64,000 nt of DNA from Micavibrio sp. UBA6145 (GTDB lineage: Bacteria; Pseudomonadota; Alphaproteobacteria; Micavibrionales; UBA1664), in NCBI GenBank assembly GCA_002423205.1, contig DIUZ01000002.1, positions 65,409 to 129,408 on the forward strand, written 5' to 3'. The notes beneath the pieces are model-generated. The model made no database searches. It was not told the DNA's origin and saw nothing but the letters and a program-made list of their open reading frames with translations. A program made the position numbers and the translations under genes. Each line of letters opens with the position of its first letter. The stretch's first letter is position 1. Positions 1 to 64,000 of this stretch are shown here, one piece after another.

Positions 1-1
1 C

Positions 2-2605
2 GGTGAATTGATCCGCGCGCAGCAACAGCTCGCGGGCGCAACCGCCGGCAAAAACAAAGTCGGCGCCAGCGAAGACGAAATCAAACGCTACCAGGACGAA
101 ATCACCAAACTGGATGCCCAGATCGCGCAGATGGAATCATCACGCGCACAAACCAATAAACAGATTGCTGAACTGCAGGCGCAACTCTCCCGCATCGGCA
201 ACACCAATGAAATCCGCCAGCAGGTGGATATCGAGCGCGCACGCCGCGAAGCATCCGAACGCGCGATGGCTGAACTGCAATCTTCATCGCAGGGCCGCGA
301 CCAGGAAGTCGCGCGTCTGCAGCAGCAACTCGCAACCGTAAAGGCCACGCCCGCAAACGATCCGCAGGCCGCCGTTGAAAAAGCCCGCCGCCAGGCAACA
401 GAAAATGAATTGCAAAAGGCGAAATCCGTCGCCGGTGCCGCTGACGCTGAAGCCATTCGTCTGGCGAAAGCCAACGCCGCCATGCAACAGCAGATGACGC
501 AGTTGCAAGCCGCCGCCAGCAACGACAAGGTTGCGCAGATGTCCGCACAACTCGCCACGCTGGAACAACGCAACAGCGAACTGATGGCGCAATTACAGGC
601 TGCAAAAACGCAAAACGAAGCTGCCGCCCAAGCCAGCGTCATGACCACCAGCAACGACGCCGCCACCAACCAGAAAATTGCCGAGCTGGGCCGCAAGGCT
701 GCCGCCGATCAGGCTGAAACGCTGGCACTCCTCGAAGCCGAAAAATCACGCCGCCAGAAACTCGAAGCCCTGCTGGCGCAGGGCGGCAGCGAAACCGGCA
801 GCAAGGCGGAAGAACTTGCCCGCCATGTTGCGGATTTGAGCCTGCGCAACGCACAGCTTGAAAAACGCCTGAGCAGCGAGCAGGCCTCGCTGCCCGCATC
901 GACGGATGCGCAAGTGGCCCAGCTGCAAAAACAATTGTCGTCGATGAAAAGCGATAACGCGATGCTGGCTGAAAAACTGGCCGTGCAAAGCATGTCCGCA
1001 GGCACCGGCGCGCAGGGCGCTGACGCCGAACGCCTTCAAAAACAGGTATCTGTCCTGAAAAGCGATAACGAAATGCTCGCGCAGAAACTGGCATCGAAAG
1101 CCACGCCTGCCGCGGCCCCGGTTACTGCAACCGCGACGGTTTACTCGGGTGATGACCAGATTGCCAGCGCCCTGGCTGAAACCAAGTCATCGCTCGCCTC
1201 CGTGACGGCTGAGCGTGACGAATACCGCAACCTGCTGCAACGCGAACGCCTGTCGCCCAAGGATACGGGTAAAGCGGCGACACCCACCGAAGACGGCACC
1301 AATGCGCGTATCGCGGCGCTGGAAGCCGAGCGTGTGGACCTGGCCCGCAAACTTGAATTCGAAAGATCCAAAAACGAAGCGGCCGGCATACCGTCTGGCG
1401 GTGAACCTACGGGCGTCCTGAAAGAATTGCAGGACAAGCTGGCCGACCTTCAGTCGGAAAAGAGCAAGCTGGAAAAACAACTCAAAGTAACGCAGCAGGA
1501 CGTCATCGACGCACGCATCAAGGCGCAGAGCGCTGCCGTCGCGTCCACCATGCCTGCAGTGCCCGTGGCTGATGTTCAGGCTCTGGTCAGCGAGAACAAA
1601 AAACTGCAAACCGAACTTGCCGCCGGTGGCCGCAGCGCCAACCCGGAAAGCGGTGCCATGCAAAGCGAGATTGCTTCCCTGCGCGCACAAAACCAGGTTC
1701 TGGCAAGCGAAGTTAACCAGCGTCTGTCCGCAGCGCCCGACCGCGCGGCTATGGACAACGCTGCCGCTGCGGCCAATTACAAAATGAAGGAAGCCCAGAA
1801 CATCGCGCAGGCCTCGGCATCTGCCGATATTCAAAAGGCGCAGACACGCTTCAACGCGGCTGAGTCCGAGAATATCCGCCTTGCGAAAGAACTGGCTGCC
1901 GCCCGCAACCAGATCGCACAGGTGCAGGCTGCACCGGTACAGGCCGCACCGGTTATGCAGGCTGCCCCCGTTATCGCCGCCGCCGTGCCGGGTGTTCGGG
2001 CATCGCATATCTCGCGCCCCATCAACGATTACGACACGGTCCCCGCATCGCAACCCATGGCACCGATGGTTGTGACCGCCACCGTCGCGCAGGCCCCGGC
2101 CATGATGCCGGTGACGCCGACGCAAGTTGCGTATGCACCGGCCGTCAATGTCGGCCCGTCAGGGTCTGACATCGCGCAGTATCTGCGCCGCGCCGGTATC
2201 CCCATGGTGTCGGGATTTGAAAAGGTCAGCAAGGTTTCAGGCCCGCAATTCGGCGCATTCCGCTGGGACACCGGTACGGTGTTCGGCACGGCTGAACAGG
2301 CCATCATGCAAAGCCCCGGCGGGTTTGAGCAGGCGGTGAATGCGTACCTGGCCAAGACGCGCCAGCGTTGCACCGGCACGTTTGACGAATCCTTCGATGC
2401 CGGCCAGTTCGCCCACAACAAGGACTTCGCGGTCGCCGATGTCGCCTGCGTCATGCCGGACGGCACGGGGGCAGGGGCCGCCATGGTGTTCTATTACAAG
2501 GACGGCACCTTCAACGTCATCGCCCACGAAGGCGACATTACCCAGTTCGATCAGGCTATGAGCACCCGGGATTCTTTGGCCCGCTTCATGGAAGGCGTGA
2601 TCTGA
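2..2605 (+). CDS. Large coiled-coil protein, 5'-truncated by the window edge; function unknown
   Basis: The frame is open from the window edge, with no in-frame stop upstream of position 8. About 640 aa are Q/A/E/K/L-rich and look like coiled coil. There is an internal 37-aa repeat (LQKQxSxxKSDNxMLAxKLA) at 923-982 and 1034-1093. VQAAP x3 lies at 1922-1970, followed by a non-repetitive ~150-aa C-terminal domain. I recognise no family. Confidence 0.75.
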   Translation, partial: GELIRAQQQLAGATAGKNKVGASEDEIKRYQDEITKLDAQIAQMESSRAQTNKQIAELQAQLSRIGNTNEIRQQVDIERARREASERAMAELQSSSQGRDQEVARLQQQLATVKATPANDPQAAVEKARRQATENELQKAKSVAGAADAEAIRLAKANAAMQQQMTQLQAAASNDKVAQMSAQLATLEQRNSELMAQLQAAKTQNEAAAQASVMTTSNDAATNQKIAELGRKAAADQAETLALLEAEKSRRQKLEALLAQGGSETGSKAEELARHVADLSLRNAQLEKRLSSEQASLPASTDAQVAQLQKQLSSMKSDNAMLAEKLAVQSMSAGTGAQGADAERLQKQVSVLKSDNEMLAQKLASKATPAAAPVTATATVYSGDDQIASALAETKSSLASVTAERDEYRNLLQRERLSPKDTGKAATPTEDGTNARIAALEAERVDLARKLEFERSKNEAAGIPSGGEPTGVLKELQDKLADLQSEKSKLEKQLKVTQQDVIDARIKAQSAAVASTMPAVPVADVQALVSENKKLQTELAAGGRSANPESGAMQSEIASLRAQNQVLASEVNQRLSAAPDRAAMDNAAAAANYKMKEAQNIAQASASADIQKAQTRFNAAESENIRLAKELAAARNQIAQVQAAPVQAAPVMQAAPVIAAAVPGVRASHISRPINDYDTVPASQPMAPMVVTATVAQAPAMMPVTPTQVAYAPAVNVGPSGSDIAQYLRRAGIPMVSGFEKVSKVSGPQFGAFRWDTGTVFGTAEQAIMQSPGGFEQAVNAYLAKTRQRCTGTFDESFDAGQFAHNKDFAVADVACVMPDGTGAGAAMVFYYKDGTFNVIAHEGDITQFDQAMSTRDSLARFMEGVI

Positions 2606-2625
2606 TTAACCTTTTAAGGGCAGAA

Positions 2626-2648
2626 ATGGCGGAATACCGCCGTTTCTT
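2626..2648 (+). terminator. Possible intrinsic terminator after the coiled-coil gene
   Basis: GGCGG-AATA-CCGCC hairpin (2628-2641) followed by GTTTCTT. The stem is short. Confidence 0.35.
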
Positions 2649-2737
2649 AAAAATTACCTAAAAATTTAATTAAAATTTTCGATAACTTTTTCCTAACCTT
2701 CGATCCGTAGAATGGGGTCAAAGCAGGAAAAAGCATC

Positions 2738-4435
2738 GTGTTCAAAGACCAAACCCTACTCTTCGAAAAAACGCTGGCCGATCTGGGTCAGGTGGGCTTC
2801 TCATGGCGTATCGCCGACGGGAAACTGGAATGGCACGGCAATGCTGCCGTCGTTCTGGGCGTTTCGCAGACGGATATTCCGGGTACGGCCCATGATCTCA
2901 AGCTTCTGATCAATCCGCAGGATCTCCCCAATTTTATGACCGCCTTGCAGGACCATGCCCATCATCTGGGCACCGCGGGCGAAGACCGTACCATTCGCGT
3001 CAGTGAACCCTTCCGCATTCGCATGCGTGACGGCACCCAGCGCGCCATGCGTCTGGAAGGCCGTATTGCATGCGAAGAAGAAACCGGCGCGGCCGTTCTT
3101 TCGGGTATCATGATGTACGACCCTGCAACCGCCTATGCGGCCAGCGTCAACGTCCTCTCCACCCGTAACGCTATTTCATCGGCCATCGAACACATCCTGC
3201 TCAGCCGCTCCAGCGCGGTGCGTAACCGCGGCTATTTCATGGCTCTGGGTCTGGACCGTGTGGGCCTGCTCAATGCCGCACACGGCGCATCTTTTGTTGA
3301 TACCGTCCTGGTCGAAGTCGAACACCGCCTCGGCGCGTTTCTCGCGGGCAAGGCTGCCGTCGGACGCATGTCCGGTGACGTATACGGCCTGATTTTCGAA
3401 GACCTGCCGCACAGCCAGGCTGATGCGCTGGCGGCGGCTTTGCTGCAACTCTTTACCTCCACCCCTGTTTTGACGCTGCATGGCCCGGTTGTTATCGGTC
3501 TGTCGATTGGCGGCGCTGCACTGATCACCACCGACGAAAAAGGCAGCGATGTCGTTGCCCGTGCCGAAGCCGCTTTGGCGCAAGGTAAGAAAAAAGGCCG
3601 TGGCTGCTTTATCGTTTCAAGCCCGCTGACCGAAGAACGCGAAGTGGCCCGCAAGCTTCTGGCTGGTGGTCATGCCGTTTACAAGGCATTGGAAGAAGGG
3701 CGCATGCGCATGGCCTTCCAGCCCGTCATGGACATGGATTCCAAGAACACGATTTTTTATGAAAGCCTGATCCGCATGGTCGACAGCAACGGCCGCCTTG
3801 TGCGCGCTGATGAATTCGTACCCGCGCTGGAGCGTCTGGGCATGATGCGTCTGCTCGATATCTACGCCCTGCATTCCGCGGTCAAGGAACTGTCCGAATT
3901 CCCGAATATCAGCCTGTCCGTCAATGTTTCGCCCATGTCGCTGGTCGATGCCGGCTGGCTGCGGGCTGCGGTGTCGCTGATGTCCAATCGCCCGGCTGTT
4001 GCAAAACGCCTGATCGTCGAAATCACGGAAAGCAGCGCGATGGATGACCTACAATCCGCCGTCCGCGTGCTCAATACGCTGAAAGAACTGGGCTGCCGCA
4101 TCGCGCTTGATGATTTCGGCGCGGGCCAGACATCGTTCAGCCAGATCAAGAAACTGTCGGTCGATATCGTCAAGATCGACAAGCATTACATCCGCAACAT
4201 CTCGGACCCCGTCAACCAGATCTTCGTCAAATCGCTGCTGGAGCTGGCCGAGCGGCTTGGCCTTCAGACCGTCGCCGAAGGCGCCGAGACTATGGAAGAG
4301 GCAGAGTTCCTGCGCGATGAAGGTATTCGCAATATTCAGGGTTATGCGTTCGGCTTCCCGTCGATCGAGCGTGTGTGGTTGCCCAAAACGCATGAACTGC
4401 GTACGACCACACCTAAAACCGCGTCAAACGTTTAA
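2738..4435 (+). CDS. PAS-like / degenerate GGDEF / EAL domain protein (probable c-di-GMP phosphodiesterase)
   Basis: GTG start. The C-terminal half carries the EAL-family blocks: FQPV, YESLIR, NVSP, EITES, DDFGAG, KIDK, EGAET, QGYAFG. The central domain is GGDEF-like but has SGDVY where GG(D/E)EF is expected. Confidence 0.85.
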   Translation: MFKDQTLLFEKTLADLGQVGFSWRIADGKLEWHGNAAVVLGVSQTDIPGTAHDLKLLINPQDLPNFMTALQDHAHHLGTAGEDRTIRVSEPFRIRMRDGTQRAMRLEGRIACEEETGAAVLSGIMMYDPATAYAASVNVLSTRNAISSAIEHILLSRSSAVRNRGYFMALGLDRVGLLNAAHGASFVDTVLVEVEHRLGAFLAGKAAVGRMSGDVYGLIFEDLPHSQADALAAALLQLFTSTPVLTLHGPVVIGLSIGGAALITTDEKGSDVVARAEAALAQGKKKGRGCFIVSSPLTEEREVARKLLAGGHAVYKALEEGRMRMAFQPVMDMDSKNTIFYESLIRMVDSNGRLVRADEFVPALERLGMMRLLDIYALHSAVKELSEFPNISLSVNVSPMSLVDAGWLRAAVSLMSNRPAVAKRLIVEITESSAMDDLQSAVRVLNTLKELGCRIALDDFGAGQTSFSQIKKLSVDIVKIDKHYIRNISDPVNQIFVKSLLELAERLGLQTVAEGAETMEEAEFLRDEGIRNIQGYAFGFPSIERVWLPKTHELRTTTPKTASNV

Positions 4436-4455
4436 GTACCAGTGTCCCAGTAAAT

Positions 4456-4487
4456 GAAAAAGGCCCTCTGTCCGGGGGCCTTTTTTA
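4456..4487. terminator. Bidirectional intrinsic terminator between the convergent EAL gene and phaR
   Basis: AAAAA-AGGCCC...GGGCCT-TTTTTT. The GC stem (4461-4466 / 4476-4481) is flanked by an A-run on one side and a T-run on the other. Confidence 0.7.
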
Positions 4488-4495
4488 TATCTTAT

Positions 4496-4589
4496 TTGCG
4501 AGGAGCGAAGCGACGTGGCAATCCATACGGCTTATCTGGTCGTACATATGCATGGATTGCTTCGTCGGCCCTTATGGGCCTTCTCGCAA
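4496..4589. repeat. ~94-bp compound imperfect palindrome (REP/MITE-like or structured 3'-UTR element)
   Basis: Outer arms are TTGCGAG (4496-4502) and CTCGCAA (4583-4589). Inner arms are CGACGtgGCAATCCAT (4511-4526) and ATGGATTGCttCGTCG (4552-4567). A nested hairpin GGCCC-TTAT-GGGCC lies at 4567-4580. Confidence 0.6.
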
Positions 4590-4595
4590 TGACAA

Positions 4596-5216
4596 TTACT
4601 GAATGAGGCCGCGCAGCTCTTCCTGAAGCTTGGTGATATTGGCCTTCAGGGATTTTACGCGCTCATCACGCGATTGCGGCTTGCTGTCTGCCGTATGACC
4701 GGCAGGGGCGGCACCGCCCTTGGCGTCTCCAGCCTTGAACGGGGAAAACATGCCGATGGTCTGCGAGAACATCTCCATGTTTTTACGGTTCAGTTCCTCG
4801 AACGCGCCTGCGCCCGGGATCATGTTCATGCCCGGCATCATGCCGGTAAACGACTTGGACATGGAACTGCGCAGGGTTTCCTGGTGGGTAACGAAATTGG
4901 CCAGCGCCTGTTCCAGGTAGTTGGGGACCAGACCCTGCATGCCGTCGCCGTAAAACTTGATCAGCTGGCGCAGGAAGTTGGGCGGCAGCATGGACTGGCC
5001 GCGGGATTCCTGTTCAACGATGATCTGGGTCAGGACCTGCTGCGTCAGGTCTTCCGCCGTCTTGGCGTCCTGAACGACGAATTCCTGGCCTTCCTTGATC
5101 ATCTCGCACAGATCGTCGAGCGTCACATACGACGAACGGCCGGTGTCGTACAAACGGCGGTTGGCGTATTTCTTGACGATAATGACATCGTCCTTTTTCT
5201 TACGCGGGCGTACCAT
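4596..5216 (-). CDS. phaR: PHA synthesis repressor PhaR
   Basis: From the ATG at 5216 the translation reads MVRPRKKKDDVIIVKKYANRRLYDTGRSSYVTLDDLCEMIKEG..., the typical PhaR N-terminus. The longer tracked ORF (to 5831) runs antisense into the neighbouring gene. Confidence 0.9.
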   Translation of the reverse strand: MVRPRKKKDDVIIVKKYANRRLYDTGRSSYVTLDDLCEMIKEGQEFVVQDAKTAEDLTQQVLTQIIVEQESRGQSMLPPNFLRQLIKFYGDGMQGLVPNYLEQALANFVTHQETLRSSMSKSFTGMMPGMNMIPGAGAFEELNRKNMEMFSQTIGMFSPFKAGDAKGGAAPAGHTADSKPQSRDERVKSLKANITKLQEELRGLIQ

Positions 5217-5264
5217 GACGTGAAACTCCTTGATGATATTGTAGTCGGATATAATTAATATATA

Positions 5265-5349
5265 TGCACAAAAGCAATGAAACGAAAAGCCCCACCACGC
5301 GCAGCAAAAATTTCTGAGTCCTTGCAAGGGGTTAGGGAAAACGCAGCAA
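5265..5349. promoter_or_regulatory. Divergent phaR / phaC-like promoter region with TGC/GCA-rich repeats (candidate PhaR operators)
   Basis: An A/T-rich core (GGATATAATTAATATATA) lies in this region. TGCACAAAAGCA is at 5265-5276. The direct repeat CGCAGCAA occurs at 5300-5307 and 5342-5349, 42 bp apart. Confidence 0.3.
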
Positions 5350-6470
5350 TGCGCCATACCGCGTATCGCGACGGGCCCAAGCCCTTTAACCTGCATCTCT
5401 TCACCACCGCCTGCCTTTTGTCGGCTGCCGCCTGGCCCGTGGCCAGCGACCCCGATAAGCGCGATGACGTAACCCGGGTCGTGGCCGATATGACAGCCGA
5501 CATGATGCGTGGTCTGGATGCTTACCGCGCGTCGTCTTTCCGGGCAGACAAGCCGCAGCATAAATCCGTATGGTCCAGGGGCAGCACCCGTCTGCTCCAT
5601 GCCGGAGACGGCGAGGGGGTACAGGTGCTGGTCGTGCCGTCCCTGGTCAACCGCTATGACATCCTTGATCTGGACGCACGGCATTCCTTCGTGGCCTATC
5701 TGAAGGGGCAGGGGTTCGATCCCTATATTCTCGACTGGGGTGCCCCCGGTCCGGCTGAAAAAACATTCACCGTCGATGACTACATCACCACGCGCCTCTA
5801 CCCCGCGCTGGGTCAGCTTACCAATCCGCATGTCATCGGTTATTGTATGGGCGGGACCATGGCGGCGGGGGCTGTTGCTGCCTTACCGGATCAGTCGAAT
5901 GTCCGTTCCCTGACCCTTCTGGCCGCACCGTGGGATTTCCATGCGGGCGATCCCAACATGCCCTTGCGCATGAGCAGCTACGCCGTATCCGCCAGCGGCG
6001 TGATGGAAGCCACCGGCACCCTGCCGGTCGACTGGATACAGGCCCTGTTCGCCTCCATCGACCCGCTTTTTGCCTTCAACAAATTCCGTGCCTTTGCGGA
6101 TATGGATCAGGCATCCGAAAAGGCACGCCGTTTTGTCATCGTCGAAGACTGGCTGAATGACGGCGTCGACCTGACCGCGCCCGCGGCGGCGCAGGCATTG
6201 AATCAGTGGTATGTCGGGAATGAGCCGCATAACGGCGTATGGACCATCGGCAAAAGCCTGGTCGTGGCGTCAAACATCACCGTGCCGGCATTCGTGGTTG
6301 CGGCCGGAAATGACAAGCTGGTCCCTGCGCCCTCTGCGCTCGCCATCGCGCAGCAAATTGCCGTCTCAGAAAGCATAAGCCCCGACATCGGACATATCGG
6401 CATGATGGCATCCGACCGAGCCATGACGGCCGTATGGCAACCGGTCGCGGCGTGGCTTAAAAACAAATAA
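5349..6470 (+). CDS. Short PHA synthase-like alpha/beta hydrolase (PhaC-like, GxCxG box)
   Basis: The translation has an alpha/beta-hydrolase layout with a lipase-box variant GYCMGG (Cys nucleophile, as in PHA synthases). It sits in a phaR / phaA / phaB context. I prefer the start at 5349 because GGGAAA lies 8 nt upstream. The alternative ATG at 5277 has no Shine-Dalgarno (SD) sequence. Confidence 0.65.
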   Translation: MRHTAYRDGPKPFNLHLFTTACLLSAAAWPVASDPDKRDDVTRVVADMTADMMRGLDAYRASSFRADKPQHKSVWSRGSTRLLHAGDGEGVQVLVVPSLVNRYDILDLDARHSFVAYLKGQGFDPYILDWGAPGPAEKTFTVDDYITTRLYPALGQLTNPHVIGYCMGGTMAAGAVAALPDQSNVRSLTLLAAPWDFHAGDPNMPLRMSSYAVSASGVMEATGTLPVDWIQALFASIDPLFAFNKFRAFADMDQASEKARRFVIVEDWLNDGVDLTAPAAAQALNQWYVGNEPHNGVWTIGKSLVVASNITVPAFVVAAGNDKLVPAPSALAIAQQIAVSESISPDIGHIGMMASDRAMTAVWQPVAAWLKNK

Positions 6471-6556
6471 GGTTGCACCGCACAAAAACCCGTCCTTGAT
6501 GCTGACCTCCGCCTTATATAGGTTGCGCACACGCTTTCAAAAAAGGGGCCCCTCAC

Positions 6557-7765
6557 ATGACCACCGATCCCGTCGTAATCGTCGCCGCCAAACGCACCGC
6601 CGTTGGCACATTCAATGGAACACTGGCCGACACCCCCGCCCACCAGCTGGGGGCCATTGTCATCAAGGGCGCACTCGCTGATTGCGCCGTCAAACCGGAC
6701 GAGGTCGACGAAGTTGTACTGGGCCAGATCCTGACCGCAGGACAGGGACAGGGCCCCGCACGCCAGGCCGCCATCGCCGCCGGCATCCCGCAGGAAAAAA
6801 CCGCTTACAGCGTGAACCAGTTATGCGGCTCCGGCCTGCGCACGGTCGCGCTGGCGACACAGGCCATTTTGTGCGGTGACGCCGATATCGTCGTCGCCGG
6901 CGGCCAGGAGAATATGAGCCTTGCCCCCCACGCCATGCATTTGCGTGGCGGCGTCAAAATGGGCGAGGCCAAGATGACCGACACTATGATCAAGGACGGT
7001 CTGTGGGATGCCTTCAACGATTATCACATGGGCATGACGGCCGAAAATATCGCAGCAAAATACGCGATCACCCGCGCTGACCAGGATAACTTCGCCGCCC
7101 AGTCCCAGCAACGCGCCGAGGCCGCCATCAAGGCCGGTAAGTTCGATGCTGAAATCGTGCCCGTCACGATCAGGAAGAAGAAAGAGGACATCGTCTTCAA
7201 CAAGGACGAATTCCCCCGCGCCGGCGTCACCGCCGAAGCCATCGGCGGCATGAAGCCCGCCTTCAAATCCGACGGCGGTACGGTCACCGCCGCCAACGCA
7301 TCGGGCCTCAACGACGGCGCTGCCGCCCTTGTCCTGATGCGCGCATCCGAGGCCAAAAAACGCGGCCTCAAACCCTTTGCCCGCGTCGTCAGCTGGGCCA
7401 CTGCCGGTGTCGACCCGGCTGTCATGGGTACCGGGCCGATCCCGGCCAGCCAAAAGGCGCTGGATAAAGCGGGCTGGAAAGTCGCGGATCTGGATCTGGT
7501 TGAATCAAACGAAGCCTTCGCGGCGCAGGCATGCTGCGTTGTGAAAGAACTCAAACTCGACCCATCCAAAGTAAATGTTAACGGCGGAGCGATAGCCATC
7601 GGTCACCCGATCGGCGCATCCGGCGCACGTGTGCTGGTCACCTTGCTGCATGAAATGGCCCGCACCGACGCTAAAAAAGGTCTGGCCACGTTGTGCATCG
7701 GCGGCGGCATGGGGATCGCCCTGACTGTGGCACGTGACAACACGATGGAATGGAAAAAAATCTAA
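6557..7765 (+). CDS. phaA: Acetyl-CoA acetyltransferase (beta-ketothiolase)
   Basis: Thiolase hallmarks are present: [10 protein letters not shown] (active-site Cys), [39 protein letters not shown] upstream. Confidence 0.95.
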
Positions 7766-8490
7766 TGTCCAAAAAGCTTGCAATTGTAACCGGCGGCACG
7801 CGCGGTATCGGCGCATCCATATCAAAGGCTCTGATCGCGGATGGCTTCGAAGTCGCCGCAATTTATCACGGTAACATTGATGCCGCGAACGCCTTCAAGG
7901 CTGAAACCGGCGGCCATATTTACAAGGTCGATGTCGCAAGCTTTGCCGATGTGCGGGCAGGGGTCGAACAGATCGAAAAAGACCTGGGTCCCGTCAGCGT
8001 GCTGGTCAATAACGCCGGTATCACCAAGGATTCCATGCTGCATAAAATGGAAGAAGATGCATGGCACGCGGTCATCGAAACCAACCTGACATCCTGCTTC
8101 AACATGTGCCGCGCCGTTATCGGCGGCATGCGTGAACGCAGCTTTGGCCGCGTTATCAACATCTCGTCCATCAATGGGCAAAAAGGTCAGTTGGGCCAGA
8201 CCAATTATTCCGCCGCCAAGGCAGGCATCATCGGTTTCACCAAGGCACTGGCGCTGGAATCCGCCGCCAAGGGCATTACGGTCAACGCCATTTGCCCCGG
8301 TTATATCGAAACCGAAATGACCGGCGCGATGAAACAGGAAGTACTGGACGGTATCATCCGTTCCATCCCGGCGGCACGCATGGGCAAGCCTTCGGAAATT
8401 GCTGATATCGTGGCCTTCCTTGCCTCTGACAAGGCCGCCTTTATCACCGGCTCAACACTGACCGCCAATGGCGGCCAATACATGGCTTGA
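7765..8490 (+). CDS. phaB: Acetoacetyl-CoA reductase (SDR)
   Basis: The translation shows TGGTRGIG, NNAGIT, YSAAKAG and the PGYIETEM pattern of PhaB/FabG-type SDRs. The ATG overlaps the phaA stop (TAATG at 7763-7767). Confidence 0.9.
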   Translation: MSKKLAIVTGGTRGIGASISKALIADGFEVAAIYHGNIDAANAFKAETGGHIYKVDVASFADVRAGVEQIEKDLGPVSVLVNNAGITKDSMLHKMEEDAWHAVIETNLTSCFNMCRAVIGGMRERSFGRVINISSINGQKGQLGQTNYSAAKAGIIGFTKALALESAAKGITVNAICPGYIETEMTGAMKQEVLDGIIRSIPAARMGKPSEIADIVAFLASDKAAFITGSTLTANGGQYMA

Positions 8491-8521
8491 CCCCCTATAG
8501 GGGCCAGCTACCATTATCGCC

Positions 8522-9037
8522 ATGGCCAAAATGATCCCCATTCTCGAACGTCGTTATGTCGCCGAAGGACGCGACATTTTCGTGCAGGGCGAGGAAGGTG
8601 ATATGACCGCCTATATCATCCAGTCGGGCAGTGTGGCCCTCCTGCAGGAAAAAGACGGCAAACAAATCGAAATCGCCAAGCATTACCAGGGTGACATTAT
8701 CGGTGAAGCCGCCCTTGTGCTGGACGAACCCCGCGCGGCCACCGCGCGCACGTTGCAGGACTGCAATCTCATCATCATCAACCGTCAGGTCATGGACGAC
8801 AAGCTCAAGGAATCCGACCTGGCCGTGCGCGCCGTCATCCGCCTGATGAAGGAACGCCTTAAAGCCGCGCGTCCCACCGGCGGCGTTGGCGAAGTCAACC
8901 GCCTGTTCAGTGACGCCTTCAAACTGGTTGTCGCGCAACTGACACCCGGCCAGCGCAAGGCCTACCAGCAGGAAGCATCGCCAATTTTGCGCGAATTCCT
9001 GAATCTCACGCAAAACTATATCGACGGTAAGAAGTAA
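8522..9037 (+). CDS. Stand-alone cyclic-nucleotide-binding domain protein
   Basis: The cNMP-binding beta-barrel pattern is present: ...GRDIFVQGEEGDMTAYIIQSGSVALL...GDIIGEAALV...PRAATARTL. I see no DNA-binding HTH. Confidence 0.75.
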   Translation: MAKMIPILERRYVAEGRDIFVQGEEGDMTAYIIQSGSVALLQEKDGKQIEIAKHYQGDIIGEAALVLDEPRAATARTLQDCNLIIINRQVMDDKLKESDLAVRAVIRLMKERLKAARPTGGVGEVNRLFSDAFKLVVAQLTPGQRKAYQQEASPILREFLNLTQNYIDGKK

Positions 9038-9131
9038 GATCCGGTTTTTGCTGGGATTTTTATCCGGGCGCGGCCTTGATTTGGCCAGAAAGCACACCCA
9101 TACTCTTGGCATCTAACCGGAGATATGGAAT

Positions 9132-12100
9132 ATGCAAACCAAGCGCCTGTCGATCGCCCTCGGCATCACTGTCACTGTCATCGCTGTCCTGCTGATCGTT
9201 CCCAGTTTCATCGACTGGAGCAAGTACCGCACCCTGGCCCAGACCAAGGTGAAGGAAGCCACCGGTTACGACCTTGGTATCAATGGATCATTAAGCCTCG
9301 CCATCCTTCCGGCCCCGCACGCCTCCATCAAGGGTGTCACGGTCGCCAAGGGCGGGCGCGATCCGTTCCTGACGCTCGAAGAAGCCAATGTGCGCGTGGC
9401 GCTATTCCCGCTGCTCGCGGGCAAGATTGAAATCGCCGACATCAAATTTGAAAAACCGGCTCTGAACCTGGTCACGTTCAAAGACGGCACCGATAACTAC
9501 ATGCCGGTGAAGGATGCTCAGGCACCCGCCACTGATCCCGTCACCGGCCAGCCGGTGGTCGCCAACGCAACCGATACACAAGGCCAAAGCATCGCCGTCA
9601 ACGGCCTGCACATTAAAGATGGCTCGGTCACTATCCGCGATGAAGCCAAGGGCACGACGCAAAACATCGGCATCAATGATCTGCACATCAAGGCAGACAC
9701 GCTCTCAGGCCCGTTTGACGGCGATGGTGACATCACATATGGCAATGCGCGTTTTGATATCTCGCTCTCCACCGGCGGATACAAAAAGGGTGAGACCCTT
9801 CCGGTACAGCTGAACATCAAGGAAAAAAACGACCGCGCATCGCTGAAATATTCCGGCATCATGGAAGCGGGCGACAAACCCGCCATTCAGGGCGAAGCCA
9901 GCATCACGCTGGGTGATCTGCCCGGGCTGCTGAAAGATATCGGCGTTACCGCGGCTGTGCCCTCGCTGGGCGACAGGACGCAACTGACCGGCATGCTTTC
10001 CGGCAATGCTGAGCGCGTGAGCCTGACCAACGGCACGTTGATCGTAGGCAAAACCAAATTCAATACCCGCGTCGATGCGGCCATGGGCCCGGGTGGTAAA
10101 AACATCACAGGCGTTTTTGAAACCAATGATGTTCTGGATGTCGATGCGATGGAAAAAATCGCTGCCGACGCCAGCAAGGACTCCAAAAAAGACAGTAAAA
10201 AAGACGACGCTGCGCCGGCAAAAAAATCAGCCGCGCCCGCATCCACGCTGGTGCCGCTGGGCTTCACCATTCCGGCTGACCTGACGGCCGATATTCGTCT
10301 GGCCGCCGCCGGCCTGCAATACAAGGGCAAGAAAACCGGCGCATTCACGGGCCATGTCACCGCATCCAAGGGTGTTGGCAATGTTGCTGTCACGCTCGCC
10401 GCCATTCCCGGCGGCGGCAATATCAATATGGCGGCCGCAACCACGCCTACACCGGGCGAAATCGCCGGTACCGCCACCGGCACACTGCCGAACCTGAAAG
10501 CCACATTGGCCGGCTGGCTGGAAGTGGTAAGCGAAGACACATTCAAACAACCCGGCATGCCGCAAAGCGCTACGCTGGATTCCGCCTTCCGCATCGAAGG
10601 CAACGCTGCCACCCTGACCATCCGCTCGCTCGCGATTGGCGAACCGCAAATCGCAGGCACGGTGTCCTATGTCACCGGTGCTAAACCCGTTCTGAACGCG
10701 CAGCTGCGTGCATCGTCATGGACACTGCCTGCGCCGCAGGGGCAGGGCGCATCGAAATCATCGACGGCAAAATCGGACGCCAGCAAAGACAGCGCCGCGC
10801 CCGCTAAATTCGATTTCGAAATCAACCCGCCGCAGCTTCCTTTTGCGACCAAGTTCGATATCACCGTCGACCGCCTTGTGAAGGGTGACCTGATTATCAC
10901 CGCACTGCGCGTGATTGGCGATTACGACGGCAAGTCTGCCCTCAACCTGACCAGTGCCGGTGGCACGCTCAGCGGCGGCACGGTGAGCGCGTCCGGGAAA
11001 GTTGCTGACCTAAAAGAACTCTCCGGCATCGATATGCAGGCAGCCTTGAAGACCAGCAATCTGGACAGCTTCGTCACCGCCATCACCGGCAAACCCTTCG
11101 ACCAGAAAATCACCGACTTCAACGGCGCGGTTAAAGCCGTCGGCAGCCGCAAGGGCATGGATGTCACCGCATCCGTACAGGCCAAGGGTTACACGCTGGA
11201 AGCAACGGGCCGTCTCGACGATCCGTTCTCACCTGAAATTCCGGGTACGATCAATGTGCGCGTGCGCAACCCCAACATCGCCGGTAAACCGGCCGATGTC
11301 ACCGGCACCGCGAAAATCAACGGCAAGGTCTATACGATCAGCGATCTGAAAGGCCAGTTGGGCCCGTCCGATATCACCGGTTCGGTGAAGGCCGACCTGT
11401 CTGGTGACAAGCCGAATATCACCGCCGAGATCAATAGCAACACGCTGGATGTCGGCGCGCTGCTCGGCGTCAAGGACAAGACCGCGAAAACATCGTCATC
11501 GGCAACATCTGCCACGGCCGCTTCGGCTGACGCCGGTTCGCCCGTGGGCCAGTGGTCGCGTGAGGCGATTGATACCGCCTTCCTGCGTGCGGCCAATGTC
11601 GATGTGAAACTCAACGCCGGTACGCTGCGTTACGGCACATGGACGGTCTCCTCCGCCAAGGCGGGCGTCACCCTGAAAGACGGCGCACTCAAGGTATCGC
11701 CACTCTCCGGCGGTATTTACGGCGGTACGCTGGACGGTCAGGTGAATGCGTCATCTGCCGGCACCGGCCAGCCGCTGAACGTCACCTTCAAGGCCGACGT
11801 CAACAACGTCGCCATTGGCCCATTCATGCAGGCGTTGACATCGTCGACCACCAAGCGTGCCGATGGCACGGGCTCGGTTGCCATCGATATCAAGGGTGCG
11901 GGCGCATCGGCATACCAGCTTGTGGGCTCGCTGAACGGTGAGGCGAAGGTCAAGGCAGACAACCTCATCATCTACGGCATGAATATCGACAAGCTGGCGG
12001 CGGATATCGTCGAGGCGTTTGACGGCGGCTGGAAAGGTGTCCTGAGCGGCTTTGCCCAGAACAACCTCACGGGCGGCCAGACGGCATTCAAGGATGTCAG

Positions 12101-12623
12101 CCAGACCTTCTCCATTCAGGCCGGCACCATGCCGATCAATAACTTCAGACTGGAAACCGCGAACGGCAATGCCATCGTCCTCACCAACGGCATGGTCAGC
12201 TTCGTGAACTGGACCATGAACACGCAAAGCAATGTTCAGGTCACGCAGCCCAAGGACGTGCCGGTGATTGGCATCAGCCTGTCGGGCCCGCTGAACGCAC
12301 CACAAAAACAGATCAGCTCGCAGGCGCTGGACAATCTGGTCCGCAATAAAATCGGCGGTCAGGTGCAGGACCTGATCGGCAAGAAGCTGGGCAATGACAG
12401 CCCGGCAGGCGCACTGATCAACAACCTGCTTGGCGGCGGCCAGACCCAGCAACAGGCACCAGCCACGGTAACGCCGACCCCGGCACCCACCGTGACCGAC
12501 CCGGCCGCGCCGCAAGCCGCGCCTGAGCAGCCTGCGCCGGTAGAAATCCAGCCCCAGCCCCAGACACAAAAAGACCCCCGGCAGCAATTGCTGGAGGGGG
12601 TCTTTAATCAGTTAGTGAAATAA
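9132..12623 (+). CDS. AsmA family outer-membrane biogenesis protein
   Basis: There is an N-terminal TM anchor followed by an AsmA-like beginning (...IDWSKYR...GYDLGINGSLSLAILPAPHASIKGVTV). A long beta-rich body follows, ending in a Q/P-rich C-terminal tail. Confidence 0.8.
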   Translation: MQTKRLSIALGITVTVIAVLLIVPSFIDWSKYRTLAQTKVKEATGYDLGINGSLSLAILPAPHASIKGVTVAKGGRDPFLTLEEANVRVALFPLLAGKIEIADIKFEKPALNLVTFKDGTDNYMPVKDAQAPATDPVTGQPVVANATDTQGQSIAVNGLHIKDGSVTIRDEAKGTTQNIGINDLHIKADTLSGPFDGDGDITYGNARFDISLSTGGYKKGETLPVQLNIKEKNDRASLKYSGIMEAGDKPAIQGEASITLGDLPGLLKDIGVTAAVPSLGDRTQLTGMLSGNAERVSLTNGTLIVGKTKFNTRVDAAMGPGGKNITGVFETNDVLDVDAMEKIAADASKDSKKDSKKDDAAPAKKSAAPASTLVPLGFTIPADLTADIRLAAAGLQYKGKKTGAFTGHVTASKGVGNVAVTLAAIPGGGNINMAAATTPTPGEIAGTATGTLPNLKATLAGWLEVVSEDTFKQPGMPQSATLDSAFRIEGNAATLTIRSLAIGEPQIAGTVSYVTGAKPVLNAQLRASSWTLPAPQGQGASKSSTAKSDASKDSAAPAKFDFEINPPQLPFATKFDITVDRLVKGDLIITALRVIGDYDGKSALNLTSAGGTLSGGTVSASGKVADLKELSGIDMQAALKTSNLDSFVTAITGKPFDQKITDFNGAVKAVGSRKGMDVTASVQAKGYTLEATGRLDDPFSPEIPGTINVRVRNPNIAGKPADVTGTAKINGKVYTISDLKGQLGPSDITGSVKADLSGDKPNITAEINSNTLDVGALLGVKDKTAKTSSSATSATAASADAGSPVGQWSREAIDTAFLRAANVDVKLNAGTLRYGTWTVSSAKAGVTLKDGALKVSPLSGGIYGGTLDGQVNASSAGTGQPLNVTFKADVNNVAIGPFMQALTSSTTKRADGTGSVAIDIKGAGASAYQLVGSLNGEAKVKADNLIIYGMNIDKLAADIVEAFDGGWKGVLSGFAQNNLTGGQTAFKDVSQTFSIQAGTMPINNFRLETANGNAIVLTNGMVSFVNWTMNTQSNVQVTQPKDVPVIGISLSGPLNAPQKQISSQALDNLVRNKIGGQVQDLIGKKLGNDSPAGALINNLLGGGQTQQQAPATVTPTPAPTVTDPAAPQAAPEQPAPVEIQPQPQTQKDPRQQLLEGVFNQLVK

Positions 12624-12625
12624 GC

Positions 12626-13225
12626 TTAAGCGCGCAGGGCGGGCAGGTACTGCAATTCGCGCTGCGTGTTTTTGGCGGCTTCGGCGTAGGCTTTGCTGGC
12701 CACGTAATCCAGGATCTTGGTGCCGAAACCGATGCGATTATACGGGTTCAGGATGGAATTCAGCAGGCTGATGGCCGTATTGTCGTTGCGCTTATAGGCG
12801 CTGTAGGCGATTTCATCGACAACGCCCAGCAGGGCGGCTTCATGCTGCTGCGATCCGTACCATTTCTGGTTCACGATCTCCGACAATTGGCCGATGATAG
12901 TGATCAGCTGGCTGGGCAGCGTGTCTTTCCACGCGTGCACAATACCTTGAATGGCTTCTTTCTGAACGTCGGCATCCTGCGTGGACAGCGATTGCAGATA
13001 ACCGGCAAATGCGGCGCGGTGCTGGTGCAGCTCGCGCTGTTTCACCGAATTGAAATAATGCGTGAAAATCGTTTCCGGGTTTTCTTTGCGGGTGCGGCGG
13101 ACATGTTCGTCTTGTGACTCCTGCAAAGCTTCGCGCGTCAGATGATAAGCGCGTTTTTCGTCCAGCGTGCGGACGGTGTCAGGATACATGTGGGCTTCAT
13201 TAGCGGCGTTCAAAGGCGACTCCAT
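12626..13225 (-). CDS. Hypothetical protein (no family recognised)
   Basis: A 199-aa ORF running from the ATG at 13225 (MESPLNAANE...), or from an alternative start at 13288. It looks helical and has no signal peptide. An A/T-rich stretch lies upstream. Confidence 0.55.
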   Translation of the reverse strand: MESPLNAANEAHMYPDTVRTLDEKRAYHLTREALQESQDEHVRRTRKENPETIFTHYFNSVKQRELHQHRAAFAGYLQSLSTQDADVQKEAIQGIVHAWKDTLPSQLITIIGQLSEIVNQKWYGSQQHEAALLGVVDEIAYSAYKRNDNTAISLLNSILNPYNRIGFGTKILDYVASKAYAEAAKNTQRELQYLPALRA

Positions 13226-13317
13226 TTTTTCGAAAGTGCCGCTTTGTATAATATCGCTAATAAAATTACAAGAAAATGTGGGTAACATCCGGTAACGTAT
13301 TCGAAATGTGACAGAAT

Positions 13318-13518
13318 TTAGGCATTAGCCTGTTTCAGGACGAATACGCGTAACGCGCTGCTTAAATTCGCATTTCCGCGCCCCAGATCGATTTCCTCGA
13401 CCAGCTTCTGGACACTGCTGCGGCGCTTGGCCGCAATAGCCTCCAGCCCGGACCAGAATTCTGGCTCCAGGCTGATGCTTGTGCGGTGCCCTTTCAGGGT
13501 GACCGAGCGTTTTTTCAT
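13318..13518 (-). CDS. Small ribbon-helix-helix (RHH) domain protein
   Basis: 66 aa: KKRSVTLKGHRTSISLEPEFWSGLEAIAAKRRSSVQKLVEEID...LSSALRVFVL, giving a beta-strand plus two helices. The ATG overlaps the fumC stop (TAATG at 13516-13520). It is a paralogue of the ORF at 43806. Confidence 0.75.
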   Translation of the reverse strand: MKKRSVTLKGHRTSISLEPEFWSGLEAIAAKRRSSVQKLVEEIDLGRGNANLSSALRVFVLKQANA

Positions 13519-14945
13519 TAGTCCCGCGGCTTAACCATGTCAGCCGGGTTGATCCACGACTTGAACTTGGCTTCATCCAGAAGGCCCAGCGCCGTACCGG
13601 CCTCCAGCAGGGACGTGCCGTCCTGATGCGCCTTCTTGGCGATCTTGGCCGCGTTGTCATACCCGATATGCGGGTTGAGCGCGGTGACCAGCATCAGGCT
13701 CTCATGCAGCAACTTGTCGATGCGCTGGTGGTTGGCGGTGATACCAACCACGCAGTTATCGGTGAACGAACGTGCGCCGTCCGCGATCAGGCGGATGGAT
13801 TGCAGCGTGTTGTAAATGATGACCGGCTTGAACACGTTGAGTTCGAAATGCCCGTTCGAACCGCCGATGGACACCGCGACATGGTTGCCCATCACCTGTG
13901 CGCAGACCATGGTCAGTGCCTCCGACTGGGTCGGGTTGACCTTGCCCGGCATGATGGATGAGCCCGGTTCGTTTTCCGGCAGTGAAATTTCGCCGATACC
14001 GCAGCGCGGGCCCGAACCCAGCAGGCGGATATCGTTGGCGATCTTCATCAGGGATACGGCAATCGTATTCAGCGCGCCGTGCAGTTCAACCAGCGCATCA
14101 TGCGTGGCCAGCGCCTCAAACTTGTTGGGGGCGGTGACGAAATCCAGACCGGTGGATTCAGCCACTTTCCTGGCGAACAATTTGTCGAAACCGACCTTGC
14201 AGTTAATGCCGGTGCCCACAGCCGTGCCGCCCTGCGCCAGTTGCAGGATATGCGGCATGCAGTTTTTCACGCGCTTGATGCCGTTGGCGATCTGCACGGT
14301 GTAGCCTGAAAATTCCTGGCCCAGCGTGACCGGGGTCGCATCCTGCAAATGCGTACGGCCGATCTTCACGATATCCATGAATTCCTTGGCCTTGGCATTC
14401 AGCGCGGCGTGCAGGTGTTCCAGCGCCGGGATCAGTTCGTGGTGAACCTGTTCGGCGGCGGCGATATGCATCGCGGTCGGGAAACTGTCATTCGACGACT
14501 GGCCCATATTGACGTGGTCGTTCGGGTGCACGGGTTTTTTAGATCCCATCTCGCCGCCCATGATTTCGATGGCGCGGTTGGAAATGACTTCGTTCACGTT
14601 CATGTTGGTCTGTGTGCCCGAACCCGTCTGCCACACGACCAGCGGGAAGTTGCCATCCAGTGATCCGTCGATCACTTCGTCCGCTGCCTGCGCAATGGTC
14701 TCGGCCAGTTTCGGGTCGAGCGCTTTCAAATCCGCGTTCGCGAGCGCGGCGCATTTTTTCAGGATACCGAAAGCCCGGATCAGGGGCTTGGGCATGGTCT
14801 CGCCGCCGATCTTGAAGTTCTGCAGCGACCGCTGGGTCTGTGCGCCCCAGTATTTTTCCGACGGCACATCAATGGGACCGAAGGAATCGGTCTCGACGCG
14901 GGGGGCGGTGGCGGCTGTTTTCTTGGCAGAAAGGGCGGATGACAT
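13518..14945 (-). CDS. fumC: Fumarate hydratase, class II
   Basis: Carries the [16 protein letters not shown] signature and is full length (475 aa). Confidence 0.97.
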
Positions 14946-15106
14946 CGTGTAAGGGCCTTAAAGTTGTTTCGCCCCTGTTTTAAGCCATTTCACCCGTCAA
15001 ACCAAGGGGCCAAACCCTCTTGGCGCGGCGCAACACGTCAACTGTTTGCGTGCCGGCGCATGCTTATGCATATGTAAACGCTCCAGATTGAATGAGGAGA
15101 ATGGAA

Positions 15107-15484
15107 ATGACTGAACTTGCACCGGTTTTTACCCAGTCCACGACCAAGCCGAGCCGCTTTTACGTCCTGACCCTGACGGATGCTGATCTGGCTGTCGATA
15201 TGATGAAAACCGGGGATTATCAGAAGCTGGGCTATTCGGTCAGTGGCCCGCGTTACAATCCCGACGCGCTGCCGGCCTATGTCGACATGTATGTGCCGGG
15301 CAAGCCGGGATCTTTTTTCATCAGCCTGCACGGCACGGCCATGGAACACATACTGAAACGCACCGACCTGCCGGCGCAATTACGCAAAAATCTGGAAGAC
15401 GCACTGCATATGTTTGAAACCTTCGCCCCGCTGGCATGCTGGGGCCCGGCGCAGCATCCCCGCCGCCGCGCTACGCCCGCCTGA
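15107..15484 (+). CDS. Hypothetical protein
   Basis: AGGAGA lies 6 nt upstream of the ATG at 15107; the tracked ORF starts at 15092. It is followed by a perfect-palindrome terminator. No family recognised. Confidence 0.55.
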   Translation: MTELAPVFTQSTTKPSRFYVLTLTDADLAVDMMKTGDYQKLGYSVSGPRYNPDALPAYVDMYVPGKPGSFFISLHGTAMEHILKRTDLPAQLRKNLEDALHMFETFAPLACWGPAQHPRRRATPA

Positions 15485-15487
15485 AAT

Positions 15488-15513
15488 AAAGGCCGCTGAT
15501 CAGCGGCCTTTTT
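15488..15513. terminator. Bidirectional intrinsic terminator
   Basis: GGCCGCTGA/TCAGCGGCC is a perfect palindrome (15491-15508), flanked by AAATAAA and TTTTT. It sits between convergent genes. Confidence 0.8.
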
Positions 15514-16580
15514 CATTTCACTTCGGTCCCAAGCACCGTGACGTGCCCCATTTTGCGGCCCGGCTTGGCGTCCGTCTTGCCGTAATCGGTGAAGAATGTT
15601 TTGCCGTCCGGCACCAGCGCGCGCCCGGCGTAAATCTCATCGCCCAGCAGGTTGGTCATGACCGCGTCGTGGTGGCGGCTGAACGACCCAAGCTCAAGGC
15701 CCGCAACCGCCCGCATATGCTGCTCAAACTGCGAGCATTCGCACGCATCGATGGTCCAGTGACCGGAATTATGCGGGCGCGGGGCGATTTCATTGACCAG
15801 AATCCGTTCATCCCGGGTCACGAACATCTCAACGCCCAGAATCCCAATGAGATTGATCTTTTCAGCAAGGTGGCGGGCCAGGTCTTCGGCCTGATCTAAA
15901 AGCGCCGCCGAAACCGGGGCAGGGACCGACGTGGTCTTCAGAATGTGGTTTTCATGCACATTGATACCCGGCGTAAATGCGCCGACATTGCCCTTTTGGT
16001 CACGGCCAACGATGACCGAGATTTCACACGCGAAATCAACCGGTTCTTCGACAATGACGATGTCAGATTTTAAGGACGCGAAGGCGCGGTCGGTTTCATC
16101 CAATCCGCGCACATAGGCCTGACCTTTGCCGTCATATCCAAAACGGGTTGTCTTTATGATACAGGTGCTTGTACCCCATTGCTTCATAACCGCTTGAATG
16201 TCTGCGCCGCTATGGGCGGGGGCAAAACGCGTGGTCGGAATGCCGAAATTGTTCAGGGCCGTTTTCTCGGCAATACGTTCCTGCGCGATGGCCAGAACAT
16301 GCGACGACGGATAGACGGGTTTGAGTGTCTCAAGGAATTTAACCGTCTCAACCGGGATGTTTTCGAATTCGTATGTGATGACATCGACGGATGCGGCGAA
16401 TTTGGCCAGCGCATCGCGGTCTTCATAGGCGGCATTGGTGGTCGATGCCGCGACAAGCGATGCCGGCGAATCGGTTTCGGGACAGAATACATGCGTTTCG
16501 AGGCCGAGTTTTGCACCCGCCTGTGCCGACATACGGCCAAGTTGCCCGCCGCCAAGCATGCCAATGATCTTTGAAGCCAT
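15513..16580 (-). CDS. purK: N5-carboxyaminoimidazole ribonucleotide synthase
   Basis: ATP-grasp PurK pattern: IGMLGGGQLGRM...; 355 aa; downstream of purE. Confidence 0.93.
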   Translation of the reverse strand: MASKIIGMLGGGQLGRMSAQAGAKLGLETHVFCPETDSPASLVAASTTNAAYEDRDALAKFAASVDVITYEFENIPVETVKFLETLKPVYPSSHVLAIAQERIAEKTALNNFGIPTTRFAPAHSGADIQAVMKQWGTSTCIIKTTRFGYDGKGQAYVRGLDETDRAFASLKSDIVIVEEPVDFACEISVIVGRDQKGNVGAFTPGINVHENHILKTTSVPAPVSAALLDQAEDLARHLAEKINLIGILGVEMFVTRDERILVNEIAPRPHNSGHWTIDACECSQFEQHMRAVAGLELGSFSRHHDAVMTNLLGDEIYAGRALVPDGKTFFTDYGKTDAKPGRKMGHVTVLGTEVK

Positions 16581-16623
16581 AGGTCAGGTGTTAGACGTGC
16601 AAGCGTCTGGAAACAAGGGGGAA

Positions 16624-16965
16624 TTAATAAGCTTCGGAGTTTTTACGGCGGTGATGCACGTAACCCACGCCGCCATATGTCCAGCCGGCCCATTTGATCG
16701 CCATGCAGGTGATGATGGCCGCCGCGTAAAACAGGGTTTTCATGGAATCGTCTGTCTGTGTCATACCGGGCGTGGCAGCCTGCGCAGGTTCGCTTTCGAC
16801 CATGACATCGGTTGCCAGAAACGCCACCAGAATCCAGCGTCCGGCCCAGCCGGTCATGCCAATGATAAGGGCAAGTTTGTGCCAGCGTGCCGCGCGGTCG
16901 AGATCGCAATAGCGACCGACCCATGCAGTGGCTTTTTCAGCCTTGGCGATAATTCCTGACCACAT
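16624..16965 (-). CDS. Small membrane protein between purE and purK
   Basis: 113 aa from the ATG at 16965, with two or three hydrophobic segments (LALIIGMTGWAGRWILVAFLA, LFYAAAIITCMAI). The tracked ORF extension overlaps purE. Confidence 0.5.
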   Translation of the reverse strand: MWSGIIAKAEKATAWVGRYCDLDRAARWHKLALIIGMTGWAGRWILVAFLATDVMVESEPAQAATPGMTQTDDSMKTLFYAAAIITCMAIKWAGWTYGGVGYVHHRRKNSEAY

Positions 16966-16984
16966 AGGGATCAGTTTATCACAT

Positions 16985-17473
16985 TTATTTTGGTTTTTGA
17001 GCAACCGATTTCGTCTGCTTGTCCCTAAAGGAATCAAGCTTTTTCGCCAGTTTGGCGTCGGTGATGGCCAGAATCGCGGTGGCCAGAAGACCCGCGTTTT
17101 TGGCGCCAGCCTCCCCAATCGCAAGCGTGCCGACAGGAATGCCCGCAGGCATCTGTGCAATGGACAGAAGACTGTCCATACCCTTAAGCGCCTTGGAAAG
17201 AACGGGAACGCCCAAGACCGGGAGCGGCGTCATCGACGCGGCCATGCCGGGCAGGTGGGCTGCGCCGCCGGCACCCGCGATGATAACGCGAAGCCCGCGT
17301 TTTTTGGCGGTCTTGGCGTATTGGACCAGGCGGTCCGGCGTACGGTGGGCGGATACGATGGCGGTTTCGTAAGGAATGCCGAAAATATCGAGGTGATCAG
17401 CCGCATTTTTCATTGTTTCCCAGTCTGACTGGGACCCCATGATGATGCCGACGACAGGCTTTTTCGGTGCCAT
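16985..17473 (-). CDS. purE: N5-CAIR mutase
   Basis: [14 protein letters not shown]...AHRTPD...[14 protein letters not shown], the classical PurE pattern. Confidence 0.96.
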
Positions 17474-17676
17474 TACGCAGTGATGTCGGGCAGAAGCCCG
17501 CTTTCAAGTTTGTTGATCATGTCCTTGAGCGCCAGTTTGCGTTTTTTGAGGCGCTGTAACTGGAAAAGGTCGACGGGCTGGGCGTTGGTCAGTTGATTGA
17601 TGACAGCATCGAGGTCGCGGTGTTCAGTACGCAGTACCTCAAGCTTTTCTTTCATCTGAATGGATGCTTCATCCAT
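17473..17676 (-). CDS. DUF465 / YdcH-like small protein
   Basis: 67 aa: ...[15 protein letters not shown]...[19 protein letters not shown], the typical YdcH-family motif. Its stop overlaps the purE ATG (TAATG). Confidence 0.75.
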
Positions 17677-17861
17677 GAAATTGCTAGCCCTTTTGCCGTT
17701 AAAATCGGCCCTATATGTATCATAACAACCGATATTCTTTAAGTTTTTTTGTTAAACCCCTGAAAAGCCCGAAAAACCGGGCAGGGCGGGCATGAAAATT
17801 CGTTGTGAATGAATGGCGTAATGCGCCTGTTAAATGCCCGTGCGCTTGGTACAACCAATAC

Positions 17862-18941
17862 ATGACCAAAAGACGAATCGGAATTCTGACCAGCGGCGGC
17901 GATTGCGCCGGCCTTAACGCCGTTATCCGCGCGGCGACCCATCGCGCCCATATCCTGGGCTATGAAATGGTGGGCATCCTTGACGGCACCCACGGCCTCA
18001 TCAGCGACCCGCCGCAGGTGCGTATCCTGACGCCCGACGTCGCGGATTCGAACATGATGCGCCAGGGCGGCACCGTTCTGGGCACGACAAACAAGGGCAA
18101 CCCGTTTGCATTTCCGATGCCGGACGGTTCGCTCAAGGACCTGTCCGACGACATTATCCATGGTATCAAATCGCTGGGGCTTGAGGCCATCATCGGTATC
18201 GGCGGCGACGGCTCTTTCGCGATCCTGAAAAAACTCGCCAAGCAGGGCGGCTTTAAAATGGTCGGCGTACCCAAGACCATCGACAACGATCTCGGCAAAA
18301 CCGAAGTCTCCGTCGGGTTCGACACCGCCGTCGCCGTCGCGACCGAGGCGCTGGACCGCCTGCAACCCACGGCGGCGTCCCACGACCGCGTCATGATTCT
18401 GGAAGTGATGGGCCGCGACGCCGGTCACATCGCGATCTGCGCCGGCATTGCCGGCGGTGCCGATGTCATCCTGATCCCGGAAATTCCGTACGACATTCAA
18501 AAGGTCGCCGCCAAGATCAAACAGGTCAAGGACGAGGGGCGTAACTTCGCGCTGGTCATCGTGTCCGAGGCCGTCAAATCCGCAACCGGCGAAGACATGA
18601 AAATCACCTTCGCCGACGGCCAGAAACGCTATGGCGGCATCGGCCAGTATATCGGCCACCAACTGGCCGAACTGACCGGTTCTGAAACCCGCGTCACCGT
18701 GCTCGGCCACGTCCAGCGCGGCTGCCCGCCGACCTATTCCGACCGCCTGATTGCATCGGCCTTCGGCGTTCACGCCGTTGACCTTGTCGCTGCCGGTAAA
18801 TTCGACCGCATGGTGTCGTGGTCCAACCGCGGCGTGATCGATGTGTCCATCGACGACGCGATTGCTGCGTATCAACAGGTCGATATCAAGGGCGCGATGG
18901 TGCACACCGCACGCGCCCTCGGCATCGCATTAGGGGATTAA
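17862..18941 (+). CDS. pfk: 6-phosphofructokinase (phosphoryl donor uncertain)
   Basis: The translation shows MTKRRIGILTSGGDCAGLN, IGGDGS, PKTIDNDL and MGRDAGH. I chose the start at 17862 from the conserved N-terminus. Confidence 0.9.
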   Translation: MTKRRIGILTSGGDCAGLNAVIRAATHRAHILGYEMVGILDGTHGLISDPPQVRILTPDVADSNMMRQGGTVLGTTNKGNPFAFPMPDGSLKDLSDDIIHGIKSLGLEAIIGIGGDGSFAILKKLAKQGGFKMVGVPKTIDNDLGKTEVSVGFDTAVAVATEALDRLQPTAASHDRVMILEVMGRDAGHIAICAGIAGGADVILIPEIPYDIQKVAAKIKQVKDEGRNFALVIVSEAVKSATGEDMKITFADGQKRYGGIGQYIGHQLAELTGSETRVTVLGHVQRGCPPTYSDRLIASAFGVHAVDLVAAGKFDRMVSWSNRGVIDVSIDDAIAAYQQVDIKGAMVHTARALGIALGD

Positions 18942-18950
18942 CAGGGTTTC

Positions 18951-19559
18951 GTGAGCTATATCGAGCAATCCATCACCGGTAATGAAAAAGTGCTCGTGAT
19001 CGGGCGCTTTCACTGGATCTACATGGCCGGTGCCCTGTTCTGGCTGATCTTCGGCCTCATCGGCTGCCTGATCGTTCTGGGCTTTGGCATGTGGTGGAAG
19101 GTTCATAGCGGCATGAATATCCTCTATCCCAATCTGCCCGCGCATATGTTCTGGCAGGGCTGGTCCGCCGTCGTCGAAGCGCAGGGCGGGTATGTGACCG
19201 CCATCCGTGACATCAACACCTATGTGCGCCTTGGTGCGTTCGGATTTCTTGTTCTGGGCATGCTTTTGTTTGCACACATGATGGTCATCCGTGCAACCAC
19301 GGAAATCGCTGTGACCACCCAGCGTCTGGTCATCAAGGAAGGCGTCATAGCCCGGCATGTTGATGAAATGAACATCGATCGTATTGAATCCGTCCATGTC
19401 ACCCAGTCGGTGCTGGGCCGCATGCTGAATTTCGGCACCGTCATGGTGCGCGGCATGGGGGTGGGCGAAATCGTCCTGCCGCCTTTGGCCGAACCTGTGA
19501 ATTTCCGCAACGCCATCGAGCGCGCCCGCGAGACACAGGTCGAAAGGCGTCACGGATGA
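18951..19559 (+). CDS. Membrane protein with bacterial PH (bPH_2/YdbT-like) domain
   Basis: GTG start. There are two TM pairs. The C-terminal region reads TTQRLVIKEGVIARHVDEMNIDRIESVHVTQSVLGRMLNFGTVMV. Confidence 0.7.
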   Translation: MSYIEQSITGNEKVLVIGRFHWIYMAGALFWLIFGLIGCLIVLGFGMWWKVHSGMNILYPNLPAHMFWQGWSAVVEAQGGYVTAIRDINTYVRLGAFGFLVLGMLLFAHMMVIRATTEIAVTTQRLVIKEGVIARHVDEMNIDRIESVHVTQSVLGRMLNFGTVMVRGMGVGEIVLPPLAEPVNFRNAIERARETQVERRHG

Positions 19560-21217
19560 AAATCATCGAAAAGTTTGAACACTACGTACCGGCCATTGCG
19601 GCCTTGTGCGGTTCTGTCCTGTTGTGCCTGATCGTCCTGGGCGGCGGCAAACCGGTGGAGGCGCAGACTATTCAATCCACCGGCACCACGGTCGAGGCCA
19701 CCTTGCGCGACTTTTACGCCGCGCGTGATTTCAAACCCCTCTGGACGGGCAAAGGCGGCGGCTTTACCAGCCATGCGTCCCGCATCCCCGCCATTCTGGA
19801 CGGTGCCAGGGCGCACGGCCTTGACCCTGAAACCTATGGCGTATCGCAAATGCGCGCGATGCTGGGCGCTGAAAAACCGGTCGACGCCAATGGCTGGAAA
19901 CAGGCTGAGCTGTACTGGAGCTATAATATATGGGCCTATGCTTCCGACCTGATGGGCCAGAAGGCCGATGCCACGACCCTGTCCCGCGTGGTTGCAGGCA
20001 ACATCACCGACAGACTGTCCTCGCTGGCACCGGATACGCCTTTGTACCGCGATCTGCAGGAACGCCTGGCCCGCGCGGACGCGCATATGCCAAGCCCGGA
20101 CGACCAGCGCCTGAGCTTTGGCCGCACCTTCAAACCCGGCATGAGCAGTGCCGCCGTACCGTCGCTGCGTGCCCGCATGGTTGCTTACGGTGCCACGCCC
20201 AAAGACACGGCCGACGATATATATGACGAAGATCTGGCCAAGGCCGTCAGCCGCTTCCAGACCGAACATGTCCTTGATAACGATGGCACCATCGGTCCCA
20301 TGACGCTGGGCATCCTCAACCGCGCCCCGTCGGACGAACGCCCGCAGATCCTGGCCAATCTCCAGCGCCTGCGCGAACCGCATCGCCGCATGCGCGAAGA
20401 CCGCCGCATCGATGTCTCCATCGCCAGCTACCAGCTCACCGCCTATGACGACGGCCAGCCGGTGATGACCATGCCGGTCGTGGTCGGCCAGCCCCGCCGC
20501 CAGACCATTTCCTTCCGCACCGAGATCACGGGCGTGCGCATAAACCCGACATGGACGGTGCCGACTACGATCAAGAAACAGGACATCATTCCGCAGCTTC
20601 TGACCGATCCGGCCAAAATGGTGCGCAAACATAATGTGAAATTGTTCAAGGACGGGCAGGCGCTCGACCCGCAATCCGTCGACTGGTCGCAATGGACCCC
20701 GCATGAATTGATGCAGGTCCGTTTCACCGCGCCGTCAGGTGACAGCAACCCGCTGGGCCGTTACCGCGTGATCATGGAGAACCCGTATGACATCTATCTC
20801 CACGATACCAACCACAAAGAATTATTCGATATTTCCATGCGCGCCCAGTCCTCGGGCTGCGTCCGGGTGGCCCGTCCGGACGATCTGGCCGATTTCATCC
20901 TGGGGACGAAGAAAGACTGGAATCGGCAGAAAACCGCCAATCTGGTGGCCAGTAACCGGACCGCAGATGTGATTATAGAAAATAAAATACCTATTTATCT
21001 TGACTACGTGACCGCATGGTTTAATGATCGCCGCCAGTTAGTACTTGGGCCGGACATTTACGGCCTGGATAAACCCCGGTACGATGCTTTGACTAAGAAC
21101 GCACTAACAACCCAAAGGAACGCCCAGAAGATCCTAACGCGAGTGTCGGACATTATTGAACCCGCACTCAAGGAAGCTCAGCACGGGGAAGCGGTTCTAA
21201 CCCACACTACAAACTAA
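19556..21217 (+). CDS. L,D-transpeptidase, YcbB/LdtD-like, with PG-binding domain
   Basis: Contains a PG_binding_1-like segment (LAKAVSRFQTEHVLDNDGTIGPMTL) and the YkuD catalytic motif HDTNHKELF...SSGCVRV. The ATG overlaps the upstream stop (ATGA at 19556). Confidence 0.88.
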   Translation: MKIIEKFEHYVPAIAALCGSVLLCLIVLGGGKPVEAQTIQSTGTTVEATLRDFYAARDFKPLWTGKGGGFTSHASRIPAILDGARAHGLDPETYGVSQMRAMLGAEKPVDANGWKQAELYWSYNIWAYASDLMGQKADATTLSRVVAGNITDRLSSLAPDTPLYRDLQERLARADAHMPSPDDQRLSFGRTFKPGMSSAAVPSLRARMVAYGATPKDTADDIYDEDLAKAVSRFQTEHVLDNDGTIGPMTLGILNRAPSDERPQILANLQRLREPHRRMREDRRIDVSIASYQLTAYDDGQPVMTMPVVVGQPRRQTISFRTEITGVRINPTWTVPTTIKKQDIIPQLLTDPAKMVRKHNVKLFKDGQALDPQSVDWSQWTPHELMQVRFTAPSGDSNPLGRYRVIMENPYDIYLHDTNHKELFDISMRAQSSGCVRVARPDDLADFILGTKKDWNRQKTANLVASNRTADVIIENKIPIYLDYVTAWFNDRRQLVLGPDIYGLDKPRYDALTKNALTTQRNAQKILTRVSDIIEPALKEAQHGEAVLTHTTN

Positions 21218-21264
21218 TACGCTTCAGAAGTACGACTTGTTCCAACAAGAGTAAGAGATTTGTA

Positions 21265-21822
21265 ATGAAGAATTTTTTAACGCGTAGAAAACTGCTGAAA
21301 GTTGGCCTCGCCGGGTTTGCCGGTATCGCCGCCAGCTTCGCCGGTATCCTGCCCGCAGCCGCACGCGAAACCATCGGCTACACGATTTCGATTAAAAACG
21401 CCCACACCGGCGAAGTTTTCAAAGGTGTCTACCGCGTCGGCGGATACTACGTCCCCCGCGCTTTCCGCCAGATCAACCACATCATGCGCGACCACTACAA
21501 CGGCGACGCGCACCCGATCGACCCCCGCCTGGTCGACGTGCTGGCCAAACTGCAAAAACGCTGCGATTGCTCGGAACCGCTGACGGTGCTCTCGGGCTAC
21601 CGTTCCCCGGCCACCAACGCCATGCTGCGCCGTTCATCCGGCAATGTTGCCCAGAATTCCTATCACATGAAGGGTCAGGCCGCTGATATCCGCGTTCCGG
21701 GCTCGCCTGCTTCAACCGTCCGCCAGGTCGCGCTGACGCTGGCTGCCGGTGGCGTCGGTTACTATCCGCGCCGCGAATTCATCCACGTCGATACCGGCGA
21801 TGTCCGTCACTGGACTGCCTAA
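21265..21822 (+). CDS. DUF882 / peptidase M15A (YcbK/MepK-like) with Tat-type signal
   Basis: An RRKLLKVGLAG twin-arginine leader is present, together with SGYRSPATN...SYHMKGQAADIRVPG...FIHVD. Confidence 0.85.
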   Translation: MKNFLTRRKLLKVGLAGFAGIAASFAGILPAAARETIGYTISIKNAHTGEVFKGVYRVGGYYVPRAFRQINHIMRDHYNGDAHPIDPRLVDVLAKLQKRCDCSEPLTVLSGYRSPATNAMLRRSSGNVAQNSYHMKGQAADIRVPGSPASTVRQVALTLAAGGVGYYPRREFIHVDTGDVRHWTA

Positions 21823-21846
21823 GCTTTGAAATCAGGTTTCATGAAT

Positions 21847-21871
21847 AAGGCCCCGATCCAACGGGGCTTTT
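21847..21871 (+). terminator. Intrinsic terminator
   Basis: GCCCCG-ATCCAA-CGGGGC followed by TTTTT. Confidence 0.75.
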
Positions 21872-22552
21872 TCATTTTGCGGTATAGGGCTGGCTGGGGC
21901 AGATCGGCGCGGGTCCCTGGCGCAGTTCGTTCTTCCACTCATACAAGGTCACACGCCACGGCATGGGATCATGCGCAGGCTCCGGAATGAAATGGTGCAG
22001 GGTGGCGTTCGGCGTAAACAGATTGCGGTCGAGCACGTCATGCATGACCTGAAACGAATGAAATACGCCGCCATGGGTGACGAACAGCACCCGTTCGCTG
22101 GTGTGCGCGTTTAAATGACGGGTCATGGCCGCGCGGATACGCGCGCTGAACTGGCGTCTGCTTTCGCCGCCCCGGGGCACGGCATCCGGATCGCCGCGCA
22201 AATGCGGGAAGACCTTGTCCCATGGTTGTTGTTCCCATTCGCCCATCATGTGCTCGCGCAGTTCGTTGTCGCCAAGAACGGGTAATTTCAGCGCTGCGTT
22301 CATGATCGCCGTGGTTTCCCGCGTGCGGTTCATGTCGGAATGGATGATCAGGGACGGGCGGCTGTCAGCCGGCATCGCGTCCAGAACCTGCGCCGCAATA
22401 TGCGCCTGCCGGCGGCCTTCGTCGTTTAATACGGTATCAACCCCGCCGCCACAGGTCAGGCGACGCGCGTTCATCACGGTCTCGCCGTGCCTGATCATGA
22501 AGAACGGTGTTGCGGGAAGGATAGGGTCAGGTTTTGATGATGGGGATGCCAT
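21872..22552 (-). CDS. Histidine phosphatase family protein (phosphoglycerate-mutase-like)
   Basis: FFMIRHGETVMN (RHG motif) appears early and ...VTHGGV appears late. The tracked start is a TTG at 22561; the first ATG is at 22552. Either start overlaps the 3' end of the PIN gene. Confidence 0.8.
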   Translation of the reverse strand: MASPSSKPDPILPATPFFMIRHGETVMNARRLTCGGGVDTVLNDEGRRQAHIAAQVLDAMPADSRPSLIIHSDMNRTRETTAIMNAALKLPVLGDNELREHMMGEWEQQPWDKVFPHLRGDPDAVPRGGESRRQFSARIRAAMTRHLNAHTSERVLFVTHGGVFHSFQVMHDVLDRNLFTPNATLHHFIPEPAHDPMPWRVTLYEWKNELRQGPAPICPSQPYTAK

Positions 22553-22907
22553 AGGCGTCAAAATAGGGGGTGGATGTGATGATTGTAAGCCCGTTTATAG
22601 CCGCCTGAGCCAATAAAAGCCGGTCATACGGGTCGGTATGGTGGTAAGGCAGGCGCAGGGTCTTCCACGTGACCTCCGGCGTCAGGTCCAGCACTTCAAG
22701 ACCTGATTTTGCCACCATTTCAGGCAAATTATCGGGTGTCTTGGCCTTTTTCATGGCCTTTTTGACCGCAATTTCAAAGAAACTGGCCGCCGATACCATG
22801 ATTCTGGCGTCATTATCGGCAAAAACGGCCTTTGTGGGGTCATTTAAGCTATCAAAATCGCTCAAAAACCGTAAAAGTACCGATGTATCCAGCAAATATC
22901 CGGTCAT
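22527..22907 (-). CDS. vapC: PIN-domain toxin (VapC-like)
   Basis: 126 aa, beginning MTGYLLDTSVLL with the acidic residues typical of PIN. It overlaps the upstream antitoxin gene by 4 nt. Confidence 0.85.
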   Translation of the reverse strand: MTGYLLDTSVLLRFLSDFDSLNDPTKAVFADNDARIMVSAASFFEIAVKKAMKKAKTPDNLPEMVAKSGLEVLDLTPEVTWKTLRLPYHHTDPYDRLLLAQAAINGLTIITSTPYFDAYGIPIIKT

Positions 22908-23128
22908 TTCTTGATCCCGAATGCGCTGCCATCAGGCGTATCGAAATCATCCGACATCCAGATTTCGCCCTTCAGAAGATTGCCCTTACGCTTTTTGGAT
23001 CGCCCCGCCGGGGTGATCCGCGCCACCGGCGTCCCGGCCCGGCACAGCAACACTTCGCCGCCGTCCTCCTCAAGCCCGGCAACAAGCTTTGACAGATTGG
23101 TCTTGGCGGCATGAATATTGACTTTCAT
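22904..23128 (-). CDS. Type II antitoxin (Phd/YefM-like N-terminus)
   Basis: 74 aa: MKVNIHAAKTNLSKLV...EVLLCRAGTPVARI. It has ATGA coupling to the PIN gene. Confidence 0.8.
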   Translation of the reverse strand: MKVNIHAAKTNLSKLVAGLEEDGGEVLLCRAGTPVARITPAGRSKKRKGNLLKGEIWMSDDFDTPDGSAFGIKK

Positions 23129-23131
23129 AGA

Positions 23132-23154
23132 CTAAGCTTAGCTTAGCTAATTAG
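23132..23154. promoter_or_regulatory. Overlapping short palindromes immediately upstream of the antitoxin start (candidate autoregulatory operator)
   Basis: CTAAGCTTAG (23132-23141), TTAGCTAA (23143-23150) and CTAATTAG (23147-23154). Confidence 0.35.
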
Positions 23155-23203
23155 ATAACACAAGACAGGCCAGACAGGCCCGAATCGGTGCATAAAGACA
23201 CCC

Positions 23204-23932
23204 ATGGAACGATGGACGGATCAGGGGATAGTGATTGGCGTGCGCCCGCATGGTGAAGGCGGGGCGGTGGCATCCGTCCTGACCGCAAACCATGGTCGCC
23301 ATGCCGGTTATATCTATGGCGGCGCAAGCAGCCAGCGCCTGCGCGCCAGCCTCCAGCCCGGCACCATCATCGACGCCGAATGGTCGGCCAAAAGCGTTGA
23401 ACAACTGGGCACACTGTCCATCAGCGACGCACAGGGCATCAACGCCGCATGGCTGGATGACGCGGCGGCGCTCTGCGCGCTTCAATCCGTCTGTGTCCTG
23501 ATCGAACGCAGCGTGCCTGAACGCGAACCGCATCCGCGTTTATACGCGGGAACGCAGGCATTCCTTGATTGTCTGGGCCTGAACCGCGAAGTCTGGGGTG
23601 CTGCCATCGTCTTCTGGGAACTGGCCCTGCTGCGCGAAATGGGCTTTGGTCTCGACCTGTCCAAATGCGTGGTCACCGGCAATACCGAAGACCTTCACTA
23701 TGTCAGTCCCAAATCCGGCGGCGCGGTCAGCGTGTCCGGTGCCGGCGCATACAAGGACCGGCTTCTGCCGCTGCCCGGCTTCCTGCGCGGGGAAGGGAAT
23801 GCGACACCGGAAGACATCGCCGCCGGCCTGAAATTATCCGGCCATTTCATCGAGCACCGGCTGTTCGCCCACACCACCTTCGATATGCCCGAGGCGCGGC
23901 TGCGCCTGCCGGAATTCTTTATAACGCCATAA
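23204..23932 (+). CDS. recO: DNA repair protein RecO
   Basis: MERWTDQGIVIGVRPHGEGGAVASVLT...GRHAGYIYGG, the RecO OB-fold N-terminus. 242 aa. Confidence 0.88.
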   Translation: MERWTDQGIVIGVRPHGEGGAVASVLTANHGRHAGYIYGGASSQRLRASLQPGTIIDAEWSAKSVEQLGTLSISDAQGINAAWLDDAAALCALQSVCVLIERSVPEREPHPRLYAGTQAFLDCLGLNREVWGAAIVFWELALLREMGFGLDLSKCVVTGNTEDLHYVSPKSGGAVSVSGAGAYKDRLLPLPGFLRGEGNATPEDIAAGLKLSGHFIEHRLFAHTTFDMPEARLRLPEFFITP

Positions 23933-23974
23933 AGCGCTTGGTTTTATGGGCTTTTAACGCTAAACACGACAACC

Positions 23975-26218
23975 ATGGCCAAGAAAAACGACACCATCCG
24001 CGACAACCCCGGCAACATCGTTGAGCAGGCGCTGACGGAAATCCTGTCCCAGCGTTACCTCGCCTACGCCATGTCGACCATCACGTCCCGTTCGCTGCCC
24101 GATGTGCGCGACGGTCTCAAACCCGTCCACCGCCGCTTGCTCTACGCGATGCAGCAGTTGAATCTCAAGGCGCATCTCGGCCCCAAAAAATCCGCCCGCG
24201 TCGTCGGTGACGTCATCGGTAAATACCACCCGCACGGTGACCAGTCGGTTTACGACGCGCTGGTGCGCCTGGCGCAGGACTTCGCCGTCCGTTATCCGCT
24301 GGTCGATGGCCAGGGCAATTTCGGCAATATCGACGGCGATAACGCCGCCGCCATGCGATACACCGAAGCACGCCTGACGGTCGTGGCCGAGCTTCTGATG
24401 GACGGTCTCGACGACGACGCCGTTGATTTCCGCCCGACCTATGATGGTGAACAATCCGAACCCATCGTCATGCCCGCCGGTTTCCCGAACCTTCTGGCCA
24501 ACGGATCATCCGGCATTGCTGTCGGCATGGCCACCAACATCCCCCCGCACAACGTCGCCGAACTATGCGAGGCAATGGAAGCCATGATCGACGGCGATCC
24601 GTCGATCGCCGATATCATCAAAATGGTGCCGGGCCCCGACTTCCCGACGGGCGGTACGCTGGTCGAAGACCGCGCCACCATTATCGATGCCTATACCAAG
24701 GGCCGCGGGTCCTTCCGCCTGCGTGCGAAATGGGAAACCGAAGAACTTAAAGGCGGCGCATGGCAGATTGTCGTGACGCAGATGCCGTATCAGGTGCAAA
24801 AGGCCAAGCTGGTCGAAGATATTGCCAACCTGATCACCAATAAAAAAATCTCCACGCTGGATGACGTTCGCGATGAATCCGCCGAAGACGTGCGCCTCGT
24901 GCTGGTGCCGAAATCGCGCAACATCGAAGCCGCGCTTTTGATGGAACAACTGTTCCGTTCATCCGATCTTGAAATCCGCTTCGGCCTGAACATGAACGTT
25001 CTGGAAGGCGGTCGCACGCCGCGCGTCCTGAACATCAAGGAAGCCCTGCAGTCATTCCTGAACCACCGTCAGGAAGTGCTGGTTCGCCGCTCGAAAAACC
25101 GCCTTGGCATCGTCGAAAACCGCATCGAAATTCTTGCGGGTTACCTGATCACCTATCTGAACCTGGATAAGGTCATCAAAATTATCCGCACCGAAGACGA
25201 ACCCAAACCTGTGCTGATGAAGGCGTTCAAGCTGACCGAAGTGCAGGCCGACGCCATCCTCAACATGCGCCTGCGTTCTTTGCGCAAGCTTGAGGAAATG
25301 GAACTCAAGACCGAGAACACCAAGCTTCTGGAAGAAAAATCCGAACTCGAAGCCCTGCTGGGCAGCGAACGCCGCCAGTGGACCGTCATCAAGAAACAGA
25401 TTCAGGCGCTGGGCAAACAATTCAGCAAAGACACGGCCCTCGGCGCACGCCGCACCAAGATGGGCAAACCGTCCCAGATCCAGATCGTCAGCGAAGAACA
25501 GTTCATCGAAAAAGAACCAGTCACGCTGGTCTGCTCGACCCAGGGCTGGATCCGCGCCATGAAGGGCCATGATCTGAACCCCAACGATTTCAAGCACAAG
25601 GAAGGCGACGAAAACCGTTTCGTCATCCCGTGCCAGACCACCGACAAGATCGTCATCTTTGCATCCAACGGCCGTTCCTACACGCTGGGTGCGGACAAAC
25701 TGCCCTCGGGCCGCGGTTTTGGTGAACCCGTGCGCCTGATGATCGATATGCCCGCGCATGACGACATCATTTCCATCTATATCTATAACGAAAAAGACCG
25801 TTACCTGATTGCCGGCGACGATGGGCGTGGCTTTGTCGTCAAGGCACCGGACACGATGGCCCAAACCAAAAACGGCAAGATCATCCTCAACGTGGACGAG
25901 GGGCATTCCGCCGTCGTCACATGGAAGATCAAACCGACGGACGATCATGTTGCTGTTGTGGGTTCAAACCGTAAATTGCTGGTCTTCCCGCTGGCCGACG
26001 TGCCCGAAATGGGCCGCGGCAAGGGCGTCGCATTGCAGAAATACAATGGCGGCAAACTCTCGGATGCCATCACCTTCAACATGAAGGAAGGCATGCCCTT
26101 CACCGAAGGCCGCAGCACGGCCCGCACGCACAACATGAAGCTGTGGTCCGCCGCACGGGCAAGCCAGGGTAAAACCCCGCCCGAAGGCTTCCGTTCGGAC
26201 AATAAATTTAAAGTGTAA
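23975..26218 (+). CDS. parC: DNA topoisomerase IV subunit A
   Basis: The translation shows [24 protein letters not shown] and [10 protein letters not shown]. It is 747 aa and has no GyrA box that I can see, which favours ParC. Confidence 0.9.
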
Positions 26219-27061
26219 TCAAATCTGGCGCGGGGCCGGATAGGCCTTCGTCCGGTCGACGCGTAACAGGCGAAACTGCGCCTTGTTCTCAATGCGCGTC
26301 CATTGCCCGTCTATCAGGCAATCCATCGGCAAAAACTTGTCTTTCCAGCTATAGGCCGACGGCTTGCGCGTGATCGACGCCATGTACAGGTGCTCGAAAC
26401 CCCGTTCCTGCAAATGCTCGATGATCTTCATGATCAGCGTAATGCCCGGTGTTTTTGCGCGTGCCGCGGGTTCGTAAAAGAACGCGGTCGCATAGGCAAA
26501 ATCCTGCGCGGTGTGGAAAATGGCACTGGCCAGCAATTTTCCATGTTCGCCGCGCATATCCATATGCTGGGCGTTCATGCCGGGCATGCGTTCAAAATCC
26601 AGCAGGAAACTGGATGCTTCGTGATCCGTATGTGGCGTATCCGGCAGATCGGGAAAACGGAATTTCATGTACTTGCGGTACAGAGTCGCATGTTCGTAAG
26701 GAATGTCCGTTTCATAAGGGCCGCTGATACCCTCATGCACACTGAAAGAAAGACCCGCATTGCGCGTGAATACGCGCCGTAAATCCGTGTTCGGACGAAA
26801 ACCCTGCACATCCACACGCATCGGTACGCACACATTGCAGTGACATTGCATATGAATGAAACTGCCCGGCACGGGCGTTGCACCTTTAAGCAGTTGTTGT
26901 TTTGCAAATGCCGCATCCGCCGTGACTTCGCCTGGCAAGGGCGGCGCATCCTGACGATGGAGCGGTTCAAGAATAAGGAACAGCATCACCATCGGCTTAT
27001 CCACGGCCGCGATGTTGCAGTGTGGAATGACAGCGCGGTGTATCGATGTTGTGGATCTCAT
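26219..27061 (-). CDS. Bpt/ATE-like putative aminoacyl-tRNA-protein transferase paralogue B
   Basis: 280 aa. It has a Cys cluster (CHCNVCVPMRV), RRVFTRNA, YATAFFYEPAARAKTPG and FEHLYM...PSAYSWKDKFLPMDCLIDGQW. The ATG overlaps the stop of paralogue A (ATGA at 27058-27061). Confidence 0.6.
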   Translation of the reverse strand: MRSTTSIHRAVIPHCNIAAVDKPMVMLFLILEPLHRQDAPPLPGEVTADAAFAKQQLLKGATPVPGSFIHMQCHCNVCVPMRVDVQGFRPNTDLRRVFTRNAGLSFSVHEGISGPYETDIPYEHATLYRKYMKFRFPDLPDTPHTDHEASSFLLDFERMPGMNAQHMDMRGEHGKLLASAIFHTAQDFAYATAFFYEPAARAKTPGITLIMKIIEHLQERGFEHLYMASITRKPSAYSWKDKFLPMDCLIDGQWTRIENKAQFRLLRVDRTKAYPAPRQI

Positions 27062-27918
27062 GAAATCCTTTGGCCGTGCGGCGCGGGATAGCCCTTCGTC
27101 GGATCGACACGCAAGCCACGGAAATCACCTTTGCCGTTAAAACGCTGCCATTTACCGTCGATCAGAAGATCCATCGGGGTCAGCTGGTCCTTCCAGCTAT
27201 AGGCAGACGGCACACGGCTGACGACGCCCAGATACTGATGTTCGAAAGCCTGTTCGCGTAAATGTGCGATGACATGCAGGGTCAGCGCCATGCCGATACT
27301 GTTCTGGCGCAGCGCCGGGTCATAAAAAAATGCTGTCGCATATGATGATTTTTCAGTGACATGAAAGACATTGCAGCCGCGCAAAACCCCTTTTTCATCG
27401 CGCAGATTGAGATGCATGGCATCCATGCCGGGGAATGCACCAAGGTTTTTTAAAGCTGTCTTGGCTTCAGTTATATTGCGCGGTGTGTCGTTCCCGCCTG
27501 GAAAACGCGCCTGCATATGGTTCATATACAATTGCGCATGTTCGGTATCATGCATTTTGACAAAAGGGGGAACGCCTTTGTGTATGGTTACATCAAGATG
27601 TGCATTGCGGGCCATGACGCGGCGATGTTCAGACGCAAAATGAAAATCCTGAATCACCACACGCATCGGCACGCATATGCTGCACGGGCATGCCAGCCGC
27701 GTGAAGCTGCCGGGGCTGGGCCATGCGCCGTCTTTCATGCGCTGCACGGCATACTCCGGCGTAACATCAAGAACCGCGCGGTGCGTGAGTGTCGGCGACG
27801 CGAATGATACGGCATCAAACTGCGTGCTCAGCAGGGTGTATTCACGCGTTTCCCTCTGGTCCTCGGCGATGGAACAGCTCTTGGGTTTGCTGAGATGGAA
27901 TTCGGCACGCACACGCAT
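27058..27918 (-). CDS. Bpt/ATE-like putative aminoacyl-tRNA-protein transferase paralogue A
   Basis: 286 aa. It has CPCSICVPMRV, RRVMARNA, YATAFFYDPALRQNSIG and FEHQYLG...PSAYSWKDQLTPMDLLIDGKW. The start is uncertain because there is no obvious SD. Confidence 0.6.
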   Translation of the reverse strand: MRVRAEFHLSKPKSCSIAEDQRETREYTLLSTQFDAVSFASPTLTHRAVLDVTPEYAVQRMKDGAWPSPGSFTRLACPCSICVPMRVVIQDFHFASEHRRVMARNAHLDVTIHKGVPPFVKMHDTEHAQLYMNHMQARFPGGNDTPRNITEAKTALKNLGAFPGMDAMHLNLRDEKGVLRGCNVFHVTEKSSYATAFFYDPALRQNSIGMALTLHVIAHLREQAFEHQYLGVVSRVPSAYSWKDQLTPMDLLIDGKWQRFNGKGDFRGLRVDPTKGYPAPHGQRIS

Positions 27919-27957
27919 CCGGGCAGATTAAAGTCCCGCATGCTTTTTCGTCAATTT

Positions 27958-29445
27958 TTAGAACTGCAGCTCTTTACCCTTTGCCGGGGCCGGGATGGGC
28001 GCAACCGGCGCGGGAGCCGCAGGAATAGGCGCTGCCTGCGGGGTTGGTACCGGTGCCGGGGCTACGGGGGCGGGGCGGCGGATAGGGGGGGCCTGCGCCG
28101 GGACGTCATCGCCAAAGGTAATGGTCTTCTGCGCCGGGGTGGTCGCCGGGGTCACTGATTTTTGTTCTGACCGTGCCTCGCTCTCCAGTTTGAACACCGG
28201 TGTCGTGATGCGCGGCGGTTTGTTCTGGATCGGCGCGATGACCGGACCTTCATACAGCGGCGCGTTGGGCGCAGCCGGCGTTGAATCGAACTGTAGCACT
28301 TGCGGCTGGCGGGGGAAATTATCCGTCGACGGTGTTACCGGCAGCGGCGTATTTTTCTGCGGCTGCACGTATTCCACACGCGGGGCCTGCTGACCCGGTT
28401 TGGCCGTGCCCGGTTGCGGCGTCGGCGGCCCCTGGATGGTATCGTCGACGATAATCACGGGCGGATTGGTTTTGGCATCTGCTGCCTTTTTCGCTTCGGA
28501 TGCGGCGGCATTTTGTGCCTTCATTTTCTCCAGCGTTTCTTTCGACGGCTTTTCGCGCATCAGGATAATGCTGATGCGGCGGTTGCGTGCGGATGCCGGA
28601 TCTTTCTCCAGCGGTTCGCGGTCGGACCGGCCCATGACGTTTTCAATACGTCCTTCGGGCAGGCCGCTGGCGATGATCACGCGGCGTGATGCCTGCGCGC
28701 GGTCGGCGGACAGGTTCCAGTTATCATAGGTGTTGGGCACGCGGTATTTGGCTGAATCGGTATGACCACGCACCGATACCTGGTTGGGCAGGGCGGTAAT
28801 GACGCCCGATATCTTGGTCAGGATCTTGGCCATGAAATCATACATGACCGCGGAACCTGAGGGGAACATCGACCGGCCCTTGTCATCCACGATCTGGATG
28901 CGCAGGCCTTCCGGCGTAATGTCGATCAGGATGTTGTTCTGCAGATCTTTAAGCTCGGGCGACTTGGCGATCTCGGCCTTGAGCTGTTCGGCGGCGGCTT
29001 CAAAGCGTTTGTTTTCTTTCTCGCGCAGTTCTTCTTCAAGTTTTGCGATCTCGGCGGCTTCGGCCTGTTCTTCAGGTGTCGTATCACCCGACAATTTGCC
29101 GTGCGTGCTCACGGTCTGTTCCGGTGTCTGGACCAGCGGCTGCACATCGCTGGACATGGCACCAACGGGGCTCATGGTCATACCGCCCATGATCCCGCCC
29201 GCGCCGGACTCGGACGAGGACACTTTGGGGTGGGTCGGGTCGAAGTAATTGGAAATCGCGTTTTTCTGTTCCTTGGTCGTGACGTTGAGCAGCCACAGCA
29301 AAAGGAAGAACGCCATCATGGCCGTCACGAAGTCGGCATACGCGACTTTCCACGCGCCGCCATGGTGGCCGCCGCCGCCCTTCTTGATCCGTTTGATAAC
29401 GATCGGGGCTAGTTTTTCTTTTTCGTCTTTTTGCGGCCCCGCCAT
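27958..29445 (-). CDS. motB: Flagellar motor stator protein MotB with long Pro-rich C-terminal extension
   Basis: The N-terminus reads ...GGGHHGGAWKVAYADFVTAMMAFFLLLWLL. An OmpA-like domain follows (VRGHTDS...NWNLSADRA...NRRISIILM). A P/A/T/Q-rich tail of ~200 aa ends the protein. Confidence 0.9.
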   Translation of the reverse strand: MAGPQKDEKEKLAPIVIKRIKKGGGGHHGGAWKVAYADFVTAMMAFFLLLWLLNVTTKEQKNAISNYFDPTHPKVSSSESGAGGIMGGMTMSPVGAMSSDVQPLVQTPEQTVSTHGKLSGDTTPEEQAEAAEIAKLEEELREKENKRFEAAAEQLKAEIAKSPELKDLQNNILIDITPEGLRIQIVDDKGRSMFPSGSAVMYDFMAKILTKISGVITALPNQVSVRGHTDSAKYRVPNTYDNWNLSADRAQASRRVIIASGLPEGRIENVMGRSDREPLEKDPASARNRRISIILMREKPSKETLEKMKAQNAAASEAKKAADAKTNPPVIIVDDTIQGPPTPQPGTAKPGQQAPRVEYVQPQKNTPLPVTPSTDNFPRQPQVLQFDSTPAAPNAPLYEGPVIAPIQNKPPRITTPVFKLESEARSEQKSVTPATTPAQKTITFGDDVPAQAPPIRRPAPVAPAPVPTPQAAPIPAAPAPVAPIPAPAKGKELQF

Positions 29446-29456
29446 CTGGTCCCGCC

Positions 29457-30338
29457 TTATGCTGTCGCGGTGGCTTTGTTGGTGGCTTCTTCAACCTCAA
29501 GGAAGGTCGGCTGCACTTCGTGGTGCAGGGTTTTGCGCGCGAATTCGACCGCAACCTGCGGGGCGCAGCCCTGCAGCAGGGCAAGGATCGCAACCTTCAT
29601 GCAGACGTAATATTTGATCTCGCTTTCTGCGCGGCTGTTCACGGCACCGGCCAGCGGCGCGACATAGCCGTATGAGAACCAAACGCCCAGGAACGTACCC
29701 ACAAGAGCACCGCCGATCATCTCACCCAGCACTTCCGGCGGTTCGGTGATCGAACCCATGGTTTTAATAACCCCCAGAACCGCGGCGACAATGCCCAGCG
29801 CCGGAATACCGTCGGCCATGGTCTGGATGGCGTGGCCGGGATGACGTTTTTCGGTGGAGATCGTGTCGATCTCCTGGTCCATCAGCGCCTCGATGGTCAG
29901 CGGGTTGTCATTGCCAAGCGAGATGATGCGAAGGTAATCGCACAGGAATGTCTGCGCATGGTGGTTGGACATGAAGGACGGGAATTTCTGGAAGATGTCG
30001 GATTCTTCCGGGTTCTCGATATGCGCTTCCATCGCAAGCCAGCCTTTTTGCTTGGCCGTACGAAACGCGAGATACAGCATACCCAGCAGCTCAAGATAAT
30101 CTTCCTTGGAGTGCGCTTCGGGCTTGGTGATCAGTTTCAGGTAGTGGAGGGATTCCTTGATGACGTGCGGGGAGTTCGCAATCATGAATGCGCAGATGGC
30201 GCAGCCCATGATGGTCAGGCCTTCGCCGGGCAGGGCGTGCAGAATAACATCGGTGATGATGGAGACCTTGCCGCCGGCGAGCAGGAAGCCGCCGAAGGTA
30301 CAGAAAATGACGCCGACAAGGCCGATGATTTTTAACAT
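29457..30338 (-). CDS. motA: Flagellar motor stator protein MotA
   Basis: The translation can be aligned by eye to MotA along its whole length (...IENPEESDIF..., LRIISLG, IEALMDQEID, PALGIVAAVLGV, VGTFLGV, VAVEFARKTL). Confidence 0.93.
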   Translation of the reverse strand: MLKIIGLVGVIFCTFGGFLLAGGKVSIITDVILHALPGEGLTIMGCAICAFMIANSPHVIKESLHYLKLITKPEAHSKEDYLELLGMLYLAFRTAKQKGWLAMEAHIENPEESDIFQKFPSFMSNHHAQTFLCDYLRIISLGNDNPLTIEALMDQEIDTISTEKRHPGHAIQTMADGIPALGIVAAVLGVIKTMGSITEPPEVLGEMIGGALVGTFLGVWFSYGYVAPLAGAVNSRAESEIKYYVCMKVAILALLQGCAPQVAVEFARKTLHHEVQPTFLEVEEATNKATATA

Positions 30339-30484
30339 TCGCGGCGTTCTCCCGGCGATTTCAAAAGCTTATTCTGGCTGTAAAGAAATAATGGCATTAA
30401 AGGCGTTAATGGCGTGTCAAATGACTATGGAAAGGGGCAAGGAATCGCCCCCTGTAAATCCAAGTCTAAAGTATTGAATTCCAA

Positions 30485-30781
30485 TCACGCAACCGGCGTT
30501 TGACCGCTATCCTCACCCGGTGCATGGGCATGCAGCGACAGGGCGTGCAGGGTGGTGTCGTTCCATACCGGCTGGATCAGGTCCATGACCATGCGGTGAC
30601 GTTGCAGGCGGCTTTTGCCGGTAAACGAGCTTGCCGTAATCGTAATGGTAAAATGCGTCTGTCCAAGCCCGTCCGGGTTGCCTGCATGGCCGGCATGTTT
30701 GGCGCTGTCATCGGCCACGTCCAGCCGCACCGGGTTCAGGGGTGCGAGTTTTTCCTTGAGTTTGTCGGCGACGGTCTGCAT
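30485..30781 (-). CDS. bolA: BolA family protein
   Basis: 98 aa: ...DDSAKHAGHAG...THFTITITASSFTGKSRLQRHRMV...LHALSLH. Confidence 0.88.
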   Translation of the reverse strand: MQTVADKLKEKLAPLNPVRLDVADDSAKHAGHAGNPDGLGQTHFTITITASSFTGKSRLQRHRMVMDLIQPVWNDTTLHALSLHAHAPGEDSGQTPVA

Positions 30782-30793
30782 ATCAGGGGATTC

Positions 30794-31396
30794 ATGACGC
30801 CAAAAAGAGTCAAACTCAAGGAAAAATCACCGGAATTCGCCGAAGGCAAGGCGAAGCCCAGGGCCCATGCCTGCGATATGCCCGGCTGTCCGGAGGCGGG
30901 CGAGTTCCGCGCCCCCAAGGACCGGGGCCTTCAGGATTACTATCATTTCTGCTTCCAGCATGTTCAGGAATACAACAAGGCGTGGGATTTTTTTGACGGT
31001 ATGAGCCAGGCCGATATCGAGGCGCAGATCAAAAACGCCATGTTCGGCGACCGCCCGACCTGGATCTACACTTCCGCCCCCGATTGGGAAGAAACCCTTC
31101 GCGCCCGTGCGCAGAGCTACCGCAGTTTCTCGGAAGATGAACCGCACAAGAAAAAGGAACAGGCCATACCGCCCGTGGGCCAGACCCCGGAGCGCGAGGC
31201 GCTGCTGATCATGGGGCTGGAACCGCCGGTGACCTTCGTTAAAATCAAGGAGCGTTACCGCACCCTGATGAAAGAACACCACCCCGATCGCAATCCAAAC
31301 AACAAGCAGGCCGAGGAAATCGTCAAAAAGGTCAACATGGCCTATACGATTCTGAAAGCGGCGCACGAGAAATACGACAAAATCCGCGGCGATTAA
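30794..31396 (+). CDS. J-domain protein with N-terminal Cys/His cluster
   Basis: 200 aa from the ATG at 30794. The N-terminus reads CDMPGCPEAGEFRAPK...YYHFCFQHVQEYN. The C-terminal J domain reads (...IKERYRTLMKEHHPDRNP...). The tracked upstream extension is antisense to bolA. Confidence 0.8.
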   Translation: MTPKRVKLKEKSPEFAEGKAKPRAHACDMPGCPEAGEFRAPKDRGLQDYYHFCFQHVQEYNKAWDFFDGMSQADIEAQIKNAMFGDRPTWIYTSAPDWEETLRARAQSYRSFSEDEPHKKKEQAIPPVGQTPEREALLIMGLEPPVTFVKIKERYRTLMKEHHPDRNPNNKQAEEIVKKVNMAYTILKAAHEKYDKIRGD

Positions 31397-31454
31397 GCCT
31401 TGTTATTGACGCATTGGCTTTCTAGATTGGAACACCATACTGAAAGCGACGAAA

Positions 31455-32465
31455 ATGGCCGTTCTGCCCGGAAAAACATCAATCTCCACCAACCTGACCC
31501 CGTTCGAAGGCGGAAAGCCCGACCGCGTCATCGACACCAGGGCCGCCTTTGGCATCGAATGCCCCTGGCCGGTACTGGGGTATAGCGGCGCGAATGAATT
31601 CGTCCCGCCGATCGACGATTCCTATCATTTCGATCCCGACACCACGCGCGCCATTCTCGCTGGCTTCATGCATAACCGCCGCGTGATGATCCAGGGCATG
31701 CACGGCACCGGTAAATCTACGCATATCGAACAGGTCGCCGCACGACTCAACTGGCCGTGCGTGCGTATCAACCTTGATTCTCACATTTCCCGCGTCGACC
31801 TGATCGGCAAGGACGCGATTGTCCTGAAAGAGGGCAAACAGGTCACCGAGTACAAAGAAGGCATTTTGCCGTGGTCGCTGCAGCACCCGGTTGCGCTTGT
31901 GTTCGACGAATATGATGCCGGCCGACCCGACGTGATGTTCGTGATCCAGCGTATCCTGGAGGCTGAAGGCCGCCTGACGCTGCTTGAACAAAACCGCATC
32001 ATCCGTCCGCACCCATACTTCCGCCTGTTCGCCACATCGAACACGATCGGCCTTGGCGATACCACCGGCCTGTATCACGGCACGCAGCAGATCAACCAGG
32101 GCCAGATGGACCGCTGGAACATCGTGGTCACGCTCAATTACCTGAGCCTTGAACACGAGATGGAAGTCGTCTTAAAAAAATACCCGGCCCTGAACAATAA
32201 GACCGGCAAAGATGAAGTGAAAGCCATGATCCAGGTCGCGGAACTGACCCGCAATGGTTTCAAAAACGGCGATCTGTCCACGTTGATGTCACCGCGCACC
32301 ATTTTGTCATGGGCTGAAAACACCGGCATCTTCGGCAACCGCGAAGAAGCCTTCCGCCTCAGCTTCCTGAACAAATGCGACGAACTCGAACGCCCGGTTG
32401 TGGCCGAGTATTATCAGCGCGCCTTCGGCGTGGAGCTGATGGTCAAAGATGACGGATCAAAATAA
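31455..32465 (+). CDS. cobS: CobS-type MoxR-like AAA+ ATPase
   Basis: The translation shows [11 protein letters not shown] (Walker A), LVFDEYD (Walker B) and the CobS-like N-terminus ...FGIECPWPV. Confidence 0.85.
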
Positions 32466-34326
32466 ATCAGACATGTTCCGCCAGGTCACGGCCGCAACCC
32501 TGCGCGCCATGGCGGGCGAGAATGCTGAAAATCTGGACACCACCTTCGGGCCGGTGCCGTCCAGCATGCAGTCGGGCCAGCAACGCGTGCTGCGCCATGT
32601 CGGCAAGAAAACCGCAAGATTGCCGTTGCCTGCGGCAAATCTGGATCTGGCATCCCGCGCCGAAGTACGCGGTGCGGCCGACGCCGCCGCCCTGCACATC
32701 CTGCACCACGATGCCAAGAAGCATGCGGACCTTGCGCCCGTTGAAAGCAAGTCCCACACGATTTTCGATCTGCTGGAACAGGTGCGTGTCGAAGCATTGG
32801 GCGCACGCGAACGCAAAGGCGTGGCGCTGAACCTGCGCAGCAGTCTTGAAGCCCAGTCAAAACGCAAAGGCTACGGCAACCCTGAAAAACAGGTGATGGT
32901 GCCTTTGGAAGACGGCCTTTTTGCGCTGGCCAGCGAAGCGCTCGAAGGCGGCAAACTGCCGCCCGCATCAAAGGCCGTCGCCGATGCATGGCGCACATGG
33001 GTCGACACGCGCGTCGGCGCGAAGGGACTTAAAAGCTTAGGCAATAAACTGGACGACCAGGCCGCGTTCGCGCGCCTGGCGTACAAGATGATCCGCGCGC
33101 TGGACATGGACCCGGGCCGCGATGACCCCGATGAAGACGGCGACCTTGAAGGCAATAAAAGCCAGAATAAGGGCCAGGGCATGGGCGAGAAAACCGCCGC
33201 CGGTGAAGAAACCGACGAAGTGGGTGAGGGCGAAGCCGCATCCGGTGCCATGGGCGACGGCGATGACGGCGCAGAAGGCGAACAGCAGGGCGTCGAAGAC
33301 GAACAGCAAGGCGGCGCATCGGAACAGCGCGGATCTGAAAAGGCCGGCGCGTCGCAGCGCCCGAACGATCTCTCCGGCCCCCTCGACCGGCCCGAACATT
33401 ACAAGGTCTATACAACGCAGTTCGATGAAACCATCGACGCCGAAGATCTGGCCGAAGCCGATGAACGCGCGCGCCTGCGCACATTGCTGGACCAGCAGTT
33501 AAAACCCCTTCAGACCATGATCCGCCGTCTGGCCAACCGTTTGCAGCGCCGCCTGATGGCACGCCAGCAGCGCCAGTGGCTGTTCGATGTGGAGGAAGGC
33601 ATTCTCGACCCCGCACGCCTGTCCCGCGTTGTCTCGACACCGGGCAGCCCGCTATCCTTCAAGCTGGAAAAAGACACCGATTTCCGCGATACGGTGGTCA
33701 TGCTGCTGATCGACAATTCCGGTTCCATGCGCGGGCGGCCCATCACCATCGCCGCATTGTCGACCGACATTCTGGCGCAGACGCTGGAACGCTGCGGCGT
33801 GAAGGTGGAAGTGCTGGGCTTTACCACCACGGCATGGAAGGGCGGTAAATCACGGGATGCGTGGGTGGGGGCACAGCGTCCGCCCAAACCGGGACGCCTG
33901 AATGATCTGCGCCATATCATCTACAAGGCCGCCGATGCCCCGTGGCGTCGCGCCCGTGCCAATATCGGCATCATGCTTAAGGAAGGCCTGCTGAAAGAAA
34001 ACATCGACGGGGAGGCCCTGATCTGGGCGCATGCCCGTCTGGCCGTGCGCCCGGAACGGCGCAAGATACTGATGGTTATCTCTGACGGTGCCCCGGTCGA
34101 TGATTCGACGCTGTCGGCCAATAATTCCACTTATCTGGAAACGGATTTACAGCGGGCCATCGGCTGGATAGAAAAGCGCGAAATCGTTGAATTATGCGCG
34201 ATCGGAATCGGCCACGACGTCACCCGGTACTATAAACGGGCCGTGACGATCCGCGATGTCGAGGATCTGGGCCAGACCCTGACATCCGAATTGGCCGATC
34301 TGTTCGAGGACGATTTGCGCCGGTAA
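32449..34326 (+). CDS. cobT: CobT-type VWA-domain protein
   Basis: The middle of the protein is an acidic low-complexity region. The C-terminal VWA has a MIDAS-like LLIDNSGSM. It overlaps cobS by 17 nt. Confidence 0.85.
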
Positions 34327-34351
34327 AGCGTTCAGGTTAGCATGTGGCACA

Positions 34352-36256
34352 ATGCAATCACCCAGTCAGACCGGCCATAAACATCCCTTTACCGTAACGG
34401 CGCTCATTGGCGCGGTCGGCATCGTCTTTGGCGATATCGGCACCAGCCCGCTCTATGCGTTTAAGGAGTCCTTCCGCGTGGCGTCCGCCAGCGGCATTGA
34501 TCTTCATACGGCAGTGTTCGGGGTTCTTTCGCTCATCTTCTGGGCACTGACCATCACGATTTCTACCAAATACCTGTGCTTTATATTGCGCGCCGACAAC
34601 GACGGCGAGGGTGGGGTTTTCGCTCTCATCACCGGCCTCAAGCTCGACCAGAAAAAGAACAGGACGCGCTTTAACGGAACCTTGCTTCTTCTGGCGCTTG
34701 CGGGCGCTGCATTGCTGTTCGGCGACGGTGTTATCACACCGGCCATTTCGGTCCTCTCGGCCATCGAGGGTATTAAGGTCGTGGCCCCCAGTATCGAACA
34801 CTGGATTTTGTATATCACGATCGCTGTGCTGATCGGTGTGTTCATGTCGCAGCGTTTTGGCACGGAAAAAATCGGCATGCTCTACGGCCCCATCGTTTTC
34901 GTGTGGTTCGTTGTTCTGGGCGTGCTTGGTGCCAATGCCATCATAGACAACCCGGAAGTTCTTAAAGCCGTTAATCCAGTTTACGCCTGGCACCTTTTAG
35001 TAGGCCACCCGGCAATGTCGGCGGTTATGATTGGCGCGGTGTTTCTGGCTGTTACCGGCGGTGAGGCTTTATACGCCGATATGGGACATTTCGGTGCCAA
35101 GGTCATCCGCTATGCGTGGTTCTTCGTCGCCATGCCGGGTTTGCTGCTTAACTACTTTGGGCAGGGGGCGTTGATGCTCGCCTCTCAGGGGCAGGTCGAG
35201 AACCCGTTATTCCAGCTTGCTCCCGGCTGGTTCGGTATTCCCTTGCTGGTTCTGGCGACGCTGGCGACCGTCGTCGCATCGCAGGCCATGATCACCGGCG
35301 CGTTTGCTGTCGCCCGCCAAGCCATCGAGATCGGGTATTTCCCGCCGATGCGTATCAAATCGACATCTGAGAAAAACAGCCTCCATATATTCATCCCGCG
35401 TCTCAACATCGCGCTGATGTGTGTAACTCTCGGATTAATCGTTCTGTTCCCAAGTTCTGAAAGGCTGGCAGCGGCTTACGGTATTGCCGTGGCCGGGGCC
35501 ATGATGATGACCTCATTGCTGTTCATGGTTTGGATGTACCGCAAATCAAAATGGCCGCGCTGGATCACCGTGCCGATATGCCTGGTGTTTGTAGTCATCG
35601 ATATGGCCTATTTCGGCACCAATCTGGTCAAGACGTTCGATGGTGGCTGGGTGCCTCTGGTCATGGGTGCTTTCGTGCTGATGTGCATGCTGACCTGGCA
35701 TCGCGGCCTCGAAAAAATTATTGAACGCCACATGGAGTTCACAGAACCGATCGAAGAATTCGCCGCACGTGTAGACCGCGCGCCGCTGGCCGAGGTCAAG
35801 CACACCGGCATTTTCTTCTCCCGCACCGGCATCATGGCACCTGTGCCGATGGAGCGTCTGGCGAACATGCTTCATATCAAGTTCGAGAAGATCGTCATCA
35901 TCTCTATCCGGATCGCATCGCGCCCGCGTGTGGAGCCGGAAGACCGTATCAATGTCGTGCGTATCGATAACCGCATCATCAAACTTGAAATTCGCTACGG
36001 GTATCAGCAGGTCATCAACATCCCCGCGACCATCGGCCCGGTACTGGCCGCCGAGGGTCTGGAGGTGGATGAGGCCCTGTACATCATCGGCCATGAACGC
36101 GTGATTTCACCGATGGAACCGGCAGGCATCAACGACCTGATGAACATCATCTTCGCCTTCCTGGCAGCCACGGCCGAACGCGCGGTTGACCGCTTCCAGT
36201 TGCCGCCGTCGCGGACGCTGGAAATCGGCTACCCCGTGCATTTAAAGGAACGCTGA
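34352..36256 (+). CDS. kup: KUP/HAK/KT potassium transporter
   Basis: GAVGIVFGDIGTSPLYAF is the family signature. The protein has ~12 TM segments plus a cytosolic C-terminal domain. Confidence 0.93.
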   Translation: MQSPSQTGHKHPFTVTALIGAVGIVFGDIGTSPLYAFKESFRVASASGIDLHTAVFGVLSLIFWALTITISTKYLCFILRADNDGEGGVFALITGLKLDQKKNRTRFNGTLLLLALAGAALLFGDGVITPAISVLSAIEGIKVVAPSIEHWILYITIAVLIGVFMSQRFGTEKIGMLYGPIVFVWFVVLGVLGANAIIDNPEVLKAVNPVYAWHLLVGHPAMSAVMIGAVFLAVTGGEALYADMGHFGAKVIRYAWFFVAMPGLLLNYFGQGALMLASQGQVENPLFQLAPGWFGIPLLVLATLATVVASQAMITGAFAVARQAIEIGYFPPMRIKSTSEKNSLHIFIPRLNIALMCVTLGLIVLFPSSERLAAAYGIAVAGAMMMTSLLFMVWMYRKSKWPRWITVPICLVFVVIDMAYFGTNLVKTFDGGWVPLVMGAFVLMCMLTWHRGLEKIIERHMEFTEPIEEFAARVDRAPLAEVKHTGIFFSRTGIMAPVPMERLANMLHIKFEKIVIISIRIASRPRVEPEDRINVVRIDNRIIKLEIRYGYQQVINIPATIGPVLAAEGLEVDEALYIIGHERVISPMEPAGINDLMNIIFAFLAATAERAVDRFQLPPSRTLEIGYPVHLKER

Positions 36257-36257
36257 A

Positions 36258-37571
36258 TTAAAGGAATGTCGATTGCGGATTGGTTTGCGCCGCCATCGTC
36301 GCTGATTCCGGCGCAATGCGGATCAGGGTGATCTGGTTGCGGTGACGCTTGAGGATACGGAAGCGATACCCGTGGAACGTAAAGTTCTGCCCCACCGCCG
36401 GAATCATCTTGGACTCGTGCAGGACAAGCCCCGCAATCGTCGAATAATCTTCCGTCGGTAAATCCCAGCCCAGGGCGCGGTTCAGATCGCGAACCGTAAC
36501 CGTACCGTCGACCACGAACGACCCGTTGGGCTGTGCCCGCACGCCGGGCACGGTGACGTCATGTTCATCTTCGATATCGCCGACAATCTCTTCCAGAATG
36601 TCTTCCAGCGTCACGATGCCTTTGAAGCCGCCATATTCATCGACGACGATGGCAAAGTGCTCTTTCCGTTCGCGGAATGCCTGCAACTGGTCGAACAGGA
36701 TGGTGGTCTCCGGGATGAACCACGGGTCTGACAAAAGACGCGCAATATCCACCTGCTCAAAATCACCGTTTACGGCTGAAATTTCACGCAGCAGCGCCTT
36801 GGCATGCAATATGCCGATGATGTTGTCCGCATCATCGCGAAACACCGGCAGGCGTGAATACGCATTGTCCAGCACCTGGTCGATGATGACCGAAATAGGC
36901 TGTGAAATATCGACGGTCTCAACCCCCTTGCGGTGGGTCATGATCGAGCTGACATCGACATCGGCAAGATCGAGGATGGAGTGCAGCATCGCGCGCTTGG
37001 CATGTGTGCGTAATTCTTCCTCGGTTTCATGCAGTTCGATGGCACCGCGCAGTTCTTCTTCGGTGTTCGACGTGTTCTGCGGCTTCATCAGGCGCATCAT
37101 CACCGCAAGCATGGCCGACAAAAGGACCAGCGCCGGCGTAAATAGCCAGATCAATACGCGGATAATCGGCGCAATGGCCATGGCGACGGAATCTGCCCGG
37201 ATCATGCAATACGTCTTGGGCAGCACTTCCGAGAAAATCAGAAGCAGTACCGTCATAAGGCCGGTGGCGTACAAAACACCCTCCGCCCCGAACAGGTGAA
37301 TGAACAGCGATGTGGCAAGCGCCGACGACAACGTGTTGACGATGTTCGAACCCAGCAGGATCGCGCCGATCAGCCGGTCTTTTTGTTCGCGCAGCTTGTT
37401 GACCATGGCCGCGCGGCGGTTACCTTCCATTTCCAGCGCGTGCATGCGCGCCTTGGACGCGCCGGTCAGTGCCGTTTCAGCACCCGAAAAAAATGCGGAA
37501 AGCAAAAGCAATACGCCGATGGCTGCCGCCATCTCCCACGTACCCCATCTAAGCTGCAATTCCATTTCCAT
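36258..37571 (-). CDS. CNNM/TlyC-family membrane protein (DUF21 - CBS pair - CorC_HlyC)
   Basis: The N-terminus has 4 TM segments (GAETALT...), followed by CBS-pair-like repeats. The C-terminus reads ...GLVLHESKMIPAVGQNFTFHGYRFRILKRHRNQI. Confidence 0.88.
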   Translation of the reverse strand: MEMELQLRWGTWEMAAAIGVLLLLSAFFSGAETALTGASKARMHALEMEGNRRAAMVNKLREQKDRLIGAILLGSNIVNTLSSALATSLFIHLFGAEGVLYATGLMTVLLLIFSEVLPKTYCMIRADSVAMAIAPIIRVLIWLFTPALVLLSAMLAVMMRLMKPQNTSNTEEELRGAIELHETEEELRTHAKRAMLHSILDLADVDVSSIMTHRKGVETVDISQPISVIIDQVLDNAYSRLPVFRDDADNIIGILHAKALLREISAVNGDFEQVDIARLLSDPWFIPETTILFDQLQAFRERKEHFAIVVDEYGGFKGIVTLEDILEEIVGDIEDEHDVTVPGVRAQPNGSFVVDGTVTVRDLNRALGWDLPTEDYSTIAGLVLHESKMIPAVGQNFTFHGYRFRILKRHRNQITLIRIAPESATMAAQTNPQSTFL

Positions 37572-37574
37572 CGA

Positions 37575-38654
37575 TTATTTCTCCATAGAGGAAGCCAGGG
37601 CGTCGTGCACGCAAGTCATGTCCACGGCCTGTGTGACGAATGCTTCGCCAATGCCGTGGGACAGGATAAACGTAAGGCGGCCGCCCTTAGCTTTTTTGTC
37701 GTTGGCCATCAGCGCGATCAGCGCCATGGGTGTGATCTTGGGGAATTTGGCAATGTCCGCGATACGTGTGGGCAGGCCCAGTTTTTTCATATGCGCTACG
37801 GCGATGTCGTTTTCATGCGTCAGTCCCATGCGTGCCGAAATGTCAAACGCAAGCGACATGCCCACAGCCACGGCTTCACCATGCAGGATCCGGCGGTCAT
37901 ATTCGCAGGCTGATTCCAGCGCGTGCGCGAATGTATGCCCGAAATTGAGAAGCGCGCGCGCCCCCCTTTCGCGTTCATCCGCATGGACGATGTCCGCCTT
38001 CATCTGACAGCTTTTTGCAATCGCATAGCGAAGCGCCGCGTCATCGCGCGCCAGCACTTTCTTGCCGTTGCTTTCCAGCCATTTAAAAAATTCACGGTCG
38101 CCCAGAAATGCGTATTTAACGATTTCAGCGTAACCCGCGCGCATCTGGCGGTCGGGCAGGGTGGTCAGGACGGACGTATCAGCCAGCACGAATTTGGGTT
38201 GATAAAACGCACCGATCAGGTTTTTACCCTGTTTGGCATTGATACCGGTTTTGCCGCCGACCGATGAATCCACCTGCGCCAGCAATGTCGTGGGTATCTG
38301 CACGTAATCAATGCCACGCAGGGTGATGGCGGCGGCAAACCCTGCATGGTCGCCGGTGACACCACCGCCGAACGCGGCGATCAGTGTCTGGCGGTCCGGT
38401 TTTTGCGCAAGCACCCAGTCCAGTGTTTTGCCCAGCATGGTCCAGCTTTTGGTGCCTTCACCCTCAGGCAGGATCAGAACGTTTTCTTTCAGGTAATCGG
38501 GAAGATGCGTTTGCGTGCCCTTGTCGCAAATGGTCAGCACGCGGCGGCCTTTGAAACGCTTGGCGGATGCCTCAAGCACACCGGCGCCGATGGCGATGTC
38601 GTAATCGCGTGCGCCGTCCAGTACGACATTCACCTTCGTTATTTTGGCTGGCAC
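37575..38654 (-). CDS. aroB: 3-dehydroquinate synthase
   Basis: The translation shows AFGGGVTGDHAGFAAA, GGKTGIN, NFGHTFAHALE and HGEAVAVGM. Confidence 0.93.
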   Translation of the reverse strand: MPAKITKVNVVLDGARDYDIAIGAGVLEASAKRFKGRRVLTICDKGTQTHLPDYLKENVLILPEGEGTKSWTMLGKTLDWVLAQKPDRQTLIAAFGGGVTGDHAGFAAAITLRGIDYVQIPTTLLAQVDSSVGGKTGINAKQGKNLIGAFYQPKFVLADTSVLTTLPDRQMRAGYAEIVKYAFLGDREFFKWLESNGKKVLARDDAALRYAIAKSCQMKADIVHADERERGARALLNFGHTFAHALESACEYDRRILHGEAVAVGMSLAFDISARMGLTHENDIAVAHMKKLGLPTRIADIAKFPKITPMALIALMANDKKAKGGRLTFILSHGIGEAFVTQAVDMTCVHDALASSMEK

Positions 38655-39205
38655 GTCTCCACACCTTTCAGGATCGCATTCAGCGCATCGTGATCGACGC
38701 GCTCAGTGGATACGGTAAAACACGCGGTTTCTTCGTACAAGGGACGACGTTTTTCCAAAAGCGTGGAAAGGATCTCTTCCGGGTTTCCATTTTGCAGCAA
38801 GGGGCGCTTGTTATTGCCCTCGCACCGCTTGGCAAGCGTGCGCGCACTGGCTGTCAGCCACACGGTAATCGCGCGCTCACGCAAAATGGCACGTGTCTGT
38901 GGCAAAACAATAATACCGCCGCCCGCCGCGATGATTTTGGGTGTGCCGTCCAGCAAACGGTCCATAACCTTGAATTCGCCGTCGCGAAACGCGTCTTCGC
39001 CGTAACGCGCGAAGTATTCGGATACGGTATAACCGGACGCGGCTTCAATCTCCTGGTCGGTGTCAAAAAATGGCAAACTTGTGGCTTTTGCCACATCACG
39101 GCCCAACTGTGTTTTGCCAGTACCCATCATGCCGATCAAAACAATGGGTTTTGTGGGCTTTATGAGGGTTTTATCAGTCTGATTAATGCTGTGGTCTTGC
39201 ATCAT
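38639..39205 (-). CDS. aroK: Shikimate kinase
   Basis: From the ATG at 39205 the translation includes ...IVLIGMMGTGKTQLGR (P-loop) and FFDTDQEIE. It is 188 aa and overlaps aroB by 16 nt. Confidence 0.9.
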   Translation of the reverse strand: MMQDHSINQTDKTLIKPTKPIVLIGMMGTGKTQLGRDVAKATSLPFFDTDQEIEAASGYTVSEYFARYGEDAFRDGEFKVMDRLLDGTPKIIAAGGGIIVLPQTRAILRERAITVWLTASARTLAKRCEGNNKRPLLQNGNPEEILSTLLEKRRPLYEETACFTVSTERVDHDALNAILKGVETCQPK

Positions 39206-39281
39206 GGTAGGCGTTATGCCATGAAAAGCCTGTCGAATAGAAGCGTTCTGTTCTTTAACCAAATTTGGAAGTGAGACTATT

Positions 39282-39695
39282 ATGGCTGAGAATAACAGCA
39301 AAACCTTTGTCATCGGTATCGTCGTTTTCGTTCTGCTGGTCATCGGCGGCTTCGCATTTTTCGCGAAAAAAGACGTTCCGGTCGAAACCACCCAGGCTGA
39401 AATGATGGCGGCTCCGGCTGCTGGCGACGCAACTGTCACCACGACCACCACCACCGAAGTCACACCGGCTGAAACCACCATGGCTCCGGCCCCGGTTCCG
39501 GCACAATCGGACGAAGCTGCTCCGGCTGCTGCTACCCCGGTTGCTCCGGCTTCGGAAACCACCCCGGTTGTTGTTCCGGGCGCTCCGACGTCTGACGTCA
39601 CCGCGACCCCGGCACCGACCCCGGTCCCGGCTCAATCGTCTGACACCGCTGGTTCGGCTACCCCGGCCCCGGCTGCTCCGGCTGCTGCCCAGTAA
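39282..39695 (+). CDS. Membrane-anchored P/A/T-rich low-complexity protein
   Basis: GGAAGTGAG SD upstream. The N-terminal TM is FVIGIVVFVLLVIGGFAFF, followed by ~100 aa of P/A/T/V repeats. A strong terminator lies directly downstream. Confidence 0.65.
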   Translation: MAENNSKTFVIGIVVFVLLVIGGFAFFAKKDVPVETTQAEMMAAPAAGDATVTTTTTTEVTPAETTMAPAPVPAQSDEAAPAAATPVAPASETTPVVVPGAPTSDVTATPAPTPVPAQSSDTAGSATPAPAAPAAAQ

Positions 39696-39722
39696 TTGGT
39701 TCAGCATAAGATATAGCGAAAG

Positions 39723-39752
39723 CGCCCTTTGAAGACCTCAAAGGGCGTTTTC
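39723..39752 (+). terminator. Intrinsic terminator
   Basis: 10-bp stem CGCCCTTTGA / TCAAAGGGCG with a 5-nt loop, then TTTT. Confidence 0.85.
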
Positions 39753-39786
39753 ATTTGTGCAAAATTCCTATAACTATCATTACATC

Positions 39787-41472
39787 ATGCGCATCAAATC
39801 CCTTGTCCTTACCGCCCTGTCACTCGCCCTGTTTTCGACGGGCGCAAGCGCCGCGTCATTGCGCGATATCGAAACCCGCGGCACGCTCACCAGCGCCCAG
39901 AACGGCCAGATCGACGGTAACATCTGGTCCGGCCTGTCACGCGCCGAGGCCCTGCTGCTGATCCGGTCGCTGCCGGATAAATATGCATCGCCCATTTATT
40001 ACGAACTGGCCCGCCGCCTGCTTCTGTCTGATGCGCCCGCGCTTGGTGCCGACAAAAACGGGAAAACCCCTGTCGATGACAAGGGTAACCCGGTTGCGGT
40101 AAATCCGAATGCGCCCGATGTGCTGATCGCGCGTCTTGATAAACTTCTGGCCATGGGCGCGATCCGCGATGCGGAGACATTGTATGCCGCCGTCGTTCCC
40201 GAAAACGTCGATGATTTTGACCTGGTGCTGCGCAACCAGCAGATACTGATGCTGCGCGGTCAATTGTCCGCCGCATGTCTCGATCTTCAGGCCGTGCAGA
40301 AACAACACTCCGGCAACGCCAAGTGGCAGGAACTCAACCGCCTGTGCCGCGTGCAGTTCATGGCCGGGGGGGCTGAACGCGACCGCCTGCTGAGCGAAAA
40401 GAAATTCGTCGAATTCCCGCAACTGGGTAATTACCTGCGCGGGCGAGGGGCGGGCGGTTACCGTTCCTTAAGCGTGGAAGACATGGCCTTTGCCGTGGCC
40501 ACCAAACAGATCAACGAAGGCACGCTGCGCTACCTGACATCGCAGGCCGGCAATCTGCCGCCGCTGCTGCTTTCGGTGCTGTACAATATGGATACCGGTC
40601 TGGATGTGCCGGAAAAGACCTGTCTTGCGATTGAATCCGCACGTCGCGGCATCATCACCACGCGCGACCTGATCACGCTGTATGAAAAGCCGCACTATGA
40701 CTCGGCGCTGCTGCTCCAGAATCTGGGTACCAATCCGTCTGGTGCTATCCATCCCTGCATGGTCCCGACCGTGATGTACCAGCGCATTGCCTCCAACAAG
40801 GATCTGCCCGCCCGCGACCAGACCATCCGCTCCGCCCTCGATATTATGGGCGACCTGCCGGACGCGGCGTTCTGGCCGATGTCCGTGTATTTTGAGGATT
40901 TCGACATTCATGCCAGCGCGAATAAACCCTATCTCTGGCGTCTGACCCGCATCACCGCCTATGAAAAAGACGAACTGCCCTCGGCCTGGCGCGACTGGGA
41001 TGACCAGAACGGCCTTCCGGGTATTTCGCCCTTCTGGCCCGTTCAGGCGATCATGTCCCCCAGCGGCAACGAAGCGCAGGAAATGGACCTCTGGAAAACC
41101 CAGTGGCCGGACCAGGCGAACCGAATCTTGGGCAGGGACCCGGCATTGCCCCTGTTGCTGGGATTGGCTTTAAGCCCCAAAGACGGCAAAACATCGAAAA
41201 ACCTTAAGACTAACTTGTATGATTATGAAAATATTTTACCGTTGACATTTTCCAGAAGTTATTCTATGCCTTCCTTTGGATTGACGCAGCGCTTGTCCAA
41301 TGTTATTAAAAATAATCAGACGGGTCAGTCCGTCGCGCTGCTACTGATCGGATACGGAGCCATCCCGCCAGATCAGGTCATTCCAACCCAGGTGGCATTG
41401 GTAATCGATGGGTTAAATCGTGCCGGTTTGGGACGCTATTCAAGGCGTTTCGGGCTGGAAGTCCTGCGTTAA
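39787..41472 (+). CDS. Secreted/periplasmic protein of unknown function
   Basis: A signal peptide MRIKSLVLTALSLALFSTGASAAS starts at the ATG at 39787. The protein is 561 aa and I recognise no domain. Confidence 0.65.
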   Translation: MRIKSLVLTALSLALFSTGASAASLRDIETRGTLTSAQNGQIDGNIWSGLSRAEALLLIRSLPDKYASPIYYELARRLLLSDAPALGADKNGKTPVDDKGNPVAVNPNAPDVLIARLDKLLAMGAIRDAETLYAAVVPENVDDFDLVLRNQQILMLRGQLSAACLDLQAVQKQHSGNAKWQELNRLCRVQFMAGGAERDRLLSEKKFVEFPQLGNYLRGRGAGGYRSLSVEDMAFAVATKQINEGTLRYLTSQAGNLPPLLLSVLYNMDTGLDVPEKTCLAIESARRGIITTRDLITLYEKPHYDSALLLQNLGTNPSGAIHPCMVPTVMYQRIASNKDLPARDQTIRSALDIMGDLPDAAFWPMSVYFEDFDIHASANKPYLWRLTRITAYEKDELPSAWRDWDDQNGLPGISPFWPVQAIMSPSGNEAQEMDLWKTQWPDQANRILGRDPALPLLLGLALSPKDGKTSKNLKTNLYDYENILPLTFSRSYSMPSFGLTQRLSNVIKNNQTGQSVALLLIGYGAIPPDQVIPTQVALVIDGLNRAGLGRYSRRFGLEVLR

Positions 41473-41552
41473 TGAAAGTTAACACTTGCTTCCATTGTGG
41501 TTTAAATACAAAGTTGCGATATTAACACTGGTTAACTTTAGGAGATACTCAA

Positions 41553-42542
41553 ATGCCTCGTCCGGGCCGTCCTGCTAAACCGAAGCAACCGCTTCACAAG
41601 CAGATCGAAGGTTTTCTCGACATGCTTATGTCAGAGAAGGGCGCAGCCCTGAACACACGTCACGCTTACGAGCGCGACCTGATCGACGTTGAGTCCTACC
41701 TGAAACCGAAAAGCGTCGACATCGTCAAGGCGACCACCGCGAACATCCGCGACTATCTGGGCGAACTCGCACACAAACAACACACCAAGGGCGAACAGAC
41801 GGCCCAGATCGCCGTGCGCACCGTTGCGCGCCGCCTCTCTGCCCTGCGCCAGTTCTACCGTTACCTGGTTTCGGAAAACTTCCGTAAAGACGACCCGACC
41901 AGCACCATCGAATCTCCGAAACAGACCCGTACCCTGCCCAAGACCCTGACCGAGGCCGAAGTTTCGCACCTCATCAAGACGGCTGCCGGCATGGGCGGCG
42001 CCAACAGCCAGCGTCTCGTCTGCCTGCTGGAAATGCTCTATTCGACCGGTCTGCGCGTATCCGAACTGGTCGGCCTGCCGATTTCTTCGGTCAATGAAGG
42101 CTCGCAATTCCTCATCATCTCGGGCAAGGGCGGCCGTGAACGCATGGTCCCGCTGTCCGAACCGGCCCAGAAGGCGCTGAACAGCTATCTCAAAATCCGC
42201 CCGCAATTCGTAGGCGCTGATGATGATGGCGCGCGCGGCCAGTGGCTGTTCCCGTCCAAGACCTCGGTTATTGGCCACCTGACCCGTCAACGCTTCGCTC
42301 AGCTTCTCAAAGAACTGGCAAAAGCTGCTGATATGTCTGTCGAAAAAGTTTCACCGCACGTTCTGCGTCACGCCTTTGCCACGCACCTGCTGCGTAACGG
42401 CGCTGATCTGCGTTCGGTTCAGAAGATGCTCGGCCACGCCGACATCGCCACGACCCAGATCTACACCCACATGCTGGGTGAAGACATCAAGAAAAAGGTT
42501 GTCGAAAAACACCCGATGAACCGCGCCAACGCTGGCCGCTAA
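41553..42542 (+). CDS. xerD: Tyrosine recombinase XerD
   Basis: AGGAGA SD upstream. The translation shows ...[13 protein letters not shown]..., [38 protein letters not shown]. Confidence 0.9.
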
Positions 42543-42564
42543 GTCCTTAATTTCATTGTTTATA

Positions 42565-42602
42565 AAAAAGGCGCTAATCCTAGACGGTGGGCGCCTTTTT
42601 TG
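42565..42602 (+). terminator. Intrinsic terminator
   Basis: AAAAAAGGCGC...GCGCCTTTTTT. The stem is AGGCGC/GCGCCT with a long loop. Confidence 0.6.
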
Positions 42603-42640
42603 TTAGGTTCGCGCCTCAACAACACTAGGCATTATTCTGC

Positions 42641-43594
42641 ATGAGCGTCCTGGAATTTGAAAAACCCGTCCTTGAACTGGAAGCCAAGATCCGCGAATTG
42701 CGGGCAAGCTCCGGCGAACCCGGTTTCTCGGTTGTCGAGGAAGTCGGCCGCATGGAAAAGAAGATCGATCGTCTTCTCAAAAGCGCTTACGGATCCATCA
42801 CGCCTGACCAGAAGGTTCAGATCGCCCGCCATACGGATCGTCCGCATTTTCTGGATTACTCCAAGGCGATTATCGAGGATTTCACACCGCTGGCCGGTGA
42901 CCGCAATTTTGCGGAAGACAAGGCCCTGATCGGCGGCCTCGGCCGTTTCCGTGGCCGTTCCGTCGTCGTGATGGGACAGGAACGCGGTAACGACACCACC
43001 ACACGCCTGCGTCACAATTTCGGCATGGCCCGCCCTGAAGGCTATCGCAAGGCCCAGCGCCTGATGCGCATGGCTGATGAATTCCAGCTTCCCATCATTA
43101 CCCTGGTCGATACGGCCGGCGCGTATCCCGGCGTTGATGCCGAAGAACGCGGTCAGTCTGAAGCAATCGCGCGCGGCGTTGAAATGTGCCTCAAGGTCGG
43201 CGTGCCCGTCGTCACCGTCGTGATCGGCGAGGGCGGCTCTGGCGGTGCCATCGCCATCGCCACGGCGAACAAGGTGTATATGCTCGAACACTCCATCTAT
43301 TCGGTCATCAGCCCTGAGGGCTGCGCATCGATCCTGTGGCGTTCGGCCGCGCACGCCAAGGAAGCGGCTGTCGCACTCAAGCTCACGGCCCAGGACATGC
43401 TCGCCAACGGTCTTATCGACGACATCATCAGCGAAGGCGTCGGTGGTGCCCACCGCAACCGCGAAACCGCCATCGCCAATGTCGCCGAAACCATCGAATC
43501 CGCGCTCAGATCCATGGACGGAATGGACGCAAATGCCTTGAAAATGCACCGCCGTGAGAAGTATCTCGCCATGGGCCGCACAACCAGAGGTTGA
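42641..43594 (+). CDS. accA: Acetyl-CoA carboxylase carboxyltransferase subunit alpha
   Basis: The translation shows LEFEKPVLELEAKIRELR, ...FGMARPEGYRKA... and DTAGAYPG...ERGQSEAIA. Confidence 0.95.
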   Translation: MSVLEFEKPVLELEAKIRELRASSGEPGFSVVEEVGRMEKKIDRLLKSAYGSITPDQKVQIARHTDRPHFLDYSKAIIEDFTPLAGDRNFAEDKALIGGLGRFRGRSVVVMGQERGNDTTTRLRHNFGMARPEGYRKAQRLMRMADEFQLPIITLVDTAGAYPGVDAEERGQSEAIARGVEMCLKVGVPVVTVVIGEGGSGGAIAIATANKVYMLEHSIYSVISPEGCASILWRSAAHAKEAAVALKLTAQDMLANGLIDDIISEGVGGAHRNRETAIANVAETIESALRSMDGMDANALKMHRREKYLAMGRTTRG

Positions 43595-43651
43595 AAATAT
43601 TTAAAATATTATTTCGTTTTTGATCTGTCAGGATCAGGCAAAAAAGCAAAA

Positions 43652-43678
43652 GACCCGCGGATTTCTGCGGGTTTTTTA
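43652..43678 (+). terminator. Intrinsic terminator
   Basis: ACCCGC-GGATTTCT-GCGGGT followed by TTTTTT. Confidence 0.8.
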
Positions 43679-43805
43679 TTGTTTTCATTTGGGGGGCGCC
43701 ATTTTGCCGCTTCTACAAAATGTTGAAATTTAAAAAAGGAATCACTATCTTGAGTTGAGGAATTCCAAATTGTTCAACTTCTTGCTGAAATTCTAAGGGG
43801 GGACC

Positions 43806-44231
43806 ATGCAAGACCACACAAGTGCGGGAATGGAAAAGGCCGCTGACGCCTTAACCCAGGCATCGTCCGCTTTGGTAAGCCGCAATATCACCGTTCTGGG
43901 CAGACGCACATCCATACGCCTTGAGGCGCAGATGTGGACGGCGCTCAGGGAAATCGCAGACCGTGAACGCTGCTCCGTGCACGAGCTATGCTCGCTGGTG
44001 GCCACGCGCCGCAAACCGGGCCTGTCGCTTACCGCGTCCATCCGCATCTTCCTGATGCTGTATTACAAGGCGGCATCGACCGAGGACGGCCATAGTCGCG
44101 CCGGCCATGGTGGACTTGACCGCATGGTGGGTCGGCTAATGCCTGCACGCCGCACCGAGGGCCCGAACCCCGGCACAGAACCGATGCTTAACAGCATGGG
44201 ACGCAGCCCGGCCAGTTTCGCCACCGCCTGA
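43806..44231 (+). CDS. Ribbon-helix-helix domain protein (long paralogue)
   Basis: AAGGGGGG SD upstream. The core ITVLGRRTSIRLEAQMWTALREIADRERCSVHELCSLV...LTASIRIFLMLYY can be aligned to the 66-aa ORF at 13318-13518. There is an extra ~60-aa C-terminal tail. Confidence 0.7.
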   Translation: MQDHTSAGMEKAADALTQASSALVSRNITVLGRRTSIRLEAQMWTALREIADRERCSVHELCSLVATRRKPGLSLTASIRIFLMLYYKAASTEDGHSRAGHGGLDRMVGRLMPARRTEGPNPGTEPMLNSMGRSPASFATA

Positions 44232-44272
44232 CCCGGTAATCCCGCCCGGTAAGTCCCGATAGTCTTTAGGTT

Positions 44273-44302
44273 GGCGCCCCTTTCGGGGCGTTAACTTTTT
44301 TG
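44273..44302 (+). terminator. Probable intrinsic terminator
   Basis: CGCCCC-TTTC-GGGGCG followed by TTAACTTTTTT. Confidence 0.6.
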
Positions 44303-44373
44303 TTCGCTAAAAACTTTGCGAAGTCCCGGTCTTTTGCGCTACTTCTGGAAACAACAGGGATAGCGAAAAGGCA

Positions 44374-47300
44374 ATGGGCAAAACAAAGCCAGCCGGACAA
44401 AGCCGGGACAAAACCGTTACTGCCATCAAGGCCGCCATCATGGCAACCCCGGATGAGGGGGAGTCCGCGCCAATCGTTTTTCCCGACATCAAAACCCGGG
44501 GCGAAGATGCCTTTACGGCTGTAACCGATTTTGTCGAAAGCCTGATCGAAGCACAGCAGCCGCTGCATATATCGGCGACGTGGAAAGAGGCGGGCCTGCG
44601 CGGCCACGGCCACCTGATCCAGATCGCATCCCGCCACGCGATGGAGGCGGCACGCGCAGCCTATGACCGCGCGGTATCTAAGTCCGGTTTCACAGCAACG
44701 CCCGAAACGCTGGACCAGCACCCGGCCTTGGATTTTGAGGCTGCTATGGAGTGGCTGTTCAAAACCAATGCCCGCCTTTTCTCCGACCGTACCTATGCGC
44801 ATCTCGGCGGTTCATCCGAAGCGTTTTACGGCGCGATTCAAAAATCTTATGCAGACCTTGCATGCCAGAGCGCCAAGGTGGCGCAATCCATGCTGGACGC
44901 GGATGAAGACGACCCGCGCGCGCTTCGCATCATCGAACGCATATGGTCGGTGTGCTTTGACCGTCTGGGTATCCAGACGCTCGACGATCATCTGGCGGAG
45001 GCACTGGGTTTTACAGCGGGTTATCTTGATACGTTGGAATACCGTGCCACACGCGGAAAACTGCGCACCAGTCTACGTGAGGCATCAAAACTGCGCTGGT
45101 CTGACCGCAACGGGCGCAGTTACGGCGAGGCAATCATAGACGCATGGGCTACCATGCAGAACGATGAAAGCGTTCTGGAAGATACCTCCACCTTTGCCGG
45201 TACCAATTTCACGCCCGAAACGTTCGAGCATGAATTTGAACGCATGCTGGATGTGCTGATTACCAAAGACCTGCAGGCGCTGGAAAACCATGAGATGGAT
45301 GTGAGTGAGCTTTATGCCCTCATGGAAAATCTGGAACGCTGGCGTGATATGTTTGGCGAGGTTGAAGAACCCGAAGACATTGACCCCGACCATGCGGGGG
45401 AGGATTTCTGGCGTTTCCATGTACTCCAGAAATTCGGCTATGGCAGTTACACCCATATGATGGAATGCCTGAACAGTTCCTATGCCAGCCTTCAGGCCAA
45501 TATGGTCTTAGATACGCGCGCGCAGGGTAATCCGGACGATGTTTATGACTCGCTTATGGAGGTACGCGATTACCTGCAAAAGGGTAATATCGCCTTCGAC
45601 CGTCCCGGCGCGTTCGCGGCGATCATGCTGGACCGCGACGCCTATTTCGCCGCGCTGACTGAAACTGCGCCTGCCGCCATCGACCGTGATTTCAATTACA
45701 CCTATCAGCCCGCCCTGAAAACGGAGCAGCGTTTGCAGATTCTTCTCAACGCTGACGACGCCTTTGACCGCATCGACGGCACGCCGGCAATGGCCCGGAC
45801 GTCCGCGTCGCCGCGCAGCCTTGCCGCGCAGCTGGAAAAGACGCGCATGCGCCGGGCTGAGGAAATATTGGCCATGTCCCGCATCGCCTATACCGGCGAG
45901 GGACTGTATCTGGTCATGAAGCCGGCGCTGGAGCTGCTGGATGATCTGGGACTGACCCTGCTGTCGGATGAATTCCATACCCGCACCGGCATGGACGAAA
46001 AACGTGCTGCATCGCTGGCAAGACTGTTTGATGATGCAGATATCAGCACGCTTTGGAAAACTGCCACCAGCGACGACGAAGACCCGCTGCAACGTCTGGT
46101 CTATGCCATGGAATTCGAAAACCGGTTTGAGAAACTGGATGCAACACGTCAGGTGGCGTTGCTGCACACTCTCGACGGCAGCGAACAGCAGCATCGCATG
46201 CACCTGTCACAGATTGCTGATCTTGCCATGAATACGGCGGTGGAACGCATGGCGCTGGCCCCGCAGGACACGCTCAAAAATGCTGAGTTTTTGTTAGTGA
46301 TCCGCAACGGCCTGAACCTTATGAATCCGAACGCGTTGGACCATCCGCTGGTATTCAAGCGCCTGACGGGCAAGGATCTGGCGGAATTCCTGAGTGTCGA
46401 GCAGGATACAAAATCACGCGTGGAACAGTTGGTCGACGCCGACCGCAACCCGTTTGTCATCACGAAGGAACAGGCCGCCGAGCGTCTGGTAAAAATCACT
46501 CGCATGAAACCATCGGCCGAGGGCTGGTGCGCACTGCGTGATCTGCGCCATGACGCCATCATCACCGGCTTCAGCCTGGCCGATAACGACATACTGAATG
46601 CCGCCCGTATCAATTACAGCAATCTGGCCGATCTGAATGCGCAGCACGCGCTGGCCGGCGCGCAGGAATGCCTGGATGCCGCACTGGCCAAGGGGCCGGG
46701 CATGGTGTCCCTGAAGAATCTGGATGCCCACCAGTATCATGATTTCGTAATGGCCCGCCGCTGGCTGGGCCGAAGCGGCTTCGCGCTGTTGCAGGACGAC
46801 GCATACGAAGCCATGGGTCTTGCCGGTCGCGCAGACTTCGTCGAGCGCATGCGAGAAAGCCTGTTCGATTACGCGATGCAGATTGAATCTGCAATTTTCC
46901 GTGAAGGGATCACCCTTGTCGGGCCGTTCCAGTATCTGAAGGCCATGCGCGAAATGCGCGACGCTTATCAGGCGCTGGGCTTTGACAATGAGCGCGATGA
47001 CGGCGCCGAATTGCCACCGGATATGACCTCCAACGCGGTCAGCGTGACAACGGTCCGCAGGGCGCTCTCCAGTTTTGCGCCGCGCGCACACCTGGCCATC
47101 CTTAACAGTGACCGCCCGTCAAGCGTCAAACACCGCCAGATGCGTGAAATCATGCAATTTTCTGCGCGTATGGGTATCGGTTTTCCCAACAATGACACTA
47201 CACAGGCGATCAACCAGAAACTCACCGATACCGTCTATGGCCGCCTGAAGCATGTACTGGATGTCTTTGCCAAAAAGCCGGACGACATGGCGCGCGGCTG

Positions 47301-48447
47301 GCGTATCGCCCATGCCATTGGCCTGGTCCGGGACGAATACAATCTTGAGCGCCTGTCATGGTTTGACCAGATGTTTGAACCGCTTGGATACCGTACCTTC
47401 CGTGATTTCTGCGAGGACATGGCCGTCAAACGCCTGGATCAACTGCATCACCGTTGCCAGCGCCGGATCACCACCGCCGATGTGGACCAGGTGTCCAGCG
47501 GTGCCTTCCATCGCGACATTATCGCCAACATCGCCCGCATGCGTTCCGTCATTGAATCGCCGTTTCTGGACGACGCATACGTCAATCTGATCATGAATAA
47601 TGCCGGCGTCAGCAGAGAGTGGATGAATGCAACCGAACGCCTGTCCGCGTCACTGGCGTTGCCGATGATGGCCGACATCGTTTTTGACCCGACCCTGCAG
47701 CCCGAAAACCGTGCCATGCATATTGATGATGTTTTTACCCTGCGTAACCTGGTCGGATCCGAAGACCGCATCATCAAGCGCATGGATTGGGATGAACTGA
47801 ACGAAGTACGCTCCGAGATGCTGTTAATGCGCGCATCTCACCATATACTGCGTGACATGATGCGTGGAGACAGGCCGTCATGGTCGCCCCGCATGCTGCA
47901 GGTTTATGCCCTGCTGGAACAGAACGGCCTGACACTGTCAGATACGGCGCATTTGCAGGCGATGGGCCTGAGTGAGGGGGAGGCTGCACAGTATGCATCC
48001 CTCGACCGTCTGGCATTTGCCTACACTATGCTTTTGCATCTGGACAAGATCGACCCGAAACAGATCGGCACCACGCACAACATCGTGGTGGGCATGTTCC
48101 GCGACGCGGACCGCAACGGCATCGATTTCAAGGACCGCAACGTGCAATACATGCTGGGCCTGCGTTCAGATAATGAAATGCATCAGCTGATTATCGCGCC
48201 CGCACTGTTTGTCGCACGTAGTTTTTCGGCCACGCTGAAAGACACGCAGGATCCGGTACAGGGCCGCACCCTCGGAAAAGCCATGCAAAATTTCATGAAA
48301 GCCACGCGCCTTGAAGCCCATGTGGATCAGGGTGTATTGAAAGAATTCGGCATCTTTGACCGTGCTTCTCTGGGGCGTCTGATCGGCGACTTCGGCAGGG
48401 CGTTGAAGACAAAGCGCCGCAAGGACAACGCTCTGCAACCGGCTTAA
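44374..48447 (+). CDS. Very large (1357 aa) acidic helical protein of unknown function
   Basis: One uninterrupted ORF with composition like the surrounding genome. I see no signal peptide, TM segment, P-loop or metal motif. A G-hydrophobic motif recurs through the protein (see findings). Confidence 0.75.
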   Translation: MGKTKPAGQSRDKTVTAIKAAIMATPDEGESAPIVFPDIKTRGEDAFTAVTDFVESLIEAQQPLHISATWKEAGLRGHGHLIQIASRHAMEAARAAYDRAVSKSGFTATPETLDQHPALDFEAAMEWLFKTNARLFSDRTYAHLGGSSEAFYGAIQKSYADLACQSAKVAQSMLDADEDDPRALRIIERIWSVCFDRLGIQTLDDHLAEALGFTAGYLDTLEYRATRGKLRTSLREASKLRWSDRNGRSYGEAIIDAWATMQNDESVLEDTSTFAGTNFTPETFEHEFERMLDVLITKDLQALENHEMDVSELYALMENLERWRDMFGEVEEPEDIDPDHAGEDFWRFHVLQKFGYGSYTHMMECLNSSYASLQANMVLDTRAQGNPDDVYDSLMEVRDYLQKGNIAFDRPGAFAAIMLDRDAYFAALTETAPAAIDRDFNYTYQPALKTEQRLQILLNADDAFDRIDGTPAMARTSASPRSLAAQLEKTRMRRAEEILAMSRIAYTGEGLYLVMKPALELLDDLGLTLLSDEFHTRTGMDEKRAASLARLFDDADISTLWKTATSDDEDPLQRLVYAMEFENRFEKLDATRQVALLHTLDGSEQQHRMHLSQIADLAMNTAVERMALAPQDTLKNAEFLLVIRNGLNLMNPNALDHPLVFKRLTGKDLAEFLSVEQDTKSRVEQLVDADRNPFVITKEQAAERLVKITRMKPSAEGWCALRDLRHDAIITGFSLADNDILNAARINYSNLADLNAQHALAGAQECLDAALAKGPGMVSLKNLDAHQYHDFVMARRWLGRSGFALLQDDAYEAMGLAGRADFVERMRESLFDYAMQIESAIFREGITLVGPFQYLKAMREMRDAYQALGFDNERDDGAELPPDMTSNAVSVTTVRRALSSFAPRAHLAILNSDRPSSVKHRQMREIMQFSARMGIGFPNNDTTQAINQKLTDTVYGRLKHVLDVFAKKPDDMARGWRIAHAIGLVRDEYNLERLSWFDQMFEPLGYRTFRDFCEDMAVKRLDQLHHRCQRRITTADVDQVSSGAFHRDIIANIARMRSVIESPFLDDAYVNLIMNNAGVSREWMNATERLSASLALPMMADIVFDPTLQPENRAMHIDDVFTLRNLVGSEDRIIKRMDWDELNEVRSEMLLMRASHHILRDMMRGDRPSWSPRMLQVYALLEQNGLTLSDTAHLQAMGLSEGEAAQYASLDRLAFAYTMLLHLDKIDPKQIGTTHNIVVGMFRDADRNGIDFKDRNVQYMLGLRSDNEMHQLIIAPALFVARSFSATLKDTQDPVQGRTLGKAMQNFMKATRLEAHVDQGVLKEFGIFDRASLGRLIGDFGRALKTKRRKDNALQPA

Positions 48448-49976
48448 GCGCGCTTCATTCTTTCGCGCAGGTAAGACGCCACGCTGTCCATCGGAATGCG
48501 TTCCTGCTTCATCGTATTGCGCTCACGCACCGTGACCGTGCCGTCGGCAACGGTCTGGTCGTCGATGGTAAAGCAATACGGCGTGCCGATTTCGTCCTGA
48601 CGGGCGTAACGCTTGCCGATGTTTTGTTTGATATCCAGATCGACCACGAATTCGTCGCGCAGCTCCATGTACAGCTTGGTCGCCAGCACCGGGTGCTGGT
48701 CTTTGGCGGTGAGGGGCAGAATGGCCGCCTTTTTCGGTGCCACGGACGGATGGAAATTAAGATACACACCCGACGGACGCGACGGATCGACCGTATACGC
48801 CTCGCACAGCAGGGCCAGAACGCCGCGCGTCAGGCCCGCCGCCGGTTCGATGACATGGGGCATGAAACGTTCGTTCGTGACCGGGTCGAAGTAATCAAGT
48901 TTTTGTTTCGAATGCGTCTGGTGCTGGGTCAGGTCGTAATCGGTGCGGTAGGCAATGCCTTCCAGCTCGCCGAAGCCCGGTGCCGTGAACGGGAATTTGT
49001 ATTCAATATCGAACGTGCCCTTGGAATAGAACACCAGTTCGTCCTGGCCGTGTTCGCGCATCAGGATGTTGTCGCCCGACAGGCCGATCTGCTGCCAGAA
49101 TTTCTGACGCTCGGCCTTCCAGAAATCAAACCACATTTGCGCATCTTTCGGATGGCAGAAGAATTCCATTTCCATTTGTTCAAACTCTCGCGAGCGGAAG
49201 ACGAAGTTACGCGGATTCACTTCATTGCGGAATGCCTTGCCGACCTGTGCAATGCCGAACGGCACTTTTACGCGGCTGGAATCCACGACGTTTTTGAAGT
49301 TGATGAAAATGCCCTGCGCCGTCTCACCGCGTAAATACGCGATGTTGTCGTCCGATGCGACCGCGCCGATTTTTGTTTCGAACAAAAGGTTGAAGGCCTT
49401 GGGTTCGGTCAGCGTACCGATTTCCTTGGCATCGGGACCCAGGATTTTGCCGTAGTCGGCGAACGGAATGCTGTTCAGTGCCTTGCGGGTGTAATCGCCC
49501 TCGGTCTTGCCCTTGCCGAATTTTTTGATGCGTGACGGGGTAATGTCGTCTTCGTCCGATTGCGGAACGGCAAGCCACGCGCCGTTGCCATCATTCGGCA
49601 CCAGCACGTCAATGTGATCTTCGCGGTAACGTTTCTTGGTTTCCTTGCAATCTACCATCGGGTCGGCAAAACCGCCGACATGGCCGGATGCGACCCAGAC
49701 TTTCGGGTTCTGGATGATCGCGGAATCAAGGCCGACAATCTCAACCGGTTCGCCGTCCGGGCCGATCGGCGGGCACAGGACCATGGATTTCCACCACAGG
49801 TCACGCAGGTTGTTTTTCAGCTCAACGCCCAGCGGGCCGTAATCCCAGAAGCCGTTAATGCCGCCGTAAATGTCGGAGGCGCCAAAGATGAAACCGCGGC
49901 GCTTGCACAGCGCGACAATGTCTTTCATCAAATCCGTAGGCTTGGCTTCCTGAGCCGGGGCTTTTTCAGCAGTCAT
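48444..49976 (-). CDS. glyQS: Glycine--tRNA ligase, single-chain alpha2 (GlyQS) type
   Basis: The translation shows ...RRGFIFGASDIYGGINGFWDYGPLG, FRNEVNPRNFVFRSREFEQMEMEFF and a C-terminal anticodon-binding domain. 510 aa. Confidence 0.92.
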   Translation of the reverse strand: MTAEKAPAQEAKPTDLMKDIVALCKRRGFIFGASDIYGGINGFWDYGPLGVELKNNLRDLWWKSMVLCPPIGPDGEPVEIVGLDSAIIQNPKVWVASGHVGGFADPMVDCKETKKRYREDHIDVLVPNDGNGAWLAVPQSDEDDITPSRIKKFGKGKTEGDYTRKALNSIPFADYGKILGPDAKEIGTLTEPKAFNLLFETKIGAVASDDNIAYLRGETAQGIFINFKNVVDSSRVKVPFGIAQVGKAFRNEVNPRNFVFRSREFEQMEMEFFCHPKDAQMWFDFWKAERQKFWQQIGLSGDNILMREHGQDELVFYSKGTFDIEYKFPFTAPGFGELEGIAYRTDYDLTQHQTHSKQKLDYFDPVTNERFMPHVIEPAAGLTRGVLALLCEAYTVDPSRPSGVYLNFHPSVAPKKAAILPLTAKDQHPVLATKLYMELRDEFVVDLDIKQNIGKRYARQDEIGTPYCFTIDDQTVADGTVTVRERNTMKQERIPMDSVASYLRERMKRA

Positions 49977-50004
49977 GGCAAATCACTTTGTATGGTTTTG
50001 AAAA

Positions 50005-50481
50005 TTATTCTTTGGGGCCGGTTTGTTGCATATAGCCCTGGACGTAACCGTCTTCGATACGGTCATCCTGAATCGTACGGCGCAGCTGTGTGCTCGATTT
50101 CGGGGTGTATTTGTAGATGATCTTTTTCTTTTCCGGCTGGCCGAAACCGCTGAACGGATCGCCGATGCCGTTATAACCAAATTGCTGGCCGTCCGCGACG
50201 CCGTCACCGTCACGGTCCAGCGATTGCGCGCCGGGGAAATTGTTGACCGGCATCTGGGTCAGGAAATCTTCATCCGACGGGGACAGGGTGCCAGAGGTGT
50301 TGCCCGAATTACGCGCGGTGCTTCTGCCGTATTGGTTCTGCGTCAGCGCCTGTTGCTGCGCGGCTTCGCGCTGGGCCGATGTCGTCGTGAAATTATTGGT
50401 CGTGTTCGCCGTCTGCGCTTTGACGCCCGCCGGAACGGCAAGCATGACAAGGGCGGCAAGGAAAATGGTTCTCGTGATCAT
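50005..50481 (-). CDS. Small secreted protein with DxDxDG-type acidic loop
   Basis: The signal peptide is MITRTIFLAALVMLAVPAGVKA. The sequence is N/Q/T-rich and contains DRDGDGVADG. Confidence 0.6.
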   Translation of the reverse strand: MITRTIFLAALVMLAVPAGVKAQTANTTNNFTTTSAQREAAQQQALTQNQYGRSTARNSGNTSGTLSPSDEDFLTQMPVNNFPGAQSLDRDGDGVADGQQFGYNGIGDPFSGFGQPEKKKIIYKYTPKSSTQLRRTIQDDRIEDGYVQGYMQQTGPKE

Positions 50482-50495
50482 AAAGCCACGCTACC

Positions 50496-51011
50496 ATGGT
50501 TTTTATGGGTACGGAAGCTTTCAGACTGGCGGTTTTGAGCCGCGAACACGTGGACCGCGCGGCGGCATTTTTTAACTATAAACCGGGTGGATCGGACGAT
50601 ATCGCCCTGCGTAAAAACATGGTCTCCGGCGACTGGACGGTCATCCTCGCGGCGGACGGGGACACGGATATCGGCGGGGCCTATATCAACTGGACCCCCA
50701 AATATCAGGTCTACCAGCGCATGGATCTGCCCGAAATTCAGGATTTGCGGGTATCGCCCGGCCATCGCCGCCGGGGCATTGCCACCGCCATCATAGAAAT
50801 GGCTGAGAATCAGGCCCGGCAGGCCGATAAGATGGGGATGGGCCTGTCCGTGGGCCTGCATGCCGGCTACGGCGACGCCCAGCGCCTCTATGCCAGAATT
50901 GGCTATATCCCGGACGGTTATGGTATCACCTATGACCGGATTACCGTGCCGGCGGGCGAGGCCCGCAAGATCGACGACGATCTGGCCCTGATGCTGTTGA
51001 AATTTTTCTAA
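50496..51011 (+). CDS. GNAT family N-acetyltransferase
   Basis: ...IQDLRVSPGHRRRGIATAIIEMAENQA... is the acetyl-CoA motif A. The start is uncertain, as it lies only 14 bp from the divergent gene's start. Confidence 0.75.
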   Translation: MVFMGTEAFRLAVLSREHVDRAAAFFNYKPGGSDDIALRKNMVSGDWTVILAADGDTDIGGAYINWTPKYQVYQRMDLPEIQDLRVSPGHRRRGIATAIIEMAENQARQADKMGMGLSVGLHAGYGDAQRLYARIGYIPDGYGITYDRITVPAGEARKIDDDLALMLLKFF

Positions 51012-51232
51012 CGGAAAGCGCGATGTACATACCGCCTCACACAGGTCATGAAGCTGAAGGATGGGCCGCCATAGGCCGTGCTTTTGCACGCGCGGTAAAG
51101 GGCGTCTGCCGCTTGATCGCAAACCTTCGCAAATGCCGCAAACACCAAAAAATCCCAAGTTATAAGGCGCTGGAACCAGCGCGGAATCCCCGCTAGAGTC
51201 CCCTCGATTTCATACATCCAAGCGAGGGTTTA

Positions 51233-53899
51233 ATGGTCCAGTGGGTCTACGGTTTCGGCGGCGGCAAAGCGGACGGCGAAGCGTCCATGAAAAACCTCCT
51301 CGGCGGCAAGGGCGCAAACCTTGCTGAAATGTCGTCGATCGGCCTGCCGGTGCCCCCGGGCTTCACCATCACCACCGAAGTCTGCACCCATTTTTACGCC
51401 AACAACCAATCCTACCCCGCAGGACTGGAAGACCAGGTCGCCAAGGCATTGGCCAAAATCGAAAAAGAAGTCGACTGCGTTTTCGGCGACGTCAAAAAAC
51501 CGTTGCTGGTATCCGTGCGTTCCGGCGCGCGCGCATCCATGCCGGGCATGATGGACACGGTCCTCAATCTCGGCCTCAACGACCAGACGGTCGAGGGTCT
51601 GGCGGTGCGTTCAGGGGATGAGCGTTTCGCATGGGATTCCTACCGCCGCTTCATCCACATGTACGCCAATGTCGTGCTGGATATCGACCACCACAATTTC
51701 GAAGACATTCTTGATACCGCCAAGCGCCGCCTGAATTACACGCAGGATACGCAGATCACCGCCGCGCAGTGGAAAACCATCGTGAAAGATTACAAGCAAC
51801 TGGTGAAGGAACGCCTGGGCCGTGACTTCCCGCAGGACCCGCAGGAACAGATGTGGGGTGCCGTTGGTGCCGTGTTCAAATCATGGATGACGCACCGCGC
51901 GGTCACCTACCGCAACATTCACAACATCCCCGCCGAATGGGGCACCGCCGTCAACATTCAGGCGATGGTCTTCGGCAACATGGGCGATGACTGCGCCACC
52001 GGCGTGGCCTTCACGCGCGATCCGTCCACGGGCGAGAATTTTTTCTACGGTGAATATCTTGTCAACGCGCAAGGCGAAGACGTTGTCGCCGGTATCCGCA
52101 CGCCGCAGCAACTGACCATCGCGGCCAAGGAACGCGAAGGATCAAAACTGCCCGCCATGGAAGAAACCATGCCCGCCGTGTTCAAACAACTGGCCGAGGT
52201 GCGCCTGATCCTTGAAAAACATTATCGCGACATGCAGGACATCGAATTCACGGTCCAGCAGGGCAAGCTTTACATGCTGCAGACCCGCAACGGCAAACGC
52301 ACCGCCGCCGCCGCCGTTAAAATCGCCGTCGACATGGTCGGTGAAAACCTGATCAGCACGAATGAGGCCGTCCTGCGCGTCGATCCTGCCGCGCTTGACC
52401 AGTTGCTGCACCCGACCCTCGATCCCAAGGCCAAAAAAGAAGTGATCGCCAAGGGCCTGCCCGCATCGCCGGGCGCGGCCACGGGTAAAGTCGTATTTAA
52501 TGCCGACGACGCCGAAACATGGGCCAAGCGCGGCGACGCCGTCATGCTGGTGCGTGTTGAAACATCGCCGGAAGACATTCACGGTATGCACGCGGCGCAG
52601 GGTATCCTGACGTCACGCGGCGGCATGACATCGCACGCCGCCGTCGTCGCACGCGGCATGGGCCGTCCCTGCGTTGCGGGTGCTGGTTCGCTGATGATCG
52701 ACACCAAGGCTAAAACCCTGAAGGTCGGCAATTACGAAATCAAAGAGGGTGACATCATCACCATCGAAGGCAGCGCGGGTGAGGTGATCCTGGGCAGCGT
52801 TCCCACCATTCAGGCTGAACTCTCGGGCGATTTTGCGCAGTTGATGCAATGGGCCGACGCCGCCCGCCGCATGGGCGTACGCGCCAATGCCGAAACACCG
52901 GACGACGCATCGACCGCCCGCCATTTCGGCGCGGAAGGTATCGGCCTGTGCCGCACCGAACACATGTTCTTCGACCCCAACCGCATCCAGCGCGTGCGGG
53001 AAATGATTTTCGCCGAAGACACCGCTGGCCGTGTCACCGCGCTCAACCATCTGGCCCCGATGCAGAAGGGCGACTTCAAATCGTTGTTCACGATTATGAA
53101 GGGACTGCCCGTGACAGTGCGTCTGCTTGACCCGCCGCTGCATGAATTCCTGCCGCATTCGGACGCCGACATCGCATCCTTCGCTGCAACCGCAAACATC
53201 CCGGAAAAACGTGTGCGCCAGCGTCTTGGACAACTGCACGAGGCAAACCCAATGCTCGGGCACCGCGGCTGCCGCCTTGGCATCACGTATCCGGAAATTT
53301 ACGAGATGCAGGTCCGCGCCGTGTTCGAAGCCGCCAAAGAAGTCGGCGACGTCCTGCCGGAAATCATGATCCCGCTGATCGCAACCCGCAAGGAACTGAG
53401 CATCCTCAAAGTCATGACCGACCGCGTAGCGGGTGAGGTGGGCGTAAAGGATTACCAGGTCGGCACGATGATCGAACTGCCGCGCGCAGCCCTGATGGCC
53501 GATGACATCGCACACGAAGCCGCATTCTTCAGCTTCGGCACCAACGATTTGACGCAAACCACATTGGGCCTGAGCCGTGACGACGCAGGCAATTTCCTGC
53601 CCGCCTATCAGGACGCCGGCATCTTCGCACGCGACCCGTTCGCAACACTGGATCAACAGGGTGTGGGTCAGCTGGTACAAATCGGTGTCGAACGCGGCCG
53701 CAAAACCCGCCCTGACCTCAAGGTCGGCATCTGCGGCGAACACGGCGGCGACCCGGATTCCATTGCTTTCTTTGAAACCGCAGGCCTCGATTACGTATCA
53801 TGCTCACCGTACCGCGTGCCGATCGCACGTCTGGCCGCAGCGCAGGCTGCAATCAAATCAGCGGTTAAAACACCGGCACCGTTGAAAAAAGCAGGTTAA
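51233..53899 (+). CDS. ppdK: Pyruvate, phosphate dikinase
   Basis: The translation shows KWVY-like N-terminus MVQWVYGFGGG, GGKGANLAEM, TSRGGMTSHAAVVARG (phospho-His) and CRTEHMF...GTNDLTQ. 888 aa. Confidence 0.96.
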   Translation: MVQWVYGFGGGKADGEASMKNLLGGKGANLAEMSSIGLPVPPGFTITTEVCTHFYANNQSYPAGLEDQVAKALAKIEKEVDCVFGDVKKPLLVSVRSGARASMPGMMDTVLNLGLNDQTVEGLAVRSGDERFAWDSYRRFIHMYANVVLDIDHHNFEDILDTAKRRLNYTQDTQITAAQWKTIVKDYKQLVKERLGRDFPQDPQEQMWGAVGAVFKSWMTHRAVTYRNIHNIPAEWGTAVNIQAMVFGNMGDDCATGVAFTRDPSTGENFFYGEYLVNAQGEDVVAGIRTPQQLTIAAKEREGSKLPAMEETMPAVFKQLAEVRLILEKHYRDMQDIEFTVQQGKLYMLQTRNGKRTAAAAVKIAVDMVGENLISTNEAVLRVDPAALDQLLHPTLDPKAKKEVIAKGLPASPGAATGKVVFNADDAETWAKRGDAVMLVRVETSPEDIHGMHAAQGILTSRGGMTSHAAVVARGMGRPCVAGAGSLMIDTKAKTLKVGNYEIKEGDIITIEGSAGEVILGSVPTIQAELSGDFAQLMQWADAARRMGVRANAETPDDASTARHFGAEGIGLCRTEHMFFDPNRIQRVREMIFAEDTAGRVTALNHLAPMQKGDFKSLFTIMKGLPVTVRLLDPPLHEFLPHSDADIASFAATANIPEKRVRQRLGQLHEANPMLGHRGCRLGITYPEIYEMQVRAVFEAAKEVGDVLPEIMIPLIATRKELSILKVMTDRVAGEVGVKDYQVGTMIELPRAALMADDIAHEAAFFSFGTNDLTQTTLGLSRDDAGNFLPAYQDAGIFARDPFATLDQQGVGQLVQIGVERGRKTRPDLKVGICGEHGGDPDSIAFFETAGLDYVSCSPYRVPIARLAAAQAAIKSAVKTPAPLKKAG

Positions 53900-54354
53900 A
53901 CGCGCATTTCAACAAGCGGTTTGGGTTGAAAATAACCCATCATGCCGTTTTTCTCGTATTGCTCGTAATAGTCGTGAAGCTCCGTATGCTCGCGCGACTT
54001 CTTAAGGTCGTCGGAATATTCGGGGCTTTTCAGGCACGCGACTTTCTTCAGGATGCGTTCTTCCTGCCGGTCCAGATCGCCGTCGCACCACGCAAGCGCC
54101 CGCGCAATCGCGCAGAATTTATGCCGGTGTTCAGGCAGGGTGATCTTGCGATACACGATCTCGACATCCTGCGGATTGGCAAAATCGCCGCTTAATATCA
54201 AAAGCTGTTCCTGTGAGAAATTGATGCTGGTGCGGTATTCGTCCAGCACCGCGCGTTCTTCCGGTGAAACGTCATGGTCTGCGAACGCAAACGCGAATAT
54301 GGCCCGCCACATGGCGAATTCGCTATCGCTGATACCTTTGTCAAACTTACCCAT
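53896..54354 (-). CDS. Hypothetical protein, possibly TerB-like helical domain
   Basis: 152 aa: ...MWRAIFAFAFADHDVSPEERAVLDEY...KFCAIARALAWCDGDLDRQEERIL. The repeated 'D-x-x-x-x-E' helical pattern resembles TerB/DjlA-N. The functional call is weak. Confidence 0.5.
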   Translation of the reverse strand: MGKFDKGISDSEFAMWRAIFAFAFADHDVSPEERAVLDEYRTSINFSQEQLLILSGDFANPQDVEIVYRKITLPEHRHKFCAIARALAWCDGDLDRQEERILKKVACLKSPEYSDDLKKSREHTELHDYYEQYEKNGMMGYFQPKPLVEMRV

Positions 54355-54393
54355 GAAAAAGCGAACGCCGGAAAACGCACGATGGTTCCGGCC

Positions 54394-55158
54394 CTAAATG
54401 CGGGTTATCCCGGCCTTTGCCGCCTGTGCCAGCGCGTCATGGCGCAACATGGCCAGGCCCAGATCGCCGTTGCTGGACCGCATCTCCCCGATCAAATTTC
54501 CATCGATCATGATGTCGGTAAAGGGCGGCAAGATATCACCCGTGATTTTGACCGGGTACAGGCCGCGCTTGGCAAGGCCGCGATGATGCATGCGGCTGGT
54601 CAGTTCCTGCCCCATGTAACACCCCTTGGTGAAGGATACGCCGTTCAATGCCTCTAAATTCATGTCGGCGACGGTATCTTCCCCGCGCGCGAAATCGCGT
54701 ATGCCATCCGGAACGCCCAGCGAAAGGCGCATGCGGTCATAGACATCAAAATCTGCCGCTTCAAAACCATCCGGCGCAGTATGCGTGCGATATCCCAGAT
54801 TGGCATGGCGATGATCGCGCGCATGGCCCGGCGCATCGCCACCCCATGCGGCAAACACTTCAACCGGTTTCACATCAATCGTGATGACTTTACGCAGTTT
54901 GAACATCGCAAGACGCTTGGCCAGATCATCCGCAGACGCGCTGTCTGTTTCCAGCGCGATCCCCTCCGCCGTGGCGGTCATAAAAAAATCAAAGGCATAT
55001 TTGCCCTGCGGCGTGAGCAGGGCGCTGTACACCGGCTGGTCCGCAGATACATGTGCCATGTCATTGGTGATTAGCCCCTGCAGGAAATCCGCCGCGTCGG
55101 GACCCGACACGGTAATGGCGCTGCGGCCCGGCAATATGGTGTAATAACCCTTTGTCAT
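54394..55158 (-). CDS. ygfZ: YgfZ-type folate-binding protein (GcvT-like)
   Basis: ...ADFLQGLITND... and the family motif FTKGCYMGQE are both present. Confidence 0.85.
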   Translation of the reverse strand: MTKGYYTILPGRSAITVSGPDAADFLQGLITNDMAHVSADQPVYSALLTPQGKYAFDFFMTATAEGIALETDSASADDLAKRLAMFKLRKVITIDVKPVEVFAAWGGDAPGHARDHRHANLGYRTHTAPDGFEAADFDVYDRMRLSLGVPDGIRDFARGEDTVADMNLEALNGVSFTKGCYMGQELTSRMHHRGLAKRGLYPVKITGDILPPFTDIMIDGNLIGEMRSSNGDLGLAMLRHDALAQAAKAGITRI

Positions 55159-55187
55159 AGGCCCCTTTATATAGCATTCTGCCCCCG

Positions 55188-56165
55188 ATGAAGAAGATCC
55201 TGTTTATCACCGCAACCCGTATCGGGGACGCCGTTTTATCCATGGGGCTGCTGAACCATATGGTCAGCACATACCCGGACGCCCGGATTACGGTCGCCTG
55301 CGGGCCGCTGGTGACCGGTTTTTTCGAACCCGTCCCGCAGGTCGAGCGCGTCATCACCCTTAAAAAAGAAAAACGCGCCGGCCACTGGCGCAAGCTCTGG
55401 CGTCAGGTTGCTTTTACCCGCTGGGACATGGTGGTGGACTTACGCAATTCGCTTGTCTCCCGCCTGATTTTTGCCAAGCATAAATTCATCTTCGGCCCCC
55501 ATATCGACGGCCAGCGGCATAAGGTCGAACAAAACGCATCCGTTATGAAACTGGCCTACACGCCGGACCCGCGCCTGTGGTTTTCACCCAGCATCATGGC
55601 CGAAGCCAGAATGCTGATCCCTGACGGCGGCCCCGTCATCGGCGTCGGCCCCGCCGCCAACTGGTTTGCCAAGACCTGGCCGGCAGACCGCTTTATCGCA
55701 CTGCTCAAAATCCTGACCGGTGAGGGTGGCATCCTGCCCGGCGCGCGCATTGCCGTGATCGCAGCTCCCGGTGAGGAAGCGCAGGCAAGGCCGGTACTCG
55801 AAAGTATCCCCGAACATCAGCGCATCGACCTGATCGCCAAGGGCTCGCCGCATCTGGCGGCCGCGTGCATTGCGCGTTGTGATTTCTTTGTCGGGAATGA
55901 TTCCGGCCTGACCCATTCCGCCGCCGCCGCCGGTATCCCTACGCTGGGATTATTCGGCCCCAGCTGGCCGCATATCTATCGTCCGTGGGGCAAACATGCC
56001 GGTTTCATCGCCACGCCTCAAAACTTCGCGCAGCTGATCGATTACCCCGGCTATAACAGCAAAACCGCACCCTGCCTGATGGATGGCCTGTCCATCGATA
56101 CGGTTGCTGCCGCCGCTTTTGATGTCTGGGCCAATTCCCAAAAGGGTCGAACCAAGGTAGCCTGA
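55188..56165 (+). CDS. Glycosyltransferase family 9 (heptosyltransferase-like)
   Basis: MKKILFITATRIGDAVL...; ...FVGNDSGLTHSAAAAGIPTLGLFGPS. Confidence 0.85.
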   Translation: MKKILFITATRIGDAVLSMGLLNHMVSTYPDARITVACGPLVTGFFEPVPQVERVITLKKEKRAGHWRKLWRQVAFTRWDMVVDLRNSLVSRLIFAKHKFIFGPHIDGQRHKVEQNASVMKLAYTPDPRLWFSPSIMAEARMLIPDGGPVIGVGPAANWFAKTWPADRFIALLKILTGEGGILPGARIAVIAAPGEEAQARPVLESIPEHQRIDLIAKGSPHLAAACIARCDFFVGNDSGLTHSAAAAGIPTLGLFGPSWPHIYRPWGKHAGFIATPQNFAQLIDYPGYNSKTAPCLMDGLSIDTVAAAAFDVWANSQKGRTKVA

Positions 56166-56172
56166 GGGCCAC

Positions 56173-57459
56173 ATGCTCGGCTTTATAAAAACCTTTTTTA
56201 AAGGGGCTAAACCCCGCCTTCGCCTGCGTCAGGAAAAAGACCCTGTACGCTATGAAAAGGAACGCGCGCTGGCCGCCAGCGCCACGAAACGCGACCGCCT
56301 GAAACTCGCGAAAAATCCGAACACACATCTTGAGATTTTGTATTACCTGGCCGCAGACGCCGATGAAGATGTGCGCCTGGCCGTTGCCAGAAACGATTCC
56401 ACCCCCTTGCAGGTCAGCCCCATCATCGCCCGCGATAAAAGCGTGGATGTGCGTATGGCGCTGGCCCAGCGTTTGATGGAATTGCTGCCTGAATTATCCG
56501 AGGCGCAGCATAGCCAGCTTTACGCCTTCGCGGCGCAGGCGCTGGGCGTGCTTGCACTCGATGAGGTGTTGAAGGTGCGCATTGCCCTGTCATCCGTGCT
56601 CAAGGACATGGCCTGCGCGCCGCCCGCCGTGGTAACGCAGCTCGCCCGCGATCTGGAACGTCAGGTGTCGGAACCGATCTTGCGTTACTGCGCGGCACTG
56701 CCTGATAAAGATCTGCTGGATATTCTCTCCGAACACCCGCAGGACTGGGTGGTGGAGGCCATCGCCAGCCGCCGCACTGTGTCCGAACGCGTATCCGACG
56801 CCGTAGTGGAAAAACGCAGCGTATCGGGTGGCCGCGCATTGATTGCCAATGACGGTGCCATGCTGTCCAACGACGCGCTGGTGCGCGTGGTCGAAAGCGC
56901 GCGTGAATTGCCCGAATGGCAAAAGCCGTTATGCCTGCGCAAACATCTGCCGGGTTTCCTGATGAAGGAGATCGTGCGCTTCGTCGACACCTCGCTGCAT
57001 AAATTCATTCTGGCGCGTACCGATTTTGACGACGCCACCCGCATTGAAATCGAAGACACGGTCAAACGCCGCATGCGTTTTCTGGTCGACGATGCAGGCA
57101 ACCGCATTACGCCCAAGGACAAGCTCGCCATCCTCCATAAAACAGGAAAACTCGACGACGCGGTCATGGCCGACGCGCTGGCCCTACGTGAGCATGAATT
57201 CATCCAGATGGGCCTGGCCCTGCGGTCCAAGCTGCCGCTGGACACGGTCAAACGCATGTTTGAAACCAGGTCCGCCAAGGCGGTCACGGCGCTGGCCTGG
57301 CGGGCGGGCCTGACCATGCGCTTTGCCCTGGACCTCCAGCGCGAACTGGCCAAAGTCCCCCATACCGAGCTTCTATACCCCCGGAATGGCGAGGATTTCC
57401 CGCTTTCCGACGAGGAAATGGACTGGCAGATCGGGTTCTTTAAGCCAGAAAAAGCTTGA
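56173..57459 (+). CDS. DUF2336-like HEAT/ARM-repeat protein
   Basis: Repeated ...D.DVR.A.A... helical units are present. The C-terminal ...LHKTGKLDDAVMADALALREHEFIQMGLALRSKLPLDTVKRMF... matches my recollection of DUF2336. Confidence 0.55.
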   Translation: MLGFIKTFFKGAKPRLRLRQEKDPVRYEKERALAASATKRDRLKLAKNPNTHLEILYYLAADADEDVRLAVARNDSTPLQVSPIIARDKSVDVRMALAQRLMELLPELSEAQHSQLYAFAAQALGVLALDEVLKVRIALSSVLKDMACAPPAVVTQLARDLERQVSEPILRYCAALPDKDLLDILSEHPQDWVVEAIASRRTVSERVSDAVVEKRSVSGGRALIANDGAMLSNDALVRVVESARELPEWQKPLCLRKHLPGFLMKEIVRFVDTSLHKFILARTDFDDATRIEIEDTVKRRMRFLVDDAGNRITPKDKLAILHKTGKLDDAVMADALALREHEFIQMGLALRSKLPLDTVKRMFETRSAKAVTALAWRAGLTMRFALDLQRELAKVPHTELLYPRNGEDFPLSDEEMDWQIGFFKPEKA

Positions 57460-57522
57460 TTTACAAGCCCCTGTACGCCATGTTGCGCCGTAATTCTCAA
57501 ACGCAGGGAAGGTAGTACCGAT

Positions 57523-58815
57523 ATGGCGAACGTGGCAGTGGTTGGCGCTCAATGGGGCGACGAAGGAAAAGGCAAGATTGTCGACTTTCTTTCAAACCGT
57601 GCAGACGTCGTCGTCCGGTTTCAGGGCGGGCATAACGCCGGTCACACCCTCGTCATTGACGGCATCAGCTACAAACTCGCCCTTCTTCCATCCGGTGTTG
57701 TCCGCGAAGGCAAATTCTCCATCGTCGGTAACGGCGTCGTTGTCGATCCCTGGGCCTTCCTCGCTGAAATTGAAAAAGTCGCCGCCAAGGGCGTCAAGGT
57801 CAGCCCGGCCAATTTGATGCTGGCCGACACGGCGCATGTCATCCTGCCCGTGCACTCCGCCCTCGATAAGGCATTCGAAGCCGCCAAGGGCAAGGAAGCC
57901 ATCGGCACCACCGGCCGCGGTATCGGCCCGTGCTACGAAGACAAGGCCGCACGCCGCGGCATCCGCCTGTGCGATCTGGCTGAACCCGAACTACTGAAAT
58001 CCAAGATCGAAGCGATGATGGTCCACCACAACGCGCTGCTCAAGGGCCTGAACGCAGAAACCATGGACCCGGCGAAAATCTACGCCGACCTGATGGCCAT
58101 CGCGCCGCAGATCACGCCGTTTATCGGCGTCGCATGGAAAATGCTGAACGAAGCCCGCAAGGCTGGCAAAAAAATCCTTTTCGAAGGGGCGCAGGGCGCG
58201 TTGCTTGACGTCGACCACGGCACGTACCCGTATGTCACATCATCCAATTGTGTGGCGTCACAAGCCGCCGCCGGTTCTGGTCTGGGCTTCGCCACGCAGA
58301 ACTATGTTCTGGGTCTGGCCAAGGCGTATACCACGCGCGTCGGCTCGGGCCCGTTCCCGACCGAGCAGGAAAACGAGATCGGTGAAGAGCTGGGCCAGAA
58401 GGGCCATGAATTCGGCACCAACACCGGGCGCAAGCGCCGCTGTGGCTGGTTTGACGCGATCCTCGTCCGCCAGTCGGTGGTGCAGGGTGGAATTCACGGC
58501 ATCGCGCTGACCAAGCTCGACGTGCTCGACGGTTTCAAACAGGTCAAAATCTGCACCGGTTACAAACTGGGCGACAAGGTTCTGGACTATTACCCGTCAG
58601 GCCAGGCCGATCAGGCTTCGGTTGAACCCATCTATGAAACCATGGATGGCTGGTCTGAGACCACGCGCGGTGTTCGTTCCTATGCGGAATTGCCCGCAAA
58701 CGCGGTCAAATACGTGCGCCGCATCGAAGAGCTGATCCAGTGCCAGGTCACGCTGCTCTCCACATCGCCGGAACGTGAAGACACGATCCTGATGCACGAC
58801 CCGTTCGTCGGGTAA
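57523..58815 (+). CDS. purA: Adenylosuccinate synthase
   Basis: The translation shows [33 protein letters not shown] and [12 protein letters not shown]. Confidence 0.97.
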
Positions 58816-58824
58816 ATTTGCCGA

Positions 58825-59637
58825 TTATTTCCACGCCGTAATCGGTGCACATGATTTGGGCAGGGATGTTTCATCCAGCCCATCCATGATTTCGTATTCA
58901 TTCTCGCACGCCATCATCGTCGGTGGCACGCGCGTGATGTCAAAAACGTCATAGGCCGGCAAAAGCTCATTCACCCAGAAATCGATCCATTCGCTGTCTT
59001 TATGGCGGATGATGTTGTCCTGCGTCATGCGGAACGGGAAGGCGTGAATGGGGATGGATGTTTCGCCCATTTCAAACGCGGCCTGCGCCATGCCGTAGAC
59101 TTCTTCGATATTGGCATCGCTCAGCGCGTAGCATCCGATGGACACACACGCGCCGTGGATCATGAGATGCGCACCCGTGCGGCCAAGACCTTTGTCGTAG
59201 GCGTTGGGATAGCCCATGTTGATGGCCAGATGGTATTTGCTGTTGGGGTTCAGCTGCTTAATGCCTGCCTCGTAAAAGCCCTCAGGTGCCTGGCGGTCGC
59301 CTTCCTTCTGCTTGGGGCCCAGCGCGCCGGAATTGATGCAGATCGGGTACACTTCAAATAACTCATACCGCTCACCCTTTTGAAGCCATGCCTCGATCAC
59401 GCCTTCTTCCTTGAAGATGCGCAGGTAAAGCGGCGCGCCGTAAACGAAGCCGCGCAGGGTAAGTAATGTCTCAAGATCCGGACGGTTGCCGCCGCGCCAT
59501 ACCTTGATGGCGGTCTCAGGCGCGAAAGAATGCAGGAATTTATAAAAGCCCCCCGGATCACGCGGCGATTGCGGGTCCGCCGCCAGCACGGGGACTGCAA
59601 GGAATGTCAGGAAAAGGGCCGGCAAAAGAAAGCGCAT
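58825..59637 (-). CDS. L,D-transpeptidase family protein (YafK-like)
   Basis: There is a signal peptide. The translation shows ...GDRQAPEGFYE..., LMIHGACVSIGCYAL, a YkuD-type His/Cys motif. Confidence 0.8.
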   Translation of the reverse strand: MRFLLPALFLTFLAVPVLAADPQSPRDPGGFYKFLHSFAPETAIKVWRGGNRPDLETLLTLRGFVYGAPLYLRIFKEEGVIEAWLQKGERYELFEVYPICINSGALGPKQKEGDRQAPEGFYEAGIKQLNPNSKYHLAINMGYPNAYDKGLGRTGAHLMIHGACVSIGCYALSDANIEEVYGMAQAAFEMGETSIPIHAFPFRMTQDNIIRHKDSEWIDFWVNELLPAYDVFDITRVPPTMMACENEYEIMDGLDETSLPKSCAPITAWK

Positions 59638-59674
59638 GCCCCAGTATTCCCGCGATTCGCAGGGCTGCGGCCAA

Positions 59675-60154
59675 TTATTTGTACTCGATCTTCATGACTT
59701 CGTAGGATTGCTGGCCCTTGGGCGTGGTGACTTCCACCACGTCGCCGGTTTTCTTGCCGATCAATGCGCGGGCAAGGGGGGCCGCAATCGCAAGGCGGCC
59801 CGATTTGATGTCGGATTCATGTTCGCCCACGATCTGATAGACGACCTTTTTATCATCATCGTCGGCAACCGTAATGGTCGCGCCGAACATGACACGGTCC
59901 GTAGCCGGCAATTTGGATGCGTCGATCACATCGGCGCGGCCCAGCACTGATTCCAGTTCGTCAATACGGCCTTCGATGAAGCTTTGTTCTTCCTTGGCGT
60001 ATTGGTACTCGGCATTTTCAGACAAATCGCCATGCGCGCGTGCTTCAGCAATCGCTGCGATCACATTCGGGCGGCGCACGCTTTTGAGTTCTTTGAGTTC
60101 CTCCACCAGCAGGCCGTGGCCGCGCGGTGTCATGGGGACTTTATCTAATGCCAT
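59675..60154 (-). CDS. greA: Transcription elongation factor GreA
   Basis: From the ATG at 60154: [29 protein letters not shown]...[17 protein letters not shown]. Confidence 0.93.
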
Positions 60155-60193
60155 TGTCTTAAATTCCGTGATCTTGTTTTTGTTTTGGGGCAG

Positions 60194-60222
60194 CAAAAAT
60201 CCCGCCTGCCGGCGGGATTTGT
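60194..60222 (-). terminator. Intrinsic terminator downstream of carB
   Basis: On the minus strand: ATCCCGCC-GGCA-GGCGGGAT followed by TTTTT. Confidence 0.75.
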
Positions 60223-60276
60223 TGAATCTAGGGGGCATTGACGCTGATGTCAAACCCGGCGAATTACTCAATCAAA

Positions 60277-63200
60277 TCAAGCGGCTTCGCTCGGGAAATA
60301 GGACTGAATCGGTGCAATGTGGAATGACCGCGCCTTCATCGAGCGGATCGCCTGCACTGCCGCTGTCGCCGCCGCCATATTGGTGTAATACGGGATCTTG
60401 TGCATGAGGCCCGTACGGCGGATTTCAACGCCGTCCGTCATCGACTGGCGCGTCAGCGTCGTATTGATGATCAGATGCACATCGCGGTTGATGATGGCAT
60501 CGACAATATGCGGCTGGCCTTCCGACACCTTGTTCACGCGCATGACATCCAGGCCTGCGCGTTTCAGATGCGTGGCGGTACCACCCGTCGCTATGATCTT
60601 GAACCCCATACCCAGAAGGTCGCGGGCAAGACCCGTAATCGCGTCCTTGTCCGCGTCATGCACGGACAGGAACACGGTGCCTTCACGCGGCAGCCACATA
60701 CCTGCACCGATCTGCGATTTCGCAAACGCCTGTGCCATGTGGCGGTCGATGCCCATGACTTCGCCCGTCGATTTCATCTCAGGTCCCAAAACAACGTCCA
60801 CGCCCGCAAATCGGCTGAACGGAAACACCGGTGCCTTCACGGCGACATGGTCGTCCTTCATGCCCAGCAGCAGACCGGCATCGCGGAAGGTTTTGACTTT
60901 CTCACCCGCCATCACGCGCGCGGCCAGTTTGGCGACCGGCACATTCGTGGCCTTGGCGACAAACGGCACCGTGCGCGATGCGCGCGGGTTGACCTCAAGG
61001 ATGTAGATATCGTGCTCGCCGCTTTCGGCATTACGTTTGACGGCAAACTGCACGTTCATCAGGCCTTTGACCTTAAGCGCCATGGCAAGCGCAGCCGACT
61101 GGCGCTCAATCTCGCGCACAACCTTATAGGGCAGGGAGTGCGGAGGCAGAACACAGGACGAGTCGCCGGAGTGAATGCCCGCTTCCTCGATATGCTCCAT
61201 GATGCCAGCGACATATACGTCTTCGCCGTCGGACAATACGTCGACATCGACTTCGGTGGCGTTTTGCAGATACGTGTCGATCAGCACCGGGTTTTTGCCC
61301 GACACCTGAACGGCGTTCTTCATGTAGTTTTCAAGTTCTTCCTGGTTGGTGACGATCTGCATCGCACGGCCGCCCAGAACATAAGATGGGCGCACCACCA
61401 GCGGGTAACCCAGCTGGTTGGCGGCTTTAACGGCGTTTTCAACGGATGTTGCCATTTCTGCCGGCGGTTGCAGCAGTTTGAGCTTGTCGATCAGCTTCTT
61501 GAAACGGTCGCGGTCTTCGGCCAGATCAATCATATCCGGGTCGGTGCCAAGGATCGGGATTTTTTGGTCTTTCAGGAAGTTCGCCAATTTCAGCGGCGTC
61601 TGCCCGCCAAGCTGGACGATCACGCCCTTGATCTTCGCGCCAGCGTTGTTTTCAGCCGTGATCAGTTCAATCGCGTCTTCCTGCGTCAGCGGTTCGAAAT
61701 ACAGGCGGTCCGACGTGTCGTAATCGGTCGACACGGTTTCCGGGTTGCAGTTGACCATGATGGTCTCGTACCCGGCTTCTCGGAGCGCGTATGCGGCATG
61801 GACGCAGCAATAGTCGAATTCAATGCCCTGGCCGATACGGTTGGGGCCGCCGCCGAGGATGACGATTTTCTCTTTATCCGTCGGCTCGATTTCCGATTGC
61901 GGCGCGCCGTTCAGGAAATACTCGTAAGTGCCGTACATATACGGCGTCACAGACGCAATTTCAGCGGCGCAGCTATCGACGCGTTTATAAACCGGGCGTA
62001 CGCCGTGCTTCTGGCGGGCGTTGCGGACGGATTCTTCCTGCGCCCCGGTCAGCTTGGCAAGGCGGGCATCGGAAAAGCCCATGGCTTTGAGTTGCGACCA
62101 TGCCTGCGCATCTTTCGGCAGGCCATGCGCTTTTACGTCCGCTTCGGCGTCGATGATACGCTTGATACGCTCAAGGAACCATGTATCGATCTTGGTGACG
62201 TTATAGATGTCTTCGACGCTCATGCCGTGGCGCATGGCCTGTGCGACATACAGAATACGCTGCGGCGTCGGTTTCGAAAGTGATGCGCGGATCTGTTCGG
62301 CATCCGGCTCAACACCCGCGGCCACAGCCGGAATTTTGATTTCATCAAAACCGGACAGGTTGACTTCCAGTGAACGCAGCGCTTTTTGCATGGATTCTTC
62401 GAATGAGCGGCCAATAGCCATCGCCTCGCCAACCGATTTCATGGCGGTGCCAAGACGGTTGTCGGTGCCTTTGAATTTCTCAAACGCAAAACGCGGGATT
62501 TTGGTGACGACGTAATCAATCGTCGGTTCGAACGATGCCGGGGTTTTGCCGCCCGTGATGTCGTTGCCCAGTTCGTCCAGCGTATAGCCGACGGCCAGTT
62601 TTGCCGCGATCTTGGCAATCGGGAAACCGGTTGCTTTCGATGCCAGCGCGGATGAACGCGACACGCGCGGGTTCATTTCAATGACGACCATGCGGCCGTC
62701 TTTCGGGTTGATGCCGTATTGCACGTTCGATCCGCCGGTTTCGACGCCAATGGCGCGAAGGACCGCGATCGATGCGTCGCGCATGATCTGGTATTCCTTA
62801 TCCGTCAGCGTCAGGGCCGGGGCGACGGTGATGGAATCGCCCGTATGCACGCCCATCGGGTCAATGTTTTCAATGGAACACACGATGATGCAGTTGTCGT
62901 TCTTGTCGCGGACAACTTCCATTTCGTATTCTTTCCAGCCAAGGACGGATTCCTCGACCAGAACTTCCGTAACCGGCGAGGCATCAAGGCCTTCGCGCAC
63001 GATCTGTTCAAATTGCTGGCGGTTATAGGCAATACCGCCGCCGGTACCGCCCAGCGTGAAGGACGGACGGATAACGGCAGGAATGCCGACTTCAGCCAAA
63101 GCATCGATACCTTCAGCCAGTGTTTTGACAAGGCGCGATTTCGGCGATGCCAGACCCAGTTCGTCCATGCAGTTACGGAACAGCAGGCGGTCTTCCGCCT

Positions 63201-63573
63201 TGCGGATGGCTTCGCGGTTCGCACCGATCAGCTCGATACCCAGCCGGTCCAGCGTGCCGTCATCGGCCAAAGCCAAAGCCGTGTTCAGCGCGGTCTGCCC
63301 GCCCATGGTGGGCAGCAGCGCGTCAGGACGTTCAAGTTCAAGGATGCGGGCGACAATACCTGGCGTGATCGGTTCGATGTAGGTCGCATCGGCCAGGTTC
63401 GGATCAGTCATGATCGTCGCCGGGTTCGAATTGATGAGAATGATGCGGTACCCTTCGGCCTTGAGCGCCTTACACGCTTGGGTGCCGGAATAATCAAACT
63501 CGCAGGCCTGACCAATAATGATAGGCCCCGCGCCGATGATGGCGATGGATTTGATATCTGTACGTTTTGGCAT
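60277..63573 (-). CDS. carB: Carbamoyl-phosphate synthase large subunit
   Basis: From the ATG at 63573: [33 protein letters not shown]... Two ATP-grasp halves and an MGS-like C-terminus follow. Confidence 0.97.
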
Positions 63574-63676
63574 GGTTTTCAGGCCTTTGAATGTGTGGTC
63601 CTGAAGTGAACTTGATAGGGCAATGCCCCCCCCCATGCAACCTTTTTCAGGGCCAAAATCGGCTTTTGCCCATTTT

Positions 63677-64000
63677 TTAAAGATGCATGGCGTTCAGCAG
63701 CGAAAAACGGTCATCTGTCCACACCCTTGATGCGGGTTTTGACGACGTCCAACCCGCATTTTTCAGCCGTTTTGTCAGGGTGTCGTCCGGGGTCATGACA
63801 AACCATTCCGATGCGTCGTTATCGTTCTCTTTCAACAGGCCCTCGCTTTTCAGCGCCATGCCCTGCCACCCGATATCCTGGGCCAGCGCCATTAAAGGCC
63901 CTTTCAGGTCCAGATGCCGGTTTGAGATATGGAACAGCAGGAAGCCGTCCGGCGCAAGGCGCTGGCGGTAAAGGGCAATCGCCTCGCGCGTCACCAGGTG
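63677..64000 (-). CDS. C-terminal part of a spermidine-synthase-like methyltransferase-fold protein (5' end outside the window)
   Basis: The frame is open to the window edge. ...[23 protein letters not shown]... resembles the C-terminal end of spermidine-synthase-like proteins. This is a weak call. Confidence 0.45.

Follow-up and report, generated by a model that had tools for sequence, protein, structure and literature searches.

Enzymes of the Bpt/ATE1 family add an amino acid taken from a charged tRNA to the ends of proteins, and to our knowledge the only N-termini that experiments have shown them to read are acidic ones (or oxidised Cys). Bacterial Bpt (V. vulnificus; NCBIfam models NF002341–NF002347) combines ATE_N and ATE_C in a single polypeptide and carries an N-terminal Cys with a Cys triplet, a C..P.R motif, an RR..RN helix, a GNAT core and a ..K motif. 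The yeast enzyme klAte1 has a C4 zinc site, and mutagenesis has shown that its residues R80, Y25 and Y87 are needed to read the acidic N-terminal residue (PMC9351520). H178 and Y303 of klAte1 are implicated in binding the 3' end of the tRNA, and the Y303F variant is inactive (PMC9351520). The GNAT-type aminoacyl-tRNA transferase fold is shared with the Aat L/F-transferase, FemX, MprF/aaPGS and Sba18-type enzymes, and a mechanism involving a conserved Lys is common to the tRNA-dependent transferases of this fold (PMC9351520).

The locus described here lies in a 64-kb window, the whole stretch of DNA that was analysed, and contains two overlapping genes on the minus strand. Gene A (27058–27918) encodes a 286-aa long-form Bpt/ATE-like transferase and gene B (26219–27061) a 280-aa paralogue that also belongs to the long-form subfamily. 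Both assignments draw on the open reading frame, Pfam ATE_C, AF2 models, Foldseek and dN/dS, and for B also on its identity to A, which reaches 47% over 226 aa (BLASTP, E 1e-76), far beyond chance. The ATG of B (27059–27061) overlaps the TGA of A (27058–27060) in the tetranucleotide ATGA (27058–27061), and a Shine–Dalgarno sequence, AAGGA, is located at 27066–27070, 4 nt upstream of the ATG. The complete junction, read from the sequence, occupies 27058–27070 on the minus strand, and the 4-nt overlap is identical in four further loci (L042, L037, L040 and L036). A and B are probably co-transcribed and translationally coupled. A preliminary description of the locus had reported these two ORFs, their homology, a series of shared motifs and an overlap that would permit translational coupling of paralogous genes. 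The ORFs are present as it gave them, all of the listed motifs are visible in our alignments, and the overlap together with the Shine–Dalgarno sequence of B would allow the coupling.

A and B appear to share the architecture of Bpt and have its motifs listed above, but are just 20–30% identical to it. Their best scores with the NCBIfam arginyltransferase models NF002341–NF002347 are 80–88 bits, against cutoffs of 170–358, whereas the canonical bpt beside parC in locus L020, which served as a positional control, scores 367.7 bits against a cutoff of 267. By this measure A and B are not canonical Bpt. In the long form, CPY is replaced by Cx(I/L/V), GFRRSG by GxxPxxxG, RH by RF, a conserved Asp by His and SYK by SWK, and A/B differ from Bpt further in an N-terminal insertion of ~18 aa, a C-terminal extension of ~24 aa and their tandem duplication. 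The positions conserved within the subfamily are largely kept (40/45 in A and 35/45 in B), and all of the fully conserved ones are present in both proteins.

Pfam ATE_C matches A with 39.7 bits and B with 43.9 bits (cutoff 25), while ATE_N gives 12.8 and 18.1 bits, below its cutoff of 27, and covers only the last ~27 model positions. A combined 50-sequence profile reaches the ATE1 chains of the PDB at E 4e-30; with a narrower 4-sequence profile, the sole match among PDB sequences was a spurious OTU hit (E 0.64). Neither protein matches Pfam Leu_Phe_trans or FemAB, even at E-values up to 10. The preliminary assignment of A and B to diverged ATE/Bpt aminoacyl-tRNA-protein transferases is upheld by ATE_C scores above the cutoff and by ATE1 as the best structural match. 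Its statement that the first ~60–70 aa are unrelated to the N-terminus of canonical Bpt has to be revised, since hhalign aligns the profile of A with canonical Bpt from residue 4 to residue 262 (probability 100%, E 2.7e-47), N-terminal Cys included, and Cys15 of both A and B falls on the Cys of the CPYL motif of canonical Bpt. As judged from these alignments, A/B are homologous to ATE_N in their N-terminal region, which retains the metal-binding Cys, and they are longer than canonical Bpt because of the ~18-residue insertion, not because of an unrelated domain. Between A and B themselves, the first ~60 aa show just 10/51 identities.

The AF2 models (A, pLDDT 92 and pTM 0.90; B, pLDDT 92.6 and pTM 0.91) show the ATE1 fold for both proteins. 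All top Foldseek matches of the two models in the PDB are ATE1 structures (human, yeast, K. lactis), with alignments that run over ~290–340 columns. The best match of A is human ATE1 (8tzv_A; E 1.5e-12, TMq 0.64); B matches the same chain with E 2.9e-13 and KlAte1 (7wfx_A) with TMq 0.70. A-PGS/L-PGS/MprF and L/F-transferase follow ATE1 in the ranking. Eukaryotic ATE1 (klAte1 7WFX/7WG1, scATE1 7TIF/8E3S, human ATE1 8TZV; TMq 0.64–0.70) is thus the best structural match and has the C4 site and the catalytic Lys in common with A/B, but A/B are about half as large, have neither its large insertions nor its C-terminal domain, and lack the Arg-binding Glu277 as well as the acceptor residues R80, Y25 and Y87. 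The Aat, FemX, MprF/aaPGS and Sba18-type enzymes are distant (TMq 0.35–0.45) and have neither an ATE_N domain nor a C4 site.

The catalytic core is retained. We mapped and verified the residue numbering against klAte1; all features of A and B given below are on the minus strand. Four Cys columns are invariant in 50–55 sequences and correspond, in the alignment, to the C4 zinc site in klAte1. In A they correspond to C15 (27874–27876) and to C77, C79 and C82 of the motif CPCSIC (27673–27690), in B to C15 (27017–27019) and to C73, C75 and C78 of CHCNVC (26828–26845); the spacing in both is CxCxxC, not CxxCxxC. The alignments show that a predicted four-Cys metal site (Zn or Fe–S) is retained in A and B, as are the Arg of the C..P.R motif, the putative basic tRNA helix RR..RN and the predicted catalytic Lys. 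This Lys is part of an SWK motif, located at 27190–27198 in A (K243, equivalent to klAte1 K304) and at 26342–26350 in B (K240), and its column (klAte1 K304 / FemX K305) is invariant in all groups. Across 50 sequences of the subfamily and canonical Bpt, the residues C15, C77, C79, C82, R86, G209, K243 and W257 (A numbering) are invariant.

The predicted acceptor pocket, by comparison with klAte1, is remodelled. The canonical motif GFRRSG is replaced by GAWPSPG in A (27709–27729; R80 to W66, R81 to P67) and by GATPVPG in B (26864–26884; R80 to T62, R81 to P63). We tabulated these positions by group, for 19 long-form and 97 canonical-type sequences. Tyr at the position of klAte1 Y25 occurs in 0/19 long-form but 83/97 canonical-type sequences, with I17 in both A and B, and Tyr at Y87 in 0/19 versus 68/97, with T73 in A and I69 in B. 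Arg at R80 is likewise confined to the canonical type (68/97 versus 0/19), and R81, an Arg in 70/97 canonical-type sequences, has become Pro in the long form.

The preliminary description had suggested an altered substrate, which is plausible given that the residues reading the usual acidic target are replaced. Because they are lost, A/B probably modify something else. In the reading that we favour, with a probability of roughly 0.55, A and B are functional, coupled paralogues within a long-form branch of Bpt/ATE1 that evolves fast, and are aminoacyl-tRNA transferases with a changed acceptor specificity. Aminoacyl-tRNA would still supply both with the aminoacyl group, but the amine to which they attach it is probably not an N-terminal Asp or Glu any longer. 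The reading of the pocket is carried over from klAte1, a yeast enzyme just ~11–15% identical to A/B, and the function proposed here is to be understood as an analogy with it. With the catalytic machinery kept and the readers of the acidic side chain all replaced, and with its fast evolution and repeated duplication, the long form would be a natural test case for the encoding of acceptor specificity in this fold, and it could reveal a new bacterial signal for N-terminal aminoacylation.

Substitutions also affect the positions implicated in tRNA binding. His at klAte1 H178, found in 79/97 canonical-type sequences, is Phe in A (F139), in B (F136) and in 13/15 of the long-form members besides the four A/B sequences, and Y303, the Tyr of the YK motif, is Trp in A (W242) and B (W239). 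These changes could impair rather than retune the use of tRNA, since Y303F inactivates klAte1. Asp at klAte1 D247 (83/97 canonical-type) is His in A and B and in 12/15 other long-form members; a role for D247 was not found in the literature.

At the donor-pocket positions klAte1 S255/S273/E277/Y289, the alignment gives A/L/V/Q for A and A/L/I/L for B; V. vulnificus Bpt has A/A/Q/L (PMC9351520). As there is no acidic residue in the predicted pocket of A/B, the donor is probably hydrophobic and Leu-like rather than Arg, and Arg is made an unlikely donor by the loss of the Arg-binding E277, whose place is taken by V216 (A) and I213 (B).

Alternatively, A and B might be ordinary Bpt, transferring Leu onto N-terminal Asp/Glu for ClpS/ClpAP, with a divergence that stems from the rapid evolution of a predator's reduced genome and with other residues reading the acidic side chain. 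We consider this unlikely. The catalytic Lys, the C4 site and, as far as the alignment tells, the hydrophobic donor pocket are kept as in V. vulnificus Bpt, the position on the parC side is that of canonical bpt elsewhere in Alphaproteobacteria, and the 64-kb window contains no other bpt. R80 is also missing from some canonical-type sequences; about 30% of those sampled have no Arg there, so that the family as a whole does not strictly require it. An ordinary Bpt would be harder to reconcile with the joint replacement of three acceptor-pocket residues throughout the subfamily, accompanied by a conserved Pro at R81, and with scores far under the equivalog cutoffs that the positional control in L020 passes. 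Were it correct, the finding would reduce to a pair of strongly diverged orthologues.

A further argument against ordinary Bpt comes from rates of change. Canonical Bpt follows the divergence of ParC closely in other Alphaproteobacteria, where ParC identities of 92% and 76% are accompanied by Bpt identities of 87% and 70–77%, respectively. In Micavibrio-like loci, the long form is merely 34–45% identical at ParC identities of 84–87%. Measured against ParC in this way, the long form evolves several times faster than canonical Bpt. Both copies are nevertheless under purifying selection, with dN/dS of 0.16 for A and 0.15 for B relative to their orthologues in a second strain (L042). It is hardly credible that one or both genes are decaying relics without an enzymatic role: evolution several-fold faster than that of the neighbours, and the substitution of H178, Y303 and R80, which klAte1 needs for activity, would be in keeping with decay, but dN/dS is 0.15–0.16 in both genes, every strain seen has intact ORFs, the structures are modelled with very high confidence, and the substitutions are themselves conserved in the subfamily (P67, F139, H186, W242). 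We also considered a role in a defence system on account of the fast evolution, and dropped it because A, B and two gene-2 proteins gave no match to the PADLOC anti-phage defence profiles.

We found the long-form subfamily by an exhaustive HMM search. Word-indexed homologue searches with A, B and the family profile yielded little beyond near-identical sequences, a search of genome contigs and of metagenome contigs for related loci with the A/B profile returned nothing, and a literature search yielded nothing on the long-form subfamily or on Micavibrio arginyltransferases. The subfamily is small, and all its finds come from Micavibrio-like genomes, in the slot between motB and parC. This slot contains a long-form gene followed by a second ATE-like gene, gene 2, in four lineages, a single long-form gene in another four, and A+B in the lineage of the window only. 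Like gene 2, B directly follows a long-form gene in the slot, often with an overlap in the case of gene 2, and the gene 2 proteins (L037, L040, L045 and L048) resemble A/B in lacking R80 and in having RF(P) in place of RH. They are, however, only 22–24% identical to A/B, shorter (253–268 aa) and without the C-terminal tail, and unlike A/B they keep the C.Y motif, pass Pfam ATE_N and have ANK in place of SWK. By these differences, B is not an orthologue of gene 2. We also rejected B as a gene-converted gene 2, as it aligns over its full length, from residue 1, to P0008 (45%) and is 22–23% identical to gene 2.

P0008, the closest relative, occupies this slot as a single gene. In an NJ tree, A, B and P0008 form a clade (bootstrap 68%) within the long-form clade (90%), which does not include gene 2 of L037 and L040; inside the smaller clade the order of splits is poorly resolved (A+B 31%, B+P0008 47%). 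An ancient dedicated A/B system was rejected, because A and B are of the same subfamily type, P0008 is single and other relatives pair the long form with gene 2. We infer that the A+B pair arose by a lineage-specific re-duplication: the older partner, gene 2, would have been lost, and the long-form gene then duplicated again into A+B.

The preliminary description had suggested a heteromer; in its obligate form, A and B would make up one catalytic subunit, one regulatory or substrate-binding subunit and 1:1 synthesis enforced by the coupling. The 4-nt ATGA overlap with a good Shine–Dalgarno sequence for B would suit such an arrangement, as would the recurrence in the slot, in at least five lineages, of a second ATE-like gene that is coupled to the first or lies close to it, and the regeneration of a pair after the loss of gene 2. 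The gene 2 proteins, moreover, look less catalytically intact, for example in the Asn at klAte1 Y303 (ANK motif). We nonetheless regard an obligate heteromer as decidedly unlikely. The four lineages with a single long-form gene, including that of P0008, weaken the idea, as they indicate that a partner is dispensable; every invariant residue is kept in both A and B, the two have equal dN/dS, and klAte1 is a monomer in solution (PMC9351520). A and B differ from each other at four pocket positions (W/T, T/I, V/I, Q/L), all unchanged in the L042 orthologues, and this stable difference makes two specificities in fixed proportion likelier than an obligate heteromer.

Under the favoured reading, two transferases with changed acceptor specificity have been kept in hosts that we take to be obligate predators with reduced genomes, which suggests that two such genes are useful. 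Tentatively, and at less than even odds, we propose that this clade turned an ancestral bpt into diversifying transferases for a non-acidic N-terminal or a non-N-degron acceptor and repeatedly kept coupled pairs. If so, A and B would represent two specificities of a previously unknown branch of tRNA-dependent protein modification or of the N-degron pathway, which may serve predation or be connected with the flagellar stator operon.

The flagellar stator genes are immediate neighbours. On the same strand, motB (27958–29445; Pfam MotB_plug/OmpA) is directly upstream of A at a distance of 39 nt, preceded by motA (29457–30338; Pfam MotA_N/MotA_ExbB), and the order motA–motB–X is constant in every related locus seen. 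The gap between motB and A has no promoter- or terminator-like motif, and motA, motB and A/B probably share one operon. On the other side, parC (23975–26218, plus strand; Pfam DNA_topoisoIV) is convergent with B, and the stop codons directly adjoin each other (0 nt apart). In eight other alphaproteobacterial loci, canonical bpt is found downstream of parC and convergent with it, immediately adjacent in L026. Because the slot of A/B on the parC side is so close to that of canonical bpt, A/B probably descend from bpt and were not added to it. Within the 64-kb window, neither a canonical bpt nor aat or clpS was found. Genes for an L,D-transpeptidase and an M15 peptidase lie inside the conserved block. 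We looked for a functional tie to motAB and did not retain it: the neighbours of canonical bpt elsewhere in Alphaproteobacteria are unrelated genes (CitMHS transporter, RDD), so that the motB linkage is clade-specific and may reflect shared ancestry only.

The same surroundings bear on whether the acceptor could be something other than a protein N-terminus, such as an amine of the cell envelope or a small molecule, perhaps in connection with the flagellar stator or with the nearby peptidoglycan genes. This proposal, which takes FemX, MprF/aaPGS and the Sba18-type tRNA-dependent synthases as analogues, seems to us quite improbable. It would account for the loss of the residues that read a protein N-terminus, and FemX, aaPGS and Sba18, built on the same GNAT scaffold, are among the structural matches; the genes also always follow motB, whose product binds peptidoglycan, in a block with the L,D-transpeptidase and M15 peptidase genes mentioned above. 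Yet the best matches in structure and sequence are ATE1/Bpt over both domains, including the ATE_N part, which forms the cleft for the protein acceptor, and no membrane segment or signal peptide is evident in the sequences of A or B. The synteny is common to close relatives (ParC 75–87% identical) and may for that reason reflect just common descent.

The C-terminal extension is specific to the subfamily and has no counterpart in canonical Bpt. In A it comprises residues 263–286, KGDFRGLRVDPTKGYPAPHGQRIS (27061–27132, minus strand), and its pattern R..LR....YPAP is conserved within the long form.

Genes A (27058..27918, minus strand, 286 aa) and B (26219..27061, minus strand, 280 aa) form the overlapping pair of ORFs that the preliminary description reported. 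They share an ATGA (27058-27061) in which the TGA stop of A is overlapped by the ATG start of B; an AAGGA precedes this ATG by 4 nt. The two proteins are 47% identical over 226 residues (BLASTP, E 1e-76), and every sequence block listed earlier as common to both is seen in the alignments.

The proposed relationship to the Bpt/ATE family is borne out by profile searches and structure prediction. Pfam ATE_C matches A with 39.7 bits and B with 43.9 bits (gathering score 25); ATE_N matches are weak and partial, and neither protein matches Pfam Leu_Phe_trans or FemAB. AlphaFold2 models based on an alignment of 50-55 sequences are confident (A, pLDDT 92, pTM 0.90; B, pLDDT 92.6, pTM 0.91), with human, yeast and K. 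lactis ATE1 as the top PDB matches (E ~1e-12 to 1e-13, TMq 0.64-0.70), followed by aaPGS/MprF, L/F-transferase and Sba18-type enzymes. Against seven NCBIfam 'arginyltransferase' equivalog models, A and B reach 80-88 bits versus cutoffs of 170-358; a canonical bpt from Maricaulaceae, used as positive control, scored 367.7 bits (cutoff 267). Membership in the ATE/Bpt superfamily is therefore secure, but membership in canonical Bpt is not.

The first 60-70 residues had been described as differing between the copies and as unrelated to the CPYL-type N-terminus of canonical Bpt. The former is correct (10/51 identical), but the latter is not: Cys15 of both A and B falls in the same alignment column as the CPYL Cys, a column that is invariant among 50 sequences, and profile-profile comparison aligns the subfamily with canonical Bpt over A residues 4-262 (probability 100%, E 2.7e-47). 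The same comparison shows an insertion of ~18 residues around A36-53 and a C-terminal tail, A263-286, with no counterpart in canonical Bpt. Judging from these alignments, the N-terminus is a diverged ATE_N domain and not a new one. When 1.84 billion representative proteins were searched exhaustively with an HMM, 666 matched, of which just ~16-22 (273-295 aa) aligned in the tail, the remainder being canonical Bpt of ~240 aa. A literature search found no publication on this long-form subfamily.

In ATE1 from Kluyveromyces lactis (klAte1), a C4 zinc site is formed by C23, C26, C95 and C96, and the pocket for the acidic N-terminal residue by Arg80, which is essential, Tyr25 and Tyr87; S255, S273, E277 and Y289 bind Arg (A, A, Q and L in V. 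vulnificus Bpt), His178 and Tyr303 lie close to the 3' end of the tRNA (H178A is weak, Y303F dead), and Lys304 is catalytic (K304A is dead) (PMC9351520). We aligned a combined profile to the klAte1 chains, checked the numbering against the published residues, and compared 19 long-form with 97 canonical-type sequences, borrowing residue roles from this distant eukaryotic homolog. No group shows any change at the four Cys, the Arg of C..P.R or the Lys. In all 19 long-form sequences, Tyr25 is replaced by I/L/V and Arg81 by Pro; Tyr87 is retained in none (0/19), nor is Arg80 (0/19), which is absent from ~30% of the canonical sample too. Of the 15 long-form members other than A and B, 13 have Phe at His178 and 12 have His at Asp247; A and B themselves have F and H. 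Trp takes the place of Tyr303. The usual residues occupy the compared positions in 68-83 of the 97 canonical-type sequences. At the donor-pocket positions A has A/L/V/Q and B has A/L/I/L; unlike klAte1 with its E277, neither has an acidic residue there. A and B differ from each other at four pocket positions (W/T, T/I, V/I, Q/L), as do their orthologs in a second strain (L042).

Both copies are under purifying selection. Comparison of the window with L042 gives dN/dS values of 0.16 (A) and 0.15 (B), against 0.044 for ParC and 0.067 for MotB. Of 45 positions conserved in the subfamily, A keeps 40 and B 35, and neither has lost a fully conserved one. A and B are two intact, selected proteins of the ATE1 fold that keep the catalytic Lys and the metal-site cysteines. 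Relative to the related locus L034, identity is 87% for ParC and 91% for MotA, but 45% for the long form; relative to L040, it is 84% for ParC and MotA, 70% for RecO, 65% for BolA, 56% for MotB and 34% (A) or 29% (B) for the long form. In other Alphaproteobacteria, canonical Bpt tracks ParC (ParC 92%/Bpt 87%; 76%/70-77%; 96%/95%; 58-65%/50-65%). The subfamily is therefore constrained yet unusually fast-evolving.

Gene order on both sides is conserved in all related contigs: (CobT-CobS)-DnaJ-BolA-MotA-MotB-X(-Y), followed by ParC-RecO in convergent orientation, an antitoxin/PIN pair, a His phosphatase and an M15 peptidase. In 8 other alphaproteobacterial ParC loci, a convergent canonical bpt follows parC (directly adjacent in L026). 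Because A and B sit near that position, the pair is most simply a bpt descendant. In those genomes, bpt is preceded by a gene other than motB. A and B are likely to be co-transcribed with motAB, because the motB-A gap is 39 nt and holds no promoter or terminator motif, although this may be incidental. MotB is unusually long (495 aa; relatives 494-567 aa), carries in its C-terminal ~200 residues (27958-28545) a Pro/Ala/Gln-rich low-complexity tail after the OmpA domain, and diverges fast (56-64% identity where MotA has 84-91%). The stop codons of parC (+) and B (-) abut at 26218/26219 with 0 intergenic bases; a terminator cannot fit between them, and each transcript must therefore end within the opposite gene. 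In L040 and L044, parC and its convergent gene overlap by 4 nt. The small antitoxin (74 aa) and the PIN-domain toxin, together at 22527-23128 (minus strand) between recO and the histidine phosphatase gene, recur at the same place in L040, L044 and L048, a stability unusual for a toxin-antitoxin module.

As to how widely the tandem pair is conserved, A and B occur together only in the window's species and its second strain (L042/L043). Elsewhere the slot between motB and parC holds a long-form gene followed by a different Bpt-like gene of 253-268 aa, gene 2 (L037:6663-7460, L040:6855-7661, with L041, L045:2330-3091, L048:9391-10173), with junctions of a 4-nt overlap, a 1-nt gap or a 20-nt gap; a long-form gene alone (L034/L035, protein P0008; the P0009 contig; L038/L039, P0013; L044, P0015); or one shorter atypical gene (L046/L047, P0033) in the most distant of these lineages (ParC 65% identical). 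On the short L036 contig, a second ORF start overlaps the long-form gene. A and B are 45% identical to P0008, 29-42% to other long forms and just 22-24% to gene 2. In a neighbor-joining tree, bootstrap support is 90% for the long-form clade and 68% for A+B+P0008, with weak support for the branching inside that group; gene 2 lies outside the long-form clade. In the simplest history, an ancestral single bpt would have duplicated into long form and gene 2, gene 2 would then have been lost several times, and a second duplication of the long form in the window's lineage would have restored an overlapping pair.

Gene 2 represents a second uncharacterised Bpt-like family, with Pfam ATE_N and ATE_C both above cutoff. 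The R80-equivalent Arg is missing, RFP replaces RH, and ANK replaces SYK, so no aromatic residue occupies the klAte1 Y303 position; from its sequence, it may be a pseudo-enzyme partner. The L036 ORF (L036:910-1035) overlaps the end of long-form P0010 and begins at the '...P.RIPLAAF..S.SQQRIL..N' motif; neither the N-terminal ~80 residues nor the Cys cluster is present, so it may be a truncated gene 2. The contig ends after 42 codons. P0033 (L046:997-1725), P0028, P0044 and P0027 form a short (242-259 aa) atypical Bpt-like group in which the second Arg and the conserved Asp are kept, while the CPY Tyr and the Arg equivalent to R80 are missing. P0033, the sole gene between motB and parC in its more distant lineage, may represent an intermediate state preceding the long-form/gene-2 split.

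The preliminary observation stands, and its interpretation is partly supported. The locus holds an uncharacterised, remodelled Bpt subfamily and a lineage-specific coupled duplication. The subfamily is clade-restricted, fast-evolving and Bpt-derived, and the residues that, by analogy with klAte1, would read the acceptor are systematically replaced, together with two putative tRNA-end contacts. We infer that A and B would still catalyze aminoacyl-tRNA-dependent transfer, using a hydrophobic donor and an acceptor that is not N-terminal Asp/Glu. Since some lineages have only one gene and A and B each look catalytically complete, the two genes probably represent two specificities and not an obligate complex. 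Within the 64-kb window there is no tRNA gene and, besides A and B, no bpt, aat or clpS; PADLOC gave no defence-protein match for A, B or two gene-2 proteins.

Three large plus-strand ORFs in the window (8-2605, 865 aa; 39757-41472, 571 aa; 44374-48447, 1357 aa) match nothing in Pfam at E <= 1e-5; very large genes also lie nearby in L040 (with PATR repeats) and L048 (1645 aa, no family on record). A PhaR-like ORF (4596-5831, minus strand, 411 aa), whose Pfam match is confined to residues 218-320, overlaps an opposite-strand alpha/beta-hydrolase ORF (5277-6470, plus strand), and its true start is probably much further downstream; the genes around it (thiolase, SDR reductase) make up a PHB-type cluster. 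The window's ParC shares 89% identity with the ParC of an uncultured Micavibrio MAG and 52-61% with those of other Alphaproteobacteria, and the window therefore comes from a Micavibrio-like bacterium. NCBI taxonomy places the genus Micavibrio (taxid 213485) under Bdellovibrionota; the ParC identities and the CobS/CobT-DnaJ-BolA synteny, which is shared with Alphaproteobacteria, fit an alphaproteobacterial affiliation.

Follow-up and report, generated by a model that had tools for sequence, protein, structure and literature searches.

What kind of protein, if any, does the longest open reading frame (ORF) of a 64,000-nt stretch of DNA (the window) encode? The frame and its surroundings are as follows.

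44374..48447, plus strand: ORF of a 1357-aa acidic all-alpha repeat protein, stop codon included (dN/dS, collinear homologues)
43806..44231, plus strand: small RHH_4 (PF13467) ribbon-helix-helix gene, upstream neighbour (Pfam E = 1.5e-19)
44268..44297, plus strand: intrinsic-terminator-like hairpin and T-run at the end of the RHH_4 transcript (13-bp stem with 7 GC pairs, then TTTTTTG)
44305..44343, plus strand: promoter-like block conserved among orthologues (nine orthologue upstream regions aligned)
48444..49976, minus strand: proS (prolyl-tRNA synthetase), convergent neighbour (Pfam; sequence)

The original prediction described the product of this largest ORF as an acidic, helical orphan lacking any known domain, signal peptide, transmembrane segment or P-loop, and most of that description holds. 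The pI is 5.27, with 205 D+E versus 157 K+R and a net charge of -48 over the whole protein, and the AF2 models of both halves are all-alpha. There is no match in Pfam, NCBIfam, PADLOC, PHROGs or PDB sequences, no signal peptide in the N-terminal region, no transmembrane segment (maximum Kyte-Doolittle 19-residue mean 1.23), and no P-loop, RTX (GGxGxD) or Tat motif. Only 'orphan' needs a small correction, as 13 family members turn up when 1.84 billion representatives are scanned exhaustively with HMMER, none of them matching those databases.

Could the frame be a long ORF that arose by chance, or a pseudogene in decay? The absence of a known domain and the great scarcity of homologues might suggest so, but a non-functional frame is hardly conceivable. 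Compared with a 90%-identical relative (L081), dN/dS is 0.13, and per-window values across the ORF are 0.06-0.29, none being above 0.29; 11 lineages retain the ORF intact, at 1345-1446 aa and 18-34% identity; the AF2 models are confident and the promoter block is conserved. These findings effectively refute the chance-ORF and pseudogene readings. The ORF is a genuine gene on which purifying selection acts. Its GC and GC3 are similar to those of neighbour genes, and its dN exceeds those of accA and proS 9- to 14-fold in the comparison with the 90%-identical relative.

Almost every family member is 1345-1446 aa long, and the homologues are collinear with the 1357-aa protein. Every relative found carries the gene in the same slot, between the RHH_4 gene and convergent proS; RHH_4 lies upstream on the same strand in all relatives examined (L081-L087), and the convergent proS arrangement recurs in L001, L003 and L083-L087. 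As the neighbours are unrelated housekeeping genes, synteny is uninformative on function. The big protein is 18-34% identical among relatives, where their housekeeping neighbours are 74-87% identical, and a single column, P1106, is invariant in a 14-sequence family alignment. By ProS identity, Micavibrio MAGs come closest among named relatives (75-76%), and the scan of 1.84 billion representatives did not detect the family in Micavibrio proper. The repeat family is restricted to a small group of Micavibrio-like bacteria, and the ORF product is a vertically inherited, lineage-restricted, acidic all-alpha protein of ~150 kDa.

How is the gene expressed? The terminator after RHH_4 implies that the big ORF is transcribed alone, and, taken with the promoter-like block conserved across orthologues, it points to a transcription unit of its own. 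The block comprises an A-rich element CGCTAAAAAC, a -35 TTGCGA (44316-44321), a 16-nt spacer and a -10 GCTACT (44338-44343), which we take to match the alphaproteobacterial sigma-70 consensus. The gene had been placed between two terminator-bounded units; the upstream terminator is there, but none lies downstream of the ORF, where its stop codon overlaps that of proS in TTAA (48444-48447). The candidates for the Shine-Dalgarno site attributed to it, AAGG and GGGA at 2 and 13 nt ahead of the ATG respectively, make it a weak or ambiguous one.

The central claim was a repeat architecture of large modules, built on a 28-residue G-hydrophobic motif recurring at least eight times. All eight quoted copies are present (residues 196, 523, 645, 799, 931, 1182, 1246 and 1322), but none matches the written consensus exactly as a strict regular expression. 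In the single sequence, short-motif pairs score 30-40, not above shuffles (top score 39 +/- 4, maximum 54), and the significance of the motif as a repeat emerges only with family profiles. With these, 61 of 180 non-equivalent unit pairs score above the 99th percentile of a null built from reversed profiles (all-against-all ~65-aa slices; Mann-Whitney p = 4e-20), with alignments in register. The large-module idea is borne out, but the unit is one of ~63-65 aa and three helices, occurring about 20 times, rather than 28 aa occurring eight times. In each unit, helix A of ~15 residues leads through an extended G-hydrophobic linker into short helix B (~6), and a G-hydrophobic turn separates this from long helix C (~25). 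The conserved core runs from the end of helix A through the linker, helix B and the turn to the start of helix C. The 28-residue motif is this A-B-C junction, and the measured copy spacing of 64-327 aa represents whole multiples of the unit. The halves and units are listed below, with hhalign leave-one-out E-values.

44488..46443, plus strand: N-terminal half, residues 39-690, u1-u10 (hhalign self-comparison; AF2 pLDDT 87.1, pTM 0.81)
44491..44685, plus strand: u1, aa 40-104; robust, E = 3e-6, in register; newly recognised
44707..44907, plus strand: u2, aa 112-178; robust, E = 5e-8; conservation 1.30, among the most conserved; newly recognised
44908..45102, plus strand: u3, aa 179-243; weak, E = 1.4e-3, full length, in register; holds copy 196
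45106..45291, plus strand: u4, aa 245-306; robust, E = 7.5e-7; newly recognised
45292..45531, plus strand: u5, aa 307-386; structural unit with insertion (DSSP), sequence-marginal, E = 0.018; scores 39 against paralogous partner u15
45532..45705, plus strand: u6, aa 387-444; robust, E = 1e-8; newly recognised
45712..45882, plus strand: u7, aa 447-503; structural unit (DSSP), sequence-marginal, E = 0.029
45889..46074, plus strand: u8, aa 506-567; robust, E = 2.6e-7; holds copy 523
46078..46263, plus strand: u9, aa 569-630; weak, E = 2.9e-3, in register
46264..46443, plus strand: u10, aa 631-690; structural (DSSP) only, unsupported by sequence, E = 0.054; holds copy 645
46504..48435, plus strand: C-terminal half, residues 711-1354, u11-u20, paralogous to the N-terminal half (self-alignment; AF2 pLDDT 88.1, pTM 0.81)
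46504..46698, plus strand: u11, aa 711-775; robust, E = 2.5e-7; newly recognised
46720..46923, plus strand: u12, aa 783-850; robust, E = 2.1e-5; scores 67 against u2; conservation 1.50, family maximum; holds copy 799
46924..47109, plus strand: u13, aa 851-912; marginal, E = 0.027; low-confidence loop at about residues 875-885 (pLDDT < 50, C-half residues 175-185)
47113..47280, plus strand: u14, aa 914-969; repeat signature undetectable, E = 0.41; holds copy 931
47281..47481, plus strand: u15, aa 970-1036; repeat-marginal, E = 0.0098; family-conserved (WF and F1012 motifs; score 1.20)
47491..47685, plus strand: u16, aa 1040-1104; repeat-marginal, E = 0.016
47692..47871, plus strand: u17, aa 1107-1166; marginal, E = 0.012
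47878..48054, plus strand: u18, aa 1169-1227; robust, E = 6.9e-6; holds copy 1182
48058..48249, plus strand: u19, aa 1229-1292; robust, E = 2e-7; holds copy 1246
48250..48435, plus strand: u20, aa 1293-1354; weak, E = 0.0099, partial alignment; holds copy 1322

Nine of the 20 units are recovered at E = 1e-8 to 2e-5; the other 11 are weak or undetectable by sequence, although 10 of them outscore their own reversed controls. The eight copies noted earlier fall on both sides: four lie in robust units (u8, u12, u18 and u19; E = 2e-7 to 2e-5) and two in weak ones (u3, 1.4e-3; u20, 1e-2), but u10 (0.05) and u14 (0.41) lack support as sequence repeats. The motif is genuine but was under-described, the strong copies in u1, u2, u4, u6 and u11 having been missed. 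Also unnoticed was a tandem duplication into two halves. Profile self-comparison with hhalign brings residues 39-555 into alignment with 711-1214 (E = 8.4e-17, 481 columns), and residues 78-150 match 748-820 without gaps at a score of 89, where shuffles reach at most 54. Units in equivalent positions of the two halves give the top scores (u1-u11, 49; u2-u12, 67), so the half-duplication postdates unit amplification. About 20 three-helix units are thus arranged in two homologous halves of ~650 residues, ten in each, which arose by unit amplification followed by tandem duplication of the whole array. In the family alignment, a conserved motif K-x-PG-x-PAR-G starts at the C-terminal edge of u14 and extends into u15, and LALP...DPTL (residues 1094 to 1108) runs from u16 into the start of u17.

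What fold do these units build? In both AF2 models (pLDDT 87-88, pTM 0.81), DSSP assigns a long-medium-short succession of helices that recurs at intervals of about 65 aa. The protein is predicted to be an extended all-alpha solenoid, a label based on this periodicity and on generic Foldseek matches with no superposable template (TM <= 0.18). AlphaFold can be over-confident with idealised helical repeats and shallow alignments, and those behind the models hold 12-13 sequences. Foldseek matches of the half models are confined to TPR, HEAT and designed helical repeat proteins, and the best PDB match of the unit profile is not significant (E = 0.18). TPR/Sel1-like scaffolds (Ctr9, Ski3, Naa15, APC subunits) are the best Foldseek matches, with probabilities up to 0.99 (Ctr9, designed repeat proteins) but TM-scores of 0.09-0.18; they too are long helical-hairpin solenoids with small residues (G/A) at helix junctions, but their units have two helices and 34-44 aa, and no TPR or Sel1 match appears in Pfam at E <= 1. 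Armadillo proteins share the stacking of three unequal helices (short, medium, long) into an all-alpha solenoid and serve as protein-binding scaffolds, a further likeness. Their unit is, however, ~42 aa with much shorter helices, no family member has a Pfam Arm match, no Foldseek template is superposable, and the helix order and the linker, in which an extended G-phi segment precedes the short helix, are particular to the present family. The karyopherin-beta/HEAT proteins, among the Foldseek matches as 3ibv, 4c0p, CRM1 and Kap114, follow a similar plan, being acidic all-alpha proteins of 100-150 kDa with about 20 repeats, and their wrapping of basic cargo offers a possible functional analogy. 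HEAT units nevertheless have two helices and ~40-47 aa and share no sequence similarity with the 1357-aa protein; karyopherins are eukaryotic, and the likeness is one of form, without a known Ran-like or cargo partner. The ~63-65-aa three-helix repeat is previously undescribed, and the orphan protein has no name.

The two ends of the protein are as follows.

44374..44466, plus strand: N-terminal ~31 residues, predicted disordered (pLDDT < 50, residues 1-31; family N-termini), variable across the family and acidic in most members
48370..48444, plus strand: C-terminal 25 residues, basic tail, net +5 (family comparison)

Tails across the family are basic and Pro/Ala-rich and often end in ...(K/Q/P)-P-A; among 12 full-length members, 11 have a net tail charge of +1 to +5.

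What might such a protein do? The original suggestion of a helix-hairpin-helix-like (HhH) repeat, extended here to a reading in which each G-hydrophobic motif would be a DNA or RNA contact module, is very improbable. A short helix does lie between glycine-containing turns, as in HhH proteins, the motif core phi-x-x-phi-G-phi-S/T-x-x-E superficially resembles HTH or HhH turns, and sub-threshold matches to the PhyR sigma-like domain, LexA HTH, RuvA_C and the RAD51 N-terminal domain come from the idealised unit consensus and from the unit profile. All of these are non-significant, however; the real units have no Pfam match, the protein has no HhH match in Pfam even at E <= 1, and no HhH or HTH family appears in 14 members at E <= 0.1. 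The G-h-G hairpin is missing, the motif forms part of a 63-aa three-helix unit and is not a 20-aa DNA-binding hairpin, and the charge (about -8 for the unit consensus) is unfavourable for nucleic acid. A cytoskeleton-like or polar landmark protein, a special case of a scaffold in which self-assembly or pole-marking would be key to recruiting developmental factors, is a rather doubtful alternative. Alphaproteobacterial polarity factors are large, acidic, helical, lineage-specific and fast-evolving, as is this protein, and two homologous halves could allow bivalent interactions. Two orthologues have a CtrA half-site-like TTAACCAT immediately upstream of the promoter block, and the window has GTTAAC, but the latter belongs to the RHH_4 terminator stem and a complete TTAA-N7-TTAA box occurs in 0 of 9 upstream regions. 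Neither a membrane anchor nor a peptidoglycan-binding domain was found (Pfam, hydropathy), nor was homology to named polarity proteins (Pfam, NCBIfam, HMMER scan).

Is the protein instead exported, by a non-cleaved C-terminal signal through a type I or other route, to act on or in prey under arms-race evolution? This seems unlikely, with several points in its favour. Type I substrates typically have an acidic pI and no N-terminal signal, as here; the tail is basic where the rest of the protein is acidic in most members, and the protein diverges far more than its housekeeping neighbours. The closest named ProS relatives belong to Micavibrio, whose members are epibiotic predators equipped with type I and II secretion (PMC3189940). 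On the other hand, M. aeruginosavorus is without type III and IV systems (PMC3189940), and the family is undetected in Micavibrio proper. Neither RTX repeats nor adjacent secretion genes were found (no ABC, MFP or TolC nearby). Members carry 5-16 cysteines, the low dN/dS along the whole gene gives no sign of positive selection, and a helical solenoid of ~150 kDa, which would probably fold with ease inside the cytoplasm, would make an awkward type I substrate.

The explanation that we consider on balance probable joins the three-helix solenoid and its duplicated halves to a role in the cytoplasm; that role, we infer, is most likely one of an acidic protein-binding scaffold. The gene would be driven by its own housekeeping-type promoter, and the product would remain cytoplasmic because it has no signal peptide, transmembrane segment, Tat or RTX motif, contains cysteines throughout the family and is not encoded beside secretion genes. 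It may then serve as an extended scaffold or adaptor for protein-protein interactions, with putative binding surfaces on the best-conserved units opening each half (u1-u2, u11-u12) and on the family-specific motifs in u14-u16. The short basic Pro/Ala-rich tail may double back onto the acidic body or anchor that body to a partner.

A separate observation runs against a cytoplasmic scaffold: the fast sequence evolution and conserved basic C-terminal tail also fit an exported factor, in what is probably a predatory lineage.

The longest open reading frame of the window (44374-48447, forward strand) has the extent that the original prediction gave it, 1357 codons, and its product is acidic (pI 5.27; 205 D+E vs 157 K+R). 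No segment could span a membrane, the maximum 19-residue Kyte-Doolittle mean being 1.23, and a motif scan finds no P-loop, RTX (GGxGxD; GG.G.D pattern) or Tat motif; the claimed lack of transmembrane segments and of a P-loop thus holds. Also borne out is the lack of a recognized domain, as the protein has no match in Pfam (E <= 1), NCBIfam, PDB sequences, PADLOC or PHROGs, and queries of these collections by profiles built from 4 or 14 family sequences, or by the repeat unit on its own, are likewise all negative. The GC content of 0.569 and GC3 of 0.67 are near the values of neighbouring genes (0.56-0.60 and 0.70-0.74), and the gene is therefore native.

How is this protein built? Eight copies of a short motif had been listed, and all eight exist, with none matching the written consensus exactly. 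Pairs of the short motif, taken in the single sequence, have ungapped scores of 30-40, no better than shuffles (top 39 +/- 4, maximum 54); it is in unit tests with family profiles that the repeats exceed a reversed null. Residues 78-150 and 748-820 form a 73-residue ungapped match with a score of 89, and in a profile of four orthologues the region 39-555 matches 711-1214 (481 columns, E = 8.4e-17). A half of ~650 residues has been duplicated in tandem to form the protein.

AlphaFold2 was run on each half separately, with 12-13 family sequences. Both models are all helical (mean pLDDT 87.1 and 88.1; pTM 0.81 for both), and DSSP assignments reveal a pattern that returns every ~65 residues, i.e. 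ten units per half, u1-u10 in the N-terminal and u11-u20 in the C-terminal half. The order within a unit is a medium helix A of ~15-18 residues, an extended linker of 6-8, a short helix B of ~5-8, a turn of 3-5 and a long helix C of ~22-30. The predicted motif represents the end of helix A, a first G-hydrophobic linker, helix B, a second G-hydrophobic turn and the start of helix C. Its eight copies are in u3, u8, u10, u12, u14, u18, u19 and u20, and the distances between them are integer multiples of the unit length. The repeat architecture originally proposed is real and roughly right, but its true period, copy number and two-half organization had been missed.

Are the units related in sequence as well? 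The 14-sequence family alignment was cut at the 20 unit boundaries and the slices were compared all-against-all, profile to profile, with column-reversed slices as the null. Non-equivalent unit pairs lie above the 99th percentile of the null in 61 of 180 cases, where ~2 are expected (Mann-Whitney p = 4e-20), and the alignments between units are in register. An iterative unit HMM proved circular, as it returned only its nine seed units, and was replaced by a leave-one-out profile test that also withheld the paralogous partner unit. Nine units (u1, u2, u4, u6, u8, u11, u12, u18 and u19) were found full length with E = 1e-8 to 2e-5, compared with 0.07-0.7 for reversed controls; the remaining eleven range from 1.4e-3 (u3) to 0.41 (u14), and all except u14 beat the reversed control. 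The highest pair scores belong to equivalent units across the halves (u1-u11, 49; u2-u12, 67; u5-u15, 39; u8-u18, 32), which places the half-duplication after the unit amplification. The 63-position unit consensus, TDGEHAYNALLEAADWLQEAGIDLLDDETLKALGLSPAEFRALLDRAALAAAAQLWRAAEDKG, has a net charge of about -8, and a unit HMM run over ~1.5 Mb of sequence matches the orthologues of the big ORF alone. In an alpha-solenoid, helical units follow one another in tandem and recur at the level of both sequence and secondary structure; here there are ~20 units with the same helix pattern and a signal above reversed controls, and this architecture is put forward with high confidence.

Does the unit belong to a known family? 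Helix-hairpin-helix (HhH) motifs are defined by a hairpin loop of G-h-G type between two short antiparallel helices, and an HhH-like character had been proposed. The unit consensus ...EAGIDLLDDETLKALGLSPAEF... has no GhG; its two G-hydrophobic positions are separate, 13 residues from each other, and enclose a helix, the DSSP order being helix A, linker, short helix B, turn, long helix C. HHH, HHH_2, HHH_3, HHH_5 and related profiles gave no match at E <= 1 with the protein, at E <= 10 with isolated units or at E <= 0.1 with any of the 14 family members. The proposal fails because the unit has no G-h-G hairpin and no HhH profile match, and is strongly acidic. TPR and Sel1-like units are two-helical with 34-44 aa, as opposed to three helices in ~63-65 aa here, and Armadillo and HEAT units of ~40-47 aa also do not fit in length; there is no Pfam match to TPR, Sel1, Arm or HEAT. 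The ARM repeat shares the three helices, but the present unit is half as long again.

Foldseek comparisons of both halves with the PDB, and of the C-terminal half with BFVD, return only generic helical-repeat proteins: designed repeat proteins, Ctr9, Ski3, Naa15, TPR subunits of the APC, karyopherins, and rods of the exocyst/MUN type. Their probabilities go up to 0.99, but superposition on these known solenoids gives TM-scores of 0.09-0.18 and rmsd > 20 A. The best match of the unit profile in the PDB has E = 0.18, which is not significant. Isolated real units have no Pfam match and the idealized consensus gives sub-threshold noise; tripling that consensus brings up DUF3197 and PhyR sigma-like matches, which are inflated and artificial, as real units do not reproduce them. 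Pfam domains in the family members at E <= 0.1 are limited to two isolated matches at chance level. With no match to named families, no HhH character and a length beyond that of ARM, the unit is therefore filed as a new repeat family inside the alpha-solenoid structural class, and as a member of no named family.

The phyletic distribution, a point raised by the original prediction, is also informative. A word-indexed search of 5.8 billion proteins, which is little informative for remote homologues, returned one relative of 90% identity (P0001, encoded on contig L081) with the single protein or the family alignment, and nothing with the unit alignment. An exhaustive HMMER scan of 1.84 billion representatives with residues 158-1357 found only 13 family members, 11 of which are full length (1345-1446 aa, 23-33% identity). 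Syntenic orthologues were reached indirectly, via proS. In every member with a readable contig the slot is identical: RHH_4 (a small ribbon-helix-helix gene), sometimes a patatin gene on the opposite strand, the big ORF and the convergent proS. The big ORF is thus a single-copy positional orthologue restricted to one clade. A family HMM run against all open reading frames around proS in 80 genomes matched two syntenic orthologues alone; in MAGs labelled Micavibrio, whose synteny around proS is broken, the big ORF was not detected beside this gene.

The patatin-like phospholipase gene between RHH_4 and the big ORF (437-494 aa) is found at L084:4552-6036 (-) and L085:6075-7388 (-), and L001:7688-9163 is probably a similar insertion. 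It is absent there from the window, L081, L083, L086 and L087.

To which organisms does the clade belong? The best matches of ProS, the prolyl-tRNA synthetase, are 'Alphaproteobacteria bacterium' MAGs at 82-86% and the nearest named ones are Micavibrio MAGs at 75-76%; by these relatives, the source falls among uncultured Alphaproteobacteria. In the NCBI taxonomy, Micavibrio is still listed under Bdellovibrionota, but by genome phylogeny it belongs to Alphaproteobacteria (PMC3189940). The next-best relatives of ProS after the Micavibrio-like MAGs are Planctomycetota/Phycisphaerales proteins with 55-62% identity (L018-L059), not those of other Alphaproteobacteria, which points to a non-alphaproteobacterial type of ProS in the clade, by ancient transfer or as a distinct ProS class.

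The window is core chromosome, with parC, carB, fumC, kup, asmA and others farther from the big ORF, and the neighbourhood reads in this order:

aroB, and aroK at 38639-39601 (-)
39757-41472 (+), unknown gene encoding 571 aa
xerD
accA
RHH_4
44374-48447 (+), the big ORF
48444-49976 (-), proS, convergent with the big ORF
50005-50481 (-), unknown gene encoding 158 aa
50496-51011 (+), GNAT acetyltransferase gene
ppdK

A function cannot be drawn from these genes, because the whole block from aroK/aroB to ppdK is conserved housekeeping synteny. Between L001 and the window, the housekeeping neighbours are 74-87% identical, against 23% for the big ORF. Compared with L081, the big ORF has dN = 0.052, dS = 0.39 and dN/dS = 0.13, with no 150-codon window above 0.29; it is thus a real gene, and its protein evolves under purifying selection. 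With dN values of 0.0038 for proS, 0.0059 for accA and 0.0095 for RHH_4, amino acid change in the big-ORF protein is roughly ten times faster than in housekeeping neighbours.

Two other genes of the block also lack a known family. The 571-aa orphan has no match in Pfam, PADLOC or PHROGs; it occupies the same position upstream of xerD in every relative examined (545-582 aa) and is 64% identical to its L001 counterpart over the 137 available C-terminal residues. The 158-aa gene is only 30-35% identical to its L001 and L003 counterparts, and so is also fast-evolving. A 226-aa open reading frame at 50478-51158 (-) is a shadow of the real GNAT gene, as in relatives.

The expression signals partly follow the original prediction, in which the gene was bounded by terminators on both sides and had its own Shine-Dalgarno sequence. 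A good intrinsic terminator is present upstream (44268-44297, 3' of RHH_4), but there is none downstream, since the big ORF and proS end on overlapping stop codons in the palindrome TTAA (48444-48447), with no intergenic space. In relatives, the two genes overlap by 4 bases (L081, L082, L003) or are up to a few tens of bases apart. A Shine-Dalgarno site is present but weak or ambiguous. Most orthologues keep a block between the terminator and the ATG that consists of CGTAAAAAA, TTGCG, 16-18 nt and GCTAC. In the window its promoter-like elements are:

44316-44321, -35 element, TTGCGA
44338-44343, -10 element, GCTACT

The alphaproteobacterial housekeeping promoter consensus of Caulobacter has a -35 TTGACGS and a -10 GCTANAWC, and we take the block to resemble it; an E. 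coli-type promoter scan did not pick it up. No conserved full CtrA box, sigma-54, sigma-28 or DnaA box is found in the upstream regions of the orthologues. GTTAAC(C)AT, which is CtrA half-site-like (TTAACCAT), is just upstream of the promoter block in two orthologues only (L087 and L003); the GTTAAC of the window (44292-44297) is the 3' side of the RHH_4 terminator stem, and a full TTAA-N7-TTAA box is present in none of the orthologues examined.

What might the protein do, and where? Hydropathy, a motif scan and the N-termini of the family give no signal peptide or twin-arginine motif; the N-terminus of the big-ORF protein is hydrophilic and predicted to be disordered, and most members have acidic N-termini. 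Genes for ABC transporters, MFP or TolC are absent from the annotated ORFs ~8 kb either side in the window and from five orthologue loci. With no export signal, 5-16 cysteines per member, no RTX repeats and no adjacent secretion genes, the sequences point to a cytoplasmic protein. Also conserved is a short, basic C-terminal tail: its 25 residues carry a net charge of +1 to +5, are rich in Pro/Ala and often end in ...(K/Q/P)-P-A. It is found in 11 of 12 full-length members, the majority of them with an overall net charge of -45 to -74. A reading of this tail as that of a T4SS effector was down-weighted because M. aeruginosavorus is without a type IV system.

Large alpha-solenoids usually are protein-binding scaffolds. 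Conservation in the family is highest in the opening two units of each half (u1/u2 and u11/u12) and in family-specific motifs of u14-u16 (K-x-PG-x-PAR-G, WF and LALP...DPTL), and P1106 is the sole invariant column of the 14-sequence alignment. Our best guess, held with low confidence, is a cytoplasmic, acidic scaffold or adaptor, bivalent by virtue of its two halves, whose basic tail might dock back on the body or tether a partner. Could it instead be a predation factor, exported by a C-terminal signal? The lineage, the rapid evolution and the basic tail agree with this main rival, but dN/dS is uniformly low, the members contain cysteines, RTX repeats and linked transporters are missing, and type III and IV systems are reported to be absent in M. 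aeruginosavorus. A bolder reading, which we consider rather improbable, would make the unit a new alpha-solenoid repeat class, sharing no ancestor with TPR, ARM or HEAT, that arose in a single clade of Micavibrio-like Alphaproteobacteria, themselves probably predators, and grew there to 2 x 10 copies. The protein would then be acidic and wrap around basic client proteins in the manner of a karyopherin, as their binder or chaperone, or would be a predation-specific scaffold, essential to the lifestyle of the lineage.

Whatever its role, this is a very narrowly distributed new alpha-solenoid repeat family that is structurally well defined. An anonymous largest open reading frame has become a defined object, with a clear consensus of the unit, known limits of each unit, a duplication history in two steps and confident structural models. 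These suffice as the seed of a new family model and for the design of constructs such as single units, halves or tail deletions. An orphan helical-repeat scaffold is in itself unsurprising and opens no long-standing question. Uncharacterized genes dominate attack-phase expression in M. aeruginosavorus (PMC3189940), and if the host clade is predatory like Micavibrio, conserved, fast-evolving lineage-specific proteins such as this one would be candidates for those genes.

Other loci of the window can be annotated further. An 865-aa reading frame at the window edge (8-2605, +) encodes a large uncharacterized protein with no match in Pfam, PADLOC or PHROGs. A few genes downstream of the big ORF, at 56173-57459 (+), is a protein of the uncharacterized DUF2336 family (PF10098, E = 1.6e-41), as in L084 and L087. 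The longest reading frame of aroK has 320 aa, with the shikimate-kinase domain at residues 159-307, and the genes of relatives have 198-201 aa; its real start codon probably lies ~120 codons past the first one in frame.
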